From an uncultured Actinomycetota bacterium (GTDB lineage: Bacteria; Actinomycetota; Actinomycetes; Mycobacteriales; CADCTP01): a stretch of DNA of 64,000 nucleotides. The DNA is taken from positions 160,517 to 224,516 of the forward strand of contig CAVXZF010000010.1 in NCBI GenBank assembly GCA_963766325.1, read 5' to 3'. Below the pieces are notes generated by a model that saw only the letters and a program-made list of their open reading frames with translations, searched no databases and was not told the origin of the DNA. Made by a program: the position numbers and the translations under genes. This document shows positions 1-64,000 of the stretch, piece after piece; within the stretch, counting starts at the first letter, position 1, and the number at the start of each line of letters is the position of its first letter.

Positions 1-1237
1 GGGCCCGCAGCGGCACCGCCACCACCGACCGGATGCCGGCCTCGCGCAGCAGCGCCACCCGCTCCGGCGGGCCGCCGGTGCGGGCCAGCAGCTCGTCGTC
101 GACCCGCGAATACAGCACTGACTGGCCGGCCTCGACCACCCGCCGGATGGTCGAGTCGCCCGAGAAGATCGGCGGGATGGCCCGGACGATCTCCGCCTTG
201 CCCGGGTCGCGGTGCGCCACCGCCACCCGCCGGATCCCGGTCGCGCTGATCATGTCCACCGCGCACCAGTCGGCCAGCGCCGGCACCAGGTGCTGGGCCA
301 ACCTGCCCAGCGCCTCGGACACGTCCAGCGTGGTGGACAGCGCGGCGCTGACCTCGGCCAGCACGGTCAGCCGGCCCTGGGCCCGCTCGGCCGCCTGGTA
401 CGCCGCCTCCCGCTCTGCCTCGGCCTGCACCCGCGCGGTCACGTCCGCCTGCACGCCGACGAAGTTGGTCAGCGTCCCCGCGCCGTCGTACACCGGGGAC
501 ATCGACACCTCGTTCCAGAACGCGGTGCCGTCCTTGCGGTAGTTGAGCACCGTGACGGTGATCGACTCCTGCGCGTCCAGCGCCTGCCGCATCCGGTCGA
601 CCACGGAGCGGTCGGTGTCCGGGCCCTGCAGGAAGCGGCAGTTGCGGCCGGCCACCTCCTCCAGCGGGTAGCCGGTGATCCGGGCGAACGCCGGGTTGGC
701 CCAGATCAGCGGGTTGTCCGGCCGGGCCGGATCGCTGATCGTGAACGACACCTCGGTGGCGAGCACGGCCCGGTCGCGCAGCCCGGACAGCACCGACTCC
801 ACCTGCCGGCCGCCGGCCTGCGCGCCGCCGACCGCGAAGAAGACGACGACCGCCCGCTGGGCGAGCCCGGGTACGTCGCCGAGCGGGAAGCCGGTGACCC
901 ACATCGGCTCGCGGGCCGGCACGTCGCCGGAGCGGCGGGCCGCGGTGACCGGCTCGCCCGCCACCGGCCGGCCGCCGGCGACCCGGGACAGCGGCGACGC
1001 CGTCTCGGACAGCGGGGTGCCGTCCGGGTCGCACAGCCCGGCCGCGTCGGACCAGGCATTCACCGTCGCCGGCAGCTCGACGTCCGGGGCCATCTGCAGG
1101 CCCTGACGGTTGGCGTAGGTCACCTCGCCGGCCGCCAGGTCCACCAGCAGCACCGCCGCCGGCGCCTCGTGCAGCACCCGAGGGAGGAACTCGACCAGGC
1201 CAGGCCCGGCCGTGTCCACGGCCACGGTCTCGCTCAC
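1..1237 (-). CDS. PAS-like + LOV + GAF sensor protein, 3' end beyond window (C-terminal PP2C/SpoIIE output is only a guess)
   Basis: Not in the ORF track because it runs off the edge. Manual translation gives [13 protein letters not shown]...[12 protein letters not shown]...FVGVQADVT (canonical LOV, Cys codon 638-640), then a GAF-like segment LADWCAVD...[14 protein letters not shown] at 1237 with AGGAGGG upstream. Confidence 0.9.
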
Positions 1238-1308
1238 TTGCCGTCCCTCCTGCTGACCTCTTGCAGGTTAGTGCCCGCAGGCGGCCCGCGTCCGGACGAT
1301 CGGCGCGC

Positions 1309-2352
1309 TCAGTCCTTCGGCGGCCGGCGGTGCGGCAGCTGGATGTCCTCCTCGGCCGGCTGCCCCGCCTCCAGCTCGCGGCCGCGCTCCAGCTCCGCGT
1401 TCACCTCGGCGCCGAAGAGGATCACGTTGTTGGTGATCCACATCCAGATCAGGAACGAGATGACCCCGGCGAGCGTGCCATACGTCTTGTCGTACGAGCC
1501 GAAGTTCGCGACGTAGAAGCCGAACGCCACCGAGGCGACCACCCAGAGCAGCAGCGCGAGGAAGCCGCCGAGGGTGAACCACTTGAACTTCGGCTGCTTG
1601 ACGTTCGGCGCGATGTGGTAGAGCCCGGCGATCATCAGGCTGACGATGACGATGATGATCGGCCACTTCGCGATGTTCCAGATCGTGACGACCGTGTCGC
1701 CGACGCCGATCGCGTCGCCGATCGCCTGGGCGACGTTGCCGCTCGAGACGATGGCCAGCGTGATGATGGTCAGCAGCAGGACCCCGACGATGGTGACCAG
1801 GATCTGCAGCGGCCGCAGGATGTAGAACTTGCGGCCCTCCTCGACTTCGTAGATGGCGTTGGACGCCCGGATGAAGGCGCCGACGTAGCCGGACGCCGTC
1901 CACAGCGCGCCCAGCACGCCGAGGACGAGCGTCAGGCCGGCGGTGCCGGCCTGCTGCTCCACGATCTGCGTGACCGGGCCTTCGAGGGCCTCCACCGGGC
2001 CGCCGAGGTCGTCGACGATGCCGAGCAGGGCGTCCACGGTGCTCTGGCCCTGGCCGAAGAGTCCCAGCATCGACACGAAGACGATCAGCGCCGGGAAGAT
2101 GGACAGCACCGCGTAGTACGTCAGCGCGGCCGCCCAGTCGGTGATGTTGTCGTCCTTGAACTCGGTGAACGCCCGCTTGGCCACCCCGAACCAGGTGCGC
2201 TTGCCCAGGTCGGTCGGCGAGTCCGGCTTGCGCGGGTCGTCCGGGGCGAGCCGCTCCTCGTCGGGCTGGTCGGAGTAGCTCTTGGTGCCCGGGCCGCCGG
2301 AGAAGTCCTCCGGGTCCCGGTCCTTGGTCTTGCTGCGGGAGAAGAGGGGCAT
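1309..2352 (-). CDS. YihY/virulence factor BrkB family membrane protein
   Basis: [21 protein letters not shown] and [19 protein letters not shown] motifs; multiple TM segments; start MPLFSRSK. Confidence 0.9.
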
Positions 2353-2451
2353 CTTGGGACTCCGGGCGGGGTGTGGCGGGGCGGTCCCCGTGCTGTTGCC
2401 CGCTGGCGGCCGTCCCATGCCCGCGCGCCGGTCCGCGCGTACCGTGGGCGC

Positions 2452-3111
2452 GTGCTCTTCTCCCGTTCCAAGTCCGCGCTGCCGACGCCCGAGACGGCAC
2501 TGCCGGGCCGCGCCGACTATCCGTACGAGGTGCCCTCGACCCACGTGGTGACCGGCAACCCGATCGTGCCCCCGTTCCCCGAGGGGCTGGCCACCGCGGT
2601 CTTCGCGCTGGGCTGCTTCTGGGGCGAGGAGAAGGCGTTCTGGCAGGTGCCGGGGGTGTGGTCGACCGCCGTCGGCTACACCGGCGGGATCACGACCTAC
2701 CCGACGTACGAGGAGGTCTGCTCCGGGCGCACCGGGCACGCCGAGGCGGTGCTCGTCGTCTTCGACCCCGACAAGGTGTCGTACGAACAGCTGTTGCAGG
2801 TCTTCTGGGAGGCGCACGACCCGACCCAGGGGATGCGCCAGGGCAACGACGTGGGCACGCAATACCGCTCGGCCATCTACTACGCCACCGACGAGCAGCG
2901 GACCACCGCCGAGGCGTCGCTGGCCGCCTTCCAGCAGCGGCTGTCCGGCGCCGGCTACGGCACCATCACCACTACCGTCGAGCCGGCCGGCCCCTTCTAC
3001 TACGCCGAGGCCTACCACCAGCAGTACCTGGTCAAGAACCCGTACGGCTACTGCCCCGACCACGGCACCGGCGTCTCCTGCCCCGTCGGCCTCTTCCGCA
3101 AGCCGCAGTAG
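2452..3111 (+). CDS. msrA: Peptide methionine sulfoxide reductase A
   Basis: GCFWG active site, [28 protein letters not shown]; TACCGT 6 nt before the GTG. Confidence 0.96.
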
Positions 3112-3214
3112 GCACCCGCCCGGCCGGCCGGGGCGCAGAACGTCGGTGTCGCGTCGAGGCGATCGCCGTCGGCGGCGTGACTTTCCGGCCGGCGCCTGCC
3201 CGTACGGTGCAGCC

Positions 3215-4096
3215 GTGGCCTTCGACCGGATCCTGCTGATCTTCAACCCGCACAGCACCGGCGACGCCGAGGAGCGGGCCGGGGAGCTGGCCGCCGAGCT
3301 GGCCGAGCGGCTGCCCGGGACCCGGGTCGAGCTGTCGCCCACCCAGCGGGCCGGGCACGCCCGCGAGCTGGCCCGGGAGGCGGCCGCGGCGACCGAGCGG
3401 CCGCTGATCGTGTCGGTCAGCGGCGACGGCGGCTACAACGAGGTCGTCGACGGGCTGATGCAGGCCGGCCGGACCGGGGCGGCCGCCGCCGTGCTGCCCG
3501 CCGGCAACGCCAACGACCACCGCCGCGCCACCCGCGAGCGCCCGCTCGCCGACGCCATCGTGGCCGGCGACCTGCGGCAGCTCGACCTGCTCCGGCTCAC
3601 GATCGGTCAGGGGCCGGACGCCGAGGTGCGGTACGCGCACTCGTACATCGGGCTGGGGCTGACCCCGGTGGTCGCGGTCGACCTGGAGAAGGGCGGCAAG
3701 GGCTCGCTGCGCGAGATCGTGTCGGTGGTGCGGTCCTTCGCCAAGTTCCGGCCGTTCGAGATCGAGGTGGAGGGCGGCGGCCGGCGCCGCTTCGACAGCC
3801 TGGTCTTCGCGAACATCCCGCAGATGGCCAAGTACGCCGAGCTGAGCGACGACGGCCGGCCGGACGACGGCCGCTTCGAGGTGGTCACGCTGGCGCACAC
3901 CGCGAAGTGGCGGGTGCTCGCGACCGCGGTGCGCGCCGCCACCCGCGGCCTCGGCCCGCAGCCGACCGCACGGCACTACGCCTTCACCACCGTGAAGCCG
4001 ATCCCGCTGCAGCTCGACGGCGAGGTCCTCTCCCTCGACGCCGGCACCCCCGTCGCCGTCGACATCGCCGCCGCCGCCCTCCCCACCCTCACCTGA
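3215..4096 (+). CDS. Diacylglycerol/lipid kinase family protein
   Basis: IFNPHS, SGDGG, PAGNAND, QLDGE motifs; TACGGT-N6-GTG. Confidence 0.9.
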   Translation: MAFDRILLIFNPHSTGDAEERAGELAAELAERLPGTRVELSPTQRAGHARELAREAAAATERPLIVSVSGDGGYNEVVDGLMQAGRTGAAAAVLPAGNANDHRRATRERPLADAIVAGDLRQLDLLRLTIGQGPDAEVRYAHSYIGLGLTPVVAVDLEKGGKGSLREIVSVVRSFAKFRPFEIEVEGGGRRRFDSLVFANIPQMAKYAELSDDGRPDDGRFEVVTLAHTAKWRVLATAVRAATRGLGPQPTARHYAFTTVKPIPLQLDGEVLSLDAGTPVAVDIAAAALPTLT

Positions 4097-4126
4097 CGGC
4101 CCCTTCCCGGAGGGGTGTCCCGGGCC

Positions 4127-4660
4127 TCAGCGGTGGCCGAGCTTGGCGGCGTATCCCTCGGCGAGCTCGTCCCACCCGTGCTCCCGGGCGTCCTGGCCGC
4201 GGACCGGTGGCACCGGCTGCCCGCCCAGCAGCCGCTCGGCGACGTCCAGGCAGAGGTGCCACCCGGCGGCCACCTTGGGCAGCCAGTCCCGGTCGGCGAG
4301 CCGGTGCCGCAGGGTCAGCCGGGTGCCGGTCCCGGTCGGAGCCAGCTCCCAGCGGAGCAGGTCGTCGCCCCAGGTGTACTCCAGCAGGGCCGGCGGCTCC
4401 GCCCGCCGGACCACCGCGGGGGTGTCCTCGCGGTCGTCACCGTCGATCATGGTGAGCGTGGCCGGCCCGGCGCCGGCCAGGTCCCGGTCCGGCTCGAACG
4501 GCGCCCACGCCCTCAGCTGCCCCCGCTCGGTGAGCGCGGCCCACACCCGGTCCGGGGCATGCCGCAGCTCGCGGACGAGGACGAGTGTCCAGTCGCCGCC
4601 GGGCGAGTCGGGCGCCTCGGCGACGACGTCGGCGAGCGGCTCGGGCGGTGGGGTCGTCAT
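4127..4660 (-). CDS. SRPBCC/AHSA1 family protein
   Basis: RELRHAPDRVWAALT...LRWEL...AAGWHLCLD; ATGA overlap with the ArsR gene. Confidence 0.88.
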   Translation of the reverse strand: MTTPPPEPLADVVAEAPDSPGGDWTLVLVRELRHAPDRVWAALTERGQLRAWAPFEPDRDLAGAGPATLTMIDGDDREDTPAVVRRAEPPALLEYTWGDDLLRWELAPTGTGTRLTLRHRLADRDWLPKVAAGWHLCLDVAERLLGGQPVPPVRGQDAREHGWDELAEGYAAKLGHR

Positions 4661-4971
4661 GGTTGCTCCTGGGAGTCGAGGTGACGCTCGAGCGCATCGA
4701 GGTGCCGGGTCCAGAGCTCCCGGTACGGCGTCAGCCAGGCGTCCAGCGCCTCGAACGGCGCAGGCTCGATCCGGTAGATCCGCTGCTGGGCGGCGGTCCG
4801 GCAGGACACGAAGCCGGCCTCGCGCAGCACCTTGAGGTGCTTGGAGACCGCCGGCTGGGCGACGGCGAGCGTGCCGACCAGCTCGCCGACGCTGCTGTCC
4901 GCGAGCCGGAGCCGGTCGAGGATCCGCCGGCGGGTCGGCTCGGCGAGGACGGCGAAGGTGTCGACCGGCAC
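4657..4971 (-). CDS. ArsR/SmtB family transcriptional regulator
   Basis: FAVLAEPTRRRIL...QPAVSKHLKVLREAG...QRIY; usual ArsR-SRPBCC pair. Confidence 0.92.
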   Translation of the reverse strand: MPVDTFAVLAEPTRRRILDRLRLADSSVGELVGTLAVAQPAVSKHLKVLREAGFVSCRTAAQQRIYRIEPAPFEALDAWLTPYRELWTRHLDALERHLDSQEQP

Positions 4972-4980
4972 CAGTCGAAC

Positions 4981-5012
4981 ATGCCGCATGGAGCATATGC
5001 CTGTCAAGGCAT
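4981..5012. promoter_or_regulatory. Two adjacent ATGC-N8-GCAT palindromes, probable ArsR operator
   Basis: atgc-cgcatgga-gcat (4981-4996) and atgcct-gtca-aggcat (4997-5012), just upstream of the ArsR start. Confidence 0.6.
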
Positions 5013-5105
5013 TCTGCTCCCTGGTGCGCTTGACGGCCCGCTGGGTTAGCGTGGTCCCGGGTTGAGTTCAGCAGCCACGGTCGACGACGACGGAGGCTGT
5101 GGGAG

Positions 5106-5873
5106 ATGACACTGGTCGCCGATACCGATCGGCGGGACCACGCCCGATCCCTCTTCGCCACGCTGGCCGAGCTGCCACCGGGCGGCCCCGAGCACCAGCG
5201 CGTGCGGGCGGAGTTGGTCGAGCTGCACCTCCCGCTGGTCCGCTACCTCGCCCGGCGGTACGCCGGCCGCGGCGAGCCGATGGACGACCTGGTGCAGGTC
5301 GCCTCGCTCGGGCTGCTCAAGGCGATCGACCGCTTCGAGATCGAGCGCGGGCTGGAGTTCAGCACGTACGCGTCGCCGACCGTGCTGGGCGAGATCCGCC
5401 GGCACTTCCGGGACCGGACCTGGGCAGTGCACGTCACCCGCGGCCTGCAGGAGCTGACCAGCGAGGTCGGCGCCGTGGTCGGCGAGCTCACCCAGGAGCT
5501 GGGCCGGGCGCCGAGCGTCCCGGAGCTGTCCGCCCGGCTGCGGCAGCCCGAGGAGCGGGTGCTGGAGGCGCTGGAGTGCCTGTCCGCGCACACCGCCCAC
5601 TCGCTGGACGCGCCGACCGGGGACGACCTCACCCTGGGTGACTCGCTCGGCGGCGAGGACGGCGGGCTGGTCGACGTCGAGATGCACGAGTCGCTCACCC
5701 CGGCGCTGGCCAAGCTGCCCGAGCGGGAGCGCCGCATCCTGCAGCTGCGCTTCTACGGCAACCTCACCCAGTCGCAGATCGCCGCCCAGCTGGGCATCTC
5801 GCAGATGCACGTGTCCCGGCTGCTGGCCCGCACCCTGGTCCGGCTGCGCGAGGACCTGATGGTCCAGGAGTGA
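5106..5873 (+). CDS. SigB/SigF/SigG family RNA polymerase sigma factor
   Basis: DDLVQVASLGLLKAIDRF, GEIRRHFRD, TQSQIAAQLGISQMHVSRLL. Confidence 0.95.
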   Translation: MTLVADTDRRDHARSLFATLAELPPGGPEHQRVRAELVELHLPLVRYLARRYAGRGEPMDDLVQVASLGLLKAIDRFEIERGLEFSTYASPTVLGEIRRHFRDRTWAVHVTRGLQELTSEVGAVVGELTQELGRAPSVPELSARLRQPEERVLEALECLSAHTAHSLDAPTGDDLTLGDSLGGEDGGLVDVEMHESLTPALAKLPERERRILQLRFYGNLTQSQIAAQLGISQMHVSRLLARTLVRLREDLMVQE

Positions 5874-5961
5874 CGACGGCCCGGACGGCGGCGGTCGGGA
5901 CCGCGCCGGCCGGGCCGGGTCGAGCGGATCAGCCGGGCCGCCGGTCGGGCGGCCGGGCCGG

Positions 5962-6354
5962 TCAGGACTGCGGCGGCTCGTCCTTGCCCGACTCCTCGGC
6001 CTCGTCCGCCTCTTCCTTGGTGTGGTGCACGGCGCCCTCGGAGTGCTCCGGCGGCCCGTAGACCGTGTAGAGCACCAGTGGGTTGGGCCCGGTGTTGACG
6101 AAGTTGTGCTTCGTCCCGGCCGGCACCGCAACCAGGTCGCCGGCCTGCACCTTGCGTTTCTGGCCGCCGACCCGGGCCTCGCCGACCCCGCTGACGAAGC
6201 TGAGCACCTGGTCGGTGTCCTCGTGCACCTCCTCGCCGATCTCGCCGTCGGCGGGGATGGTCATGATGACGAGCTGGCTGTGCTTGCCGGTCCAGAGCAC
6301 GCGGCGGAAGTCCGCGCTCTTCTCCGCGACCGTGGCGATGGTGAAGTGGTCCAT
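5962..6354 (-). CDS. Cupin domain protein
   Basis: FRRVLWTGKHSQLVIM...IGEEVH...PAGTKHNFVN...YGPPEH. Confidence 0.9.
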   Translation of the reverse strand: MDHFTIATVAEKSADFRRVLWTGKHSQLVIMTIPADGEIGEEVHEDTDQVLSFVSGVGEARVGGQKRKVQAGDLVAVPAGTKHNFVNTGPNPLVLYTVYGPPEHSEGAVHHTKEEADEAEESGKDEPPQS

Positions 6355-6410
6355 CCTCCCTCGGTGCCCCGGGGCCCGCCCGGTCAATCCCGGACGGACC
6401 CCGGGACCGG

Positions 6411-6674
6411 TCAGCCGCGGCGGCGGGTGGCGAAGTTGCGCTGGCGGTCGGGCACCGGGACCCGCCGCGCGGCCACCGGGCCGGCGATCTTGGCGGCGGC
6501 CCCGCCGCGGGCGGCGGCGCGGCGCTCGCGCCGGCTCAGCCCGGCGTCCTCCGCCGGGGTCGTCGGAGCCGCCGGGGTCGGCTCGGCCGCGGCGGGCGGC
6601 GGGCCCGGATCGGCCGGCGCCGCCGACGCGGGCGCGGCGGGCTTGGTCGGGGCGGGACGGCGGGAGCGAGACAA
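6411..6674 (-). CDS. Small Pro/Ala-rich protein with Arg-rich C-terminus, unknown function (87 aa)
   Basis: AGGAGG SD then TTG; ends LSRRERRAAARGG...RQRNFATRRRG; fills the gap between the cupin and hydrolase genes. Confidence 0.65.
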   Translation of the reverse strand: MSRSRRPAPTKPAAPASAAPADPGPPPAAAEPTPAAPTTPAEDAGLSRRERRAAARGGAAAKIAGPVAARRVPVPDRQRNFATRRRG

Positions 6675-6847
6675 TGCAGCCTCCTGGGGTGCGAGGGTGG
6701 AGGCGGGAGCACCGGGACGGCGGCCGAACGAGCGTCGCCGGGCGGGCGGTGTCACCGCGGGGCCGGGAGCCGCACCGGGGGATGTCCGCTCCGGGCACGG
6801 CGGGGGCGCTGCAGGCGCCGTCCTCAGCTGATCACCCGACCACCGTA
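6675..6847 (-). promoter_or_regulatory. Putative translational attenuator: -10 TACGGT, leaderless uORF GTG-ATC-AGC-TGA, SD-sequestering hairpin
   Basis: -10 at 6842-6847, uORF at 6824-6835; anti-SD GCCUCC (6699-6704) is complementary to SD GGAGGC (6679-6684). Confidence 0.55.
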
Positions 6848-6890
6848 CGCCCGGACGGCCGGTCATGCACCAGCTATTTAGGCTGGTCCG

Positions 6891-7766
6891 GTGTTCGAGG
6901 GCTTCGCGCTGGACCGGGTGGACGTCGGGGACGCGGTGCTGCGGGTCCGGCACGGCGGGTCCGGCCCGCCGGTGCTGCTGCTGCACGGCCACCCGCGCAC
7001 GCACGCGACCTGGCACCGGGTCGCTCCGCAGCTCGCCGCGGGCTGGACCGTGGTCTGCCCGGACCTGCGCGGGTACGGCCGGTCGACCGGACCTCCGTCG
7101 GATCCGGACCACAGCGCGTACTCGAAGCGGGCGATGGCGGCGGACGCGGTCGCGCTGATGCGCCGGCTCGGGCACGAGCGCTTCGCCGTCGTCGGCCACG
7201 ACCGGGGGTCGTACGTGGCGATGCGGACCGCGCTGGACCACCCGGCCGCGGTGGCGGCGCTGGGCGTGCTCGACTCGGTGCCGATCGGGGAGGCGCTGGC
7301 CCGCGCGGACGCCCGCTTCGCCGCCGCGTGGTGGCACTGGTTCTTCCTCGGCCAGACCGCGAAGCCGGCCGAGCGGGTGATCAGCGCCGACCCCGACGCC
7401 TGGTACGGCGGCGACCCCGCGGTCATGGGCGAGGAGGCGTACGAGGACTACCGGGTCGCCATCCACGACCCGGCGGTGGTGCACGCGATGTGCGAGGACT
7501 ACCGGGCCGGGCTCGGTCCGGACCGGGCCGCGGACGACGCCGACCGGGCCGCCGGGCGGCGGATCGGCTGCCCGACGCTGGTGCTCTGGTCCCGCCGCGA
7601 CGACATGGCCGACCTGTACGGCGACGTGCTCGGCGTCTGGCGGTCCTGGGCGGACGACCTGCGTGGCGGGGAGATCGACTCCGGCCACCACATGGCCGAG
7701 GATGCGCCGGACGAGCTGGCCGCGGCGCTGCGCGGCTTCCTGACCGAGGTGGGGTGGTGCCGGTGA
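6891..7766 (+). CDS. Alpha/beta hydrolase, haloacetate dehalogenase-like
   Basis: LLLHGHP, DLRGYG, GHDRG nucleophile elbow, WWHWFF, CEDYRA, SGHH. Confidence 0.9.
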   Translation: MFEGFALDRVDVGDAVLRVRHGGSGPPVLLLHGHPRTHATWHRVAPQLAAGWTVVCPDLRGYGRSTGPPSDPDHSAYSKRAMAADAVALMRRLGHERFAVVGHDRGSYVAMRTALDHPAAVAALGVLDSVPIGEALARADARFAAAWWHWFFLGQTAKPAERVISADPDAWYGGDPAVMGEEAYEDYRVAIHDPAVVHAMCEDYRAGLGPDRAADDADRAAGRRIGCPTLVLWSRRDDMADLYGDVLGVWRSWADDLRGGEIDSGHHMAEDAPDELAAALRGFLTEVGWCR

Positions 7767-8380
7767 CGCTGACCGAGCGGCTGACCGAGCGGGGACTGCC
7801 GGCGGTGCACGCGCAGCTCGCGCACCCGACGGTGGCCGGCATCGCGTGCGGCGACCTCGACCCGGCGGTGTTCCGGTCCTGGCTGGAGCAGGACTACCTC
7901 TTCCTGCTCGACTACGTGCGGGTGTTCTCCCGGCTGGCCTGGCAGGCGCCCGCCGGGCACCTCGGCGACCTGGTCGACCTGGCCCACTCCACCTGGCACG
8001 AGGAGCTGTCGCTGCACCGCGAGCTGGCCGGCGAGTTCGGCGCCGACCTGGCCGGGGCGAGCGCGGGACCGGCCACGGTGGCGTACACGGGCTTCCTGCT
8101 CGATGCGGCGGCCGACTACGGCCGCGGGCTGGCGGCGCTGCTGCCGTGCATGTGGGGCTACTCGACGCTGGGGCGGCTGCTGGCCGAGCGGCCGCCGGCG
8201 GAGCCGCGGTACGCCCGGTGGGTGGCGACGTACGCGGACCCCGGCTTCGCCGCGCTGGCCGACCGGTGCGGGCAGATGCTGGCCGAGGCGGCCGACGCCG
8301 GGCTGGTCGACGAGGCCACCGCCACCGCCGCGTTCGACACCGCGATGCGGCACGAGGTCGCCTTCTGGGACGTGCCCTGA
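7763..8380 (+). CDS. tenA: TenA/thiaminase II family protein
   Basis: WLEQDYLFL, LLPCMWGY, YARWVATY, EVAFW; GTGA overlap with the hydrolase gene. Confidence 0.85.
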   Translation: MTLTERLTERGLPAVHAQLAHPTVAGIACGDLDPAVFRSWLEQDYLFLLDYVRVFSRLAWQAPAGHLGDLVDLAHSTWHEELSLHRELAGEFGADLAGASAGPATVAYTGFLLDAAADYGRGLAALLPCMWGYSTLGRLLAERPPAEPRYARWVATYADPGFAALADRCGQMLAEAADAGLVDEATATAAFDTAMRHEVAFWDVP

Positions 8381-8395
8381 CGGTCGGCAGGAACG

Positions 8396-8772
8396 CCCGG
8401 GCGACGGCCCGGGGCGGCGGCCGACCCCTCGGCTGCCGCCGCCACGCCCGGCGCCGCCAGGGACGGTGCCAGCCCGCCAGGCGATCACGGGGTTGCCGCC
8501 TGGCGGGACCGGACCGCCGGACCCGATCCACGGGGGCAGACCAGGCCACGCTTCGTCCGGTCGGCGGGACCGGCCGGCGCAGGGGTCACGGCGCCGGCCG
8601 GCGACAGATCACCGCCCGGAATGCTCGCCTCCGAGCACAGCACGGCACGCGGCGCGGGTCGATGAGCCCACTGCACAATTTGCAACACTCTGCGTGACCA
8701 TCAGGGTCCACACGCGACTTCGAGTCGGCGCTGCTCAAGGGCAGCGTCCTGTCGATCTTGAGCCGGTGGACC
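8396..8772 (+). other. Intergenic array of GC-rich hairpins, candidate structured RNA or REP-like cluster
   Basis: Stems 8413-8440, 8450-8470, 8473-8507 and 8570-8601, plus a branched element at 8705-8772; no credible ORF. Confidence 0.4.
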
Positions 8773-8848
8773 GGGCGACCGAGTCGATCTTCATGACGAT
8801 CCGTAGTCACCGTGCCGGTGGCTCCGCCGGTCGGGCACACTGGACGCC

Positions 8849-9733
8849 GTGCCCGAGCTGCCCGAGGTCGAGGCGCTCGCCGCGTTCCTGCGCGAGCGGG
8901 CGGTGGGTCACGTCGTGGCCCGGCTGGACGTCCCCGCCTTCAGCGCGCTGAAGACCTTCGACCCGCCGCCCACCGCCATCGCCGGGCTGGAGGTCACCGG
9001 CGCCGGCCGGCACGGCAAGTTCCTCGACATCGAGATCGGCGGCTCCGCGCCGGGCGCGCCGGACGCGCTGCACCTGGTGACGCACCTGTCCCGGGCCGGC
9101 TGGCTGCAGTGGCGGGAGAAGCTGCCGGCCGCCCCGCCCAAGCCCGGCCGCGGACCGATCGCGGCCCGGCTGCACCTCGACGACGAGAGCGGCTTCGACC
9201 TCACCGAGCAGGGCACCCAGAAGCGGCTGGCGCTCTACCTGGTCCGCGCGGTCACCGACGTGCCCGGCATCGCCCGGCTCGGGCCGGACGCGCTCGACCC
9301 GGCGATCACCGCCGAGCGGCTCGGCGAGCTGCTCCGCACCCACGGCGGCCAGCTCAAGGGCGCGCTCACCGACCAGACGTTGATCGCCGGCGTCGGCAAC
9401 GCGTACTCGGACGAGATCCTGCACATCGCCCAGCTGTCCCCGTTCAAGCCGGCCGGCCGGCTCTCCGACGCCGAGCTGGCCCGGGTGCACGCCGCGCTCG
9501 TCAGCACCCTGCAGGACGCGGTGGCCCGCTCGATCGGGCAGAAGGCCGCCACCCTCAAGGCGGAGAAGCGGTCCGGCCTGCGGGTGCACGCCCGCACCGG
9601 CCTGCCCTGCCCCGTCTGCGGGGACACCGTCCGCGAGGTCTCCTTCGCCTCCAAGTCGATGCAATACTGCCCCACCTGCCAGACCAACGGCCAGCCGCTG
9701 GCCGACCGCCGCCTCTCCAAACTGCTCAAGTAG
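8849..9733 (+). CDS. Fpg/Nei family DNA glycosylase
   Basis: N-terminal PELPEVE, GVGNAYSDE H2TH motif, CPVC...CPTCQ zinc finger. Confidence 0.95.
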   Translation: MPELPEVEALAAFLRERAVGHVVARLDVPAFSALKTFDPPPTAIAGLEVTGAGRHGKFLDIEIGGSAPGAPDALHLVTHLSRAGWLQWREKLPAAPPKPGRGPIAARLHLDDESGFDLTEQGTQKRLALYLVRAVTDVPGIARLGPDALDPAITAERLGELLRTHGGQLKGALTDQTLIAGVGNAYSDEILHIAQLSPFKPAGRLSDAELARVHAALVSTLQDAVARSIGQKAATLKAEKRSGLRVHARTGLPCPVCGDTVREVSFASKSMQYCPTCQTNGQPLADRRLSKLLK

Positions 9734-9792
9734 CCCGCTCGACCCACCCTGACCGCGGCGCTTCCCACCCACCGGTGCGGGAGGATGCGCGG

Positions 9793-10713
9793 GTGCGGAT
9801 CGTGGTCGTCGGCGGCGGTGTCATCGGGCTGACCTGCGCGCACCGGCTGGTGCGCGCCGGCCACGCCGTCGAGGTGTGGACGCGCGACCCGGTCGAGGAC
9901 ACGACGTCGGCGGTCGCGGCCGCGCTCTGGTACCCGTACCGCGCGCTCCCGGAGGAGCCGGTCACCAGGTGGGCCGCGGCGACGTACGACATGCTCTCGA
10001 TCCTGTCCGTACGCCCCGAGACGGCGGTCCGGCTGGTCCGCGGCCGGGAGCTCAGCCGCGGCCCGCTGCCGGAGCCGTGGTGGGCGGCGGCGGTGCCGCG
10101 GCTCGGCCGGGTGCCGGCCGCGGACCTGCCGCCCGGCTACGCGGACGGCTACGAGTTCGCCGCGCCGGTGGTCCACATGCCGACCTACCTGCGCTGGCTG
10201 GTGGACGAGCTGGCCGCGGCCGGCGTACGGCTGCGGCAGCGCGAGCTGACCGACCTCGACCCGGCCCGCAAGGCCGCCGACGTGGTCGTCAACGCGACCG
10301 GCCTGGGTGCCCGGGCGCTGGTCGGCGACGCGGAGCTGACCGGCCTGCGGGGCCAGGTGGTCCGCGTCGCCGACCCCGGACTGACCCGGTGGACGCTGGA
10401 CGACGGCCACCCGGCCGGCATGGTCTACGTGATCCCGCGCGGCACCGACGTGGTCTGCGGCGGCACCGACGACCTCGCCGACAGCGGTGAGCCCGACCCG
10501 AAGACGGCCGAGGCCATCCTGGAGCGCTGCCGGGAGGTGGTGCCCGAGCTGGCCGGCATGCCGGTGCTCGGGCACGGGATCGGCTTGCGGCCGGTACGCA
10601 CCGCGGTCAGGGTCGAGCGGGAGGGCGCGGTGGTGCACTGCTACGGGCACGGCGGTGCAGGCGTGACGCTGTCCTGGGGCTGCGCCGACGAGGTCGTACG
10701 CCTGGTGGGCTGA
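9793..10713 (+). CDS. D-amino acid oxidase family FAD oxidoreductase
   Basis: GGGVIG, TTSAVAAA, VVNATGLGA, GLRP, HCYGHGGAG...SWG. Confidence 0.9.
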   Translation: MRIVVVGGGVIGLTCAHRLVRAGHAVEVWTRDPVEDTTSAVAAALWYPYRALPEEPVTRWAAATYDMLSILSVRPETAVRLVRGRELSRGPLPEPWWAAAVPRLGRVPAADLPPGYADGYEFAAPVVHMPTYLRWLVDELAAAGVRLRQRELTDLDPARKAADVVVNATGLGARALVGDAELTGLRGQVVRVADPGLTRWTLDDGHPAGMVYVIPRGTDVVCGGTDDLADSGEPDPKTAEAILERCREVVPELAGMPVLGHGIGLRPVRTAVRVEREGAVVHCYGHGGAGVTLSWGCADEVVRLVG

Positions 10714-10788
10714 TCCGCCGGGTCACGCATGGGTGTCGGGTATGGCGTCGCCATTGCCCGGCGTCGTGGCGCCGGACACGATGCAGGG

Positions 10789-11961
10789 GTGCGTACCGCG
10801 TGGCTGGTGGCCGCGCTGCTGCTGGTCGCGGGTCCGACGGTGTGGGCTGTCGGCCGGGTCCGGTCGCAGCGGGGCTTCGCCACGTCCGCGGCCCGGGTCA
10901 CCTTCGAGACCCTGCACACCGCCAGCCTGGCCGCGCCGCCGCTGCGGCTCGGGCTGACCGAGACCTCCGCCGGCAAGTCGGCCCGCCACCTGCGCACGCT
11001 GCTCGGCACTCCGGCGATCGCGATCACCGACGCCGACCGGCTGCTCAGCTGGGAGGGGCCGGGCGACCACCATGCCGCCCAGATGTGGGCGGCCGCGGCC
11101 GGGCCGCTGGAGTCCGGCCGGCCGGTGGTGGTCCGCGCCGGCCAGCTGGGCTGCGACAACCTGGAGTGCGAGATCCGGGCCGCCGTGGTGGTGCCGATCG
11201 TGGTCGAGGACCGGGTCGCCGGCACGCTGGCCGCGGTCACCTCGACCGAGCCCGGTCCCGGGCTGGTGCAGGCCGCGCTGGAGACCGCGCGCTGGGTGTC
11301 CACGCAGCTCGAGCTGGCCGAGCTGGACCAGTCCCGGGCCCGGCTGGTGCGCGCCGAGGTGCGGGCGCTGCGGGCCCAGATCAGCCCGCACTTCGTCTAC
11401 AACGCGCTGACCACGATCGCGTCCTTCGTCCGGACCGACCCGGAGCGGGCCCGCGAGCTGCTGCTGGAGTTCGCCGAGTTCACCCGCTATTCGTTCCGCT
11501 CGCACGGCGAGTTCACCACGCTGGCCGAGGAGCTGCGCTCGATCGACCGCTACCTGACCCTGGAGCGGGCCCGGTTCGGCGACCGGCTGGAGGTGCGGCT
11601 GCAGATCGCGCCCGAGGTGCTGCCGGTGGCGGTGCCGTTCCTCGGCCTGCAGCCGCTGGTGGAGAACGCGGTACGGCACGGGCTGGCCACCAAGACCGGC
11701 GTCGGCACGGTGTCGATCGTCGCCGAGGACGCCGGCACCGCCTGCCTGATCAGCGTCGAGGACGACGGGGTGGGGATGGACCCGGCGGTGCTGCGCCGGC
11801 GGGCGGAGAGCGGCGGGCACGTCGGGCTGGGCAACATCGACGACCGGCTGCGGTCCGTCTTCGGCGACGAGTTCGGGCTGGTGGTGGAGACCGCACCCGG
11901 AGCGGGAACGAAGGTGAGCATGCGGATCCCGAAGTTCCACGCCGGGGTGCGGGCGTCATGA
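10789..11961 (+). CDS. LytS-type sensor histidine kinase
   Basis: LRAQISPHFVYNAL, LQPLVENAVRHG, DDGVG, GLGNI. Start could also be 10729. Confidence 0.92.
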   Translation: MRTAWLVAALLLVAGPTVWAVGRVRSQRGFATSAARVTFETLHTASLAAPPLRLGLTETSAGKSARHLRTLLGTPAIAITDADRLLSWEGPGDHHAAQMWAAAAGPLESGRPVVVRAGQLGCDNLECEIRAAVVVPIVVEDRVAGTLAAVTSTEPGPGLVQAALETARWVSTQLELAELDQSRARLVRAEVRALRAQISPHFVYNALTTIASFVRTDPERARELLLEFAEFTRYSFRSHGEFTTLAEELRSIDRYLTLERARFGDRLEVRLQIAPEVLPVAVPFLGLQPLVENAVRHGLATKTGVGTVSIVAEDAGTACLISVEDDGVGMDPAVLRRRAESGGHVGLGNIDDRLRSVFGDEFGLVVETAPGAGTKVSMRIPKFHAGVRAS

Positions 11962-11974
11962 GCGAGGTGACCCA

Positions 11975-12727
11975 GTGAAGCCGCTCCGCGTCCTCGCCGT
12001 CGACGACGAGGCACCCGCCCTGGACGAGCTGGTCTACCTGCTCGGCGCCGACTCCCGGGTCGGCTCGGTGGCCGCCGCCGGGGACGCCACCGAGGCGCTG
12101 CGGGTGCTGCGTGACGGCGAGGTCGAGGCGGTCTTCCTCGACATCCGCATGCCCGGCCTGGACGGGCTGGAGCTGGCCCGGGTGCTGCGCCGCTTCGCCT
12201 CCCCGCCGACCGTGGTCTTCGTGACCGCGCACGACGACCGGGCGGTGGACGCGTACGACCTGGGCGCGGTCGACTACCTGCTCAAGCCGCTGCGGCCGGA
12301 GCGGCTGACCGAGTCGCTGCGCCGGGTCAGCGCGGCGCGCGAGCAGGCCGCGCCCGCGCCGGCCGGCGACCGCGCCGACGAAGAGGTCATCCCGGTCGAG
12401 CTGGCCGGGCGGACCACGATGCTGCCGCGGGCCGAGGTCCGCTGGGTCGAGGCGCAGGGCGACTACGCCCGGCTGCACACCGCGGACACCTCGCACCTGA
12501 TCCGGGTGCCGCTGTCGGTGCTGGCCGAGCGGTGGGCGGACGCCGGCTTCGTCCGCATCCACCGCTCCTACCTGGTCGCCCTGCGCGACGTACGCGAGCT
12601 GCGCCTCACCGGCTCCGGCTACGTCGTCCGCCTCGGCGAGCGGGAACTGCCCGTCTCCCGCCGCCACACCCGCGAGCTCAAGGACCGCCTCATCCGCGCC
12701 ACCAAAGCCGAATGGACCCGCTCCTGA
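11975..12727 (+). CDS. LytTR family response regulator
   Basis: VDDE...[11 protein letters not shown]...DYLLKP receiver domain; [16 protein letters not shown]. Confidence 0.95.
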
Positions 12728-12932
12728 CCAACTCCCGCCTGTCGCAGGCCCGCGCGAAAGAGGCTTTGTCGTCTTTCGCCCGGATCGGGATTTGCATTAT
12801 TGCCGTTGCTGTCTTGTCTCCGGCTCGGTTTGCGAGAAACCTTCCCTACGCGCCACCAACCGGCGCGGCGGAGTCGGGCTGCCAACATCGATTGTGGCGA
12901 GCCGCAGAGCTGGCCCGCACAAGGGAGTGCCG

Positions 12933-14792
12933 ATGCGAAGAAGCCGGATGGTGGCCGCGGCCGCCGCTGCCCTGCCGATCCTCGCGGTCCTGCCCGCGGG
13001 TCCCGCGGCCGCCGCGCCGCTCACCCCGGGCGGCTCGACCGAGGTGACGGTCGGCAGCAACGACAACCTGTTCTCGCAGAACAAGCAGAACGAGCCGGGA
13101 CTCGCGGTGAACCCGGTGAACCCCGCCATCCTGGCCGCCGGCGCCAACGACAACATCGACATGGAGGCGTGCAACGCCGCCGACGACCGGACCTGCCCGT
13201 TCACCCCGGGCGTGGGCGTCTCCGGGGTCCAGTTCTCCACCGACTCCGGGCGCACCTGGGTGCAGCCGACCTACACCGGCTACTCGGCCCGGGTGGCCCC
13301 GAGCTGTCTCGGCCAGCCCGACCTCGCCCCCGGCGTCCCGCCGCCGGGCGACACCGGTTGCGTGCCGGACCCGGCGGGTCCGATCGGCACGCTGCCGAAC
13401 TACGTCGAGAACGACCTGGTCTCCAACGGCGACCCGGAGCTCGTCTTCGGTCCGGTGCCCGGCGCGGACGGAGAATTCTCCTGGGCCAACGGCCAGCGTC
13501 TCTACTACGCGAACATCGCCACCAACTTCCCCAACCGGCAGGGCTTCCCCGGCGCCGGCGCGATCGCGGTCTCGCGCACCGATGACATCGCGGGTGCCAT
13601 CGCCGGGAACAACGACGCCTGGATGGACCCGGTGATCGTCACCCGGCAGAACTCGGCGCTGTTCAGCGACAAGGAGCAGATCTGGGCCGACAACGCCGAG
13701 TCCAGTCCGCACTTCGGCAACGCCTACGTCTGCAACGTCGGCTTCCGCGGAACCGCCGGATCCGAGCCGGTGCTGTTCGCCCGGTCCACCGACGGTGGCG
13801 ACACCTGGCGGACCCGTCAGCTCAGCCCCGCGACGAACAACTCCCAGACCGGCGGGCGCCAGGGCTGCGCAATCCGCACCGACAGCACCGGCGTGGTCTA
13901 CGTGGTCTGGATCGGCACCGACATCCGAACCCGGCAGGACGTGTTCTACCAGGCGCGGTCCTTCGACGGCGGCGCGAACTTCGAGCGACCGCGTGCGATC
14001 GTGACAGTGGCGGGTATCGGCCAGTTCGACCCGGCGCAGGGCCGGTTCACCATCGACGGCATCGCCGGCGCCCGGACCAACACCTTCCCCAGCGTCGACA
14101 TCGCCAACGGCGCGCCCAGTGGCGCCGACGCCACCGACCAGATCCTCATCACCTGGTCCGATGACCGGGCGGGCACCAACAACGAACGCGCCTACGTCAT
14201 CAGCTCCACCAACGGCGGCCAGACCTACTCCGCGCCGATCAACGCCAACGACGGCACCGACCGGGCCAACTTCCCGGCGATCGCCATCTCGCCGGACGGC
14301 ACCGACGCCTGGCTGGTCTACAACGCCTGGCTGGACCCGTGGCGGAGCGACACCACCTCCCCGCGGCGGGTGCTCGGCGTGGTCCGGCACGCCGAGGTGA
14401 ACGCCGCCACCGGAGCAGTGGGAGCGTGGACCACGCTGCTGCGCGGCGCGGTCGGCGACGGGCGGGCATCCAGCGCGAACGGGCTGACGTCCGAATTCCT
14501 CGGCGACTACAACTACGCCGTCGCCACCCGGGACTTCGGCTCCGCCGTCTGGAACGACATGCGCAACGGCGCGGTCTGCCCGGCGATCAACACGTACCGG
14601 CAGGCGTTCGTCGAGGACGTGCTCGCCGGCACCACCGAGCCGGTCGTCGCGGACCGGCCGCGCGACCGGGCGTCCGCGGCGGAGCTGCCCGCCAGCCACT
14701 CCACCACGCTGCGGCCCGGCCCCAACAACGACTGCCCGGCGACATTCGGCAACTCGGACATCTACGGGGGCACCTTCAGCGACGAGTCGTAG
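12933..14792 (+). CDS. Secreted sialidase-like (BNR/Asp-box) beta-propeller protein
   Basis: Signal peptide; repeated [32 protein letters not shown] Asp-boxes; FLGDY. Confidence 0.82.
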
Positions 14793-14809
14793 TCCGGAGC
14801 CGCACCACG

Positions 14810-16282
14810 TCACGGGCTGAAGAGGAGGGAAAGGAAGAGGCGGAGGACGGCTTCCCGGTCCGCTGGGCGCAGGGTCTCCAGCAGGGCGTTGACGGCCGCG
14901 AAGGACGGGCGGCCGGCGGCGTCGGTGAAGGTGATGCCGGACGTGCCGAGCAGCGCGGCGAAACCGTCCTCGTCCAGAGTGGACAGGTCGGCGGCGGCGA
15001 CCGCGGCGGTCGCCGCCGGCGGCACCACGACCGGCCCGGCCGCCCGCGCCGCCGGCACCGCCTCGGCCAGCGCGGCGCAGAGCGCATCCACTGTGGACGA
15101 GCTGACCCCGTGGGCGGAGAAGTGCAGGGTGCGCGGCGTGGTGCCGAGTCCCGGCTGCACCTGGGCGTAGAAGCCCCGCGCCCGCAGCTCGTCCGCGACC
15201 ACGAAGACGTCCACATCGGACCCGGCCACGGCCAGCAGGGTGGAGTCCGGCACCCCGAGGACGTACAGCCCGTCGATATCGGCGACCCCGTCCACGAGCC
15301 GTAACAGCGCCGCCCGGGCCTCCAGCGCCAGCGACCGGTAGCCGTCCGGCCCGACGTGCCGCAGCACCGCCCAGGCCGCCGCTACCGGCCCGGCCGACTT
15401 CGCGCTCTGCACGGTCGGGTTGATCACCGGGTAGCCGGGCCACCCGGCCGAGGCGAAGTACGCGTGCCGGCGCAGCGCCCGGTCGGCGAACAGCACGACC
15501 GAGGCGCCCTTCGGCGCGTACGCGTACTTGTGCAGGTCCACCGACAGCGACGTGACCCCGGGCACCGACAGGTCGAATGGCGGCGCGTCCGGCAGGTACG
15601 GCAGCACCCAGCCGCCGATGCAGGCGTCCACGTGGCAGCGCACGCCGCGCCCGGCCGCGGCGGCCGCGATCGCCGGCACCGGGTCGACCGTCCCGGTCGG
15701 GTACGACGGGGCCGAGGCGACCACCAGCGCGGTCCGGTCGGTGATCGCGGCGGCGACCCCCTCCGGCACCGCCCGGTACGCCTCGTCCACCGGGGTGGTC
15801 ACCGCGGTCAGCCCCAGGTAAGCCGCCGCCTTGTGGAACGCCGGGTGCGCGGTCACCGGCAGCACGATCTCGGTGCCACCGCTCGCGTCCCGCGCCGCCT
15901 TCACCGCCAGCAGGCAGGACTCGGTGCCGCCGGAGGTGAAGATGCCGGCGCCCCCGCCGAGCAGGCCTGCCGCGGTGCCGACGACCGAGTTCTCCAGCGC
16001 CACCACCGACGGGAACGCGGTCGGGTCCAGCCCGTTGACATCGAGCATCTCCGCGTACGCCCGCGCCGCCACCTCGTGCGCGGAGTCCGAGCCGCTGTCG
16101 TAGACGTACGCCCACGTGGTGCCGCCGCGCACCGGCAGGTCGGCCGCCCGCAGCGCCCGCAGCTCCGCCAGCACCGACTCGACGCGCTCTGCCCGCTCCT
16201 CCGACAGGCCGTCAGGCGCAAGCGCCGGCCGGCCGGCCGGCGTCGATCCCCACTCGCCCTGCGGGCGCTCGGGCTCGCTCAT
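14810..16282 (-). CDS. PLP-dependent group II decarboxylase / sphingosine-1-phosphate lyase-like, with N-terminal repeat insertion
   Basis: FTSGGTES, HVDACIGG, SVDLHKYAYAPKGAS; the first 31 aa are the repeat element. Confidence 0.9.
   Translation of the reverse strand: MSEPERPQGEWGSTPAGRPALAPDGLSEERAERVESVLAELRALRAADLPVRGGTTWAYVYDSGSDSAHEVAARAYAEMLDVNGLDPTAFPSVVALENSVVGTAAGLLGGGAGIFTSGGTESCLLAVKAARDASGGTEIVLPVTAHPAFHKAAAYLGLTAVTTPVDEAYRAVPEGVAAAITDRTALVVASAPSYPTGTVDPVPAIAAAAAGRGVRCHVDACIGGWVLPYLPDAPPFDLSVPGVTSLSVDLHKYAYAPKGASVVLFADRALRRHAYFASAGWPGYPVINPTVQSAKSAGPVAAAWAVLRHVGPDGYRSLALEARAALLRLVDGVADIDGLYVLGVPDSTLLAVAGSDVDVFVVADELRARGFYAQVQPGLGTTPRTLHFSAHGVSSSTVDALCAALAEAVPAARAAGPVVVPPAATAAVAAADLSTLDEDGFAALLGTSGITFTDAAGRPSFAAVNALLETLRPADREAVLRLFLSLLFSP
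16190..16282 (-). repeat. 93-bp MIRU-like interspersed element, copy 1
   Basis: 83/93 nt identical by manual alignment to 63223-63315; begins ATGA, ends GAGGAGCGGGCA. Confidence 0.85.
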
Positions 16283-17604
16283 GTGGCGACCACCTCCGGC
16301 GAACGGGCGGAGCGGGCGAAGCGGGCCAGCAGCGGGAGCGACACCGCGAGCAGCACCGCCGGCAGCACCGCCATCCCGACCAGCACGCCGGTGACCGCGG
16401 ACGCCGGCTGCGCGACCGGCTCGTCCGCCGGCGACGACACGAAGGACGACACCGCGAGCACCGCGGCGTACAGCGCCGGCCCGGCCGCCGCGCCGATCGT
16501 CTCCCCGGCCGTCCACACCCCGGTGAACGCACCGGCCTGCCGCCGCCCGGTCCGGCTCTCGTCGTCGCTGATCGTGTCCGGCAGCAGCGAGAAGGCGAGC
16601 AGCTGCATGGCCGCATAGCCGGTGCCGAGCAGCGCGCACTGCGCAACCACCCACCAGGCCCGGTCCGGGTGCGCGGTGAGCAGCAGCGACACGGTGGTCA
16701 CCGCATAGCCGAGAGTGGCGGCGACCAGGCAGGGCGCCTTGCCGAAGCGGCGAGCGGCGCGCACCCACAGCGGAACCACCACGATCGACGGCGCCACCAG
16801 CGCGACGAACAGCACCGAGGTCCAGTCGTAGTCGTCCAGCCGGTACGTCGCCAGGTACGGCGCCCCGGCCAGCATCACCGACACCGCCAGCGACTGCAGC
16901 ACGTACGTGCTCAGCAGGAGCGAGAAGGACCGGTTGCCCCGGGCCAGCGCGAACGACTCCCGCAGCCCCAGTGGCGCGGCCGGCCGGGACCGTACCCACC
17001 GGGTGCTCAGCGCGGCGGTCAGCATCGCCGCGGCCAGCACGACGCCGATCACCACGCCCATCAGCGCGTGCCCGGCCCGCCCGTCGCCGCCGGCCGAGAC
17101 CAGCACCGGGCCCAGCCCGCCGGCCAGCAGGATGCCGACGGTCAGCGCGACGATCCGCCAGGACACGATCCGGGTCCGGGCCTGCTTGTCGTCGGTCATC
17201 TCGGCCGGCAGCGCCACGTACGTCACCTGGAACGGCGAGTACGCCGTCGCCGCGAGCAGGAAGGCGACCGCCACCCACAGCCCGCCGGCCAGCGCCCCGT
17301 CCACCGGCACCGCGAACATCGCCACGAAGCAGAGGGGCAGCGCCACCGCGCCGGCCAGGATCCACCGGGTGCGGGAGCCGGTCCGGCCGGCGTCCCGGTC
17401 CGACCAGGCGCCGACCAGCGGGTTGAGCAGCACGTCCCAGGCCTTGGGGACCAGCAGCACCAGCCCGGCCCAGCCGGCCGCCACCCCGAGCGTGTCGGTG
17501 AGGAAGAACAGCAGCAGCAGCCCGGGCACCGCCCCGAACACCCCGGTCCCGACCGAGCCGACCCCGTAGCCCAGCAACCGCCCCCGGGTCAGCTCCTCAC
17601 CCAC
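16279..17604 (-). CDS. MFS transporter, GPH/MelB-like
   Basis: WDVLLNPLVGAWSDR, ALPAEMT, LPDTI; about 12 hydrophobic segments. Confidence 0.9.
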   Translation of the reverse strand: MGEELTRGRLLGYGVGSVGTGVFGAVPGLLLLFFLTDTLGVAAGWAGLVLLVPKAWDVLLNPLVGAWSDRDAGRTGSRTRWILAGAVALPLCFVAMFAVPVDGALAGGLWVAVAFLLAATAYSPFQVTYVALPAEMTDDKQARTRIVSWRIVALTVGILLAGGLGPVLVSAGGDGRAGHALMGVVIGVVLAAAMLTAALSTRWVRSRPAAPLGLRESFALARGNRSFSLLLSTYVLQSLAVSVMLAGAPYLATYRLDDYDWTSVLFVALVAPSIVVVPLWVRAARRFGKAPCLVAATLGYAVTTVSLLLTAHPDRAWWVVAQCALLGTGYAAMQLLAFSLLPDTISDDESRTGRRQAGAFTGVWTAGETIGAAAGPALYAAVLAVSSFVSSPADEPVAQPASAVTGVLVGMAVLPAVLLAVSLPLLARFARSARSPEVVAT

Positions 17605-17680
17605 GCCCGGACCCTAGCGCCGCCCCCCGGGCCGAGCCGGGTGGGTTGGCAAACGGGGACGACCGGGGCACGCTCGCCGG

Positions 17681-18052
17681 GTGGACGAGAGCGTGCCGCC
17701 GGAGCGGGTCCGGGTGGTGCTGGCCGGCGGCCGCCGGGCCCGCCCGGACGCGGCCGCGCGGGAGATCGAGGAGCAGACGCTGGTCGGCGAGGTGCTGGTC
17801 CGCGGCCTGATCCGGACCCAGCTGGCGCTCGCGCTGCGGCTGTCGATCCTGGTCGGGGTGCTCTTCGGGGCGCAGCCGCTGCTGTTCGCGGTGGCGCCCG
17901 GGGTGGCCCGGACCGAGGTCGCCGGCCTGCAGCTGGCCTGGCTGCTGCTCGGCGTGCTGGCCTACCCGCTGGTCTTCGCGGTCGCCTGGACGTACGTGCG
18001 GGCCGCCGAGCGCAACGAGCAGGACTTCGCCGACCTGGTCAACCGGTCGTGA
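17681..18052 (+). CDS. Small membrane protein (DUF485-like partner of solute symporter)
   Basis: Two TM segments, EIEEQTLVGE...YVRAAERNE; GTGA overlap with the symporter gene. Confidence 0.8.
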   Translation: MDESVPPERVRVVLAGGRRARPDAAAREIEEQTLVGEVLVRGLIRTQLALALRLSILVGVLFGAQPLLFAVAPGVARTEVAGLQLAWLLLGVLAYPLVFAVAWTYVRAAERNEQDFADLVNRS

Positions 18053-19758
18053 GCAGCTCCCCGTACGCGGTCCCGGCGATCGTCTTCATCACCGTGGCCA
18101 CCGTGGGCATCGGCGCCTTCGGCTACCGGATCTCCCGCAACACCTCGGACTTCCTGGTCGCCTCCCGCACGGTCAGCCCGCGCTGGAACGCCAGCGCGAT
18201 CGGCGGCGAATACCTGTCGGCGGCGAGCTTCCTCGGCGTGGCCGGGCTGGTCATGACCCACGGCGTCGACATGCTCTGGTATCCGGTCGGCTTCACCACC
18301 GGCTACCTGGCCATGCTGCTGTTCGTGGCCGCGCCGCTGCGCCGCTCCGGGGCCTACACGCTGGCGGACTTCGCCGAGGCGCGGCTGCACTCGGGCGTGC
18401 TGCGGGCGCTGGCCACCGGTTTCGTGGTGCTGATCGGCTGGCTCTACCTGATACCCCAGTTCCGAGGCGCCGGGCTGACGCTCAACACGGTCACCGGAGC
18501 ACCGGCGTGGCTGGGCGCGGTGGTGGTCGGCGTGGTGGTGACGCTCAACGTCGCGGTCGGCGGGATGCGCAGCATCACCTTCGTGCAGGCCTTCCAGTAC
18601 TGGGTGAAGCTGACCGCGATCGCGCTGCCGGCGATGGTGCTGCTGATCATCTGGCAGGCCCGGGACGACGGCCGGGGCGCGCTCACCGCGGACGCGCCGC
18701 CCACCTTCCCCGCGGCCACCTCGGTGGAGGTCCGCACCGGCGCCGAGGTCGCCGTCGACGAGCCGGTCGACGTGGTGGTGGACGGCACGCCGGCCCGCTG
18801 GGAGCCGGGGCCCCACCTGCTCGCCGCCGGCACCCGGGTGGAGTTCCCGGCCGGCGCGGAGCTGCCCCAGGTGATCGGCGGCGCCGCCCGGGCGGGCTCG
18901 GTCTGGGCGGCGCCGCTGTCCGGGCTGACCGGCGAGCACCCGCTCTTCGCGACGTACTCGCTGATCCTGGCGACCTTCCTGGGCACCATGGGCCTGCCGC
19001 ACGTGCTGGTCCGGTTCTACACGAACCCGGACGGCCGGGCCGCCCGCACCACCACCCTGCTGGTGCTCGGCCTGCTCGGCGTCTTCTACCTCTTCCCGAC
19101 CGTGTACGGCGCGCTCGGCCGGGTCTACGCCCCGCACCTGCTGCTGACCGGGCAGGCCGACGCGGTGGTGCTGGTGCTGCCGGGCGCGGCCCTGGACGGG
19201 CTGCCCGGCCAGCTGCTCGCCGGGCTGGTCGCGGCCGGCGCGTTCGCCGCGTTCCTGTCCACCTCCAGCGGGCTGATGGTCTCGGTCTCCGGCGTGCTGT
19301 CCACCGACGTCTTCGGCCGGTGGTCGGGCGGGCACGGCTCGGTGCGCGACTTCCGCCGCTCCGCGATGGTGGCCGGGGTGGTCCCGCTGCTGCTCACCCT
19401 GCAGCTCGGCACCCTGGGGTTGTCCACTGTGGTCGGCCTGGCGTTCGCGCTGGCGGCGTCCACCTTCTGCCCGCTGCTGGTGCTGGGGATCTGGTGGCGC
19501 CGGCTCACCCCCGTCGGGGCCGGCTGCGGTCTGCTCGCCGGCGGCGGGCTGTGCGGCGCCGCGGTGCTGGCCACCGTGGTCGGGCCGGACCTGGACGGCT
19601 GGCCGGGGGCGCTGCTGGCCCAGCCGGCGGCCTGGACGGTGCCCATCGCCTTCGCCGTCATGGTGGCGGTGTCGCTGGCTACGCCGCGCCGGGTGCCGGC
19701 CGATGTGGGCCGGACCATGCTCCAGCTGCACGCCCCGGAGTCGCTGCGGCTGCGCTGA
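18049..19758 (+). CDS. Sodium:solute (cation/acetate) symporter family protein
   Basis: AIGGEYLSAASFLG, GTMGLPHVLVRFYT. Confidence 0.9.
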   Translation: MSSSPYAVPAIVFITVATVGIGAFGYRISRNTSDFLVASRTVSPRWNASAIGGEYLSAASFLGVAGLVMTHGVDMLWYPVGFTTGYLAMLLFVAAPLRRSGAYTLADFAEARLHSGVLRALATGFVVLIGWLYLIPQFRGAGLTLNTVTGAPAWLGAVVVGVVVTLNVAVGGMRSITFVQAFQYWVKLTAIALPAMVLLIIWQARDDGRGALTADAPPTFPAATSVEVRTGAEVAVDEPVDVVVDGTPARWEPGPHLLAAGTRVEFPAGAELPQVIGGAARAGSVWAAPLSGLTGEHPLFATYSLILATFLGTMGLPHVLVRFYTNPDGRAARTTTLLVLGLLGVFYLFPTVYGALGRVYAPHLLLTGQADAVVLVLPGAALDGLPGQLLAGLVAAGAFAAFLSTSSGLMVSVSGVLSTDVFGRWSGGHGSVRDFRRSAMVAGVVPLLLTLQLGTLGLSTVVGLAFALAASTFCPLLVLGIWWRRLTPVGAGCGLLAGGGLCGAAVLATVVGPDLDGWPGALLAQPAAWTVPIAFAVMVAVSLATPRRVPADVGRTMLQLHAPESLRLR

Positions 19759-19772
19759 CGCCACCTGATTGC

Positions 19773-19902
19773 CGTTCACCGATCGCACGATCGGGAAGAG
19801 TGCCGGTCAGCGGTGTGTGCCAAGTCACTCAGCGCAGCCCCGGCACCGCTCGGCGCACCACCGGTCCGGGGGCCGCAGGCCGGTCCTGGGTCTCCCTACG
19901 GT
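19773..19902 (+). promoter_or_regulatory. Imperfect direct repeats (probable LytTR binding sites) and -10 TACGGT upstream of DUF485-actP
   Basis: cggtcagcggt (19804), cactcagcgca (19826), cgctcggcgca (19847): 21-22 bp spacing, as typical of LytTR boxes. Confidence 0.55.
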
Positions 19903-19942
19903 TCCGCTGACGAGCTGCCGTCGACCCTGGAGGTGGCCAACG

Positions 19943-20308
19943 ATGACAAGCAGCGAAACCCGGCCGGGCCCGGACGTGGGCCCCGGACGGCACGTACCGA
20001 CCGACGATGACTACGCCCGCATGGAGTCGGACGCCCGGTTCATCGAGCTCCGCCGCCGGTTCCGCGCCTTCTCCTTCCCGGCGACGGTCGTGTTCCTTGC
20101 CTGGTATCTGCTCTACGTACTGATGTCCGCGTACGCCCGCGACTTCATGGACACGAAGGTGGTCGGCAACCTCAACGTCGCCTTCTTCTTCGGCATCCTG
20201 CAGTTCGTCTCCACCTTCCTGATCGCGTACCTCTACTCGCGGTACGCCAACCGGAAGCTGGACCCGCTGGCCGACGAGCTCTACCGCGACCTGGGAGGCC
20301 GCCGGTGA
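19943..20308 (+). CDS. DUF485 (YjcH-like) membrane protein
   Basis: FIELRRRFRAFSFP...QFVSTF...DPLA; GGAGG SD. Confidence 0.88.
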   Translation: MTSSETRPGPDVGPGRHVPTDDDYARMESDARFIELRRRFRAFSFPATVVFLAWYLLYVLMSAYARDFMDTKVVGNLNVAFFFGILQFVSTFLIAYLYSRYANRKLDPLADELYRDLGGRR

Positions 20309-21954
20309 ACGGCGTGACGACCGTCCTCGCCGCGAGCGCGGACACCCGCCGGGGACTGACCATCGCCCTGTTCGCGGTGTTCATCGCGGTCACCCTCTAC
20401 ATCACGTTCTGGGCCAGCCGGCAGAACAAGACCGCCGCCGACTTCTACGCCGGCGGCCGGTCGTTCTCCGGCTTCCAGAACGGGCTGGCGATCGGCGGCG
20501 ACTACATGTCGGCGGCGTCGTTCCTCGGCATCGCCGGGCTCATCGCGCTGTACGGCTACGACGGCTTCCTCTACTCGATCGGCTTCCTGGTGGCGTGGCT
20601 GGTCGCGCTCCTGCTGGTCGCCGAGCTGCTGCGGAACTCCGGCCGCTACACGATGGGCGACGTGCTCGCCTTCCGGATGCGGCAGCGCCCGGTCCGGACC
20701 GCGGCCGGTGTCTCCACCATCACCGTGTCGATCTTCTACCTGATCGCGCAGATGGTCGGCGCCGGCGCGCTGGTCGCGCTGCTGCTCGGCATCAAGTCCG
20801 GGGAGACCTTCCTCGGCATGTCGCAGGGCACCGCGAAGAACGTCACGATCATCATCGTGGGCGCGCTGATGATCCTCTACGTCACCGTCGGCGGCATGCG
20901 CGGCACGACCTGGGTGCAGATCGTCAAGGCCGGCCTGCTGATGACCGGCGCGATCCTCATGACGCTGTTCGTGCTGGCGAAGTTCAACTTCAACCCGTCC
21001 AGCCTGCTCGGCGCGGCGGCGGACCAGAGCGGCAAGGGCGATGCCTTCCTCAACCCGGGGCTGCGGTACGGCGCCGGCGACTGGAAGACCAAGATCGACC
21101 TGATCAGCCTGGGCCTCGCGCTGGTGCTGGGCACCGCGGGCCTGCCGCACATCCTGATCCGCTTCTACACCGTGCCCACGGCGCGTGACGCGCGCCGCTC
21201 GGTCAACTGGGCGATCGGCATCATCGGCAGCTTCTACCTGCTGACGCTGGCGCTCGGCTTCGGCGCGGCGGCCCTGGTGGGGACGAACGCGATCCGCGCC
21301 GCCAACCCGGGTGGCAACACCGCCGCCCCGCAGCTGGCCGAGGAGTTGGGTGGTGGCGTCGGCACCACCGGCGGCGCGATCTTCCTCGCCTTCATCGCCT
21401 CGGTCGCGTTCGCGACGATCCTGGCCGTGGTGGCCGGGCTCACGCTGGCCTCTTCGTCCTCGGTGGCGCACGACATCTACGCCAACGCGGTCCGCAAGGG
21501 CGAGGTCGGGGAGAAGGACGAGGTCCGGGTCGCCCGGATCGCGGCGCTGGTCATCGGCGCGGTCGCCATCGTGCTGTCGATCTTCGCGCAGAACCTCAAC
21601 GTCGCCTTCCTGGTGGCGCTGGCGTTCGCGGTCGCGGCATCGGCGAACCTGCCGGCGATCCTCTACAGCCTCTTCTGGCGGCGCTTCAACACGCAGGGCG
21701 CGGTCTGGGCGATCTACGGCGGCCTGATCACCGCGGTGTTCCTGGTGATCTTCTCGCCGGTGGTCTCCGGCAAGGCCACCGCGATGATCAGCGACCGGGA
21801 CTTCGCCTGGTTCCCGCTGGAGAACCCGGGGATCATCTCCATCCCGGCCGGCTTCTTCTTCGGCTGGCTCGGCACCGTGCTGTCCAAGGAGCGGGACGAC
21901 GTCAAGTACAACGAGCTGGAGGTGCGCTCGCTCACCGGAGCCGGTGCGCACTAG
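20305..21954 (+). CDS. actP: Cation/acetate symporter ActP
   Basis: QNGLAIGGDYMSAASFLG, GTAGLPHILIRFYTVP, FATILAVVAGL. Confidence 0.9.
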   Translation: MNGVTTVLAASADTRRGLTIALFAVFIAVTLYITFWASRQNKTAADFYAGGRSFSGFQNGLAIGGDYMSAASFLGIAGLIALYGYDGFLYSIGFLVAWLVALLLVAELLRNSGRYTMGDVLAFRMRQRPVRTAAGVSTITVSIFYLIAQMVGAGALVALLLGIKSGETFLGMSQGTAKNVTIIIVGALMILYVTVGGMRGTTWVQIVKAGLLMTGAILMTLFVLAKFNFNPSSLLGAAADQSGKGDAFLNPGLRYGAGDWKTKIDLISLGLALVLGTAGLPHILIRFYTVPTARDARRSVNWAIGIIGSFYLLTLALGFGAAALVGTNAIRAANPGGNTAAPQLAEELGGGVGTTGGAIFLAFIASVAFATILAVVAGLTLASSSSVAHDIYANAVRKGEVGEKDEVRVARIAALVIGAVAIVLSIFAQNLNVAFLVALAFAVAASANLPAILYSLFWRRFNTQGAVWAIYGGLITAVFLVIFSPVVSGKATAMISDRDFAWFPLENPGIISIPAGFFFGWLGTVLSKERDDVKYNELEVRSLTGAGAH

Positions 21955-22081
21955 GCCCTAACCGGCCCGCCGCCCGGCGGGCTCCCGGAACCGCGGCGTC
22001 GGTGGGTGGTCGGTCCCCCCATCGGCGCCGCGCCGTGTGCCGGGCTGTGTGCCGGGTCCGGTCCGCGGGTAGCGCTGTGCC

Positions 22082-22300
22082 ATGACCGAGAGCAGGTTCG
22101 ACCGCGAGGACGACGTGGACACCGACGACCAGCTGGCCAACAGCCGCGCCACCGGTGGCGACCCGGGGCAGCGCGGCGACTCCGGCTCGACCACCGGCAC
22201 GGGCGAGAACGAGGAGTTCGTCGGGCGGACCGCCGGTCAGGACCTCGGGTACGAGGCGGAGACCGGCGCCGAGGCACGCGCGCAGGGTGGGTCCAGCTGA
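22082..22300 (+). CDS. Small acidic hydrophilic protein
   Basis: GC3-rich ORF; STTGTGENEEFVGRTAGQDLGYEAETGAEARA. Confidence 0.7.
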   Translation: MTESRFDREDDVDTDDQLANSRATGGDPGQRGDSGSTTGTGENEEFVGRTAGQDLGYEAETGAEARAQGGSS

Positions 22301-22481
22301 CGCCCGCTGTCTCCCCGGTCAGCAGCGCCCAGTAGCATCGACCCCTCCGAGAGAGTGACGGCCGGCGTCCCCGGGCGGGTGACGTCGGGACCGTCGGTTA
22401 CCGGAAGGGGTCGGATGCGGGTGCACGGCGGCGACGGCGGCGGGGGCCTGCACGGCGGCGGCGACGGCGGCGGCGGCTGAT

Positions 22482-23576
22482 CTAGGCGGCAGGGGTCTGA
22501 GGTCCGTCCAGCGGGCGGGCCCACCAGAGCTCCCAGCTGTAGCGCTCCGGCAGCGGCTCGTCGCAGGTCCACCGGTAGCGCAGTGACCCGTCCGGCCCGG
22601 TCAGCCGCTTGAGTTCGTGGTTGTCCCGGTCCCGGACGAAGACGTCGTCCCCCGCCTCGGGCGGGAAGTCGAAGTTCACCGTCAGCCGGGCCAGCGTCGA
22701 CCGGCTCGGGTCCGCCACCCGCGGCGACGGGGTCCAGGTCAGCCGGTCGTGCCCGGTGCCCCGCAGGGTGTCCCACATCCCGCGCATCCGGTAGCGCGCG
22801 TACCAGCCGGTGGGCTCCGCGATGCTCGGCGTGAAGACGAACATGCAGCGCAGCAGCCCCGGCTTCTCGGTGAGCGCGATCTGGCGGATCGCGGTCCGGT
22901 CGTCCTCCGAGCGGGTCACCATGTCCACCTCGGCCAGCGTCACCGTCTCGGCGTCCAGCGCGGTCGGCGCGGTCAGCCGGCCTTGCAGGAACGGCAGGCT
23001 GGCGCCGCCGTCCGGGCAGGTGTGCCGGTGCTCCACCACCCGGTCCCCGTCCGCGGCGGTGCCGATCAGGTACGTCAGCTCGACGTCGTCGGTGTACGGC
23101 GCCGGGTAGCCGAGCCACATCTCGTGCAGCGCGGACAGCACCGCGGCGTGCCGGGCCCGCAGCGTCTGGCTGCCGGCCGCCTCGGCGGCCGACCGGGCCG
23201 ACCGCTCGGTCGCCCGGGCGACGTCCTCCCGGGCCGCGCCCAGCTCCTCCTGGTGCCGTGCCTGCTGGAGCTGGAGCTCGGCCTGGTGCCGCATCCGGAT
23301 CCCGGCCGCGGCGAGCTGACCGAGGAACACCAGCATCGAGATCGCCACCAGGGTGACGAGCAGGTAGCGGCCGACCCCGTCAGCCCACACCGCCAGGCCG
23401 GTCGAGACGGCCGCGAGCAGCACGTTGCCCCCGACGGCGGTGGACCGCAGGGCGTGCGAGAAGTCCTTCCAGCCCAGACCGGTCGCAACCGGCGGCGGAG
23501 ATGACTGGTCCGTTCGGCTCAACTCCTTCCTCACTCGGTCCCTCCATTCGGCCCTTCCTCCCTTCACGGTAGTCAC
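22482..23576 (-). CDS. Hypothetical protein: 2 TM, helical linker, beta-rich C-terminal domain
   Basis: Long clean ORF with coding-like codon use; two hydrophobic segments then an Ala/Gln/Glu-rich linker; start uncertain. Confidence 0.75.
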   Translation of the reverse strand: MTTVKGGRAEWRDRVRKELSRTDQSSPPPVATGLGWKDFSHALRSTAVGGNVLLAAVSTGLAVWADGVGRYLLVTLVAISMLVFLGQLAAAGIRMRHQAELQLQQARHQEELGAAREDVARATERSARSAAEAAGSQTLRARHAAVLSALHEMWLGYPAPYTDDVELTYLIGTAADGDRVVEHRHTCPDGGASLPFLQGRLTAPTALDAETVTLAEVDMVTRSEDDRTAIRQIALTEKPGLLRCMFVFTPSIAEPTGWYARYRMRGMWDTLRGTGHDRLTWTPSPRVADPSRSTLARLTVNFDFPPEAGDDVFVRDRDNHELKRLTGPDGSLRYRWTCDEPLPERYSWELWWARPLDGPQTPAA

Positions 23577-23807
23577 TCAGTCACTCAGTGTCATATCACT
23601 TTGGTATCGATGCGACTAGCATGTCGGGCCTTCGTCACCTCTACGGGTGTTGACAGGGATGTGTCAGCGCGGTGAGGCTGTCGGCTGACCAGACCGCGTG
23701 CGGCACGGGCCCGCGGCCTGAGTCGATGGGCCGGATGGGCGCGGCGGGTCCCCGGTGCGATGTCCCTCGTCTCCCTCACTGAGGAGCAGGAATGACGCGG
23801 ACGGCTA

Positions 23808-23821
23808 TGGGAGCGCTCCCA
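23808..23821. promoter_or_regulatory. Perfect CebR/CelR (LacI family) operator TGGGAGCGCTCCCA
   Basis: Exact 14-bp palindrome known as the cellobiose-responsive operator of Streptomyces CebR and Thermobifida CelR. Confidence 0.75.
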
Positions 23822-23936
23822 CAGATGCGTCAGCGGTCACCGCGTACGTCGACGGCGGCGGGTCCGGGGCACCGAGCCCTGGCCCGGGGACTCCCCGTCC
23901 GGCCGGCCGGGCCGCCGCCCCGGCCGGCCGGGCGGG

Positions 23937-24098
23937 GGCACGGCACCGGCTGCCCGAGCGGGCGTCACGACCCCGGGCGGGCCCGCGCGGGGTCATGGCA
24001 CCGGCTGCCCGGGGTCGCGGCCCGGGCGGGCGCACGGCACCTGGCTGGCCGGGCGGAGGTCGTGACCCGGGCCGGCCGGGCGTGGGCACGGCACGGGG
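23937..24098. repeat. Degenerate tandem repeats (GGCACGGCACCGGCTGCCCG core)
   Basis: Core recurs near 23937, 23997, 24032 and 24085. Confidence 0.5.
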
Positions 24099-24113
24099 TG
24101 GCAGGATCGGCGG

Positions 24114-24446
24114 GTGCATCCCGGAGAGGTGCCGAGCGTGCAGCCGGCCCAGGTGAGTGACGGAGCGACGATCCTCGACGTCCGCGAGGACGACGAGTGG
24201 GCGGCCGGCCACATCGCCGGCTCCACCCACGTGCCGATGAGCGAGATCGTGCAGCGGGTGGCCGACGTGCCGGCCGCCGACCCGCTGCTCGTCGTCTGCC
24301 GGGTCGGCGCCCGCTCCGCGCAGGTCGCCGCCTGGCTGCGGGCCCAGGGCCGGGACGCGCACAACCTGGCTGGCGGCCTGCTCTCCTGGTCCGCAGCCGG
24401 CCGCCCCCTCGTCACCCCGGCCGGCACCCCCGGCGCCGTCGGCTAA
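24114..24446 (+). CDS. Rhodanese-like domain protein
   Basis: LDVREDDEWAAGHI, CRVGARS, NLAGG. Confidence 0.92.
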   Translation: MHPGEVPSVQPAQVSDGATILDVREDDEWAAGHIAGSTHVPMSEIVQRVADVPAADPLLVVCRVGARSAQVAAWLRAQGRDAHNLAGGLLSWSAAGRPLVTPAGTPGAVG

Positions 24447-26299
24447 GCGGGCTCGAGCAGGTGGTGGCCCTCCACCACCTGCAGGGCGAGGGTCTTGTAG
24501 CCGGCGGAGTCGAAGAGCACGACGATCCGGTCGCCCTCCTCGTACGTCTGGACGCTGCCCTCGCCCCACTCGGGGTGCCGGACCCGCTGGCCGAGCGCGA
24601 ACGGGCGGTCGTCGCTGTCCACGCTCTCGCCCCGGTCGCAGTTGTCGCAGTGCCCGCAGCGCTGCGGGTGGGACTCGCCGAGCAGCTCCAGCACGATCCG
24701 GCGGCGGCAGTCGGTGGTGTCCGCGTACGTGCGGACCATCTCGACCGCCGACTTCGCGTACTGCCGGTGCAGCTGGCGGCGGTCGGTGGCGGCCTGGGCC
24801 AGCTCGACGGCGGGCACGTCCCGGCGGGCCCGGCTGCCGGACACCTTCCGGTCCCGGCCGGAGCGGACCGCGCCGATGGCCTCCAGCTCGTTGAGGATCG
24901 CGGTGATCCGGGTGGCGGACAGCCCGGTGGACTCCGCCAGCGCCTTGCGCGAGATCGGCCCGTCCGCGCGGACGGCCTCCAGCACGCCGGTCAGCTCCGG
25001 CACGGTCGGTCCGCCGCCGCCGGCGAAGAACCGCGGCAGCGACAGGTCGGACGGCAGGTAGAACAGCGCCGCCCGGGCCGGCTCCTGGTCCCGACCGGCC
25101 CGGCCGATCTCCTGGTAGTACGCATCCAGCGAGTCCGGCGGCTCGGTGTGGAAGACGAAGCGCACGTCCGGCTTGTCCACCCCCATGCCGAAGGCGCTGG
25201 TCGCCACGATCACCTCGACCTTGCCGGACATGAAGGCGTCCTGGGCGGACTCGCGGTCGCCGCGGGACAGCCCGCCGTGGTAGTGGACCGCGTCCACCCC
25301 GTTGTCCCGCAGCAGCGCGGCGAGCTCCTCGGTCCGCCGGTGGGTGGCGGCGTAGACGATGCCGGGCCCGCCCGGCTCGACGCCGCCGGAGCCGGTGGGC
25401 AGCGTCGGGTGGTCCGACCGGGTGGTGCCGTCGATCTCCTCGTGGTCCGGCTCGCCGTGCAGCGACAGCAGCACCTGGCGGATCAGCTCGTCCCGCTTGG
25501 CGCCCTCGGAGCCGACCAGGTCGACGCCGAGCCAGATGTTCGGCCGGTCGGCGTCCCGGACGACGACCTCGGCGTCGCGCATCCGCAGCCGGCGGACGAT
25601 CTCCTCGCGGACCCGGGGGGACGCGGTGGCGGTCAGCGCGAGCAGCCGCGGCGAGCCGAGCGCGCGGACGACCGAGCCGAGCGCGAGGTAGTCGGGGCGG
25701 AAGTCGTGGCCCCAGTCGCTGATGCAGTGCGCCTCGTCGACCACGACCAGCGAGATCGGGGCCTTGCGCAGCTCGGCCAGCACCTCGTCGTTGGCCAGCT
25801 GCTCGGGCGCGAGCAGCAGGAACTCCAGCTCGCCGGCGGCGAAGTCGGCCAGCGCGGCGCGGCGCTGCCGGACCGGCAGGGTCGCGTTGAGCAGCGCCGC
25901 CTTTTCCCCGGCCCGGCCGAGCGCGCGCAGCTGGTCGTGCTGCAGCGCGATGGTCGGCGAGACGACCAGCGTGCCGCCGTCGATCAACTTGGCGGCGATC
26001 GTGTAGACCAGCGTCTTGCCGGTCCCGGAGGCGAGCACCGCGAGCGTGTCCCGCTCCAGCACGGCCTCGATCGCCTCGGCCTGACCCGGCCGGAAGTCGT
26101 CCGTGCCCACGACCTCACGGGCCGCGGCCCGCACCGCTGCGCTCGCCACGACCGGCTCGCTACCCGCTCGACCGCGCCCGCGAACCGGCGCCACCACCTC
26201 CGGCGGGTCCTCCGCGCCATCGGGTGGACCGGATGGGTCCGCCTCCTGCCGGCGGAGCAGCGTCGACCAGGCGGCGGCGAGGCGAGATCGGACGGACAC
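24443..26299 (-). CDS. recQ: RecQ family ATP-dependent DNA helicase
   Basis: GTGKT, DEAHCISDWGHDFRPDY, TATA, AFGMGVDK, QEIGRAGRD, CRR...CGHCDNC. Confidence 0.92.
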   Translation of the reverse strand: MSVRSRLAAAWSTLLRRQEADPSGPPDGAEDPPEVVAPVRGRGRAGSEPVVASAAVRAAAREVVGTDDFRPGQAEAIEAVLERDTLAVLASGTGKTLVYTIAAKLIDGGTLVVSPTIALQHDQLRALGRAGEKAALLNATLPVRQRRAALADFAAGELEFLLLAPEQLANDEVLAELRKAPISLVVVDEAHCISDWGHDFRPDYLALGSVVRALGSPRLLALTATASPRVREEIVRRLRMRDAEVVVRDADRPNIWLGVDLVGSEGAKRDELIRQVLLSLHGEPDHEEIDGTTRSDHPTLPTGSGGVEPGGPGIVYAATHRRTEELAALLRDNGVDAVHYHGGLSRGDRESAQDAFMSGKVEVIVATSAFGMGVDKPDVRFVFHTEPPDSLDAYYQEIGRAGRDQEPARAALFYLPSDLSLPRFFAGGGGPTVPELTGVLEAVRADGPISRKALAESTGLSATRITAILNELEAIGAVRSGRDRKVSGSRARRDVPAVELAQAATDRRQLHRQYAKSAVEMVRTYADTTDCRRRIVLELLGESHPQRCGHCDNCDRGESVDSDDRPFALGQRVRHPEWGEGSVQTYEEGDRIVVLFDSAGYKTLALQVVEGHHLLEPA

Positions 26300-26315
26300 G
26301 CCCGGAGCGTACGGC

Positions 26316-26660
26316 TCAGTCGAAAAGCTCCTCGAGGAAGGAGCGGCGCTTGTGCTTCTTGGAGTGGCGGTAGTGGTCGTCGTCGTACCGCTGGCGCTCG
26401 TCGTAGCGGGGCTCCGGGCGCGGCTGGTAGCGGGACTCCTCGTAGCGGGGACGTGCCTCGTACAGCGCCTCGTAGCGCGGCTCCGGCTTGCGACGCTCGC
26501 GGTCGTCGTCGCCGTACCACCCGTTCTCCGCCTTGACCAGCTTCTCCAGCTCGCCGCGGTCGAGGAAGAGGCCCTTGCACTCGGTGCACTGGTCCACCAC
26601 GACGCCGTTGCGCTCGTACTGGTGCATCACGTTGTGGCACTTGGGACACAGCAGGTTCAT
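26316..26660 (-). CDS. zf-TFIIB domain protein
   Basis: CPKC...DQCTECKGLFLDRGELEKL...KRRSFLEELFD. Confidence 0.9.
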   Translation of the reverse strand: MNLLCPKCHNVMHQYERNGVVVDQCTECKGLFLDRGELEKLVKAENGWYGDDDRERRKPEPRYEALYEARPRYEESRYQPRPEPRYDERQRYDDDHYRHSKKHKRRSFLEELFD

Positions 26661-26717
26661 GCCAAAGGAACGCCGCACCTGGCCACCGGCGTTCCCCGAC
26701 GCTACGGTGACATCACC

Positions 26718-26812
26718 ACACACACGGGAGCCCGACGCATCGGGCTGAGAGGGCGGCACAGCGGCCGCCGACCGTCGGAACCTGTCCGGGTCATGCCGGC
26801 GTAGGGAGCGTG
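26718..26812 (+). ncRNA. TPP riboswitch
   Basis: CGGGAG...GCTGAGA...GACCGT..GAACCTGTCCGGGTCATGCCGGCGTAGGGA; -10 TACGGT at 26703; upstream of an NCS1 permease. Confidence 0.95.
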
Positions 26813-26814
26813 CG

Positions 26815-28128
26815 ATGGCCGTCACTGACCGTTCCGCGGAAGCACCGGCGACGCTGGCCGAGGAGCAGCCCCGCTCGCTCGGCTTCACCGACCAGCTCGG
26901 GCTGTGGGCCAACCTGGGGATCAGCCTGCTGATCCCGGTCACCGCGACCTTCCTGGTCGCGCCGGGCCAGTCCTTCGTCGCCACCGTGGTCGCGATCGCC
27001 GCCGGCACCGCCATCGGCTGCGTGCTGCTCGGCCTGGTCGCCCGGGCCGGCGCGCTGACCGGGGCGCCGACCATGGTGCTGCTGCGGGGGCTGCTCGGCC
27101 GGCGCGGGTCGTTCCTGCCGACCGGCTTCAACCTGCTGCAGTGCGTCGGCTGGGCCACGTACGAGATCTGGATCATCGCCTTCGCCGCCCACGCGGTCTA
27201 CGACGGTCTTCCTCGCTGGGCGTACGTGCTGCTGGCCGGCGGGGTGGCGACGCTGATGGCGCTGCGCCCGCTCGGCTCGGTCCGGCTGCTCAAGCGGATC
27301 GCGGTGGTCGCGGTGGTGGCCAGCTCGGCGTACTTCCTCATCGAGACCGCCCGCCGCCCGCTCGGCGACCTGACCGAGGGCAGCTGGACCGGCTTCTGGG
27401 TGTCCATGGACCTGGTCATCGCGCTGCCGGTGTCGTGGATCCCGCTGGTCGCGGACTACTCGCGCTTCTCCCGGTCCGGGCGGGCCGCGGGACTCGGCAC
27501 CGGGCTGGGCTACGCGGTCTCGTCGGCCGCGTTCTTCCTGCTCGGGGTGCTGGCGCTGCGCGCGTACGGCACCGGGCCGGGCAACGACGTGGTCGGCGCG
27601 CTGCTCGCGGTCCCCGCGGGCGCGATCGCGCTGGTCATCCTGGCCGCCTGCGAGGTGGACGAGGCGTTCGCCAACATCTACTCGACCGCGACCAGCGCGC
27701 AGAACGTGGTGCCCCGCGCCGACCGGCGGCTGCTCGCGATCGGCGCCGGTGGGCTGGCCACCGTGCTGGCGCTGGCGGTGGACGGCGCGGCGTACGAGCC
27801 CTTCCTCTTCCTGATCGGCGCCGTCTTCGTGCCGCTGGCCGGCACGCTGGTGGTCGACTTCGCGCTGTCCCGCGGGTCGTACGACACGTCGGCGGACGCG
27901 CCGTCGCGGTGGCGGATGGTGGTGCCGTGGGCTGCCGGCTTCGTCGCCTACCAGCTGACGGCGCCGACGATCCTGGCCAAGTGGCCGGGCTGGGAGAACT
28001 TCTGGCGGGACGCGCAGGACCTGCTCGGCGTCTCCCCGACGAACGGCTTCTCCGCCTCGATCGTCGCGCTGGCGGTCGCCGGGGTGCTCACCCCGCTGGT
28101 CCGTGGGCGGCGTACGGTCCGAGCATGA
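26815..28128 (+). CDS. NCS1 family permease, CytX-like (probable thiamine precursor uptake)
   Basis: LWANLGISL, SWIPLVADYSRF, AFANIYS; under a TPP riboswitch. Confidence 0.88.
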   Translation: MAVTDRSAEAPATLAEEQPRSLGFTDQLGLWANLGISLLIPVTATFLVAPGQSFVATVVAIAAGTAIGCVLLGLVARAGALTGAPTMVLLRGLLGRRGSFLPTGFNLLQCVGWATYEIWIIAFAAHAVYDGLPRWAYVLLAGGVATLMALRPLGSVRLLKRIAVVAVVASSAYFLIETARRPLGDLTEGSWTGFWVSMDLVIALPVSWIPLVADYSRFSRSGRAAGLGTGLGYAVSSAAFFLLGVLALRAYGTGPGNDVVGALLAVPAGAIALVILAACEVDEAFANIYSTATSAQNVVPRADRRLLAIGAGGLATVLALAVDGAAYEPFLFLIGAVFVPLAGTLVVDFALSRGSYDTSADAPSRWRMVVPWAAGFVAYQLTAPTILAKWPGWENFWRDAQDLLGVSPTNGFSASIVALAVAGVLTPLVRGRRTVRA

Positions 28129-28214
28129 GCGTCTCCACCGTGGCCGAGATGGAGAAGCTGCGGTCCGGCCGGCTCGGTCGGCTCGTCACCTCCGCCCGGG
28201 GCCGCGACGTCTGA
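28125..28214 (+). pseudogene. Possible 5' remnant of a PPOX-class F420-dependent oxidoreductase
   Basis: ATGA-coupled 29-aa ORF MSVSTVAEMEKLRSGRLGRLVT resembles the MSxFTxAExxYLRSQRLGRLAT N-terminus of that family (from memory). Confidence 0.45.
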
Positions 28215-28257
28215 CCAGCGGTCAGGACCTGGCCGCAAGGGTCTCTAGGGTCGGGGC

Positions 28258-29394
28258 ATGGAGCTGACCTGGGAGCTGGTGCGGGCGCGGCGGCTGGTCC
28301 GGCACGGGCTGGCCGAGCCGCTCGCGGCCGGGCCGGCGGACGTGGTCCGGGCCATGGGCGGGGCGCATGCGCAGGTGATGGTGGCCGGCGAGCTGTCGGT
28401 GGCGCTGCGGACCGCCGGCGCCGGCCGCGCGGAGGTGCAGGCCGCGCTGTGGACCGACCACACGCTGGTGAAGACCTACGGCCCGCGGGGGACCGTGCAT
28501 TTCCTGCCGACCGCCGACCTGCCGATGTGGACCGGTGCGCTGTCCGCGCTGCCGCCGCACTCGCCCTTCTCCGAGGACGTACGGCTGACGCCGGAGCAGA
28601 CCGAGGCCGTGGTGGCCGGCATCGGCACCGTGCTCGCCGACGCCGAGCTGACCGTGGACGAGCTGACCGAGGCGCTGGCCGACACGGTCGGGCCGTGGGC
28701 GGCGGACCGGGTGATGCCGGCCTTCCAGGACCTGTGGCCACGCTGGCGGCAGGCCACCGCGCTGGCCGCGCACCGCGGGCTGCTCTGCTTCGGACCCAAC
28801 CGCGGGCGCAGGGTGACCCACACCAGCCCGCGCCGCTGGCTGCCCGGGCTGGCGCCGGCGCCGGACGGGCTCGGCGCGCTGCTGCGGGCGTACCTTCACT
28901 CGTACGGGCCGGCGCGGCCGCGGGACTTCGCCCAGTGGCTGTCCGCGCCGCCGGCCTGGGCCGCACGCGTCTTCGCCGAGCACGCCGGGTCGCTGCAGGA
29001 GGTGGTGGTCGACGGGGTCGAGGGCTGGGTCGTCGCCGGGGACGTCGAGATGCCCGCCGATCCGCCGCGCGGGCTCCGGCTGCTGCCGTACTTCGACGCG
29101 TATGCGGTCGGCAGCCACCCGCGGGACCGGGTCTACCCCGGCCCCGCGGCGAGCCGGGCGCTGGCCGGCAGCCAGGCCGGCAACTTCCCGGTGCTGCTCG
29201 TCGACGGCGTGGTCGCCGGCGTCTGGCACCAGAAGCGCAGCGGCAAGCGGCTCGCCGTCACCGTCGAGCCGCTGCGACCGCTGTCGGCCGCCCGCCGCCG
29301 CGAACTCACCGCCCAGGTCGACCGCGTCGCCGAGATCCTCGGCGGCACCGCCGACCTCACCGTCGGCCCCGTCACCGTCGGCCCCCACGCCTGA
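28258..29394 (+). CDS. AlkZ/YcaQ (HTH_42) family DNA glycosylase-like protein
   Basis: HAQ motif, PRGTVHF, YLHSYGPA, LLPYFDAY, LVDGVVAGVW. Confidence 0.88.
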   Translation: MELTWELVRARRLVRHGLAEPLAAGPADVVRAMGGAHAQVMVAGELSVALRTAGAGRAEVQAALWTDHTLVKTYGPRGTVHFLPTADLPMWTGALSALPPHSPFSEDVRLTPEQTEAVVAGIGTVLADAELTVDELTEALADTVGPWAADRVMPAFQDLWPRWRQATALAAHRGLLCFGPNRGRRVTHTSPRRWLPGLAPAPDGLGALLRAYLHSYGPARPRDFAQWLSAPPAWAARVFAEHAGSLQEVVVDGVEGWVVAGDVEMPADPPRGLRLLPYFDAYAVGSHPRDRVYPGPAASRALAGSQAGNFPVLLVDGVVAGVWHQKRSGKRLAVTVEPLRPLSAARRRELTAQVDRVAEILGGTADLTVGPVTVGPHA

Positions 29395-29397
29395 GAG

Positions 29398-31041
29398 TTA
29401 CGGCGTGGCGTCCTCCGCCACCGTGGGCAGCTGGTAGTCGGCGAAGCGGTCGCGAAGCGTCTTCTTGGAGAACTTGCCGACCGAGGTCTTGGGCACCTCG
29501 TCGATGAAGACGACGTCGTCCGGCAGCCACCACTTCGCCACCCGCGGCTTCAGGTAGTCGATCAGCTCCTCCTTGGTCGCCGCCGCGTCGGGCTTGAGCA
29601 CCACCGCGGCCAGCGGGCGCTCCTGCCAGCGCGGGTGCGGCACGCCGATCACCGCGGCCTCGGCGACCGCCGGGTGGCCCATGAGGTGGTTTTCCAGCTC
29701 GACCGAGCTGATCCACTCGCCACCGGACTTGACCAGGTCCTTGGTCCGGTCGGACAGCCGGATGTTCCCGTAGGCGTCCATGGCGCCGACGTCGCCGGTG
29801 CGCAGCCAGCCGTCCTCGGTGAACGACTCGCCGCTGGGCTCGGTCCGGTAGTAGGCCGCCGCGATCCACGGTCCGCGCACCTGCAGCTCGCCGGTCGCCA
29901 CGTCGTCCCAGGGCAGCTCGTTGAGCGTGCCCGGCTCGACGATCCGCGCGTCCACGCCGACCGGCGGGATGCCTTGCCGGGCCCGGACGTCGGCCAGCTC
30001 GTCCTCGCCGAGCCCGTCGTACGCCGACGCCATGTTGTTGACCGAGCCGAGCGGGCTGGTCTCGGTCATCCCCCAGGCGTGCAGGATCGGCCGGCCGAGC
30101 TTTTCCTTATAAGCCTCCGACAGCGCCTTGGGCACCGCCGAGCCGCCGCACAGGATGGTCCGCAGGCCGGACAGGTCGTGCTGGTCGAGCAGCGGCAGCA
30201 TCCCCATCCAGATCGTGGGCACCCCGCCGGTCATCGTGACCCGCTCCTCGGCGAGCATCGCCGCGATCTTGTCCGGCGTCATCTGCGGGCCGGGCAGCAC
30301 CAGCTCGGACCCGGCGAACAGCGGCGAGTGGGCGAAGCCCCAGGCGTTGGCGTGGAAGAGCGGCACCACCGGCAGCACCCGGTCCCGCTCGGTCATGCCG
30401 AGGCCGCCGGCCGCGTTGAGCGAGGACAGCGAGTGCAGGTAGAGCGAGCGGTGCGAGTAGACGACGCCCTTGGGGTTGCCGGTCGTGCCGGACGTGTAGC
30501 ACATCGCGGCCGCCGCGCCCTCGTCGTCGGCGGCGAAGCGGACCGGGGACGCCTCGGCGAGCAGGTCGTCCAGCAGCAGCACCCGCGGGTCGTCCGGGAT
30601 GTCGCAGGGCGCGCCGTCGTCCATCACGATGAAGTGGCGGACCGTCTCGAAGGTCGGCGCCAGCTTCCAGAACAGCGGCAGCAGCGACCGGTCGACGAAG
30701 ACGACGTCGTCCTCGGCGTGGTTGGCGATGTAGGTCAGCTGCTCCGGGAAGAGCCGGATGTTGAGCGTGTGCAGGATCCGCCCGGTGCACGGGGCCGCCC
30801 AGTAGAGCCCGAGGTGGTCGGCCGTGTTCCAGGCGAAGGTGCCCACCCGGGCCTCCGCCGGCACCCCGAGCGCGTCGAGCACGCCGCCCAGCCGGCGGGT
30901 GCGGTCGGCCCACTCGGCGACCGTGGCCCGCTCCCGGCCGGTCGCGGTGCCCCAGACGACCTCCTTGTTGCCGAACAGCCGCTCATACCGGTCGAAGACC
31001 GGCGGGAGGGTCAATGGGTAGTCCTGCATCAGTCCCTGCAC
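29398..31041 (-). CDS. Long-chain fatty acid--CoA ligase (AlkK-like)
   Basis: [46 protein letters not shown]. Confidence 0.93.
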
Positions 31042-31162
31042 GGCGGCCTCCTCGTCGGGTCGTCTGCCGGGAGCCTGCCATGCCCACCCAACACCCGACA
31101 CGCCCGGTCCACAGCCGGCGCCGCTGTCCACAGTCCGGTCGCGGCCTCTGGCGCGGTCGGGG

Positions 31163-32401
31163 TCAGGTGTGCCAGGTGGGGGCGGCCCGGGTGCCGGCGG
31201 CGCGGGCGGCCAGCACGGCCGGCCGGGTCCGCTCCCAGAGCGCGGCGACCACTCGCTCGAGCAGCTCGCCCAGGCTGACGACCCGGTTGGCGTGCTCCTC
31301 CCCGAGTTGCCGGCGCAGGGTGTCGCGCAGCACGGCCCGGCGCTGGCCGGCCGGCGGGTGGGAGCCGATCGTCTGCCGGGTCTCGTCCCCGGTCCGCAGC
31401 AGCGACACCGCCCGGTCCATCACGTCCATCGCGCTGAAGAACAGGTCGCTGCCCCAGTAGCTGAGGCCGGCGTCCAGCCGCTTGACCGTCTGCATCGCCG
31501 CGGTGGACAGCAGCGAGCCGTAGATGTCGGCCTCGTGCTCCTGCCGCCATGAATACTCCAGCGCCTCGACGCCCTCGCCCGGCAGCAGCGCCGTCCGCCC
31601 GGCCGCCGCGGTGAGGTGGCCGGCGACGACGTGGCCGTACTCGTGGCCGAGCACGAACAGCTCCAGCGCCTCCCGGAGGTGGCCGGCGATCACGCCGCGC
31701 GGCCCGTCCTCGACGTACCGCGGGGCGTCGCCGGGCCGCCCGGTCGTCGCGTACGCCAGCACGACCTCGGTGAAGCGCCGCGGCACCGACTCGTCCGAGT
31801 CGATCCGCTCCTCGATGGCGCCCTGCTCGACCGAGAAGCCCAGCCACTCGCCGTCCCGGCTGGTCAGCGGAAGGGCCCGGGCCACCGCCTTGCTGAGCAG
31901 CAGCGCGAACAGGAACATCTGCGACTCGAAGAGCACCAGGTGCTCGTCCGTGCCCGGGACAAGGATGGTCACCGCGTTGACCCGGCCGTGCGGCAGGCTG
32001 CCGAGCACCGGCCGGCGCGGCACCGGCAGCCGGACCTGCGTCGTCGCGGTCTCGATGTGGCCGGCCAGCTCGACCAGGATCGAGTACATCAGCGGGTCCT
32101 CGTACGGCGACGGCGCCAGCCGCCGGTTGCGCTCGGCGTCGCGGGCCAGCTGCTCCCGCAGGCGCCGCTGCTCGTCCGGTGAGCGGTTGCCGAAGTGGGT
32201 GGCCACCATGGTCGCGGCGGCGAGGGCGCCGAAGGGGCCGTGGTAGACGTTCGGGCTGGTGCCGGTGGCCGCGTACGCCCGCTCCTGCAGCGCGGTGAGC
32301 AGCTGCCGGGCCCGGGGCGACCCGGCGAAGGCGGCCGGCCCGGTCACGCGGACCAGCCCGGCGTCCCCGGGGTCGACGACCACCAGCTGCGAATCGGTCA
32401 A
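31163..32401 (-). CDS. Zinc metallopeptidase-like protein (HExxH; M48/U49-like)
   Basis: VNAVT, FVLGHEYGH, EHEAD, SHP...R; TTG start with GGAGG. Confidence 0.7.
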   Translation of the reverse strand: MTDSQLVVVDPGDAGLVRVTGPAAFAGSPRARQLLTALQERAYAATGTSPNVYHGPFGALAAATMVATHFGNRSPDEQRRLREQLARDAERNRRLAPSPYEDPLMYSILVELAGHIETATTQVRLPVPRRPVLGSLPHGRVNAVTILVPGTDEHLVLFESQMFLFALLLSKAVARALPLTSRDGEWLGFSVEQGAIEERIDSDESVPRRFTEVVLAYATTGRPGDAPRYVEDGPRGVIAGHLREALELFVLGHEYGHVVAGHLTAAAGRTALLPGEGVEALEYSWRQEHEADIYGSLLSTAAMQTVKRLDAGLSYWGSDLFFSAMDVMDRAVSLLRTGDETRQTIGSHPPAGQRRAVLRDTLRRQLGEEHANRVVSLGELLERVVAALWERTRPAVLAARAAGTRAAPTWHT

Positions 32402-32490
32402 CGCGGTCCTCCGAGGGCGATCCGGTGGTCCACCCAGTGTGTCAGAGACCGGTCACCCCAAGATCATCGCCGTCCCCCCACCTCCGGGGT

Positions 32491-32835
32491 TCAGCCGGAC
32501 CAGAAGGCGCGCAGCTCCAGCACGCCGTGCGCGGCGACCGGGTGCTTCGCCGCCAGCGCGACCGCCTCGTCGAGGTCGGCGCACTCCAGCACGTCGAAGC
32601 CGGCGATCTGCTCCTTGGTCTCCGCGTACGGCCCGTCGCTGACCAGCACCCGCCCGTCCCGGATGCGGACCGTGGTCGCCTCCGCCGGCGGCCGCAGCCG
32701 GTCGCCGGTGAGCCGGCGCGGCCCGGCCTCGGCCACCCAGGGCTCGGCGGTGTCCGCCCCGCCGGACTCCGTCGGGTCGTCCTCCCGGCCCAGGTCGGCC
32801 GACCCGTCCACACACACCAGCATCAGGTACTTCAT
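32491..32835 (-). CDS. YciI/DGPF family protein
   Basis: MKYLMLV...SDGPYAETKEQIAGF...LELR. Confidence 0.92.
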   Translation of the reverse strand: MKYLMLVCVDGSADLGREDDPTESGGADTAEPWVAEAGPRRLTGDRLRPPAEATTVRIRDGRVLVSDGPYAETKEQIAGFDVLECADLDEAVALAAKHPVAAHGVLELRAFWSG

Positions 32836-32851
32836 CCCTGCCTCCTCGTCG

Positions 32852-34057
32852 TCAGCGTCCACCCCATGACGAACGGCCCCCGCCCGGATCGACAGCGACG
32901 GGGAGGGTGGCGAGGCCGCGGAGGACGAACTCGGGGCGGCGGACCGGCTCGCCGGCCAGCTCGATGCGGGGGAAGCGGGCCAGCAGGGTGGCCAGCGAGA
33001 CCTGCAGCTCGACCCGGGCCAGCGGGGCACCGAGGCAGAAGTGGATGCCGGCGCCGAAGCCGAGATGCGGGTTGACCGTCCGGCCGACGTCCAGCCGGTC
33101 GGGGAGGTCGAAGACCGCCGGGTCCCGGTTGGCCGCGCCGAGCAGGGCGGCGACCTTCTGCCCGGCGCGCACGGTCACGCCGGCCACCGAGACGTCCTGC
33201 TTCGCGGTCCGCTCGAAGAGCTGCAGCGGCGAGTCGTACCGGATCAGCTCCTCGACCGCCGACTCCAGCAGGGACGGGTCGGCCCGCAGCCGGGCCAGCT
33301 GGTCGGGGTGCCGGAGCAGCGCCAGCACCCCGTTGCCGACCACGTTGACGCTCGCCTCGTGGCCGGCCATCTGCAGCAGGACAGCCGTCGCGACCAGCTC
33401 GTCCTCGGCCAGCCGGGACCCGTCCGCGTCCCGGATGCCGGTCAGCGAGGACAGCAGGTCGTCGCCCGGGTGCCGGCGGCGGTAGGCGATGAGCGAGCGC
33501 ACGTACGCCACGTACTCGGCGGCGGCCGCCTCGGCCGCGACCCGGGTCTCGGGGAGCACCCGGTACTCGTACAGCTTGACGATCGCGTTGGACCACGGCC
33601 GGAGCAGCCCGCGGTCGGAGTCCGGCACCCCGAGCAGCGCGGCGATGACCGCGACCGGCAGCGGCTCGGCGTACGCCGGCAGCAGGTCGACCGTCCCGCT
33701 CATCGCGGACGCCAGCTCGTCGGCGACCACCATGACCCGCGACCGGAGCCGCTCCACCTGTCCGCGGGAGAAGCCGGCGGCGACCAGCCGGCGCAGCCGG
33801 GTGTGCACCGGCGGCTCGTTCTCCAGCATCGAGTGGACGTGCAGCAGCGTGTACGCCGGCAGCGACTCCTCCGGCCAGCGCAGCGTCCAGAGCCGGCCCA
33901 GCCGGCGGTCCCGGAGCACGGCGTCAGCCTCGGCGTGCCCGTAAGTCACCCACATGCCCATGCCGTCGTGCCACGCTGTCCGGGCCCGGGATCGCTCCGC
34001 GGCGAAGATGGGGTAAGGGTCGGCCACCACGGTCGGTGCGGCCGGATCGAAGTCCAC
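32852..34057 (-). CDS. Cytochrome P450
   Basis: AGHEAS I-helix, EELIR, HLGFGAGIHFCLG heme motif. Confidence 0.96.
   Translation of the reverse strand: MDFDPAAPTVVADPYPIFAAERSRARTAWHDGMGMWVTYGHAEADAVLRDRRLGRLWTLRWPEESLPAYTLLHVHSMLENEPPVHTRLRRLVAAGFSRGQVERLRSRVMVVADELASAMSGTVDLLPAYAEPLPVAVIAALLGVPDSDRGLLRPWSNAIVKLYEYRVLPETRVAAEAAAAEYVAYVRSLIAYRRRHPGDDLLSSLTGIRDADGSRLAEDELVATAVLLQMAGHEASVNVVGNGVLALLRHPDQLARLRADPSLLESAVEELIRYDSPLQLFERTAKQDVSVAGVTVRAGQKVAALLGAANRDPAVFDLPDRLDVGRTVNPHLGFGAGIHFCLGAPLARVELQVSLATLLARFPRIELAGEPVRRPEFVLRGLATLPVAVDPGGGRSSWGGR
32868..32894 (-). promoter_or_regulatory. ECF42-type promoter TGTCGA-N17-CGTC
   Basis: TGTCGA at 32889-32894 and CGTC at 32868-32871, upstream of the YciI gene and inside the P450 3' end. 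Confidence 0.7.
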
Positions 34058-34086
34058 GACCAGGAACGGTAGGACGAGAAGCCATC

Positions 34087-34902
34087 ATGGGGGGCCGACC
34101 GCTCGTCATCGCCCATCGCGGTTCCTCGTACGCGGTGGCCGAGCACACCCTGGGCGCGTACCTGCGGGCCATCGAAGAAGGCGCGGACGGGGTGGAGTGC
34201 GACGTCCGGCTGACCCGGGACGGCCACCTCGTCTGCGTGCACGACCGCCGGGTCGACCGGACCTCGTCCGGCCGCGGGGTGGTGTCCGACTTCGACCTCG
34301 ACGACCTGCGCGGGTTCGACTTCGGCTCCTGGCATCCCGCGCTGCCCGACTCCGCCGACGAGCTGCTGGACCGGACCGCGTACATCGAGGAGCGGGACAG
34401 CACCGAGGCCCCGGTGCTCACCCTGGAGCGGCTGCTGGAGGCGCTCGCCGACGCCGGCCGGCCGGTCCGGCTGCTGGTCGAGACCAAGCACCCGACCCGG
34501 TACGCCGGGCTGGTCGAGCAGCAGCTGGTCCGGCTGCTGCACCGCTTCGGGCTGGCCACCCCGGCGGACCGGTGGCGCTCGCCGGTGACCGTGATGAGCT
34601 TCTCGCCGGTCGCCGTACGGCGGGTGCGGCTGCTCGCCCCGGCGCTGCCGACCGTGCAGCTGTACGAGCGGATGCCGGTGCTGCGCCGGGACGGCTCGCT
34701 CTCGGCCGCGGCCGACGTGGCCGGGCCGTGGGTGGAGATCCTGCGCGCGCACCCCGGGTACGTCCGGCGGGTGCACGGCCGGGGGCACCCGGTCTACGTC
34801 TGGACCGTGGACGAGCCGGACGACATCGACCTGGTGCTCGGGCTGGGCGTGGACGCGGTGATCACGAACCGGCCGAAGGACGTGCTGGCTCGGCTCGGCT
34901 GA
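34087..34902 (+). CDS. Glycerophosphodiester phosphodiesterase
   Basis: IAHRG, EHT, ECDVRLTRDG...HD, ETK, WTVD, ITNRP. Confidence 0.93.
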   Translation: MGGRPLVIAHRGSSYAVAEHTLGAYLRAIEEGADGVECDVRLTRDGHLVCVHDRRVDRTSSGRGVVSDFDLDDLRGFDFGSWHPALPDSADELLDRTAYIEERDSTEAPVLTLERLLEALADAGRPVRLLVETKHPTRYAGLVEQQLVRLLHRFGLATPADRWRSPVTVMSFSPVAVRRVRLLAPALPTVQLYERMPVLRRDGSLSAAADVAGPWVEILRAHPGYVRRVHGRGHPVYVWTVDEPDDIDLVLGLGVDAVITNRPKDVLARLG

Positions 34903-35401
34903 CCTCCCGGGCCTCCCGGGCCTCCCGGGCCTCCCGGGCCTCCCGCGCGTCCCGTCCCGCCTCGGGCCCGGCGTGGTGGGCCACGATCCGGGACAGCAGC
35001 CGCTCCAGCTCGGACCGCTCGTCCGCGTCCAGCGGCGCGAGCACCTCCTCGTTGGCCTCCCGGGCGAGGTGGCGCAGCCGGGCGACCGCGAGCAGGCCCC
35101 GATCGGTGACTTCCAGCGCGTACCGCCGGCGGTCGCTCGGGTCCCGCCGCCGCTCCAGCAGCCCGGCCCGCTCCAGGATGTCGACCAGCGTGACCAGGTC
35201 GCTCGGGTCGAGCAGCAGCACCGAGCTGACCTCGCGCTGGGACACCGGCTCGAGCTCGGCCACGGTGTGCAGCACGCCGACGCAGCCGGGCCGGAAGCCG
35301 GCCTCGATCGCCCAGGTCTCGTTGGCCATCCGGTCGGCCATCGCGCGCCGGGTCAGCTGCGCCAGCCGGTGCGTCAGCGTGGTGACGTCCCGGTCGGGCA
35401 T
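34862..35401 (-). CDS. MarR family transcriptional regulator
   Basis: SQREVS...LVDILERAGLLERRRDPSDRR; TATGAT-N6-ATG. Confidence 0.9.
   Translation of the reverse strand: MPDRDVTTLTHRLAQLTRRAMADRMANETWAIEAGFRPGCVGVLHTVAELEPVSQREVSSVLLLDPSDLVTLVDILERAGLLERRRDPSDRRRYALEVTDRGLLAVARLRHLAREANEEVLAPLDADERSELERLLSRIVAHHAGPEAGRDAREAREAREAREAREVSRAEPARPSAGS
34903..34947. repeat. 9-bp tandem repeat CCTCCCGGG x4 plus one degenerate copy
   Basis: Read directly; encodes (REA)n in the MarR tail. Confidence 0.9.
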
Positions 35402-35454
35402 GCGGTCATCATAAGACGATTGACCACGGGGTCGCCCAATGGTGGGATGCTCCC

Positions 35455-36438
35455 ATGGATTCACCGCCGCCGGCCATCGAGGTGGTCGGGCTGGAGAAGC
35501 GCTTCGGGGACGTCGAGGCGGTGCGCGGCGTCGACTTCCGGGTGGAGGCGGGGGAGACCTTCGGGTTCCTCGGGCCCAACGGGGCCGGCAAGTCCACCAC
35601 CATCAACATCCTCTGCACGCTCGCCCGGGCCACCGCCGGCAGCGCCCGGGTCGCCGGCCACGACGTCGCGACCGAGCGCGACGCCGTACGGCGCTCGATC
35701 GGCCTGGTCTTCCAGGACCAGACCCTGGACAGCGACCTCACCGCGGAGCAGAACCTGCGCTTCCACGCCGAGCTCTACGGGGTGCCCCGGGCGGTGCTCG
35801 ACCAGCGCATCGACGACATGCTCCGGATGGTCGGGCTGACCGACCGCCGCGGCAGCGTGGTGCAGACCTTCTCCGGCGGCATGCGGCGCCGGCTGGAGAT
35901 CGCCCGCGGGCTGCTGCACTCGCCGCGGGTGCTGTTCCTGGACGAGCCGACCATCGGGCTCGACCCGCAGAGCCGGGCGTCGGTGTGGGACTACATCCGG
36001 GCGCTGCGCGAGCGGGAGGACATCACCGTCTTCCTCACCACCCACTACATGGACGAGGCCGAGCACTGCGACCGGATCGCGATCATGGACGCCGGCCGGA
36101 TCGTCGCCCTGGACACCCCGGAGGCGCTGAAGGCCGCCGTCGGCAAGGACCGGGTGCAGATCACCACCGCGGACGACGAGACCGCGATCGCGGCACTGCG
36201 GGCCCGCTTCGGCATCGAGGCCGGCATGCACTCCGGCGAGGTCACCTTCGCTGTCGCGGACGGGGAGCGCTTCGTGCCGCGGCTGTTCGCCGAGCTGGGC
36301 GTGTCGATCCGCTCGGTCAGCGTGTCCAGCCCGAGCCTGGACGACGTCTTCCTTGGCCACACCGGCACCAGGATCCGGGACGCGGAGAGCACGACCGCCG
36401 ACCGGATCCCCGCCATGTTCCGCGCCGGGAGGCGATGA
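35455..36438 (+). CDS. ABC exporter ATP-binding subunit (DrrA-like)
   Basis: GPNGAGKST, FSGGM, FLDEPT, TTHYMDEA. Confidence 0.95.
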   Translation: MDSPPPAIEVVGLEKRFGDVEAVRGVDFRVEAGETFGFLGPNGAGKSTTINILCTLARATAGSARVAGHDVATERDAVRRSIGLVFQDQTLDSDLTAEQNLRFHAELYGVPRAVLDQRIDDMLRMVGLTDRRGSVVQTFSGGMRRRLEIARGLLHSPRVLFLDEPTIGLDPQSRASVWDYIRALREREDITVFLTTHYMDEAEHCDRIAIMDAGRIVALDTPEALKAAVGKDRVQITTADDETAIAALRARFGIEAGMHSGEVTFAVADGERFVPRLFAELGVSIRSVSVSSPSLDDVFLGHTGTRIRDAESTTADRIPAMFRAGRR

Positions 36439-37400
36439 GCGTGACGTCATCCACCCCAGGACCGCGCTCGGCCGCTCGGGTGCCGGATGCCGGATCGCCG
36501 GCCCCCCTCGCCACCGAGTACGCCGACCGGGTGGCCACCGCCGTGGCGACCGCCCCGATCGTGCCGGTCCGGCTGGCCGCCTCCGGCCCGCGGCACACGC
36601 TGCGCGCGGTCAAGGTGGTCTGGCAGCGGGAGATGATCCGCTTCTTCCGGGACAAGGGCCGGCTGGCGGCCGGGCTGGCCCAGCCGCTGCTGCTGCTCTT
36701 CGTGCTCGGCACCGGGCTGTCCGGGCTGGTCCGCGCCGGCACCGGCGGGGTCGCCTTCACCACCTTCCTCTTCCCGGGCATCCTCGCCACGTCGACGCTG
36801 TTCACAGCGATCTTCGCCGGCATCTCGATCGTCTGGGACCGCGAGTTCGGCTTCCTCCGGGAGATGCTGGTCGCGCCGGTGCCGCGGACCGCGATCCTGA
36901 CCGGCAAGTGCCTCGGCGGCGCCACCGTGGCGACCGCGCAGGCGTGCATCCTGCTCGCGCTCGCCGGGCTGGTCGGGGTGCCGTACGACCCGGTGATGAT
37001 CGTGATCCTGCTGCTGCTGCTCTTCCTCACCGCGCTGTCGATCACCGCGTTCGGGCTGATGATCTCGGCCCGGATCAAGCGCTTCCAGGCGGTCATGCCG
37101 ATCACGCAGCTGGTGCTGACGCCGATGATGTTCCTGTCCGGGGCGATGTTCCCGCTGGCCGGACTGCCCGCCTGGCTGGCCGTGCTGACCACGGTGAACC
37201 CGCTGACGTACGCGGTGGAGCCGATGCGGCACACCGTCTTCGAGCGGCTCGACCTGGACCCGGCCACCCGGGCCACGCTGGACCCGGGGATCACCTGGGG
37301 CGGCTGGGTCGTCCCGATCTGGCTGCAGATCCTGCTCGTGGCCGCCCTCGGCCTCGGCATGCTCGGCATCGCCGCCGCCCAGTTCCGCCGCCCGGACTAG
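36435..37400 (+). CDS. ABC-2 type permease (DrrB-like)
   Basis: DREFGFLREMLVAP, FLSGAMFP, NPLTY. Confidence 0.93.
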   Translation: MSVTSSTPGPRSAARVPDAGSPAPLATEYADRVATAVATAPIVPVRLAASGPRHTLRAVKVVWQREMIRFFRDKGRLAAGLAQPLLLLFVLGTGLSGLVRAGTGGVAFTTFLFPGILATSTLFTAIFAGISIVWDREFGFLREMLVAPVPRTAILTGKCLGGATVATAQACILLALAGLVGVPYDPVMIVILLLLLFLTALSITAFGLMISARIKRFQAVMPITQLVLTPMMFLSGAMFPLAGLPAWLAVLTTVNPLTYAVEPMRHTVFERLDLDPATRATLDPGITWGGWVVPIWLQILLVAALGLGMLGIAAAQFRRPD

Positions 37401-38347
37401 CTGCCGAGGCGGGCGGCGAGGGCCTGGGCGAGGGCGCGGCCGGAGGACCAGGCGGTCTCCACCCGCGGCTCGCCCCAGCCGTCCCCGCACAGCCCGACCA
37501 TCGCGTCGCCGAGGTGGTAGGGCTCGTGCCGCCGCTGCGTCGGCCGGGCCAGCGACCAGCGGTGCAGGTATGTCCACTCCGGCCGGCTCCCGATCTCCAT
37601 CACCCGCATCAGCGCGGCCAGCACCGGCTCGGTGGCGGCCTGCGGCGCGTCCAGGTGCGGGCCGGCGAACTCCGCGGTGGTGTGCGCGACCAGCACCGGC
37701 GCCCCGTCGCCGCGGCGCCGGCCGTCGTCGGCGACCCAGGTCAGCACCGGGTCGTCGTCGACGAAGACCCCGTCCACGTCCGGCCACACCTGCCGCCGCC
37801 AGCCCGCGGCCAGCGCGAGCGCGGGCTTGTACTCGCGGTCCCGCACGGCCCGCAGCTCCTCTGTCAGCTCGTCGGCGAGCAGGTCGGAGACCTGCGGGTC
37901 CGGCATGGCCAGCACGACCGCGGCGGCCGGCTCACCGTCCACGGTCGGCCCCGGGCCGACGTCGCTCACCTCGGTGCGGGTCACCATGTCCAGCCCGGTG
38001 GCGAGGTCCGCCACCAGCGACCGCAGCCCGCCGGGGGTGCCGTACCGGTCCGGGCCGACGGTGCTCTCGCCCCACCCGGAGGCGTCCCGCACCGCGAACC
38101 GGTCGGTCCACCGGTGCGCCAGCCCGCGCTCCAGCCAGGAGTCGACCACCTGCTGGAACTCGGGCGTCCGGCAGCTGAAGTACGACGCGCCGAGGTCGAC
38201 CCGGCGGTCGTCCAGGGTGCGGGTGGCCATCCGGCCGCCCGGCACGTACGAGCGCTCGCGCAGCTGGACCGGCACCCCCCGGGCGACCAGCTCGCGCGCG
38301 CAGGACACGCCGGCGATGCCGGCTCCGACCACCACCACGGGACCCAC
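37397..38347 (-). CDS. Renalase-like FAD-dependent oxidoreductase
   Basis: GAGIAG, GGRMATR, DLGASYF, HRWSLA, CGD, VETAWSSG. Confidence 0.9.
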   Translation of the reverse strand: MGPVVVVGAGIAGVSCARELVARGVPVQLRERSYVPGGRMATRTLDDRRVDLGASYFSCRTPEFQQVVDSWLERGLAHRWTDRFAVRDASGWGESTVGPDRYGTPGGLRSLVADLATGLDMVTRTEVSDVGPGPTVDGEPAAAVVLAMPDPQVSDLLADELTEELRAVRDREYKPALALAAGWRRQVWPDVDGVFVDDDPVLTWVADDGRRRGDGAPVLVAHTTAEFAGPHLDAPQAATEPVLAALMRVMEIGSRPEWTYLHRWSLARPTQRRHEPYHLGDAMVGLCGDGWGEPRVETAWSSGRALAQALAARLGS

Positions 38348-38478
38348 CGGTCCATCCTGTCCGCTCCGCCGGCCCGGCGCACGGGGGGCACGGGGGGAGC
38401 CGGGCATGGTTACCGGGACGGACGGTCGGGGATACCCCATCCGTCCGGAGTGCCTCCGAGAGGTGGCGGAGTGGTGCC

Positions 38479-38874
38479 GTGCTGCGCGTGGTGACGGTCG
38501 AGCACGCGCCGTCGAGCGCTGCCACGGCCCGGCGCGAGCTCGGCGCCGACCTGACCGACTGGGGGCTGCCGGCCGCCGTCGTCGACGACGCCGAGCTGGT
38601 GGTCAGCGAGCTGATCGGCAACGCGGTCCGGTACGGGCGGCCGCTGCCCGGCAACGTCCTGCGGGTCGCCTGGGCGGTCCAGTCCGGCTGCCTGGTGCTC
38701 AAGGTGACCGACGGCGGCAGCCCGCAGGCGCCGCGCTTCCGGGAGGCGGGCCCGTTCGACGTACGCGGCCGCGGGCTGGCGATCGTGGACGCGCTGGCCC
38801 GCAAGTGGGGCGTCGACCGGTATGAGAACGGCGTCGGCCCGGTCAGCACGGTGTGGGCCGAGCTCGCGGTCTGA
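38479..38874 (+). CDS. HATPase_c anti-sigma-like ATP-binding protein
   Basis: VSELIGNAVRY, VTDGG, GRGLAIV, VWAEL. Confidence 0.9.
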   Translation: MLRVVTVEHAPSSAATARRELGADLTDWGLPAAVVDDAELVVSELIGNAVRYGRPLPGNVLRVAWAVQSGCLVLKVTDGGSPQAPRFREAGPFDVRGRGLAIVDALARKWGVDRYENGVGPVSTVWAELAV

Positions 38875-38898
38875 GCGCACGCTCTAGGCTTCCGGCAC

Positions 38899-39837
38899 GT
38901 GAGCCGCCGCACCGCCACCCGCCGCCCGACCGCCCGTGCCGAGGGCGGGGAGATCGCGCCCAAGCAGCCGTGCCCGTGCGGGTCCGGCCGGCGCTACAAG
39001 AGCTGCCACGGGGCCGGCGACGTCGCCGTCGCGCGCCCGTTCGAGGGGCTGGCCGGGGAGTGCGACTGGGTCGCGCTGCGCGAGCTGGTGCCGGCGGCGA
39101 CCGCGCCGCTGCGGCTGGCCGGCGCCGACCGCGAGGTCGTCCTGGCGACCGTGTTGCCGCTGGCGCTGCCGGCGATCGTGCGCGCCGACGGCCGGGTGCT
39201 GCTCGGGCTGCAGGTGCACGCCCGGTCCGGCGACGTCAGCCGCGACCTGGCGCACGCGCTGGAGCAGGCGCTGGCGGCCGAGCCGGGCACCATGGTCCAG
39301 GCCGGCGGCCTGCCCGGCCCCGGCCCGCGGCTGCAGGACCTGCTCGAGCCGGGCGCGCCGCTGGTGCCCGAGCTGCACGAGGACTTCGGCTTCTGGCTGG
39401 AGGACGGTGCCAGTGCAGCCGCGGACCGGTCGGCCGAGGTGCAGGCCAGCCTGGAGCGGGCCAACACCGCGGTGGTGCCGACGGTCCGGCTGGCCGGCGT
39501 GGACGCGGCGTACTGGTGCCGCGTCGGGGAGCGCGCCCACCTGCGCTGGGTGATGCCGGAGCCGGAGGACGCGCTGCTGGACGCGCTGGCCCGGCTCGGC
39601 GCGGCCGGCGAGCTGCCGCTGGGGGAGGGCACCCGCTACGCCGGCTCGTTCCGGGCGCACGGGCTGCTGGTGCCCGTCTGGGACCTGCCGGTGGACGAGC
39701 CGGCGGAGAGCTGGACGGAGGCGGCCGCCGCGTTCGCCGACCGGCTGGCCGGCGCGCTGGCCGCCACCGGGCCGCTCACCTCGGCGGAGCGGCGGGCCCG
39801 GGACGGCATCCGCGGCCGCCAGCTCACCCTCCGCTAA
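38899..39837 (+). CDS. SEC-C motif / DUF5926 family protein
   Basis: CPCGSGRRYKSCHG, RPFEGLAGECDWVALRE, FRAHGLLVPVWDL. Confidence 0.88.
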   Translation: MSRRTATRRPTARAEGGEIAPKQPCPCGSGRRYKSCHGAGDVAVARPFEGLAGECDWVALRELVPAATAPLRLAGADREVVLATVLPLALPAIVRADGRVLLGLQVHARSGDVSRDLAHALEQALAAEPGTMVQAGGLPGPGPRLQDLLEPGAPLVPELHEDFGFWLEDGASAAADRSAEVQASLERANTAVVPTVRLAGVDAAYWCRVGERAHLRWVMPEPEDALLDALARLGAAGELPLGEGTRYAGSFRAHGLLVPVWDLPVDEPAESWTEAAAAFADRLAGALAATGPLTSAERRARDGIRGRQLTLR

Positions 39838-40370
39838 CGGAGCAGCATCCCGTACTCGGAGGCCGCGCGGGCGAGCGCGGCGCCCGAGGTCCGGGCCAGC
39901 GCGTCCTCGGTGAAGCGGTCGTCCCCGGTCACCTCGGCGACCGCGTACACCGGCGCGGGGAAGCGGGCCACCTCGGCCGCCGAGCCGAAGGCGGCCTGGG
40001 CCAGCACCAGCCCGGACAGCTCGCCGGCGAAGACGTCCACCGCGCACGGCCAGCCGGCCAGCCGCACCTCGTAGCGCCGCCACACCAGCACGTCGGCCGG
40101 CAGCCGGCGCAGCGCCGCGTACGCGTCCGGCCGGAGCCGCTCCGTCAGCGTCACCCGGGCGGTCCGGTCGCTCCGGATCCGCTGGCCCAGGGTGAGCTCC
40201 GGGCTGGCCGGCGTGATCGGCGAGACCGCCCGGCGCAGCGCCAGCCGGGTGCCGGCCAGGTAGTGCTCCTCGATCAGCGTGGCGGTGCCTTCGGCGAGCG
40301 CGCGCGGCAGTGCGGGCAGCAGGAAGCTGCGCTCGTGACGCAGCCCATGCCCCGTGGTGCCTGAGGTCAC
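39834..40370 (-). CDS. CYTH-like domain protein
   Basis: [32 protein letters not shown]; GTGA overlap with arcA. Confidence 0.7.
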
Positions 40371-41614
40371 CCGGCCATCGGCGCGGGGCCGGCGGCGGGA
40401 TCTGGGGGGCCTACGGTCCCGTCGAGGGGGTCCCGGACGATCGGGCAGGACATGCAGCGTGGCCCGCCCCGGCCGCTGCCCAGCTCGCTGCCGGCGATCC
40501 GGATGACCTCGATGCCGGCCTCCTCCAGCCGGGCGTTGGTCTCCGTGTTGCGCTCGTACGCCATCGCCAGCCGCGGCGCCACGCACAGCGTGTTGTTGCC
40601 GTCGTCCCACTGCTCGCGCTCGGCGATCACCGGATCCAGCCCGGTGCCGATGACCCGGATCCGGTCCAGCCCGAGCGCCCGCGCGCCCGCGGCCAGGAAC
40701 GGCTCGGGCTCGCCGACGACCAGCTCGCCGGGGTCGTCGCCGGCGGCGGTGACCGGGTAGGCGAGGGTGTCCGCGACCGGCGGGTAGAGCGTCACCGCGT
40801 CGACGTCGACCATCGTGCAGATGGTGTCCAGGTGCATGGTCGCCCGCTCCTGGGCGATCGGGACGACCAGGACGGTGTGCGCGAGCCGCTCGGTGAAGAC
40901 CCGCCGGGCCAGCCGCTCGACGCCGGCCGGGGTGGTCCGCTGCCCGGTGCCGACGGCGAGCACGCCCGGTCCGAGCAGCAGCACGTCGCCGCCCTCCAGC
41001 CACTCGGCGCTCGGCTCGTACACGGTCGCGGTGCCGGCGAAGCGCGGGTGGAAACGGTAGATGGCCCGCAGCACGGTCGCCTCCCGGCGCCGGGCCGCCA
41101 TCGACGGGCTGGTCACCGCGACCTCGCCGCGGATCCACACGCTGGAGTCGCGGGTGAACAGCAGGTTGGGCAGCGGGTCGACGACGAAGTCGTGCTCGTC
41201 CATCAGCCGGTACGTCAGCCCGCGGCCGGTCTTGAGCTCCCGCTGGGTGAGCCCGCCCATGAGCACCCCGGCGAGGTCCGCCGGGTGCAGGTCGGCCAGG
41301 TGGGCGCCGACCACCGCGCGGAGCGTCGACCCGAGCCGCGGATCGTCCCGGACCGCCTCGATGGTCAGCTCTCGCGCGGTCGGCTCGTGCAGCGCCCGCT
41401 CCAGCAGGTCGGCGAGGTAGAGCACCTCGACGCCGTGGTCGCGCAGCGCCTGGGCGAAGCCGTCGTGCTCGTCCTGGGCGCGGTCCACCCAGGGGATGCC
41501 GTCGAAGAGCAGCTGGTCGTTGTTGCGCGGGGTCAGGCGCTTGAGCTCGGCGCCGGGCCGGTGCAGCAGGACCGTCCGCAGCCGGCCCACCTCGCTGTCG
41601 ACATAGCCGGTCAC
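40367..41614 (-). CDS. arcA: Arginine deiminase
   Basis: [42 protein letters not shown]. Confidence 0.96.
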
Positions 41615-41715
41615 GGCGGCACTCTAGGCCATCTCCCGGTACGGCCCGGCCCGGCCACCGTGGCCTGGCTCACGGCTGCGCGCCACGGACGCGTACCGGC
41701 GGGTAGGTTCCGAAC

Positions 41716-42615
41716 ATGGGTCTGCTAGACGGCAAGGTGGTCATCGTCACCGGTGCCGGTCGCGGCATCGGCCGGGGCGAGGCGATCGAGTGCGCGCGGC
41801 AGGGCGCCGCGGTGGTGGTCAACGAGTTCGACCCGGCCATCGGCGCCGAGGTCGTCGCCGCCGTCCAGGAGGCCGGCGGCTCGGGTGTGCTGGTCGAGGG
41901 CGACGTCGCCGACGTCGAGGTCGCCGACCGGCTGGTCGCCACCGCGGCCGGCGAGTTCGGCCGGCTCGACGGGCTGGTCAACAACGCCGGCGTGCTGCGC
42001 GACCGCACGGTGCGGAAGATGACGCCGGAGGAGTGGGACACCGTCATCCGGGTCCACCTGCGCGGTCACTACGCGCCCACGCACGCCGCCATCGGCTACT
42101 GGAAGGAGCACGGCGGCCCCGGCCGGATCGTCTGCACCGCGTCCACCTCCGGCCTGCTCGGCAACTTCGGCCAGGCCAACTACGGCGCCGCCAAGGCCGG
42201 CATCGCCGCGTTCTCCACCATCGTCGCGATGGAGACGGCCCGGATGGGGGTCACCTGCAACGCCATCGCACCGGGTGCGCGCACCCGGATGACCGAGGGG
42301 GCGTACGGGTCGATCCCGGGCGGCAAGGACGGCGGCTACGACTTCTGGCACCCGGACAACGTCGCGCCGCTGGTCGCCTTCCTGCTCAGCGACCGGGCCG
42401 CGCACATCAGCGGCAAGGTCTTCGGCGTGCAGGGGGACACGGTCGAGCTCTACCGGCCGTGGACGTCCGTCGCGGTGCTGGAGAACGGCGGGACCCGCTG
42501 GGACCCGGAGGCGCTGGCCGGCCGGGTCGACGAGCTGTTCGCCGAGGCCGACATCAAGCCCGGCTCGGAGAACATGATGGCCAGGCTCCGCTACACCATG
42601 ACCGAGCGCGACTGA
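41716..42615 (+). CDS. SDR family oxidoreductase
   Basis: TGAGRGIG, NNAG, GNFGQANYGAAK. Confidence 0.93.
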   Translation: MGLLDGKVVIVTGAGRGIGRGEAIECARQGAAVVVNEFDPAIGAEVVAAVQEAGGSGVLVEGDVADVEVADRLVATAAGEFGRLDGLVNNAGVLRDRTVRKMTPEEWDTVIRVHLRGHYAPTHAAIGYWKEHGGPGRIVCTASTSGLLGNFGQANYGAAKAGIAAFSTIVAMETARMGVTCNAIAPGARTRMTEGAYGSIPGGKDGGYDFWHPDNVAPLVAFLLSDRAAHISGKVFGVQGDTVELYRPWTSVAVLENGGTRWDPEALAGRVDELFAEADIKPGSENMMARLRYTMTERD

Positions 42616-42732
42616 CCCTGTCGGTCGCTAGGACCCGGTTGCGGCACCGATCGGAGCATCGGCCGGATCGGTGCCGCTCGCGCCGGTATCCTCCCCGGTG
42701 TCCTGCCGTCCCTGGACCGGGAGCCCCACACG

Positions 42733-44016
42733 ATGCCCAGGCACGCCGACGACGACCTGCTCGCGCTCGCCCACGTGGCGCCCGCCTGGTCGCCGGACCA
42801 GGCGGTCGACACCGCGCTGGGCGACCACGACCGGACCGTGGACATGCTGCTGCGGCACCGGGTGGTGACCGCCGGCGAGCTGCGGCTGGGCGGCCAGGTG
42901 CCGGGGGTCACCGAGTGGGCCGGGCGTTACGGGCTGCTCCGCACGCTGCTCGCCGAGTCCTGGGACGAGCTGGCCGCCGCCGCCACCGAGCTGGGCGTGC
43001 CGGTGGCCGGCATCAAGGGCCTGGCCACCCGCTCGCTGTACGCGGACGGCAGCACCCGCGACGTCGGCGACCTCGACGTCATGGTCAACGACGTGGACGA
43101 GGCCTGGCAGCTGGCCGGCTGGCTGCGCAACCGCGGCTACGAGTGGTATCCGGAGGAGCTGCCCTGGCTCAAGCGGGACGCCGCCACCGGCACCGTGTAC
43201 GGGCAGGTGGCGGTCCGCAAGTACGTCGGGCCGGTGCCGCTGCGGGTGGACGTGCACTTCGCCGGCTACTCGGTGCGGCACTGCCGGCTGGCCCCCACCA
43301 CCGTGTCCGGGGAGGGGCTGCACACCTGGGGTCCGGCGGAAAACCTGCCGCTGCTGCTCGGCAACGCCGCCGGCGACTACGTGATCCGGCTCAAGGACAT
43401 CAACGACGTCACGCTCATGCTCGAGGCGGAGCCGCGGCTGGACTGGGAGCCGGCGCTGCGCCGGGTCCGCGAGGTCGGCCTGGACCGCTTCTGGAACGCG
43501 GTGGTCGACGAGGTGCTGCGCACCTCCGAGCTGTCCGACAAGGCCCGCGCGCTGGCCAAGGACCTGCGCTTCGCCGGGGTGCGGCCGGAGCCGGCCCCGC
43601 TGGGCGACAAGGAGTGGGGCCGGCGCTGCCGGGCCACCGTGGCGGACGCGTTCCGGTCCGGCGGCAACCCGGCGCAGCGGGTCCAGCGGGCGTGGAGCGC
43701 CTGGCGCTACTACCGCAAGCCGCTGGAGCTGCGGGTGGTCGAGCGGTGCGAGCACGGCAAGGACAACGCCGGCCTGCTCGACTCGCTGCGCAACGACGTC
43801 TGCGTCCGGCTGGTGCCGACCGCGCTGGTGCGGGAAAAGGCGGAGGCGTCGGTCGCCCCGGTCCGGCTCGACCCGGCCGGCGCCACGCTCGTGCCGGGCA
43901 CCCGGACGCTGCGGCAGCGGGTGGTCGACGGGCACAGCTTCGCCCTGATCGGCGGCGAGACCTTCGCCACCACGGTCTTCTACGACCTGTGCGCCACCCA
44001 GGCGCGGTACGAGTGA
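42733..44016 (+). CDS. Nucleotidyltransferase family protein (NTP_transf_5-like)
   Basis: IKGL...LY.....RDVGDLDVMV and DVH motifs. Confidence 0.75.
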   Translation: MPRHADDDLLALAHVAPAWSPDQAVDTALGDHDRTVDMLLRHRVVTAGELRLGGQVPGVTEWAGRYGLLRTLLAESWDELAAAATELGVPVAGIKGLATRSLYADGSTRDVGDLDVMVNDVDEAWQLAGWLRNRGYEWYPEELPWLKRDAATGTVYGQVAVRKYVGPVPLRVDVHFAGYSVRHCRLAPTTVSGEGLHTWGPAENLPLLLGNAAGDYVIRLKDINDVTLMLEAEPRLDWEPALRRVREVGLDRFWNAVVDEVLRTSELSDKARALAKDLRFAGVRPEPAPLGDKEWGRRCRATVADAFRSGGNPAQRVQRAWSAWRYYRKPLELRVVERCEHGKDNAGLLDSLRNDVCVRLVPTALVREKAEASVAPVRLDPAGATLVPGTRTLRQRVVDGHSFALIGGETFATTVFYDLCATQARYE

Positions 44017-44064
44017 GCCCGGCCCGCCGCGACTGAGCGGACCCGGGTGCGGTACGACTGACCG

Positions 44065-44574
44065 GTGGCCGAGCGACGCGACCCGGGTCGGGCGATGCTG
44101 GCCCGGCTGGAGCTGGAGGTCCGCCGGGACCATCCGATGACGCACGAGGAGCTGGTCGCGGTGCGCACCGCGGTCCGCGGCGGCCGGGCCGCGCCGCCAC
44201 CGCTGCGGGTGCCGGCGCACGCGCTGGCCGCGGCCACCCTGCGCTCCTCGGACCGGGGCATCGCCCACCCCTGGCTGGTATACGGGCTGGCCGTGCTCGC
44301 GCTGCTCAACGCCGGCCGGGCGGTCCGGGACCTGGACGCGCCGTGGGCCATCCCGATGGCGGTGCTGTACGCGGCGCTGGCCGGCGCGGCCTGGCTGGGC
44401 CGGCGCTTCCGGGAGCAGCGGGCCCGCGCGGCCCTGGAGGCCAACGCCACCACCGGCTTTCCCCCGGGCGGGCAGCCGGACCCCGGACCGGCCCCGTCGG
44501 GCCGAGGGCCGGACTCGGGGCCGGGTTCCCTGCCGGGTTCCCCATCGGGCGGGGAGCCGGACCCGAACGGCTGA
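44065..44574 (+). CDS. Hypothetical 2-TM membrane protein
   Basis: Two hydrophobic helices and a Pro/Gly tail; start uncertain. Confidence 0.55.
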   Translation: MAERRDPGRAMLARLELEVRRDHPMTHEELVAVRTAVRGGRAAPPPLRVPAHALAAATLRSSDRGIAHPWLVYGLAVLALLNAGRAVRDLDAPWAIPMAVLYAALAGAAWLGRRFREQRARAALEANATTGFPPGGQPDPGPAPSGRGPDSGPGSLPGSPSGGEPDPNG

Positions 44575-44695
44575 CCGGCTCGACCGCCGACCGGCTCTGC
44601 CAGCGGTGTCCGCGAGCTGGGACAGTCCGGGCACGGCGTGTGCCGTCGACATCGGCACGGCCGGGTCCGTACCGAGTGCTGGGGGGATGTTCGCG

Positions 44696-45481
44696 ATGAG
44701 GCGAGCAGGCGTACGACTGTCCACTGTGCTTTGCGCCGCAGCCGCGCTGGTGGTCGCCGGGGTGGTGGCGAGCCCGGCGGCGAGTGCCGCTGCGCCGCCG
44801 TGCCGGGTCACGAACGCGACCCAGGGCACCTCCTTCGCCACCGTCGCCGGGCTGGCGCTCACCCGGGCGATCGCCGGCGCCCACCCGGGCGACCGGCTGG
44901 ACATCCGCGGCAAGTGCGTCGGCTCGTTCACGGTGGACAAGAGCCTGGATCTCTACGGCAACCCCGACAGGGCCAACCAGACCGTCCTGGACGGCGCCCG
45001 CGCCGGCCGGGTCGTCGTCGTCAACCCCGAGGCCGTCGTACGGATGACCGACCTGGTGGTCACCCGCGGCTACACCCCCAGCGGCAGCGGCGCCGGCATC
45101 GCCAACGTCGGCGAGCTCACCCTCATCAGGTCGTACGTCTTCGACAACCACGCGGGCTGGAGCGGCGGCGGCATCCTCAACGTCGGCGACCTGACCGTCA
45201 CCCGCACCGGCATCCGCTACAACAGTGCCGGCTTCGACGGCGGCGGGATGTTCAACGCGGGCGGCGGTCGGGGCATCGTCACGTACCGGGCCACGATCGC
45301 GGACAACCGGGCGGTGCTCGGCGGGGCCGGCATCTTCTCCGAGAACCAGCTGGAGATGCACGACTCGCTGGTCACCCGCAACGTGACTGAGGGCAACGGC
45401 GCGGGGATCCTGTCGGTGGCCGGCTTGATCCTGGACAACACCCAGGTGATCGGCAACGTGCCGGACAACTGCGACTGCTGA
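44696..45481 (+). CDS. Secreted right-handed beta-helix (pectin-lyase-like/POMP repeat) protein
   Basis: Signal peptide; repeated N.A...GGGI.N motifs; ends PDNC. Confidence 0.8.
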   Translation: MRRAGVRLSTVLCAAAALVVAGVVASPAASAAAPPCRVTNATQGTSFATVAGLALTRAIAGAHPGDRLDIRGKCVGSFTVDKSLDLYGNPDRANQTVLDGARAGRVVVVNPEAVVRMTDLVVTRGYTPSGSGAGIANVGELTLIRSYVFDNHAGWSGGGILNVGDLTVTRTGIRYNSAGFDGGGMFNAGGGRGIVTYRATIADNRAVLGGAGIFSENQLEMHDSLVTRNVTEGNGAGILSVAGLILDNTQVIGNVPDNCDC

Positions 45482-45520
45482 CCCGCGGGGCCCCGGGGCG
45501 GGCGGTGGCAGGATGACCGC

Positions 45521-46984
45521 ATGGTCAGCGCCGACCCCGCCCGGGGCACCGTGACCGCGTCGTCGCGGCCGATCCCGACCAGCGCGTCGTACTCGATCAC
45601 GGTCCGGCTGCTGGCCGACCCCGAGCCCGCGGTCGTCGGCCGGATCGCCACCGCGGTGGGCGCGGCCGGCGGGGTGGTGACCGCGATCGACGTGGCCGAG
45701 TCGCGGCACGACCGGATCACCGTCGACGTCACCTGCTCCGCGGTCAACGGCGAGCACGCCGACGAGGTCGTGGCCGGCCTGCGCGAGGTCGACGGCGTCA
45801 CCGTGCACAAGGTCAGCGACCGGACCTTCCTGCTGCACCTCGGCGGCAAGCTGGAGACGCACTCCAAGGTGCCGCTGCGCACCCGGGACGACCTGTCGAT
45901 GGCGTACACGCCCGGGGTGGCCCGGATCTGCCAGGCGCTGGCCCGCAACCCGGACGACGTGCGCCGGCTGACCGTGAAGGGCAACAGCGTCGCGGTGGTC
46001 ACCGACGGGACCGCGGTGCTCGGCCTCGGCGACCTCGGCCCGGGCGCCGCGCTGCCGGTCATGGAGGGCAAGGCGGTGCTCTTCAAGCGGTTCGCCGGGA
46101 TCGACGCGTGGCCGATCTGCCTGGACACCACCGACGTGGACGAGATCGTGTCGGTGGTCCGGGCGATCGCGCCCGGCTTCGGCGGGATCAACCTGGAGGA
46201 CATCTCCGCGCCGCGCTGCTTCGAGGTGGAGCGCCGGCTGCGCGAGCTGCTCGACATCCCGGTCTTCCACGACGACCAGCACGGCACCGCGATCGTGGTG
46301 CTGGCCGCGCTGACCAACGCCCTCCGCTGTGTCCATAAGCGACTCGAGGACGTCACCGTGGTGGTCGCCGGGGCCGGCGCGGCCGGGACCGCGGTCAGCG
46401 ACCTGCTGCTCGCCGCCGGGGTGCGCCGGATGCGGGTGTGGGACCGGGAGGGCATCCTCTGCCCGACCGACGGACGGCTGACCGGGGCGAAGCGGCGGCT
46501 GGCCGAGGCGACCAACCCCGGCGGCGTCACCGGCGAGCTGCCCGAGGCGCTGACCGGCGCGGACGTGGTGATCGGGGTGTGCGCGGCCGGCGTCATCGAC
46601 CCGGCCTGGCTGGAGCTGATGACACCCGAGCCGATCGTCTTCGCGCTGGCCAACCCGGACCCCGAGGTCGACGTCGACGCCGCCCGCAAGGTGGCCGCGG
46701 TGATCGCCACCGGTCGCAGCGACTACCCCAACCAGATCAACAACGTGCTCGCGTTCCCCGGCGTCTTCCGCGGGCTGCTCGACGCCCGGGCCCGCAACAT
46801 CACCACCGAGATGCTGCTGCGCGCGGCCGAGGCGCTCGCCGCGGTGGTCACCGACGAGCAGCTCAACGCGGCGTACGTGGTGCCCAGCGTCTTCGACCCG
46901 CAGGTGCCCAAGGCGGTCGCCGCCGCGGTCGAGGCCGCTGCGGCAGCCGATCCGGCCGCCGACACCGTCACCGACCCGGGCTGA
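45521..46984 (+). CDS. NAD-dependent malic enzyme with N-terminal ACT domain
   Basis: YTPGVA, PVMEGKA, NLEDI, FHDDQHGTA, ATGRSDYPNQINN. Confidence 0.95.
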   Translation: MVSADPARGTVTASSRPIPTSASYSITVRLLADPEPAVVGRIATAVGAAGGVVTAIDVAESRHDRITVDVTCSAVNGEHADEVVAGLREVDGVTVHKVSDRTFLLHLGGKLETHSKVPLRTRDDLSMAYTPGVARICQALARNPDDVRRLTVKGNSVAVVTDGTAVLGLGDLGPGAALPVMEGKAVLFKRFAGIDAWPICLDTTDVDEIVSVVRAIAPGFGGINLEDISAPRCFEVERRLRELLDIPVFHDDQHGTAIVVLAALTNALRCVHKRLEDVTVVVAGAGAAGTAVSDLLLAAGVRRMRVWDREGILCPTDGRLTGAKRRLAEATNPGGVTGELPEALTGADVVIGVCAAGVIDPAWLELMTPEPIVFALANPDPEVDVDAARKVAAVIATGRSDYPNQINNVLAFPGVFRGLLDARARNITTEMLLRAAEALAAVVTDEQLNAAYVVPSVFDPQVPKAVAAAVEAAAAADPAADTVTDPG

Positions 46985-47016
46985 CCGGTCCCGCCGCGGC
47001 CGGGGCCGCGATGGAG

Positions 47017-47550
47017 CTAGCGGTCGGACCAGTCGGTGGACATGACCTCGCGCATCGCGCGCCGCTTGGTCCGCCCGCTCAGCCGGTCGAGGAAGAGCAG
47101 CCCGTGCAGGTGGTCGGTCTCGTGCTGCAGGCAGCGGGCCAGCTGGCCGTCGCCGACCACCCGGACCGGCGCGCCGTGCCTGTCGACGCCCTCGACCGCC
47201 GCGTACGCCGGGCGGGCGTTGTCGTAGTAGAGCCCCGGCACCGACAGGCAGCCCTCGCCGTCCTCGTCCGGCTCGCCGCCGGTGGACACCAGCACCGGGT
47301 TGACCACGTGCCCGACGTGCCGCTTGCCGGAGGCGTCCGAGCAGTCGTAGACGAACACCGAGAGCCCGACGCCGATCTGGTTGGCGGCCAGCCCGACGCC
47401 CTCGGCCGCGTACATCGACGCGAACATGTCGTCGATCAGCCGGGCCAGCGACTCGTCGAAGTCGAGCACCTCGTCGGTGGGCGTGCGCAGCACCGGGTCC
47501 CCGAAGAGCCGGATCGGCCGCGCCACTCCCTTGGTCCCCTGCGCCACCAC
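47017..47550 (-). CDS. def: Peptide deformylase
   Basis: GVGLAANQ, EGCLS, QHETDH. Confidence 0.96.
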   Translation of the reverse strand: MVAQGTKGVARPIRLFGDPVLRTPTDEVLDFDESLARLIDDMFASMYAAEGVGLAANQIGVGLSVFVYDCSDASGKRHVGHVVNPVLVSTGGEPDEDGEGCLSVPGLYYDNARPAYAAVEGVDRHGAPVRVVGDGQLARCLQHETDHLHGLLFLDRLSGRTKRRAMREVMSTDWSDR

Positions 47551-47572
47551 CCCGCCATGCTACGGCGACCGG

Positions 47573-48748
47573 TCAGGGGGTGGTGTGGCGGCCGGCCCAG
47601 GTCCAGGCGTAGCCGGGGTCCTCGCAGGCGAGCCCGGCCGGGGCCAGCGCGAGCGGCCGGAAGGTGTCGACCATGACGGCCAGCTCGTCGAAGGCCTCGA
47701 TGCCGAGCGCCCGCTCCACCGCACCGGGCTGCGGCCCGTGGGTGAAGCCGCTGGGGTGCAGCGAGATCGAGCCCTGCTCGATGCCGGAGCCCTTGCGGGC
47801 CTCGTAGTTGCCGCCGGTGTAGAAGAGCACCTCGTCCGAGTCGACGTTGGCGTGGTTGTACGGCACCGGGATCGCCAGCGGGTGGTAGTCCACCTTGCGC
47901 GGCACGAACGAGCAGATGACGAAGTTGGGCCCCTCGAAGGTCTGGTGCACCGGTGGCGGCTGGTGCACCCGGCCGGTGATCGGCTCGAAGTCGGCCACGT
48001 TGAACGCGTACGGGTAGAGGCAGCCGTCCCAGCCGACCACGTCGAAGGGGTGCTCCGCGTACGTCAGCCTGGTCATCCCGGTCCGATGCCGGACCAGCAC
48101 GTCCACGTCGGTACCGGTCTCCTGCAGCGGCGCCGTCGGCCCCCGCAGGTCGCGCTCGCAGTACGGCGCGGACTCCAGGAACTGCCCCTTGCCCGACAGG
48201 TAGCGCTTCGGCGGCCCGATGTGGCCGCGCGCCTCGGTGATCAGTGTCCGCAGTGGACCATCGCCGGTCGGCACCCAGCGGTGGGTGGTCGAGGTGGGCA
48301 GCAGCACGTAGTCGCCGGGGCCCACGGACAGCATGCCGAAGACGGTCTCCACGGTCGCCGTCCCGGACTCGACGTACACGCACTCGTCGCCGGTGGCGTT
48401 GCGGTAGAGCGGGGACGGCCGGTCGGCGACCGCGTACGCCAGCCGGACGTCGTCGTTGGCCAGCAGCACCTGGCGGCCGGTGACCACGTCGGCCGGGCCG
48501 GCGTCGAGCTTGTGGGTGCGCAGGTGCCGGGGCAGCAGCGGGTGGTTGGCGGTGAGCGGGACGGGCGGGTCCTCGTGCACCCGGGAGTCGACGATCGCCG
48601 TCGGCAGGTGCTCGTGGTAGAGCAGCGCCGAGTCGGCCGAGAAGCCCTCGACCCCCATCAGCTCCTCCGCGTACAGCCCGCCGTCGGGCTTGCGGAACTG
48701 GGTGTGCCGCTTGCGCGGCACCTCGCCGACCTGGCGGTAGTACGGCAT
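47573..48748 (-). CDS. hmgA: Homogentisate 1,2-dioxygenase
   Basis: HPFDVVGWDG, HQPPPVH, PYNHANVDSDE, HGP, AVMVDT. Confidence 0.93.
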   Translation of the reverse strand: MPYYRQVGEVPRKRHTQFRKPDGGLYAEELMGVEGFSADSALLYHEHLPTAIVDSRVHEDPPVPLTANHPLLPRHLRTHKLDAGPADVVTGRQVLLANDDVRLAYAVADRPSPLYRNATGDECVYVESGTATVETVFGMLSVGPGDYVLLPTSTTHRWVPTGDGPLRTLITEARGHIGPPKRYLSGKGQFLESAPYCERDLRGPTAPLQETGTDVDVLVRHRTGMTRLTYAEHPFDVVGWDGCLYPYAFNVADFEPITGRVHQPPPVHQTFEGPNFVICSFVPRKVDYHPLAIPVPYNHANVDSDEVLFYTGGNYEARKGSGIEQGSISLHPSGFTHGPQPGAVERALGIEAFDELAVMVDTFRPLALAPAGLACEDPGYAWTWAGRHTTP

Positions 48749-48764
48749 GTCGGTCGCCTCCCTG

Positions 48765-48802
48765 CGTCCGCTCACCGGACGCTGCTGTCCTCTGACAGGA
48801 CA
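48765..48802. promoter_or_regulatory. Two 17-bp palindromes 21 bp apart, probable IclR operator
   Basis: CGTCCG-N5-CGGACG (48765-48781) and TGTCCT-N5-AGGACA (48786-48802) in the divergent promoter. Confidence 0.65.
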
Positions 48803-48821
48803 CTCCGCTACCGTCGGGACC

Positions 48822-49610
48822 GTGTCAAGCCTCGGCCAGCTGATCGACGACGCCGCGCTCTTCCCGCCCGGCAACGCACCCATGCCGGACGCCGTGGCCG
48901 CGCACCGGCGGCACCGCGCGGCGGCGTACCAGGGGCTGGTCGGGCCGTTCCTCTGCCCGGTCGGCCGGATCGAGGAGCTGAGGGCGGAGCCGACGGGCCG
49001 GCTCGCGGTCGGGCTGATCGCCGGCGCCGACGGGGCCGGGCTGGCCGCCGCGGTGGCCGCGGTCGGGGCCGACGACCGGCTGGAGCTGGACCGGGTCGAG
49101 CTTCCGGTGGATCCGGCCGGGGTGGCCGCCACGGCGGCGGCGCTGGACGAGGTGCTGCCCCCGGACGTGCCGGCGTGGGTCGAGCTGCCCTGGGACGACG
49201 CCGGCCGGGCCGCTCTCGACGAGCTGCACGCCTGGCGTGGGTCGCGGACCCTGCTGGCCAAGCTGCGCACCGGTGGGGCCTTCGTGCCGCCGGTCGACGC
49301 GCTGGCCGAGCGGGTCGTCGCCTGCCACGCCGGGGTGCCGCTCGCCTTCAAGTGCACCGCCGGGCTGCACGCGGCGATCCGGCACGGCGACGCCCACGGC
49401 TTCCTCAACGTGCTGGTCGCCGCCGGCACCGCGGCCCGCGGGGGGACGGTGGCGGACGTGGCGGCCGTGCTGGGCGAGACCGCGGGCGACCGGCTGGTCG
49501 GGGCATACCGGCGGCTGGGCACCAGCGGCGCGTTCCGGTCCTTCGGCTCGTGCAGCATCGACGAGCCGCTGGCCGACCTGGCCGCCCTCGGCATCTGGTC
49601 CACGCCGTGA
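48822..49610 (+). CDS. Conserved-looking hypothetical enzyme of the homogentisate cluster
   Basis: LIDDAALFPPG, KLRTGG, FKCTAGLH, HGFLN, SFGSCS..EP; divergent from hmgA. Confidence 0.8.
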   Translation: MSSLGQLIDDAALFPPGNAPMPDAVAAHRRHRAAAYQGLVGPFLCPVGRIEELRAEPTGRLAVGLIAGADGAGLAAAVAAVGADDRLELDRVELPVDPAGVAATAAALDEVLPPDVPAWVELPWDDAGRAALDELHAWRGSRTLLAKLRTGGAFVPPVDALAERVVACHAGVPLAFKCTAGLHAAIRHGDAHGFLNVLVAAGTAARGGTVADVAAVLGETAGDRLVGAYRRLGTSGAFRSFGSCSIDEPLADLAALGIWSTP

Positions 49611-49728
49611 CTGCGGCGGGGCACGGTGCCCGGCGGGCAAGTATCACGCCGAGTGCTGAATACCACGCTGAGTGCTACCGCCGCGGAGCGCACCCACCTG
49701 CCTGGTCCGGGCGCGGGAGGTGCGGCCG

Positions 49729-50382
49729 GTGACGGCGCCGGCCCGGGCGGTCGAGTCGTCGCAGGCGCTGGACCGGGGCCTGCGGCTGCTCGCGCTGCTG
49801 GCCGCCGCGGACCGCGGGCTCTCGGTGTCCGAGCTCGCCGACGCGCTCGGCACCAGCCGGGCGGTGGTCTACCGGCTGGTCACCGCGCTGGAGGCGCACG
49901 CGATGGTGCGCCGGCCCGCCGACGGCCGGGTCCGGCTCGGGCTGGGCCTGCTCGACCTGGCCCGCCGGGTGCTGCCGGAGCTGCGGGAGGCCGCCCGCGG
50001 CCCGCTCCGCGAGCTGGCCGAGACGGCCGGTGCGACCGCCCACCTCACGGTTCTGGACGGCGACGACGCGCTCGCCGTCGCGGTGGTCGAGCCGTCCTGG
50101 ACCGACTTCCACGTCGCGTACCGGGTCGGCACCCGGCACCCGGTCCACCGCGGCGCCGCCGGCCGGGCGATCCTGCTCGGCCGGGCGCCCGCCGCCGGCG
50201 GCGACGTCGCCGTCACCGCCGGCGAGCTGCAGGCCGGCGCGCACGGCGTCGCCGCCCCGGTCCGGGACGTCCCCGGCCTGGAGGCCAGCGTCGGCGTGGT
50301 CGCGCTGGCCGATCTCGACGCCGCCCGCGTCGGCCCCGCGGTGGTCGAGGCGGCTGCCGCCGTGGCCCGCCGGCTCCGCTAG
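49729..50382 (+). CDS. IclR family transcriptional regulator
   Basis: SQALDRGLRLL HTH, VGTRHP...GAAGRAIL, GVAAPV. Confidence 0.9.
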   Translation: MTAPARAVESSQALDRGLRLLALLAAADRGLSVSELADALGTSRAVVYRLVTALEAHAMVRRPADGRVRLGLGLLDLARRVLPELREAARGPLRELAETAGATAHLTVLDGDDALAVAVVEPSWTDFHVAYRVGTRHPVHRGAAGRAILLGRAPAAGGDVAVTAGELQAGAHGVAAPVRDVPGLEASVGVVALADLDAARVGPAVVEAAAAVARRLR

Positions 50383-50392
50383 CGTCGCGACC

Positions 50393-51595
50393 GTGACGAC
50401 TTGGCTGCCGGTGCCGGAGGACTCGGGGTTCGGGATCACCAACCTGCCGTACGGGGTGGTCGAGTGGCCCGGTTCCCCGCGGCGCCGGGTCGCGGTCCCC
50501 ATCGGCGACCAGGTGCTCGACCTCGCCGCCGCGCTGGCGCCGGCCGACGGCGACCTCGCCGCCCTGGTCGGCGGGCCGTCGCTGGACGCGCTGCTGGCCG
50601 CCGGGCCGGATGCGTGGGCGGCGGTGCGGGCCGCGCTGCTGCGCCTGCTGACCGACGACCAGCACCGCGCGGCGGTGGAGCCGGCGCTGCTGGCCCGGGA
50701 CCAGGTCAGCCCGGTGCTGCCGTTCACGGTCGCCGACTACGTCGACTTCTACTCCTCCGAGCAGCACGCCACCAACGTCGGGCGGATCTTCCGGCCCGAC
50801 TCCCCGGCGCTGCCGCCCAACTGGAAGCACCTGCCGATCGGCTACCACGGCCGGGCCGGGACGGTCGCCGTCTCCGGCACCGACGTCGTACGGCCCCATG
50901 GTCAGCTCCGGCGCCCGGACGGCCCGGTCTTCGGCCCGTCGGAGCGGCTGGACATCGAGGCCGAGGTCGGCTTCGTGGTCGGGGTGCCGTCCGCGCTGGG
51001 CACCCCGGTGGCGGCCGCCGACTGGCGGCGGCACGTCTTCGGCGTGGTGCTGGTCAACGACTGGAGCGCGCGGGACATCCAGGCCTGGGAGTATCAGCCG
51101 CTCGGGCCGTTCCTGGGCAAGTCGTTCCTCACCTCGGTGTCGCCCTGGGTGGTGCCGCTGGCCGCGCTGGAGGATGCGTTCGTCGAGCCGCCGGCGCAGG
51201 ACCCGGCGCCGCAGGACTACCTGCGCCCGGCCGGGCCCGGGCTGGCGCTGGACATCGAGGTGCGGCTCAACGGGCACGTGGTCTCCCGCCCGCCGGCGGC
51301 CGCGCTCTACTGGACCGCCGCGCAGCAGCTGGCGCACATGACTGTCAACGGCGCCTCGCTGCGTACCGGTGACCTCTACGCCTCGGGCACCGTCTCGGGC
51401 GACGAGCGCGAGCAGCGCGGCTCGCTGATCGAGCTGACCTGGAACGGGACCGAGCCGCTGGAGCTGCCCGGCGGCACGACGCGCGGCTTCCTCGAGGACG
51501 GCGACACGGTGACCATCTCGGCCACCGCGCCCGGACCGGGCGGCAGCCGGATCGCCTTCGGCGACGTCACCGGGACGGTGGCGCCGGCCCGCTGA
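50393..51595 (+). CDS. fahA: Fumarylacetoacetase
   Basis: NLPYG, DYVDFYSS..HATNVG, YHGRAG, LDIEAE, NDWSARDIQAWEYQPLGPFLGK. Confidence 0.96.
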   Translation: MTTWLPVPEDSGFGITNLPYGVVEWPGSPRRRVAVPIGDQVLDLAAALAPADGDLAALVGGPSLDALLAAGPDAWAAVRAALLRLLTDDQHRAAVEPALLARDQVSPVLPFTVADYVDFYSSEQHATNVGRIFRPDSPALPPNWKHLPIGYHGRAGTVAVSGTDVVRPHGQLRRPDGPVFGPSERLDIEAEVGFVVGVPSALGTPVAAADWRRHVFGVVLVNDWSARDIQAWEYQPLGPFLGKSFLTSVSPWVVPLAALEDAFVEPPAQDPAPQDYLRPAGPGLALDIEVRLNGHVVSRPPAAALYWTAAQQLAHMTVNGASLRTGDLYASGTVSGDEREQRGSLIELTWNGTEPLELPGGTTRGFLEDGDTVTISATAPGPGGSRIAFGDVTGTVAPAR

Positions 51596-51596
51596 G

Positions 51597-51947
51597 TCAC
51601 CGGGACGGTGGCTGAGGCCGGTGGCAGGCCATGCAGAGCGCCACGTACGGCAGGATCTCCAGCCGCTCCAGCGGGATGGTCGCCTCGCAGTTGACGCACC
51701 GGCCGTAGCGGCCGGCGCGCATCCGGTCGAGCGCCGCGTCGATGTCGGCGAGCGCGACCTGGGCGGCCCGGCTCAGCGTCGCCATGACCTCGGCGTGGGC
51801 GTCGTCGGCGGGCACCTCGGCGCCGAGCTGGGCGAGCTGGTCGGCCCGGAAGCCGCGCTGCTCGAGCAGCGCGGCCCGCAGCGCGGGCAGGTGGCGGGCT
51901 ACGTCGGGTGGGGTTGGGGCGGGGGCGGGGGCGGGCGGGGCGGGCAT
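51597..51947 (-). CDS. TraR/DksA C4-type zinc finger protein
   Basis: IDAALDRM..GRYGRCVNC...IPLERLEILP....CMAC; AGGAG SD. Confidence 0.9.
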   Translation of the reverse strand: MPAPPAPAPAPTPPDVARHLPALRAALLEQRGFRADQLAQLGAEVPADDAHAEVMATLSRAAQVALADIDAALDRMRAGRYGRCVNCEATIPLERLEILPYVALCMACHRPQPPSR

Positions 51948-52034
51948 CGCGGTCTCCTGGCGGGAGGCGTGCCGGCGTCCGGGCTCAGCCGGCCGGCACG
52001 GGGTTCAGGCGGCGCGGGCGCGGGACGTGGCTGG

Positions 52035-52373
52035 TCAGCGGAGCGGGAGTGGGGGGCCGCGCGCGGCCCGCGGCCGAGGGCCGAACCGGGCCCGACAGGT
52101 CGGGACGGCCAGCACGCCGGCGACCACGCCGGCGGCGAGGACGAGCAGCAGCGCCGGCGGCAGCACCGCGTCGAGCGGCCGGCCGAGGTCGGAGGCCGGG
52201 GCGAGCCGCTTGGCCGCCGGCATCACGACGATCTTGGAGCCGCTGATCGTGTCGGCCGACGTGCCGGTCCAGGCGGCCGCCGCCGGCACGTGGGACAGCG
52301 CCAGCACCGCGAGCACCGCGCCGAGCAGCCATGCGGCGCCTGCTCGGGCGGACCGTGACCGGGCACCGTGCAC
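52035..52373 (-). CDS. Small exported/membrane protein ending in an RGPP motif (candidate arrest peptide)
   Basis: Signal-like N-terminus, second hydrophobic stretch, C-terminal RAARGPPLPLR. Confidence 0.6.
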   Translation of the reverse strand: MHGARSRSARAGAAWLLGAVLAVLALSHVPAAAAWTGTSADTISGSKIVVMPAAKRLAPASDLGRPLDAVLPPALLLVLAAGVVAGVLAVPTCRARFGPRPRAARGPPLPLR

Positions 52374-52416
52374 GTCCTCACAACGCCCGGCGGTCAGCCG
52401 CTGTTCCGCCTGGCGG

Positions 52417-53259
52417 CTACTCGAAGCCGAACATCTGGGTCCACATGTTGCGGCGCGGGTCGTAGCCGACGCCGGTCGCCTTGGACTGGCAGTTGACGAT
52501 GTTGGCCTTGTGGCCGGGGCTGTTCATCCAGCCCTGAACCACCGCGGCGGCGGTCGGGTAGCCGGCTGCGATGTTCTCCCCCGACCAGCGCGGGTAGCCG
52601 GCGGCGGCGGCCCGGTCGCCCGGCCCCTCGCCGTCCGGCGAGGTGTGGCTGAAGTAGTCCCGGTCCACCATGTCCCGGCTGTGCGCCTGGGCGGCCGCGG
52701 TCAGCCGGGAGTCGGTGCGCAGCGCGCCGCAGCCGGCCTTGGCCCGCTCGACGTTGGTCAGCCGGGTCACCTCGGCGGTGATGCCGCCGGACGGCGCCGG
52801 GGCGCTGCTGGTCGGCCGGGGCGTGGTCGGGGCCGGGGTCGGGGGGCGGGACGGGCGGCGCGTCGTCGCGGTGGAGGTCGGCGCCGGCGCGGTCGTCGTC
52901 GGGGTCGGCGTGCCCGCGGCCATCGTGCCGAGCGGCGGCACCGGGGCGGCGCGCCTGTCCCGCGATGCCTGGCCGGCGGCCTTGGTCGCGGTCGGAGCGG
53001 CGGTCAGCTCGGTGCCGGTCCGGTTGCCGGAGGCCAGCTCCGCCGGACGGCCGCCGTCCCGGCCGGTCAGCGCCCAGGCGCCGCCCGCGCCCACCATCAG
53101 CACGGCGGCGAACGCGGCCACCGGGGCGGCGGCGCGGGACCGGCGCCGTCGCTGCTGCTCCCGGGCCTGCCGTGGCTCGCGGGCGGGCCGCTGCTCCCGC
53201 GCCGGCCGTGCCGAGTGTCGGCCGCGTGCGTGCTCGCCGCGCCTGCTGGACCCCGCCAT
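52417..53259 (-). CDS. CAP (SCP) domain protein
   Basis: N.ERAKAGC..L, HSRDM..RDYFSH, GENIA, WMNSPGH, WTQMF; one TM and a Pro/Thr linker. Confidence 0.92.
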   Translation of the reverse strand: MAGSSRRGEHARGRHSARPAREQRPAREPRQAREQQRRRRSRAAAPVAAFAAVLMVGAGGAWALTGRDGGRPAELASGNRTGTELTAAPTATKAAGQASRDRRAAPVPPLGTMAAGTPTPTTTAPAPTSTATTRRPSRPPTPAPTTPRPTSSAPAPSGGITAEVTRLTNVERAKAGCGALRTDSRLTAAAQAHSRDMVDRDYFSHTSPDGEGPGDRAAAAGYPRWSGENIAAGYPTAAAVVQGWMNSPGHKANIVNCQSKATGVGYDPRRNMWTQMFGFE

Positions 53260-53339
53260 CTCCCGCCTTCCCGCGGATGTCCCCCCGGACCGCCGGTCAC
53301 CATACCCGTCAGTGACCATGGATCAAGCCGGGTGACTCC

Positions 53340-53927
53340 TTACGGGTGAACGGCCTCCCACAGAGCGACGAGGGCGAACACGGTGAAGAGCAATCCGGCT
53401 ACCCGCTGTACGAGCCGGAGCGGCACCTTCCGGGTGATGATCCCGCCCAGCAGCACCGCCAGCGTGGCCACGACGACCAGCGCGACGAACGAGCCGGCGA
53501 AGACCGAGACCGGGTCCTCGTACCGGGCGGTGAGCGCGGCGGTGGCGAGCTGGGACGCATCGCCCCACTCGGCGGCGAAGAGCACCCCGAAGGAAGTGGC
53601 CGCGACCGCCACCGGGCCGCGCTGAGCGGCGCTTGCCGCCGTCACCTCGTCCTCCTCTTCCGCGGCGCTCCCGCGCAGCAGGATCACCGCGCCGATCGCG
53701 AAGAGGACCGCGACCACGCCGGCGACCAGCCGTTCCGGCAGCAGGGTCAGCAGCTGCCCGGCGGTCACCGCGATGGCGCACTGCACCGCGAAGGCCGCCG
53801 ACACCCCGGCCAGCACCGGCAGCGGGCGGTACCGCGTCGACAGGACCAGCGTCGCCATCAGTGTCTTGTCCGGCAGCTCGACCGGCAGTACCAGGGCCAG
53901 CGTGGTCAGGGCGACCGCGAAGCTCAC
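53340..53927 (-). CDS. TMEM165/GDT1 (UPF0016) cation transporter
   Basis: ELPDKT and EWGDASQ motifs. Confidence 0.92.
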   Translation of the reverse strand: MSFAVALTTLALVLPVELPDKTLMATLVLSTRYRPLPVLAGVSAAFAVQCAIAVTAGQLLTLLPERLVAGVVAVLFAIGAVILLRGSAAEEEDEVTAASAAQRGPVAVAATSFGVLFAAEWGDASQLATAALTARYEDPVSVFAGSFVALVVVATLAVLLGGIITRKVPLRLVQRVAGLLFTVFALVALWEAVHP

Positions 53928-55096
53928 CGCGCTCCGTTCTCGTAGGCCGCCGCGGTCGCGGCGCGCAGGACCTCCTTGACCGGCAGGCCGAGCGCGTCGG
54001 CGGCGGCGCGGACGTCCTCGTACTCGACGCTCACGTTGACCAGCCGGCCGCGCAGGTGGGCCAGCTTGGTGCGCACCCGCTCACCGTGCACCCGGACCTC
54101 ACCGGCGCTGCGGTCCAGCGCGGTCTTGCCCACGCTGAGCTCCCGCACACCCAGAGTGCTGGTCCGGGCGAAGACCTCGGCGCGTACCAGCTCCACCGCG
54201 CCGGGCGGGCAGAGCACGTGCAGGCTGTGCGCCGGCCGACCCTTCTTCATCAGGATCGGGGTCAGCCAGGCGTCCGAGGCGCCGGCGGCGAACAGCCGCT
54301 CCAGCACGTCCGGCCACAGCCGCGGGTCGAGGTCGTCGACGTTCGTCTCCAGCAGTACGGCGCCGCCCGCGGCCCGGGTGGGCTCTCCCAGCACCAGGCG
54401 CAGCACGTTCGGCAGCTCGGCCAGGTCGCGGCCGCCGGCGCCGTACCCGACCCGGACCGGCGTCAGCGCCGGCAGCGGCCCCCACTCGGTCACCGTCGCG
54501 GCGAGCAGAGCGGCCCCGGTCGGCGTGCACATCTCGTATGGCGGCCCGCCCTGCACCGGCGCCCCGGCCTCCGCGAGCAGCCCGAGGGTTGCCGGCGCCG
54601 GCACCGGGACCCGCCCGTGCGCGCTCTTCGCGGATCCACCGGAGCCCACGGTCACCGGTCCGGCGACCAGCCGCTCCAGCCCCAGCGCGTGCAACCCGGC
54701 CGCCACCCCGACCACGTCGGCGACCGCGTCCAGCGCCCCCACCTCGTGGAAGTGCACCTCGTCCGGGGTGGTCCGGTGCACCGCGGCCTCGGCCCGGGCC
54801 ATCCGGGCGAAGGCGTCCAGCGCGGTCGCCCGTACCGGCCCGGCCAGGTCGGCCGCCTCCACCAGCGCGCGCACGTCCGCCCAGGTCCGGTGCTCCGCTG
54901 ACTCCGGCGCCCGTACGGTCACCGCGGTCGCCCCGATCCCGTGCCGCTCGGTCGCGGACACCGCCAGCTCGATCGGCTCGACGCCGATCGCGTCGACCGC
55001 GGCCTGCAGGGTGGCCACCGGCACGCCGGCGTCCACCAGCGCGCCGAGCAGCATGTCGCCGCTGGCGCCGGCCGCGCAGTCCAGCCAGCCGATCAC
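53924..55096 (-). CDS. larC: Nickel pincer cofactor biosynthesis protein LarC
   Basis: DC.AGASGDMLLGAL, VHFHEVGALD, HG..PVPAPAT, TPTGAA, ETNVDD, MKKGRP, EYED. Confidence 0.93.
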   Translation of the reverse strand: MIGWLDCAAGASGDMLLGALVDAGVPVATLQAAVDAIGVEPIELAVSATERHGIGATAVTVRAPESAEHRTWADVRALVEAADLAGPVRATALDAFARMARAEAAVHRTTPDEVHFHEVGALDAVADVVGVAAGLHALGLERLVAGPVTVGSGGSAKSAHGRVPVPAPATLGLLAEAGAPVQGGPPYEMCTPTGAALLAATVTEWGPLPALTPVRVGYGAGGRDLAELPNVLRLVLGEPTRAAGGAVLLETNVDDLDPRLWPDVLERLFAAGASDAWLTPILMKKGRPAHSLHVLCPPGAVELVRAEVFARTSTLGVRELSVGKTALDRSAGEVRVHGERVRTKLAHLRGRLVNVSVEYEDVRAAADALGLPVKEVLRAATAAAYENGAR

Positions 55097-55794
55097 GTTG
55101 CCGTCCCCGGGGCCGTCCGCGGGGCCGCTCGCCGGGCGACCCGGGCGGCGAAGACGCCGGCCCCGAAACCGTTGTCGATGTTGACCACCACCACGCCGGG
55201 GGCGCAGGAGTTGAGCATCGTCAGCAGCGCCGCCACCCCGCCGAACGAGGCGCCGTAGCCCACGCTCGTCGGCACCGCCACCAGCGGCACCCCGGTCAGG
55301 CCGCCCACCGCGCTCGGCAGCGCGCCGTCCATGCCGGCCACCACCACCAGGCAGTCGGCCGCGTCCAGCACGCCCCGGACGGCCAGCAGCCGGTGGATGC
55401 CGGCCACTCCCACGTCGGTGACCCGCTCCACCCCGGCCCCGAAGACCCGCGCGGTGAACGCCACCTCCGCCGCCACCGGCCCGTCCGACGTCCCCGCCGA
55501 CACCACGCACACGGTCCCGCGCCCGGCCGGCAGCGGCCCCACCGCCACCGCCCGGGCCGCGTCGTCGACCAGCACCTGGTCCCCGTACGCCTCCCGCAGC
55601 GCCACCACCAGCTCGCCCGCCGCCCGCGTCACCAACGCCGGCCGCTCCGGATGAGCCGCCCGCAGCGCGGCCACCACCGCCAGCCCCTGCTCGACGGTCT
55701 TGCCCGCCCCGTACACGACCTCCGGGTCCCCGGTACGCGCCGCCCGGTCCACATCCACCCGGGCGAACCCCAGATCCTCGTAGCCGCCGTGCAC
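55093..55794 (-). CDS. larB: Nickel pincer cofactor biosynthesis protein LarB
   Basis: PEVVYGAGK, AGTSD, DVGVAGIHRL, VAGMDGAL, PTSVGYG, MLNSC, VVNIDNGFGA. Confidence 0.95.
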   Translation of the reverse strand: MHGGYEDLGFARVDVDRAARTGDPEVVYGAGKTVEQGLAVVAALRAAHPERPALVTRAAGELVVALREAYGDQVLVDDAARAVAVGPLPAGRGTVCVVSAGTSDGPVAAEVAFTARVFGAGVERVTDVGVAGIHRLLAVRGVLDAADCLVVVAGMDGALPSAVGGLTGVPLVAVPTSVGYGASFGGVAALLTMLNSCAPGVVVVNIDNGFGAGVFAARVARRAAPRTAPGTAT

Positions 55795-55818
55795 CCGCCG
55801 ACGATAGACGCTGCATAG

Positions 55819-56202
55819 TCAGCGGCCCGGCGCGGCCAGCGACGCCGCGGTCTCCGGCGCCGGCACCGGCGCCTTCGGGGCAGCCGGCTTCGTCGGGGGC
55901 ACCGTCGAGGTGGGCGTCGCCGGCGCCGGCCGGTCCGGCCGCTCCTCGGTCCCGGACGCCATCCCCCAGCCGATCAACCCGATCAGCCCGACGACCAGCA
56001 CCAGCGAGCGGAACAGCACCAGGGCCGGCATCAGCAGCCCCACGATCGCGACCAGAACGGCGCGCAGCGCTTGGAAGAGCAGGATCGCGACTGCGACGAG
56101 CAGCACCAGCACGGTGATGCCGGTATCACCGAGCTGCTGGTCGCGCAGCGGCGCGGCGAAGAGATCGTGTACGGGAGTGGGCGCGGGCGTTACCGTAAAC
56201 AT
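55819..56202 (-). CDS. Small multi-TM hypothetical protein with Pro-rich tail
   Basis: ATG with GAAGGGG SD; long hydrophobic core; divergent from the XRE gene. Confidence 0.7.
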   Translation of the reverse strand: MFTVTPAPTPVHDLFAAPLRDQQLGDTGITVLVLLVAVAILLFQALRAVLVAIVGLLMPALVLFRSLVLVVGLIGLIGWGMASGTEERPDRPAPATPTSTVPPTKPAAPKAPVPAPETAASLAAPGR

Positions 56203-56354
56203 GACGGGCCCCTTCGACGGGCGTCTGTCGCGATGGGCGAGCGCCTCTGGGTCCGCGGCCAAACGTTCTCCGGAGGCGCCGCTCGTGGTCCGTGCGGAGG
56301 CAAACCAGCCGGCTCGGTGCTCACGCCGGCGAGGAGGATCACCGCTCAGCGTTG

Positions 56355-56400
56355 CTGCGGGTTCACATCTCCGTCACCTGCGGGTTCACATCTCCGTCAC
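56355..56400. repeat. Perfect 23-bp tandem duplication CTGCGGGTTCACATCTCCGTCAC x2
   Basis: 56355-56377 equals 56378-56400. Confidence 0.95.
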
Positions 56401-56422
56401 CCCCGACCGAGGCGTCTCGACC

Positions 56423-56445
56423 ACTTCAGGGATTGCAGCTGAAGT
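56423..56445. promoter_or_regulatory. Palindrome ACTTCAG-N9-CTGAAGT, candidate XRE operator
   Basis: Lies in the AT-richer divergent promoter region; further TTCA(G/C) words follow. Confidence 0.5.
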
Positions 56446-56582
56446 TGATCGATTTCAGTGTACGCTGTGCTACATCCATGCGGAACCCCCATTCACTGGA
56501 CCGCACGAAGGTGCAATGAATCTCAGTGCGATCTGCTATCGTTCAGAGGATCTGCAGGTCGTCTGTGTGAGCTGAGGGGCTG

Positions 56583-57635
56583 ATGACACAGCCGCAGTCG
56601 GCGCCCGAGCTGGGTGCACGGCTCCGTGCGCTCCGCATGGAGAGTGGCGCCACGCAAAAGGACGTGGCCGCCGCGCTCGGCCTCGGCGTGTCGTCGATCT
56701 CGATGTACGAGAAGGGCGCGATCCCGCCGGACGCCCGGCTCGCCGACTACGCCGGCTTCTTCGCCGCACGGCTGGGCGACGGCCAGCCGTCCGAAGGCAC
56801 CCCGCGGATCCGGCGGCAGCTGCTCGACGAGCTGCTCGCGCTGCGCCCGCACCGGGAGGCGGAAGTCGAGCCGCGGCCGGTGAAGGACCTGTGGACGTTC
56901 GGTCCCGGCGAGCCGATCATGCTCGTCGTCGGTGAGCTCGAGGACATGAGCCATCCGTACGGCGACGAGGCACACCCCAACTACACCCGGGCGCTGAAGT
57001 TCGCCGATCTCGACGCGCTGCTCGAGCTGCACGGGCACATCCGGATGCGCAATCCGGAGTCCGACGTCCGCTTCATCCGCGGCGACCAGCTCACCGCCTC
57101 CGACAACGTGCTCCGCCATCTCGTCATGGTTGGTGGCCCCGGCCTCAACACCCGCCTTCAGCAGATCCTCGGCCGGACCCCGCTGCCGATTCGGCAGCGG
57201 AAGCATCCGGCGGTCGAGGACGGCGAGGTGTTCGTCATCCCGGGCAAGGAGCCGGCGCTTCCAGAGTTGAGTGATGACGACAAGCCCGTGCTCATGGAGG
57301 ACGTGGGTCTCTTTGCTCGTCTCACCAATCCGCTCAGCACGACCAGGTCGTTGACCTGGTGCAGTGGCATCTTCGCGCGTGGTGTGCTGGGCGCCGTCCG
57401 GCTGCTCACCGACGCCGAACTGCGGGATCAGAACGCCGGCTACCTTACTCGGCGTTTCGCGGACGCTACGCAATTCGCCATACTGGCCAGAGTGCCCGTT
57501 CTCCTCGGGGAGACGATCACTCCTGACCTGCTCAACGAAGATGCGCGGCTGTTCGAGTGGTCCGATGCGGAGCCCCGGCAGCAGCCTGGAGAGGCCCGAC
57601 CGGACGGTGACGCAGGCAAGGCGACGAGCCGATGA
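56583..57635 (+). CDS. XRE-family HTH protein with uncharacterised C-terminal alpha/beta domain
   Basis: LRALR...TQKDVAAALG..VSSISMYEKG HTH; C-terminal VMVGGPGLN...EDVG...NP...G...RGVLGAV. Confidence 0.85.
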   Translation: MTQPQSAPELGARLRALRMESGATQKDVAAALGLGVSSISMYEKGAIPPDARLADYAGFFAARLGDGQPSEGTPRIRRQLLDELLALRPHREAEVEPRPVKDLWTFGPGEPIMLVVGELEDMSHPYGDEAHPNYTRALKFADLDALLELHGHIRMRNPESDVRFIRGDQLTASDNVLRHLVMVGGPGLNTRLQQILGRTPLPIRQRKHPAVEDGEVFVIPGKEPALPELSDDDKPVLMEDVGLFARLTNPLSTTRSLTWCSGIFARGVLGAVRLLTDAELRDQNAGYLTRRFADATQFAILARVPVLLGETITPDLLNEDARLFEWSDAEPRQQPGEARPDGDAGKATSR

Positions 57636-58749
57636 GCAGGCTGCCCGCCACTATCCGTCCCACGCCGACCTGCTGCAGCCGGCCCGCTCCGGCCATCTCC
57701 CCGTCGACGCGATCGTCGTCCCGGCGGCCCGGCCGGCCGCGAACCTCGAGTCCGCTCTCCTGCTCGCAGCCGCCCTCGGCACCCAGGTGGTCGTCCTCTG
57801 CAGCCGCGCCACCCGGATCGAGCAGGTGCTGCGCTTGGCCGACGGGATCGGCGGGGTCCGCTGCACTGCCGTCGACCTCGAGGTCCCGGTCGAGGGCCTG
57901 CCCGAGCTCACCACGTCGACCTTCGCCGAAGCGCCGATCCCGTGGCATGGGGACCTCAGCCTCAAGCGCAACCTCGGTCTCGTGCTGGGTCGCCGGTGCG
58001 GCTGGCGGACGGTCGTGTTTCTCGACGACGACATCCGCGGGGTCTCGCCCGCGCTCGTCGAGCGCGCCGTCGGAACCCTCGGGCACCACGCCGCGGCCGG
58101 GATGCCGGCGACCCGGTTCCCGGACAACTCGGTCGTCGGCCACGCCCGCAGGCTCGCCATCGGCGACCAGGGAGTCTTCGTCAGCGGCTCGGCGCTCGCC
58201 GTCGATGTCAGCCGGGTCGCCTCCTTCTTCCCGGCGATCTACAACGAGGACTGGCTGTTCCTGGCGCCGTACCTGGACCGTCGCGAGGTCGCTGCGGTCG
58301 GTTCCGTCCGGCAGGACGTCCAGGATCCGTTCGAGGACCTGTCCCGTGCCCGCGACGAGGAGTTCGGCGAGGTCATCGGCGAGGGCCTCATCGGCTGGCT
58401 GCACACAGGCTCGTTGCACTCGCCGCTGTCGGAGCGGTACTGGGCCGAGTTCCTCCGGCGGCGGGGAGAGTTCATCGAGACGGTCGCCCTCGGCTGCCGG
58501 CTCTCCGACCACCCGGACGCGGCCCGGGCCGGCGTGGCGCTCGAGATCGCGGAGTCCGCTCGGCGGGGGCTCTCACCCAAGATGCTCGCCGAGTACGTGG
58601 CTGCCTGGTGGGCGGACCTCGACTCCTGGCAGCACTACCTCACCCGGATCGAGCCGGACGACGAGCTCCCCGCCGCACTGGACCTCCTCGGCCTGCCGGC
58701 GGACTCCGTCGGCCCGGCCTGCACCACTCCGCGGACCGGTTCCAGCTGA
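57607..58749 (+). CDS. GT-A fold (family 2-like) glycosyltransferase, uncharacterised
   Basis: IVVPAAR, KRNLGL, VVFLDDD, FFPAIYNEDW; start may be 57541, 57565 or 57607; overlaps the XRE 3' end. Confidence 0.75.
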   Translation: MTQARRRADEQAARHYPSHADLLQPARSGHLPVDAIVVPAARPAANLESALLLAAALGTQVVVLCSRATRIEQVLRLADGIGGVRCTAVDLEVPVEGLPELTTSTFAEAPIPWHGDLSLKRNLGLVLGRRCGWRTVVFLDDDIRGVSPALVERAVGTLGHHAAAGMPATRFPDNSVVGHARRLAIGDQGVFVSGSALAVDVSRVASFFPAIYNEDWLFLAPYLDRREVAAVGSVRQDVQDPFEDLSRARDEEFGEVIGEGLIGWLHTGSLHSPLSERYWAEFLRRRGEFIETVALGCRLSDHPDAARAGVALEIAESARRGLSPKMLAEYVAAWWADLDSWQHYLTRIEPDDELPAALDLLGLPADSVGPACTTPRTGSS

Positions 58750-58794
58750 CCAGCTGAGCCACCTCCTCAGCCACTCCATTCATACGACAGGGCG

Positions 58795-59496
58795 ATGACC
58801 ATGGCTTCTCTAGCTGACGATGTCGTAAATCGAGCCCTGCTGAATGGACCACAACCGGTGATCCGCCGGCATGGTCTGATCCTGCGCCCGTGGACGAACG
58901 AGGACTGTCCGGAGCTCATCGTCGCGTTCAGCGACGGAGCGATCAGCAAGTGGAACCTGCGGACGTTGGACAGTCCCGCCGAGGCGCGCGAATTGATCGC
59001 CGGTTGGAAACGAGGGTGGAAGCGGCACATTTCGGCGAGCTGGGCGGTCGTCGCAGAGTCCGAACCGGATAAGGTGCTCGGACAGGTGGGGTTCCGCTCG
59101 CTCTACCGCCGAGACGGCATGGCGGAGGTGTCCTACTGGGTGTTGCCCCCGTACCGCCGGCAGGGGATCGCAACCCTGGCCGCAGACGCCTTGGCCCAGT
59201 GGGCACTACGCGAGCTCAAGCTCGTGCGACTCGAGCTCGTGCACTCCGTGAAAAACCGGGCGTCGTGCGGAGTGGCCAGGGCGGCCGGTTTCGATTTCGA
59301 GGGGGTCAAGCGCTGCTTGGAACGGCACGAAGACGGCTGGCACGACATGTGCCTGCACGCTCGGATCGCTGCCGACATCCCGACGCCACCCCGCGCGATG
59401 CCGCTGCGGATGCGGGTGGCCGCGCGGCTCGACGGCTCATATCGGGCCGGTGACGCGGCCGGCCGCGCCCGCGAGCTGGTCAGCTCACGCCGCTGA
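58795..59496 (+). CDS. GNAT N-acetyltransferase (RimJ/RimL-like)
   Basis: LILRPW, EVSYWV.P.YRRQGIAT, NRASCGVA..AGF..EG, HDM. Confidence 0.9.
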   Translation: MTMASLADDVVNRALLNGPQPVIRRHGLILRPWTNEDCPELIVAFSDGAISKWNLRTLDSPAEARELIAGWKRGWKRHISASWAVVAESEPDKVLGQVGFRSLYRRDGMAEVSYWVLPPYRRQGIATLAADALAQWALRELKLVRLELVHSVKNRASCGVARAAGFDFEGVKRCLERHEDGWHDMCLHARIAADIPTPPRAMPLRMRVAARLDGSYRAGDAAGRARELVSSRR

Positions 59497-59622
59497 TCCC
59501 GTGGGGAAGTCGGGTCCGGCCACGTCGCCGGCGAACGGGCCACCGCCGTCGGTGGCCAGGAGGGCGGCCAGGACTCCGGTGGTCAGGGCGGTTCGGAGCA
59601 GGGTGCGGCGGTGGGTCTCCAT
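59485..59622 (-). pseudogene. 45-codon ORF that is mostly a Tat signal peptide (truncated gene or small exported peptide)
   Basis: METHRRTLLRTALTTGVLAALLATDGGGPFAGDVAGPDFPTGSAA*, GAGGGGG SD; not in the ORF track. Confidence 0.5.
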
Positions 59623-59710
59623 GGGTCCCCCTCAGTGCGCGGTGTCTTCCCGGAGGTCAGATGCGGCAGCCGGCCGGTCGGTTGTCACCGGCCCGCTAAG
59701 GTCAGCGACC

Positions 59711-60646
59711 GTGCCGGGGGTGCCGCCGACGCGGTTCGCGTACCTGGGTCCCGAGGGGACCTTCGCCGAGGCGGCGCTGCGGACGATCCCGGCGGCGGCG
59801 CGGGGGACGGCCCTGCCGCAGCCGAGCGTGCCGGCGGCGATCGAGGCCGTACGGTCCGGCGAGGCCGACGCCGCGGTGGTGCCGCTGGAGAACTCGGTGG
59901 AGGGCTCGGTCGCGTCCACGATGGACGAGCTGGCCTCCGGGGATCCGCTGGTGATCACCCGGGAGGTGCTGCTGCCGGTCACGTTCTCGCTGCTGGCCCG
60001 GCCGGGGACCACCGCGGAGGCGGTGAAGACCGTCGCCACCCACCCGCACGCCGAGGCGCAGACCCGCCGCTGGCTGCGTGACCACCTGCCGCAGGCCGAG
60101 GTGCTGCTCACCGCGTCCACTGCGGCGGCAGCGGTCGCGGTCGCCCACGGGGAGTACGACGCCGCCGTCGCCGCCCCGATCGCCGGCAGCCGCAACCGGC
60201 TGGTCGCGCTGGCCGAGGACATCGCCGACACCAAGGACGCGGTCACCCGCTTCGTGCTGCTGGCCCGGCCGGGGCCGCCGCCGGAGCCGACCGGGGCGGA
60301 CAGGACCTCGCTGGTCGCCTTCATCCGGCACGACCACACCGGGGCGCTGCTCGAGGTGCTCACCGAGTTCGCGGTGCGGGGGGTCAACCTGACCCGGATC
60401 GAGTCCCGGCCGACCGGGGAGCGGCTGGGGCGCTACTGCTTCTACTTCGACGCCGAGGGGCACGTCGCGGAGGCCCGGGTGGGCGACTCGCTGGCCGCGC
60501 TGCGCCGGATCTGCGCCGACGTGCGCTACCTGGGGTCCTACCCGCGCGGCGGACCGGGGGAGCCACCGCGGCTGCCGCCCGGCCGGGACGACGCATCCTT
60601 CGCCGACGCCGCCGCCTGGCTGGCCCGCCTCCGCCGGGGCGACTGA
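59711..60646 (+). CDS. pheA: Prephenate dehydratase
   Basis: YLGPEGTF, PLENSVEG, TRF, NLTRIESRP, LGSYP. Confidence 0.96.
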   Translation: MPGVPPTRFAYLGPEGTFAEAALRTIPAAARGTALPQPSVPAAIEAVRSGEADAAVVPLENSVEGSVASTMDELASGDPLVITREVLLPVTFSLLARPGTTAEAVKTVATHPHAEAQTRRWLRDHLPQAEVLLTASTAAAAVAVAHGEYDAAVAAPIAGSRNRLVALAEDIADTKDAVTRFVLLARPGPPPEPTGADRTSLVAFIRHDHTGALLEVLTEFAVRGVNLTRIESRPTGERLGRYCFYFDAEGHVAEARVGDSLAALRRICADVRYLGSYPRGGPGEPPRLPPGRDDASFADAAAWLARLRRGD

Positions 60647-60693
60647 CGCATTCCTTCAAGACCGTGCGGCGTCCCGGCGGGAGGCTGGAGGGC

Positions 60694-61140
60694 ATGTCCC
60701 ACTACCCACCGATCACCCCGCACCTGGCGATCACGGACGTGGCCGCGGCGCTCGCCTTCTACGCCAAGGCGTTCGGCGCCGAGGAGCGGCTGCGCCTCGC
60801 CATGCCGGACGGCACGATCGCGCACGCGGAGATGACCCTCAACGGCGGCCTGGTCACGCTCGGCGCCGCCATCCCGGAGTACGGCCTGGCCGCCCCCGAC
60901 CCCGACCAGCCGGTCCAGGTCGCGATCACCGTCTTCGGCCCGGACGTCGACGCCGCGTACGAGCAGGCGGTCGCCGCCGGCGCGACCAGCATGACCGAGC
61001 CGACCGACCAGTTCCACGGCGACCGGACGGCGAGTGTCCGCTGCCCGTACGGGCACAAGTGGATCCTGGCGACCCACTTGCGGGACGTCCCGCCCGAGGA
61101 GCAGCAGCGACTGCTGACGGAGCTGATGTCCGGGGCCTAG
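60694..61140 (+). CDS. VOC/glyoxalase (PhnB-like) protein
   Basis: ITPHL...FY.KAFGAEE...HAEM...DQFHGDR...PYGHKW. Confidence 0.92.
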   Translation: MSHYPPITPHLAITDVAAALAFYAKAFGAEERLRLAMPDGTIAHAEMTLNGGLVTLGAAIPEYGLAAPDPDQPVQVAITVFGPDVDAAYEQAVAAGATSMTEPTDQFHGDRTASVRCPYGHKWILATHLRDVPPEEQQRLLTELMSGA

Positions 61141-61149
61141 AGTCCGGGC

Positions 61150-61947
61150 GTGACCGAGGTCCCACCCGTCGTGCTGCGGTACGACGGGTGGGACCTCCGG
61201 CCGTTCCGGCTGCACTTCGCGGACCCGCCGGACTCCCTCGCCGCCGTGGTGGAGAACCTCTGGTCGGTCGAGTGGTCGCTGCCGGACGGCGCGGAGCACC
61301 ACCAGGAGGTGGTCACCCATCCCTGTGCGCACATCACGGTCGAGGCCGGCCGGTCGTGGGTGCAGGGCGTGCTCACCCGCCGCTTCCGGCGCCGCCTGGT
61401 CGGCCGCGGCCGGGTGGTCGGCGCGAAGCTGCGCCCGGCCGCGCTGAGCGCGTTCACGGACGTGCGGCCGGCCACGCTCGTCGACCGTCGGGTGCCGGCC
61501 GGTGAGGTGCTCGGTGACGTCTCGGGCCTGGTCGGGGCGGTGGCGGCGGCGCCGGACGCCGAACGGGGGATGGCCGCCATCGCCGGCTGGCTGGGCGCGC
61601 GCGACCCGCGGCCGCCGGACGGGGCCGGACTGGTGGACGAGGCGGTCGAGCTGGCGACCCGGGACCGCGAGCTGACCCGGGTCGTCGACCTGGCCGCGGC
61701 GCTGGACGTCCCGGTGCGCACCCTGCAGCGACGCTTCGACCGGCATCTCGGGGTCGGCCCCAAGTGGGTGCTCAACCGGTGCCGGATCCAGGACGCGCTG
61801 GCCGCGATCGAGGCCGGCGACACGGTGGACTGGGCCGACCTCGCGGTCCGGCTCGGGTACGCCGACCAGTCCCACTTCGTGAACAGCTTCACCGCGCTGG
61901 TCGGGGTGCCGCCGGACCGCTACCGGCGGCGCAGCACTGGTGGGTGA
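61150..61947 (+). CDS. AraC family transcriptional regulator
   Basis: RTLQRRF...GVGPKW, WADLA..LGYADQSHF...F...G.PP. Confidence 0.9.
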   Translation: MTEVPPVVLRYDGWDLRPFRLHFADPPDSLAAVVENLWSVEWSLPDGAEHHQEVVTHPCAHITVEAGRSWVQGVLTRRFRRRLVGRGRVVGAKLRPAALSAFTDVRPATLVDRRVPAGEVLGDVSGLVGAVAAAPDAERGMAAIAGWLGARDPRPPDGAGLVDEAVELATRDRELTRVVDLAAALDVPVRTLQRRFDRHLGVGPKWVLNRCRIQDALAAIEAGDTVDWADLAVRLGYADQSHFVNSFTALVGVPPDRYRRRSTGG

Positions 61948-61980
61948 CCGGCGGCCGCCCGCCGGGTGCCGGGTGCGCGG

Positions 61981-63315
61981 TCAGGGCGCACCGGGGTCCG
62001 ACCGCGAGCCTCGCCGCGCCGCCCGCCCTTCCAGGTAGCGGCGCTCCGGCGCGCTGAGCGTCGCCCGGGCGGCGGCGTCGAACTCGGCCCGCGCCGCGGC
62101 CGCGTCCCCGGCCCGCTCCAGCAGGTGCGCCCGGACGGCGTGCCGCCGGTGGTGGTCGGCCAGCGCCGGCTCGGCCGCCACCGCCTCGTCCAGCGCGGCC
62201 AGGCCGGCCGCCGGCCCGTGCACCTCGGCCAGCGCCACCACCCGGTTGAGGGTGACCATCGGCCCCGGGGCGAGGGCGCGCAGGTGGTCGTACAGGACGA
62301 GGATCTGCGGCCAGTCGGTGTCCTCGACCCGCCGCGCCTCGCTGTGCACAGCGGCGATGGCGGCCTGCAGCTGGTACGGCCCGATCGGGGTCGAGGCCAG
62401 CGCCCACTGCACCAGCGCGGTGCCCTCGGCGATCAGGCCGGCGTCCCACCGGCTCCGGTCCTGCTCGCCCAGCGGCACGAGGGACCCGTCCGGCCCGGTG
62501 CGGGCCGGTCGCCGGGCGTCGGTGAGCAGCATGAGCGCGAGCAGGCCGGCGACCTCGCCGTCGGACGGCAGCCGCTCGCGCAGCTGCCGGGTCAGCCGGA
62601 TCGCCTCCGCGGACAGGTCCACGCGGTGCAGCGCCGCCCCTGAGCTGGCCGTGGAGCCCTCCGTGAAGAGGAGGTAGAGCACGTGCCGGACCGCGGCCAG
62701 CCGGTCCGGCAGCTCGGCCGCGGGCGGCATCCGGAACCGGCCGCCGGCCGCCTTGATCCGCTGCTTGGCCCGGCTGATCCGCTGGGCGACGGTCGCCTCC
62801 GGGACCAGCAGCGCCCGCCCGACCTCCGCGGTGGTGCGCCCGCCGACCGCGCGCAGGGTCAGCGCGACCTGGGAGACCGGGGTGAGCGCCGGGTGGCAGC
62901 AGAGCAGCAGCAGGGTGAGCGTGTCGTCCTCTGATGACGGAGCGGGGGGTGCTCCGGCCGGCTCGGCGGGGGTGCGCGCGACCACGGTCTGCTCCCGCAG
63001 TGCGCGGGCCGAGTCCCGGCGCCACGCCTCGATGCGGCGCCGGGACGCGGTGGTGATCAGCCAGCCCTTGGGGTTGGCCGGCACACCCTCGGCCGGCCAC
63101 TGCTGCGAGGCGGCGAGCAGCGCCTCCTGCACCGCGTCCTCGCAGCTGTCGAAGTCGCCGTACCGGCGGACCAGCGCGGTGAGGACCTGCGGCGCCAGCC
63201 CGCGCAGCAGGTCCTCCAGCTGTGCCCGCTCCTCGGACAGGCCGCCAGGCGCAAGCGCCGGCCGGCCGGCCCTCGTCGCTCCCCGCTCGCGCTGCGAGCC
63301 CTCGCGCTCGCTCAT
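61981..63315 (-). CDS. ECF42-type sigma factor (DUF6596/TPR extension) with N-terminal repeat insertion
   Basis: EDAVQEA, LLCCHPAL, LFTEG, GPYQLQAAIAAVH, TDWPQI; downstream of YciI. Confidence 0.92.
   Translation of the reverse strand: MSEREGSQRERGATRAGRPALAPGGLSEERAQLEDLLRGLAPQVLTALVRRYGDFDSCEDAVQEALLAASQQWPAEGVPANPKGWLITTASRRRIEAWRRDSARALREQTVVARTPAEPAGAPPAPSSEDDTLTLLLLCCHPALTPVSQVALTLRAVGGRTTAEVGRALLVPEATVAQRISRAKQRIKAAGGRFRMPPAAELPDRLAAVRHVLYLLFTEGSTASSGAALHRVDLSAEAIRLTRQLRERLPSDGEVAGLLALMLLTDARRPARTGPDGSLVPLGEQDRSRWDAGLIAEGTALVQWALASTPIGPYQLQAAIAAVHSEARRVEDTDWPQILVLYDHLRALAPGPMVTLNRVVALAEVHGPAAGLAALDEAVAAEPALADHHRRHAVRAHLLERAGDAAAARAEFDAAARATLSAPERRYLEGRAARRGSRSDPGAP
63223..63315 (-). 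repeat. 93-bp MIRU-like interspersed element, copy 2
   Basis: 83/93 nt identical to 16190-16282, in the same ATGA junction context. Confidence 0.85.
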
Positions 63316-63680
63316 CCGAACGAGGCGAGGTCGAGGACGGGCCGCATCTCGACCAGGCCCATGTCGGCCTCGGGGATCCGGCCGGCGATCTCGGCGGCCC
63401 GGTCCGGCCCGGCGACGTCGACCAGGTAGAAGCCGGCCAGGTGCTCCTTGACCTCCGCGTACGGCCCGTCGCTGGCGATCGAGCCGTCCGGCCGCCGGAC
63501 CACCTGCCGGCCGTCCTCCGGGTAGCTCAGCGCCTCGGTCGCGACCAGCTCGCCGGACGCGGTGAGCTCCGCGTTGAGCCGGTGGTAGACCTCCAGCCCG
63601 ACCGACCGGTCGGTGTCGGACATGGTCTCCCACATCTGCCGGGACTCGGCGTTGCGGTAGATCAGGATCACGTACTTCAC
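63312..63680 (-). CDS. YciI/DGPF family protein
   Basis: KYVILIY...SDGPYAEVKEHLAGFY...EMRP; GAGGAGG SD. Confidence 0.92.
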   Translation of the reverse strand: MKYVILIYRNAESRQMWETMSDTDRSVGLEVYHRLNAELTASGELVATEALSYPEDGRQVVRRPDGSIASDGPYAEVKEHLAGFYLVDVAGPDRAAEIAGRIPEADMGLVEMRPVLDLASFG

Positions 63681-63712
63681 GGTGCCTCCTCGGGCCGGGT
63701 TCTCACCCGGGA

Positions 63713-63740
63713 TGTCGAGACAGAGTGCCCGGCCTCGACG
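63713..63740. promoter_or_regulatory. Overlapping divergent ECF42-type promoters
   Basis: Plus strand: TGTCGA(63713)-N17-CGAC(63736). Minus strand: CGTCGA(63740-63735)-N17-CGAC(63717-63714). Confidence 0.7.
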
Positions 63741-63787
63741 TCCCGGGCGAGCGGCGGCCACCCGGGTCGCCGGAGGAGGGCAGTGCG

Positions 63788-64000
63788 ATGACGACGGAGA
63801 TCCGCGACGTGATCGGCGAGCTGGAGACGGCCATGCGGGCCGGCGACGCGAAGGCGGTCGTGGCGCTCTACGGCCCGGACGCGGTGCAGTACAACCTCGC
63901 CCCGCCGCTGCGGCACACCGCCGAGGAGGTGCACGACGCGGCCGCGCTGCAGGTCTGGTTCGACGGCTTCGGCGGGTCGGTGGGCTTCGAGGTGCACGAC
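63788..64000 (+). CDS. SnoaL/NTF2-like protein, 3' end beyond window
   Basis: GGAGGAGG SD; MTTEIRDVI...AMRAGDAKAVVALYGPDAVQYNLAPPL...WFDGF. Confidence 0.8.
   Translation, partial: MTTEIRDVIGELETAMRAGDAKAVVALYGPDAVQYNLAPPLRHTAEEVHDAAALQVWFDGFGGSVGFEVHD

Follow-up and report, generated by a model that had tools for sequence, protein, structure and literature searches.

Why should a gene for a small, arginine-rich protein be preceded by a three-codon reading frame that appears to begin with the first nucleotide of the transcript? The locus that raises this question lies on the minus strand of the window, as we call the whole 64,000-nt stretch of actinobacterial DNA analyzed here, and each element named in an earlier note on this DNA was found at its position when that strand was read. 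The module, approximately 210 nt in size including the promoter, starts with a putative promoter consisting of a -35-like hexamer GTGCAT (6865..6870), a 17-nt spacer, and a -10-like hexamer TACGGT (6842..6847) with A at position 2 and T at position 6. After 6 nt (GGTCGG) follows the predicted leaderless mini-ORF GTG ATC AGC TGA (6824..6835), which would encode M-I-S and a stop. The segment GGACGGCG (6816..6823) directly after the UGA is the 5' arm of a long-range helix, P0, and is paired in the minimum free energy (MFE) structure with 6722-6715, the 3' arm CGCCGTCC (6715..6722) being its exact complement. A hairpin, P1 (GGCGC-CUGCA-GCGCC, 6805..6819), begins 5 nt past the stop codon, and its 5' arm overlaps the P0 arm in the window leader. 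Farther down are the anti-SD GCCUCC (6699..6704), which forms a 6-bp hairpin with the Shine-Dalgarno sequence (SD) GGAGGC (6679..6684), then 4 nt, and then the TTG start codon (6674-6672) of the small gene (6411..6674, stop 6413-6411), which encodes 87 aa. A Cupin_2 gene (5962..6354; Pfam Cupin_2, E = 9.6e-16) is located 56 nt downstream of the small gene on the same strand.

The promoter geometry was shared by all of the 23 distinct leaders, a combined set from genomes found through the protein and from a pattern scan of metagenome contigs. In each of them, a -35 of the form [T/G]TGCNN (GTGCGG, TTGCGG or TTGCGT in the leaders other than that of the window) is followed by a 17-18 nt spacer, a -10 of the form NANNNT, and 6-7 nt to the GTG. 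The neighboring hydrolase gene has the same geometry, with TAGGCT at 6879-6884, 6 nt, and GTG at 6891. A scan with the E. coli consensus detected no promoter-like site, which is expected for a promoter of such type. The leaderless geometry proposed earlier was thus borne out at the level of sequence, as the conserved -35/-10 spacing would place the start of transcription on the GTG of the mini-ORF in 23 of 23 leaders. As only 6 nt lie between the -10 and the GTG, there is no room for an SD before the mini-ORF. According to the part of a mycobacterial study drawn on here (PMC4633059), a transcript starting with RTG at +1 is translated leaderlessly in mycobacteria, and a GTG at +1 would be translated anyway. 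From this rule and the promoter spacing, we infer that the transcript starts at the mini-ORF and that the mini-ORF is translated. A look-up of public RNA reads for 6300-7000 listed no run containing this stretch. The GTG and the TGA both fall in a block of 16 nt that is conserved throughout, so that conservation of the frame is inseparable from conservation of the sequence, and a role in pairing may be what preserves the UGA and GGAC.

The small ORF itself turned out to be a real and selected gene, in agreement with the earlier assignment, as the GC content at third codon positions (GC3) in its frame reached 1.00 and a codon-position bias was seen. In the block RRERRAAARG, the mean pairwise differences among 20 homologues were 0.076, 0.038 and 0.453 at codon positions 1, 2 and 3, respectively, indicating purifying selection on the peptide, and synonymous sites of the ORF were approximately 6-12 times more variable than the other codon positions. 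A longer ORF starting from ATG at 6866 in the same frame was considered and rejected, as GC3 was not frame-specific there, the conserved boundary was SD-N4-start, and non-triplet indels occurred upstream between relatives.

The 87-aa product, ending ...SRRERRAAARGG...RQRNFATRRRG, has a conserved basic C-terminus (approximately residues 44-87, encoded at 6414-6545) and a variable, Pro/Ala-rich N-terminus; across the homologues the N-terminus is likewise variable, either acidic or Pro-rich. The consensus of the C-terminal region was [ST]RRERRAAARGG...K..GP....P.PP.R.R[ND]Y[AS][AT]RK.G. A profile search with the small protein collected 113 homologous clusters of 44-121 aa, none of which contained a Pfam domain; those named by their source were all annotated as "hypothetical", and the few named sources were metagenome-assembled genomes (MAGs) of Mycobacteriales. 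When a profile of the C-terminal 44 residues was run exhaustively against 1.84 billion representatives, only 23 proteins were found, and in the 22 small proteins among them the domain was located at the C-terminus or at most 1 residue from it. Pfam and NCBIfam contained no family for the 87-aa protein, and the ESM Atlas returned unnamed actinobacterial clusters only and gave no function. The AlphaFold2 model, calculated with 119 sequences, was mostly a disordered chain (pLDDT 68.7, pTM 0.20) with short predicted helices at residues 48-56 and 81-85; the first corresponds to RRERRAAAR, and the mean pLDDT of the 10-residue blocks around it was 72-74. The small protein is thus an orphan, predicted to be mostly disordered, with a conserved basic C-terminus.

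The protein profile matched 11 of the 16 genomes of the family, all from one uncultured Mycobacteriales genus: the window's own genome and 10 of 12 others of that genus, with none among the 2 genomes and the 1 genome of the two other genera. In an order-wide sample, matches were obtained in 11 of 401 genomes and in 1 of 97 genera. The two members of the genus giving no match are 79% and 81% complete. All of the 11 genomes, although retrieved through the protein alone, carried the upstream layout of a -10, 6-7 nt and GTG-N6-TGA, so that the conservation for which the earlier note had suggested a test was observed. The other parts of the module were also present in 11 of 11 genomes, namely a GC hairpin that starts 4-7 nt past the TGA, a leader 151-167 nt long, and GGAGGC-N4-start, and the TGA was followed by GGA in 10 of them (G010 has GCT). 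The alignment of the 11 leaders had 9 invariant columns in the first 13, with variation only at positions 5-8, no indels, and an intact frame. The sense codons varied among ATC AGC (MIS), ACC GAC (MTD), ACC TAC (MTY) and ACG AGC (MTS).

A DNA pattern scan of metagenome contigs gave 29 matches, 15 of which had this protein family downstream (one cut by the contig end), and the remaining 14 preceded unrelated short frames and were taken as chance. As the pattern presupposes the mini-ORF, the 15 loci add diversity of leaders and provide no independent test of the frame. The GGAGGC-N4-start arrangement was invariant in the 23 distinct leaders. In the 5.50-Mb genome, GTGAYSNRCTGAGGA occurs once on both strands, and its combination with a -10-like hexamer gave 1 match, compared with 99 for the loose pattern of a -10, RTG, two codons and a stop. 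The module is not a chance occurrence. A homology search with a five-row alignment found one MAG locus in genome contigs and none in metagenome contigs. A covariance model built from 18 leaders (R1) gave one match per genome in 8 of the 16 family genomes and matched 6 of 151 genomes in the order sample, none of them outside the genus. It missed the window, G007 and G010, in which the middle of the leader has diverged, yet the mini-ORF, P1 and the SD are kept. RNAalifold gave differing and weak consensus structures on the 11-leader and the 18-leader alignments; the structure of R1 was therefore not trusted, and the model was used solely as a homology probe. Of the 22 loci with enough flank, 16 have the cupin gene after the small gene; the remaining 6 lack it and have the small gene on its own, with a GC hairpin and unrelated genes behind it. 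These observations indicate that the leader belongs to the small gene, and that the cupin gene is a frequent and non-obligatory operon partner.

The leader of the window is C-rich (75 C vs 52 G) with a G+C content of roughly 75%. Both RNA pairings described in the earlier note exist in this leader, and by themselves they are weakly significant given this G+C content. The P0 helix, GGACGGCG with CGCCGUCC, could be extended to nt 9-22 with nt 110-125, giving -22.1 kcal/mol, a value matched by 3% of the shuffled arms; over the 23 leaders, z for the duplex of the 5' arm and its partner averaged -0.67, and in 3 of them no more than 5% of the shuffles did as well. The position of the P0 partner differed between groups of leaders, and in group C the best partner was CGCCCCCGUCCUCC, which contains the anti-SD and is located beside the SD. 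The MFE of the whole window leader was -75.4 kcal/mol (z = 0.28). A GC hairpin of 4-8 bp starting at leader nt 16-19, corresponding to P1, was present in all of the 23 leaders, and five of its stem positions (nt 19-23) showed G-C/C-G swaps; the best hairpin was chosen for each sequence, a procedure that favors pairing. The local folding energy of P1 was no better than that of shuffles (mean z -0.32).

The earlier note had further proposed a switch of two helices, in which GCCUCC can sequester the SD. The hairpin of the anti-SD and the SD has 6 bp and a 14-nt loop (-10.5 kcal/mol), and the anti-SD also occurs in L002 and in L036 (with one G-U), the two closest leaders. In equilibrium folding models, the SD came out as largely paired in each of the 23 leaders, the unpaired probability averaging 0.22 and being 0.00 for the window. 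The observed occlusion was reached by 7 of 100 shuffled upstream leaders for the window and 10 of 100 for L002, and by 31-68 of 100 for the seven other leaders tested. The predicted pairing of the SD is thus no stronger than that given by leader composition alone; of the proposed sequestration, the pairing stands in the predicted fold of the window, and an occlusion above that of composition-matched shuffles was not seen. Forcing nt 1-22 into a single-stranded state, as an imitation of a ribosome on the mini-ORF, left the SD of the window at 0.00, and the gain in SD accessibility was at most 0.10 in each of the 23 leaders. In 9 of the 23 leaders (eight of group C and L004), the masking instead lowered the accessibility of the SD from 0.16-0.46 to 0.04 or below. 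This closure indicates that, in these models, the 5' segment of some lineages can influence the SD region. The two-helix switch was not supported by these equilibrium models, as the 5' helix was not linked to the anti-SD hairpin and the masking freed the SD in none of the 23 leaders. The models suggest that occupancy of the mini-ORF represses the SD or leaves it unchanged, and does not induce.

We regard a genus-specific cis-regulatory leader, in which a leaderless, ribosome-loaded mini-ORF cross-talks with the leader structure, as the best reading of these data, and hold it tentatively, at close to an even chance. It is preferred because the mini-ORF is conserved in genomes found without bias, the promoter spacing is kept, and P1 is present in 23 of 23 leaders; because the module is unique in each genome and always precedes the small gene, with a core that survives the divergence of the middle of the leader; and because masking shows, in 9 of 23 leaders, that the 5' segment can affect the predicted accessibility of the SD, and precedents exist. 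According to this reading, the conserved promoter would start the transcript on the G of the GTG, and a 70S ribosome would load directly at the 5' end and read the three-codon frame, M-I-S in the window. The frame would end 4-7 nt ahead of P1, its stop touching or overlapping an SD-like stretch rich in G (UGAGGAC...), and this SD-like 5' segment is predicted to pair with C-rich segments farther down the leader. A ribosome on the mini-ORF would cover approximately nt 1-22, so that neither the 5' segment nor the 5' arm of P1 could fold, and this could alter the folding of the next 140 nt or so ahead of the strong SD of the small gene. The element would then report the loading or the dwell time of ribosomes at the 5' end, and its possible inputs include the cell's capacity to initiate on leaderless RNA, how efficiently the UGA terminates, and drugs arresting initiating ribosomes. 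It is probably a ribosome-sensing control element, any regulatory effect and its sign being inferred.

A rather unlikely alternative is that the leader acts as a structured RNA, riboswitch-like or bound by a protein, which might be its own arginine-rich product; GUGA and CUGAGGAC would then be kept for their RNA sequence or structure, and translation would be incidental or blocked by the 5' pairing. Groups B and C, comprising 18 leaders, indeed share a conserved multi-helix core: in a hand-drawn arrangement of four helices, 96% of the cells pair, compared with 32-52% when the arrangement is slid, and one A-U/G-C swap occurs in P2. The part adjacent to the SD is variable, as in the expression platforms of riboswitches; positions 4, 9 and 13-15 are invariant beyond the needs of a start and a stop; and the 5' GUGAUCA of L002 and L036 has a complement, UGAUCAC/GGUCAC, close to the anti-SD. 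The predicted basic helix RRERRAAAR would also suit such a model, as BLASTP against the lambda N protein (NC_001416 gene N) placed the best local alignment on the arginine-rich RNA-binding motif of N, with 12 of 27 identities (E = 0.022 in a single comparison). We take this alignment as a lead for RNA binding and claim no homology, the similarity being short and driven by composition. However, covariation was sparse, with double changes in only 2 of 21 pairs of the four-helix core and none in the long-range helix. The loops of P1 varied in sequence and in length (3-9 nt) across the 23 leaders, with no boxB-like conserved loop, and those of P2 were likewise not conserved, so that a sequence-specific hairpin ligand was not evident. 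Rfam 15 contained no family for the window region 5800-7400 or for six leader-holding loci, the only matches being to miRNAs at chance level, far below the gathering score. Moreover, the window, G007 and G010 have lost the conservation of the mid-leader and retain the mini-ORF and P1, and by the +1 rule in the cited part of PMC4633059 the GTG would be translated in any case.

Returning to the ribosome-loaded mini-ORF, a more specific form of it can be formulated, which we consider quite unlikely. The leader would be a new ribosome-directed sensor, in which the 70S ribosome melts the hairpin to reach the stop codon, and its dwell, set by leaderless initiation, RF2 or arresting antibiotics, determines the fold and thereby controls an arginine-rich RNA-binding mini-protein, whose target might be the ribosome or its own leader. 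If true, this actinobacterial lineage would possess a self-contained circuit of its own for translation status.

The model of the earlier note itself appears distinctly improbable. It followed vmlR and lmo0919, the latter a Listeria gene reportedly controlled by a three-codon uORF, MKF, and assumed that drugs acting on the peptidyl transferase center stall the ribosome on the three-codon uORF, which opens the SD and induces a ribosome-associated factor. The masking runs counter to this, as it never freed the SD and closed it in the 9 leaders mentioned above, and the uORF has no SD before it. No terminator-like site was found in 6000-7200, nor a U-tract in the leader, and the operon contains no ABC-F or other resistance gene. 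Among solved structures, no ribosomal or ribosome-binding chain resembled the protein: the profile of the C-terminal domain gave one match among 177,635 PDB sequences (Rsa4, E = 1.4) and no ribosomal chain. What speaks for the model, besides the small size and very basic character of the product, is the likeness to the vmlR uORF in length and in tolerance of peptide variants (MIN/MDN/MDK), and the arrest of initiating ribosomes by lincosamides and pleuromutilins, which would suit a sensor close to the start, both as described in the part of PMC9226507 drawn on here.

The leader might also be a mere 5'-end stabilizer, in which the hairpin and a ribosome resting at the GUG, or at the SD-like GAGGA, jointly shield the mRNA from 5'-end-dependent RNases and no translation switch exists. 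In 22 of the 23 leaders (L009 lacks the GGA), the first 35 nt or so contain a start codon, this GAGGA and a stable hairpin, and Bacillus offers precedents in the ermC leader and the STAB-SD of cryIIIA. Nevertheless, we judge this very improbable, as it leaves unexplained the conserved stretch of approximately 120 nt after the hairpin, the one-per-genome link to the small gene, and the stop following exactly two codons. A DNA operator over +1 to +16 is conceivable as well, although its palindrome TCAGCTGA was seen, by eye among the 23 leaders, only in the MIS variants. Two other candidates were set aside: a second uORF translated from the SD-like GAGGA, after which the 23 leaders showed no conserved start codon by eye, and reinitiation by a 70S ribosome scanning on from the mini-ORF, for which approximately 150 structured nt would presumably be too far.

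If the mini-ORF is regulatory, it would widen what leaderless mini-ORFs are known to do. Leaderless transcripts make up approximately a quarter of mycobacterial mRNAs, according to the part of a preprint cited here (10.1101/834739). In the titles and passages covered by the literature searches, no description of a leaderless tripeptide uORF was found, and a regulatory role for leaderless sORFs was described only for amino-acid-sensing ones. Since a three-codon frame cannot sense the charging of tRNA, a regulatory mini-ORF of this kind must report initiation, termination or drug arrest. Compactness and sharp conservation make the module well suited to clean reporter tests in a surrogate actinobacterium. 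The leader also flags an uncharacterized family of small basic proteins, represented by the 113 clusters.

Among known systems, the small protein recalls lambda N in that both have a short basic helix, here predicted, with an RRERRA core; the two cases differ in that the small protein has no antitermination domain and the leader no loop resembling boxB. The combination of a 5'-terminal start codon and a canonical SD-led gene on one mRNA has a counterpart in E. coli, where SD-leadered mRNAs with a 5'-terminal AUG bind 70S ribosomes, with possible effects on the cistron that follows (Beck, Fleming and Janssen 2016, PMC4965119), and where mutation of that start can alter downstream expression. 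Unlike the present module, the examples in the part of that report used here are individual cases with uORFs of various lengths, and no conserved hairpin or leader is described there.

The control of vmlR in B. subtilis by a three-codon uORF (MIN), mentioned in the earlier note, agrees with what the portion of the original work cited here describes (Takada et al. 2022, PMC9226507), and that uORF tolerates the variant peptides MIN, MDN, MDK and MRK. The likeness lies in a three-codon uORF of variable peptide; in vmlR, as described in that portion, the ribosome on it blocks an adjacent helix and redirects the folding of the leader. In contrast, the vmlR uORF described there is led by an SD and lies inside the SL-1 stem-loop, an anti-antiterminator, whereas the mini-ORF here is predicted to be leaderless. 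The output of vmlR, in the same description, consists of an intrinsic terminator/antiterminator together with control of the SD, whereas no terminator-like site was found here; and vmlR is an ARE ABC-F, whereas the gene here encodes an orphan mini-protein followed by a cupin gene or by no operon partner. Furthermore, the effect of occupancy predicted for the present leaders is neutral or repressive.

The leaderless sORF attenuators of the "Cys ribulon" (Canestrari et al., bioRxiv 10.1101/834739) are closer in lineage, belonging to the same order, and share a leaderless sORF as the first cistron. As far as the cited part of that preprint goes, stalled ribosomes are proposed there to block a structure that sequesters the RBS, and runs of Cys codons sense the charging of tRNA. 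The mini-ORF differs in having only two variable sense codons (I-S, T-D, T-Y or T-S), which encode no amino-acid signal, and release of the RBS upon occupancy is not predicted by the folding models. Since the module has no SD before the mini-ORF, no terminator-like site, no ABC-F and no sensing codon run, it is not a member of the vmlR-type or the Cys-ribulon attenuators, and is best described as a variant of them.

In the two relatives closest to the window (loci L002 and L036), bases 1-7 of the mini-ORF (GUGAUCA) at the 5' end of the leader are complementary to UGAUCAC/GGUCAC at approximately nt 128-134, located just 5' of the anti-SD element. The leaderless start of these two leaders could thus itself be base-paired. 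The complement has been lost in the window, where the corresponding stretch reads UGCUCCC.

An alpha/beta-hydrolase gene (6891-7766, plus strand) is divergent from the transcript carrying the mini-ORF and the small gene. Its start is preceded by TAGGCT (6879-6884), followed by 6 nt and then GTG at 6891, which is the same leaderless layout as that of the mini-ORF promoter. Because of this shared geometry, the 55-bp gap (6836-6891 region, both strands) would harbor two back-to-back promoters serving two leaderless starts.

The small gene in G012, a 70%-complete MAG (locus L016, 1541-1755 in gene orientation), apparently lacks one base when compared to L051, a near-identical metagenome copy, and this apparent loss means that the conserved start and the conserved C-terminus are no longer in one frame. 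Either the G012 copy is a pseudogene or the MAG was misassembled at this point. A mechanical ORF list also contained a 712-aa open frame (6411-8549, minus strand) spanning the small gene, its leader and the strand opposite the hydrolase gene, which was rejected as an artefact of stop-poor high-G+C sequence.

Between the small-gene stop and the cupin SD lies a GC-rich inverted repeat (6355-6410, minus strand) that has no U-tract; it may be a processing site or act as an I-shaped terminator, and loci without the cupin gene carry a similar hairpin after the small-gene stop. Further downstream, a SigB/SigF-type sigma factor gene (5106-5873, plus strand) converges on the cupin gene, and an ArsR-type regulator gene (4657-5007, minus strand) is overlapped by a 344-aa ORF (4127-5161, minus strand). 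In L016 and L051, a similar ArsR-like gene comes directly after the small gene, with another ORF behind it.

The leader (6675-6835, minus strand) is strongly C-rich, with 75 C versus 52 G in total and 21 C versus 10 G for every 40 nt of its 3' half. Such a base composition recalls Rho-utilisation sites, so Rho-dependent attenuation may operate here.

Follow-up and report, generated by a model that had tools for sequence, protein, structure and literature searches.

What function is served by the 3.7-kb block between larB and pheA, and do its four genes form a unit at all? In the window, the whole 64,000-nt stretch of DNA that was analysed, the block runs from a small membrane gene through an XRE regulator and a GT-A enzyme (GT) to a GNAT (Table 1). 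This content, as read in the first-pass annotation, is borne out by open reading frames, Pfam and base composition, and the flanks are identified by Pfam as LarB (AIRC), LarC (Ni_insertion) and PheA (PDT and ACT). GC content in 500-nt windows is 0.64–0.73 at about 55.75–59.5 kb, against 0.74–0.80 in the flanks. The preference for A/T-ending codons described earlier is clear for XRE and GNAT (GC3 0.84 and 0.80, the median of the 51 genes called in the window being 0.95), but only slight for GT (0.92) and the membrane gene (0.91). As a set of four genes with a single control region of 380 nt, the cassette is a compact and testable system.

Table 1. Features of the block between larB and pheA, in window positions
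Feature	Position	Strand	Basis or remark
Small membrane protein, 127 aa from ATG	55819-56202	-	ORF; divergent from XRE
Divergent control spacer, 380 nt	56203-56582	.	Between membrane gene and XRE
Perfect tandem duplication, 23-nt unit CTGCGGGTTCACATCTCCGTCAC, 2 copies	56355-56400	+	Repeat analysis
Operator-like element: half-site ACTTCAG (56423-56429), then imperfect palindrome CTGAAGTTGATCGATTTCAG (56439-56458)	56423-56458	.	
XRE-family regulator, 350 aa	56583-57635	+	HTH and alpha/beta C-domain
GT-A fold DDD transferase-like enzyme, 380 aa	57607-58749	+	29-nt overlap with XRE
GNAT (Acetyltransf_3, RimJ/RimL-like), 233 aa	58795-59496	+	46 nt downstream of GT

Recurrence of the regulator–enzyme pair

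The XRE-GT pair is a near-obligate, recurrent and self-contained module. In 80 genome loci, XRE lies directly upstream of GT on the same strand for 79 of 85 GT matches, and in the opposite direction, across 80 metagenome loci, GT lies directly downstream of XRE for 71 of 81 XRE matches, five more having too little DNA for a judgement. Of the six exceptions, L063 and L093 do contain a pair, which is either frameshifted or interrupted by a single inserted gene, and three loci (L047, L077, L024) contain GT only. The self-contained module proposed from the window alone thus recurs elsewhere, in genomes and metagenomes. The XRE stop and GT start fall within 100 nt of each other in 127 of 130 pairs, with a 4-nt overlap in 18; co-transcription of the two genes is shown or close to it, and their translation is probably coupled.

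Around this constant core the accessory genes change, and the core itself is an example of very fast allele turnover within conserved synteny: at the same site within the genus, the pair has 39–49% identity versus 76–92% for the flanks, and same-site alleles are present in at least three clades. Pairs are also found duplicated in tandem or as paralogs. The distribution is patchy, with no genome other than G000 among 401 in an even phylum sample. The near-obligate unit draws its wider interest from a recognizable operator-like site, accessory places that are fixed and domain fusions that are informative. It could be argued that the genes are no functional unit and stand together by chance, as the block does lie in a variable, lower-GC region. 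This is extremely improbable: for the XRE-GT pair, chance is contradicted by the adjacency seen from either gene in two independent 80-locus collections, and the domain fusions and the enrichment of accessory genes at adjoining places, in comparison to distant places of the same loci, also count against it.

The GT-A enzyme and its relatives

The likely start of GT is a GTG with GGAGAGG 11 nt upstream, and the resulting length agrees with that of the 380-aa database protein P0001. The reading frame has no match in Pfam, NCBIfam, PADLOC or PHROGs, and no relatives were found in the PDB by sequence. Structure prediction gives a confident GT-A fold (pLDDT 92) with a helical domain C-terminal to the GT-A core, and Foldseek against the PDB returned 168 chains at E ≤ 0.001, all of them GT-A glycosyltransferases among the matches listed. 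The KRN, DDD and YNEDW motifs named in the first-pass annotation are invariant across 54 homologues (K120-R121-N122, D140-D141-D142, Y212-N213-E214-D215-W216), and its call of a DxD-type glycosyltransferase is upheld by the fold model together with the invariant DDD. It is shown, or close to shown, that GT retains this motif, predicted to bind metal and NDP, and that it is a cytoplasmic enzyme of an uncharacterised family. This family, with 1607 cluster representatives (50% identity) at E ≤ 0.001, and the domain fused to the XRE HTH are two large families without a Pfam model or named function.

Grouping with the ordinary cell-wall GT2s, named earlier as a finding that would count against a separate module, was ruled out because no Pfam GT2 profile matched any of the 54 members at E ≤ 5. 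In the Atlas, GT2-bearing clusters have feature scores of approximately 0.93 versus 0.99 for the unnamed clusters of the GT family itself. The enzyme is instead a candidate new glycosyltransferase family beside GT75 (MtdL, Hyg20 and the plant UAM or reversibly glycosylated polypeptides). As in GT75, a DDD motif for Mn2+ and NDP positioning follows strand beta-4, D140-D141-D142 being aligned with it by hhalign, and the three-part build of a GT-A N-terminal region, core region and C-terminal helices is present. The two differ in context, which is a regulator and a GNAT here rather than sugar or antibiotic biosynthesis. In place of the RFGD of MtdL (Arg257, Asp260) there is EFG(D/E) with an invariant E252, by motif resemblance only. 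R182 and H266 of GT are near-invariant; the conserved MtdL set consists of the nucleophile Arg159 with Arg257, Asp260 and His287.

This likeness raises the question of whether GT is itself a pyranose-furanose mutase for NDP-sugars, in the manner of MtdL or UAM; it would then supply a furanose donor, leaving the other genes incidental. Such a role is very unlikely. The GT75 RGP profile PF03214 does not match GT at E ≤ 0.01, any of the 54 members at E ≤ 5, or anything in the locus's own genome at 1e-5, and hhalign of the 54-member GT alignment against a 24-sequence GT75 alignment is not significant (probability 0.59, E 0.098). Furthermore, the Arg place of MtdL would be taken by an invariant Glu, again by motif resemblance only, and Pfam found no furanosyltransferase or sugar-pathway genes in the loci, in agreement with the first-pass observation that no sugar-pathway genes stand beside GT.

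Other glycosyltransferases offer more distant comparisons. MPGS (GT55), GpgS (GT81) and MGS (GT78), which glycosylate small acids, and the nucleoside glycosyltransferase AvpGT have no sequence similarity to GT, and to our knowledge none has an XRE partner. The TET-associated glycosyltransferase of phages, TAGT (PF20691), weakly matches 4 of the 54 GT members in Pfam (best E 0.034), far below significance, and phage TAGT models are among the BFVD fold matches of GT with target-normalised TM-scores of 0.46–0.49; in contrast to TAGT, GT has no TET/JBP gene nearby and no phage relatives.

The regulator, its control region and defence-related readings

Residues 9–52 of XRE form the HTH (HTH_31, E 4.6e-11; HTH_3, E 2.9e-8; Pfam), with HTH_31 also matched by 52 of 56 homologous members, and the remaining approximately 280 residues match no Pfam family. 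The structure prediction places a helical linker between the HTH and an alpha/beta domain of 10 strands (residues ~98–330), confirming the fusion that had been read from the letters alone; the motifs given for it earlier coincide with conserved columns of the homologue alignment (G184 and G185 invariant, N189 near-invariant). The C-domain has many invariant polar residues, and its fold matches are weak; ComR is among the fold matches that cover the HTH only. As the fold matches are weak, it is the invariant polar residues alone that suggest ligand binding.

RRNPP receptors (Rgg, ComR, PlcR) combine an XRE HTH with a TPR-like sensor domain and have a short secreted peptide encoded nearby. The cassette is similar in having an N-terminal XRE HTH, a larger C-terminal domain and a small divergent gene; however, the C-domain is alpha/beta rather than TPR-like (Pfam gave no TPR match, family members included), and the product of the divergent gene is a membrane protein of 80–130 aa rather than a short secreted peptide.

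The picture of an operator-rich divergent spacer gains family-wide support from an operator-like palindrome upstream of XRE genes. At the locus this is CTGAAGTTGATCGATTTCAG, an imperfect 20-bp palindrome 125 nt upstream of the XRE ATG. The pattern CTGAA-N(1 or 10-13)-TTCAG is present in 46 of 158 XRE upstream regions, compared to 0–1 per shuffle in 20 shuffles. Half-sites average 2.48 per region versus 0.52 in shuffles, and at least two are present in 87 of the 158 regions versus 8.9% of shuffles. The 5.5-Mb own genome contains five such palindromes in total, one of them at the locus and the other four with no evident link to an XRE-GT module; XRE itself is single-copy there. The CTGAA/TTCAG palindromes are the likely XRE operators, in a promoter region common to the divergent membrane gene, and XRE is shown, or close to shown, to be a dedicated local DNA-binding regulator. 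The tandem 23-nt unit occurs in the own genome, with up to two mismatches allowed, only as the two copies in the spacer, and may have arisen by recent slippage or serve as a second operator. No Rfam family was matched in the spacer at E up to 1, and a simple scan found no sigma-70 consensus promoter.

An HTH gene that precedes and overlaps an enzyme gene, behind palindromic operator-like sites, is also the arrangement of a toxin-antitoxin-like or conflict system. In the AbiE type IV pair, as described in PMC3985639 and PMC7319586, an upstream two-domain HTH antitoxin, AbiEi, autoregulates via inverted repeats and is followed in one operon by the enzyme gene. The XRE-GT cassette has the same layout as described there; it differs in having XRE in place of a winged HTH and a GT-A enzyme in place of the DUF1814 nucleotidyltransferase toxin AbiEii. 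By analogy, XRE would repress the operon and neutralise or gate GT through its C-domain, GT would be a growth-arresting or invader-directed effector glycosylating an essential or foreign target, and effectors in addition to GT, or in its place, would come from GNAT, alpha/beta hydrolase, TIR and small membrane proteins. The hypervariability of the pair within conserved synteny, with its same-site alleles, the tandem and paralogous copies, the patchy distribution and the variable accessory genes around a constant core are all consistent with this, as is a TIR_2-GT fusion (P0293, E 1.6e-18), although it accounts for just one of the best 150 representatives listed.

The defence searches point in the other direction. 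The PADLOC check suggested in the first-pass annotation (PADLOC-DB 2.0) yielded weak matches to the HTH region of XRE (best E 0.00085) but nothing for GT, GNAT or the membrane protein, and the same three are without a PHROGs defence match. Among 129 neighbours, eight PADLOC families were matched, each in one or two members, and because these matches are only sporadic the cassette does not lie in defence islands. Searches of 50,697 phage and 72,556 plasmid records returned no GT relative. NCBIfam gave weak, sub-threshold HipB/MqsA-type antitoxin matches for the HTH part of XRE only (e.g. 27.5 bits against a cut-off of 71.65), and by library cut-offs neither XRE nor GT belongs to a known toxin or antitoxin family. 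GT-only loci would be unexpected for a toxin, and the most frequent partners are acyltransferases of kinds usual in small-molecule metabolism. The toxin-antitoxin-like reading is thus unlikely; were the enzyme toxic, this would be the first glycosyltransferase toxin-antitoxin pair known to us or found in a literature search. Somewhat less probable still is a glycosylation-based conflict or addiction module in which a GT75-like enzyme glycosylates itself or an essential target in host or invader, the XRE C-domain with its invariant pocket senses or reverses the modification and the swappable partners are the effectors; fast allele turnover at a fixed chromosomal site would then reflect an arms race. 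The earlier remark that no characterised system has this composition agrees with a literature search, in which none combining XRE, GT, GNAT and membrane protein was found.

Accessory partners and candidate function

When the neighbours of the pair are compared across loci, as had been suggested earlier, particular adjoining places prove to be enriched in GNATs and small membrane proteins. GNATs are common genes in actinomycetes, and distant places of the same loci served as control: GNAT-like genes occupy the first-downstream place in 21 of 65 cases, the first-upstream place in 7 of 64 and the second-upstream place in 6 of 61, versus 3 of 299 distant places. A GNAT lies within two genes in 32 of 65 loci, leaving about half without. 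In Pfam, the 129 immediate neighbours include Acetyltransf_1 (28), Acetyltransf_3 (9), alpha/beta hydrolase (5), MFS (5) and hexapeptide (3) matches. The GNAT partners belong to several subfamilies and orientations and match only generic models; many are not co-transcribed with GT because they are convergent or divergent. The RimJ/L-type assignment made earlier stands for the window's own GNAT (Acetyltransf_3, E 8.3e-26), which falls below the RimL equivalog cut-off (NF007539, 35.1 bits against 184), but not for the cassette in general, as this type follows GT only in the nearest clade (L013, L015, L016) and in 5 of 80 genome loci, most GNAT loci having other subfamilies. Among the best 150 GT representatives, 23 proteins exceed 500 aa, and Pfam analysis of 20 of these revealed two GT-GNAT, two GT-hexapeptide and four GT-alpha/beta-hydrolase fusions.

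The candidate function proposed, tentatively and at somewhat less than even confidence, is a locally autoregulated glycosylation-plus-acylation cassette of actinomycetes with a small-molecule acceptor. XRE would control the divergent promoter region via the CTGAA/TTCAG palindromes, and GT would move a sugar from an NDP-sugar onto the acceptor, which probably bears an amine. An adjoining or fused acyl-handling enzyme, with GNAT the commonest kind and hexapeptide acyltransferase and alpha/beta hydrolase less frequent ones, would act on the same acceptor or on the product; binding of substrate or product by the alpha/beta C-domain of XRE may then set both divergent transcripts, with the small membrane protein as a presumed co-regulated accessory. 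The ligand made or masked by the transferase and sensed by XRE, and the effector role of the membrane protein, both put forward in the first-pass annotation, are likewise hypothetical. The acceptor could be an endogenous metabolite or a compound of foreign origin, for example an antibiotic. If it is antibiotic-like, the cassette would represent a new inactivation route in soil actinomycetes.

It is also conceivable, if rather improbable, that the modification is directed at protein: the sugar added by GT would go onto GT itself (as in GT75 proteins, on an arginine), onto XRE or onto the membrane protein's tail, a protein amine would be acetylated by the RimJ/L-like GNAT, and expression would follow the modification state. 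The RimJ/RimL type of the window GNAT and the Pro/Thr-rich tail of its membrane protein fit such a switch; however, most GNAT partners are not RimJ/L-type, the GT75 profile comparison is not significant and a search of the own genome with the RGP model gave no match. A tail of at least 20 aa rich in Pro, Thr and Ser is present, moreover, in only 8 of 33 small membrane proteins.

The window's membrane protein matches nothing in Pfam or NCBIfam, and hydropathy indicates a hydrophobic stretch at residues 22–85 followed by a Pro/Thr/Ala-rich C-terminal tail. A small protein with at least two membrane segments occupies the first-upstream place in 26 of 64 loci, and relatives of the window's protein hold the same place in two genomes of the same genus (loci L017 and L018).

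The XRE–glycosyltransferase pair and its distribution

An XRE regulator and a glycosyltransferase (GT) are encoded together between larB and pheA, and this module is well supported as real and self-contained. No description of such a pair was found in the literature searched. The first-pass annotation had proposed an association that should be conserved elsewhere, and this is borne out from both sides. Of 598 candidate stretches from one-genome-per-species contigs, 453 encode a relative; in the best 80 of these loci, XRE is directly upstream on the same strand for 79/85 GT matches. The six exceptions comprise one match without upstream DNA, the frameshifted pairs of locus L063, L093 with one gene inserted between, and L047 (two GT copies) and L077, where an intact XRE is absent. 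In 80 metagenome loci searched from XRE, the GT is directly downstream of 71/81 XRE matches, with five others too short and five lacking a GT. The two genes lie no more than 100 nt apart in 127/130 pairs, and 18 pairs show four-base overlaps. In the genus itself, the GT is present in 10/12 other genomes, and the two genes adjoin in 11/12 fetched loci, one of which holds two pairs. In one same-genus locus, L013 (G006:C152:33000-49000), two tandem pairs lie away from larB and pheA, with a window-type GNAT after one; L045, L055 and L101 hold two pairs or an additional XRE paralogue.

The pair occupies the larB-pheA site in six same-genus genomes, where identity to the window is 39–42% for XRE and 43–49% for the GT, LarB and PheA being 81–90% and 76–92% identical. 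A FastTree phylogeny with 90 GT rows spreads the alleles of this site over at least three clades. The window's own clade (13 rows, support 100) includes two Paractinoplanes sequences and one from Jatrophihabitantaceae, which suggests some transfer; overall, the tree labels still group by order. At the same site in locus L016 (G001:C10:418000-432000), the XRE-GT-GNAT cassette is reversed relative to the window, suggesting an inversion or an independent insertion. The distribution of the GT family is patchy: among 401 genomes sampled evenly across the phylum, the window's own included, that one alone had a match (E up to 1e-10; four candidates scored per genome), and no relatives were found in the phage and plasmid collections.

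The lower-GC block and its neighbours

The window belongs to a high-GC actinomycete chromosome; between larB and pheA, GC falls from the 0.74–0.80 of the flanks to 0.64–0.73. GC3 is 0.84 for XRE, 0.92 for the GT and 0.80 for the GNAT, against a median of 0.95 for the genes called in the window, confirming the compositional shift first noticed by eye. The limits originally drawn for the block hold as well; nucleotide similarity to the same-site genomes of the genus ends at 55807, 56114 or 56291 and restarts at 59696-59728. An att-like anchor was not found, as 50000-64000 is free of tRNA genes, and an Rfam scan of 55500-60000 gave no match at E up to 1. Four soil DNA sequencing runs yielded short contigs only, some of which agree perfectly with the block across 151 nt. 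The GT start is most likely the GTG at 57607, with a GGAGAGG 11 nt upstream, giving a 29-nt overlap with the XRE stop; it agrees with database protein P0001 (380 aa).

Features of the larB-pheA block and other genes of the window
Feature	Position	Strand	Remark
Gene of low GC3	1309-3342		
Gene of low GC3	8586-8840		
Gene of low GC3	16669-19758		
Pro/Thr/Ala-rich ORF	52417-53319	minus	300 aa
larC, longest ORF	53924-55816	minus	630 aa
larB	55093-55794	minus	left flank of block
Membrane protein	55819-56202	minus	127 aa
Perfect 23-nt tandem duplication	56355-56400		divergent spacer
Putative operator element	56423-56458		ACTTCAG + CTGAAGTTGATCGATTTCAG
XRE protein	56583-57635	plus	350 aa
GT enzyme	57607-58749	plus	380 aa
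GNAT	58795-59496	plus	233 aa
pheA	about 59738-60646		right flank of block

The longest larC reading frame contains a Ni_insertion domain at residues 244-616 only, and its 5' part overlaps larB in a different frame; it is an ordinary over-long ORF of high-GC DNA, the true start probably lying near 55100 and abutting larB. Three further window genes with GC3 of 0.73–0.85, well under the median, may be additional accessory or acquired genes. The 300-aa ORF has a long Pro/Thr/Ala-rich middle and a C-terminal part that looks CAP/SCP-type by eye only.

Folds of the transferase and the regulator

The GT matches no family in the domain, defence and phage libraries scanned (Pfam, NCBIfam, PADLOC, PHROGs), and its profile finds chance-level matches only among PDB sequences (e.g., geminin, E 0.14 or weaker). 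Of 8000 candidates scored, 1228 are relatives at E up to 0.001; at 50% identity there are 1607 cluster representatives, 803 of which reach E up to 1e-30. Among the 120 relatives listed, nearly all are unnamed or “hypothetical protein”, and a single one is annotated in general terms as a glycosyltransferase. Among the columns that never vary are K120-R121-N122, D140-D141-D142, Y212-N213-E214-D215-W216 and E252-F253-G254. The predicted model (pLDDT 92, pTM 0.91) shows a GT-A fold with a helical domain after it; at E up to 0.001, Foldseek matches it to 168 PDB chains, those listed all being GT-A glycosyltransferases, and the BFVD gives generic viral GT-A matches. An intact GT-A transferase-like protein is well supported.

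Membership in GT75, the family of MtdL, Hyg20 and plant UAM, is not supported by sequence. Its Pfam model RGP (PF03214) has no match in the GT or its family, nor in the window's genome, and matches three of the 401 genomes sampled across the phylum, including one that is unpublished. Alignment of the GT family with 24 GT75 proteins by hhalign brings IVVPxxR, the (K/I)R(N/S)xG motif and DDD into register at a probability of 0.59 and E 0.098. As sequence gives no support for GT75, we call the enzyme a new GT-A family, with GT75 as the nearest solved fold by predicted structure. A true mutase role for the GT is very improbable.

In XRE, Pfam recognizes the HTH at residues 9-52 and nothing else. 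An alignment of 56 homologues shows 20 invariant columns outside the HTH, many of them polar, including D142, D144, E148, N157, H179, G184, G185, D240, D277, R281, N284 and D315. In the predicted model (pLDDT 89.9), a helical linker connects the HTH to an alpha/beta domain spanning about 98-330, for which fold searches give weak matches only; against the PDB, Foldseek returns HTH matches alone, none at E up to 0.001. The S-layer C family gives two more weak signals, in 3/56 members at E 0.042 or weaker and as an Atlas feature score of 0.85; possible kinship is taken as a lead only. Complex prediction for the XRE C-terminal domain (98-335) with the GT (15-372) scored 0.00 twice, a “no answer” that is neutral on binding.

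Accessory partners, proposed function and local regulation

Accessory places were read with a crude GC3-based gene caller in the 65 loci where a pair was called, and distant places of these loci served as control. GNAT-like genes hold 21/65 first downstream, 7/64 first upstream and 6/61 second upstream places, against 3/299 distant places, and one lies within two genes of the pair in 32/65 loci. The GNAT of the original proposal is a recurrent companion in kind, the window's own RimJ/L type being limited to the nearest clade (5/80 loci). Small membrane proteins (at most 200 aa, at least two membrane segments) occupy 26/64 first upstream, 8/61 second upstream and 0/65 first downstream places against 19/299 distant ones; they form many unrelated sequence clusters. 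The first upstream gene diverges from XRE in 52/65 loci. Pfam matches in 129 immediate neighbours are Acetyltransf_1 (28), Acetyltransf_3 (9), alpha/beta hydrolase (5), MFS (5), hexapeptide (3) and GCS2 (3). In seven loci, mostly of Pseudonocardiaceae (L078:4939-5574 and six similar), the divergent place is taken by a conserved protein, roughly 210 aa long and without Pfam match; its N-terminal resemblance to a cyclase is by eye only, and no tool supports it.

Among the best 150 GT representatives, fusions comprise four GT-alpha/beta-hydrolase, two GT-GNAT, two GT-hexapeptide and two GT-GT tandems, one TIR-GT and one flavin reductase-GT; in 14 GT homologues of 491–604 aa, the C-terminal extensions are mostly low-complexity read-through without a Pfam domain. 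As fusions and positional enrichment link the GT to acyl transfer or hydrolysis acting on a substrate they share, we tentatively favour a glycosylation-plus-acylation cassette, in which the GT and an acyl-handling partner would act upon one small molecule and the XRE C-terminal domain would sense it. A toxin-antitoxin or conflict module ranks second and is unlikely: fast turnover and tandem copies of the pair, the TIR-GT fusion and an antitoxin-like gene layout speak for it, but there is no defence-island context. Protein-directed modification is rather less likely again. Glycosylation of a Pro/Thr-rich membrane-protein tail by the GT is a weakened candidate, such a tail occurring in 8/33 small membrane proteins.

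That the regulator acts locally is well supported. In 158 XRE upstream regions, from both locus sets and the window, CTGAA/TTCAG is strongly enriched, with a mean of 2.48 half-sites per region against 0.52 when shuffled. Exact palindromes with a spacer of 1 or 10–13 nt occur in 46/158 regions (0–1 per shuffle), and those with a 1-nt spacer and at most one mismatch in 54/158 (0–5 per shuffle); sites concentrate about 26–43 nt and about 190–250 nt ahead of where XRE is estimated to start. The genome carries five such palindromes only, and as the other four have no evident tie to the cassette, no wider regulon emerged; together with the single-copy XRE, this fits a dedicated local autoregulator. 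The 23-nt tandem duplication, found nowhere else in the 5.5-Mb genome, differs from the family-wide motif; it may have arisen by recent slippage or serve as a second operator. When metagenomes were scanned with the XRE protein by itself, no relative turned up, and the XRE alignment gave loci of 37–45% identity only, too distant for footprinting the spacer among close relatives. A sigma-70 consensus scan gave 0 promoter sites, and three weak terminator-like sites are within chance. On contig C5 of the genome, a low-GC3 stretch (0.76–0.79) of four genes at about 12000-16000 includes one gene that by eye starts like an NAD-dependent sugar epimerase, and a rare CTGAACTTCAG palindrome lies inside an ORF there.
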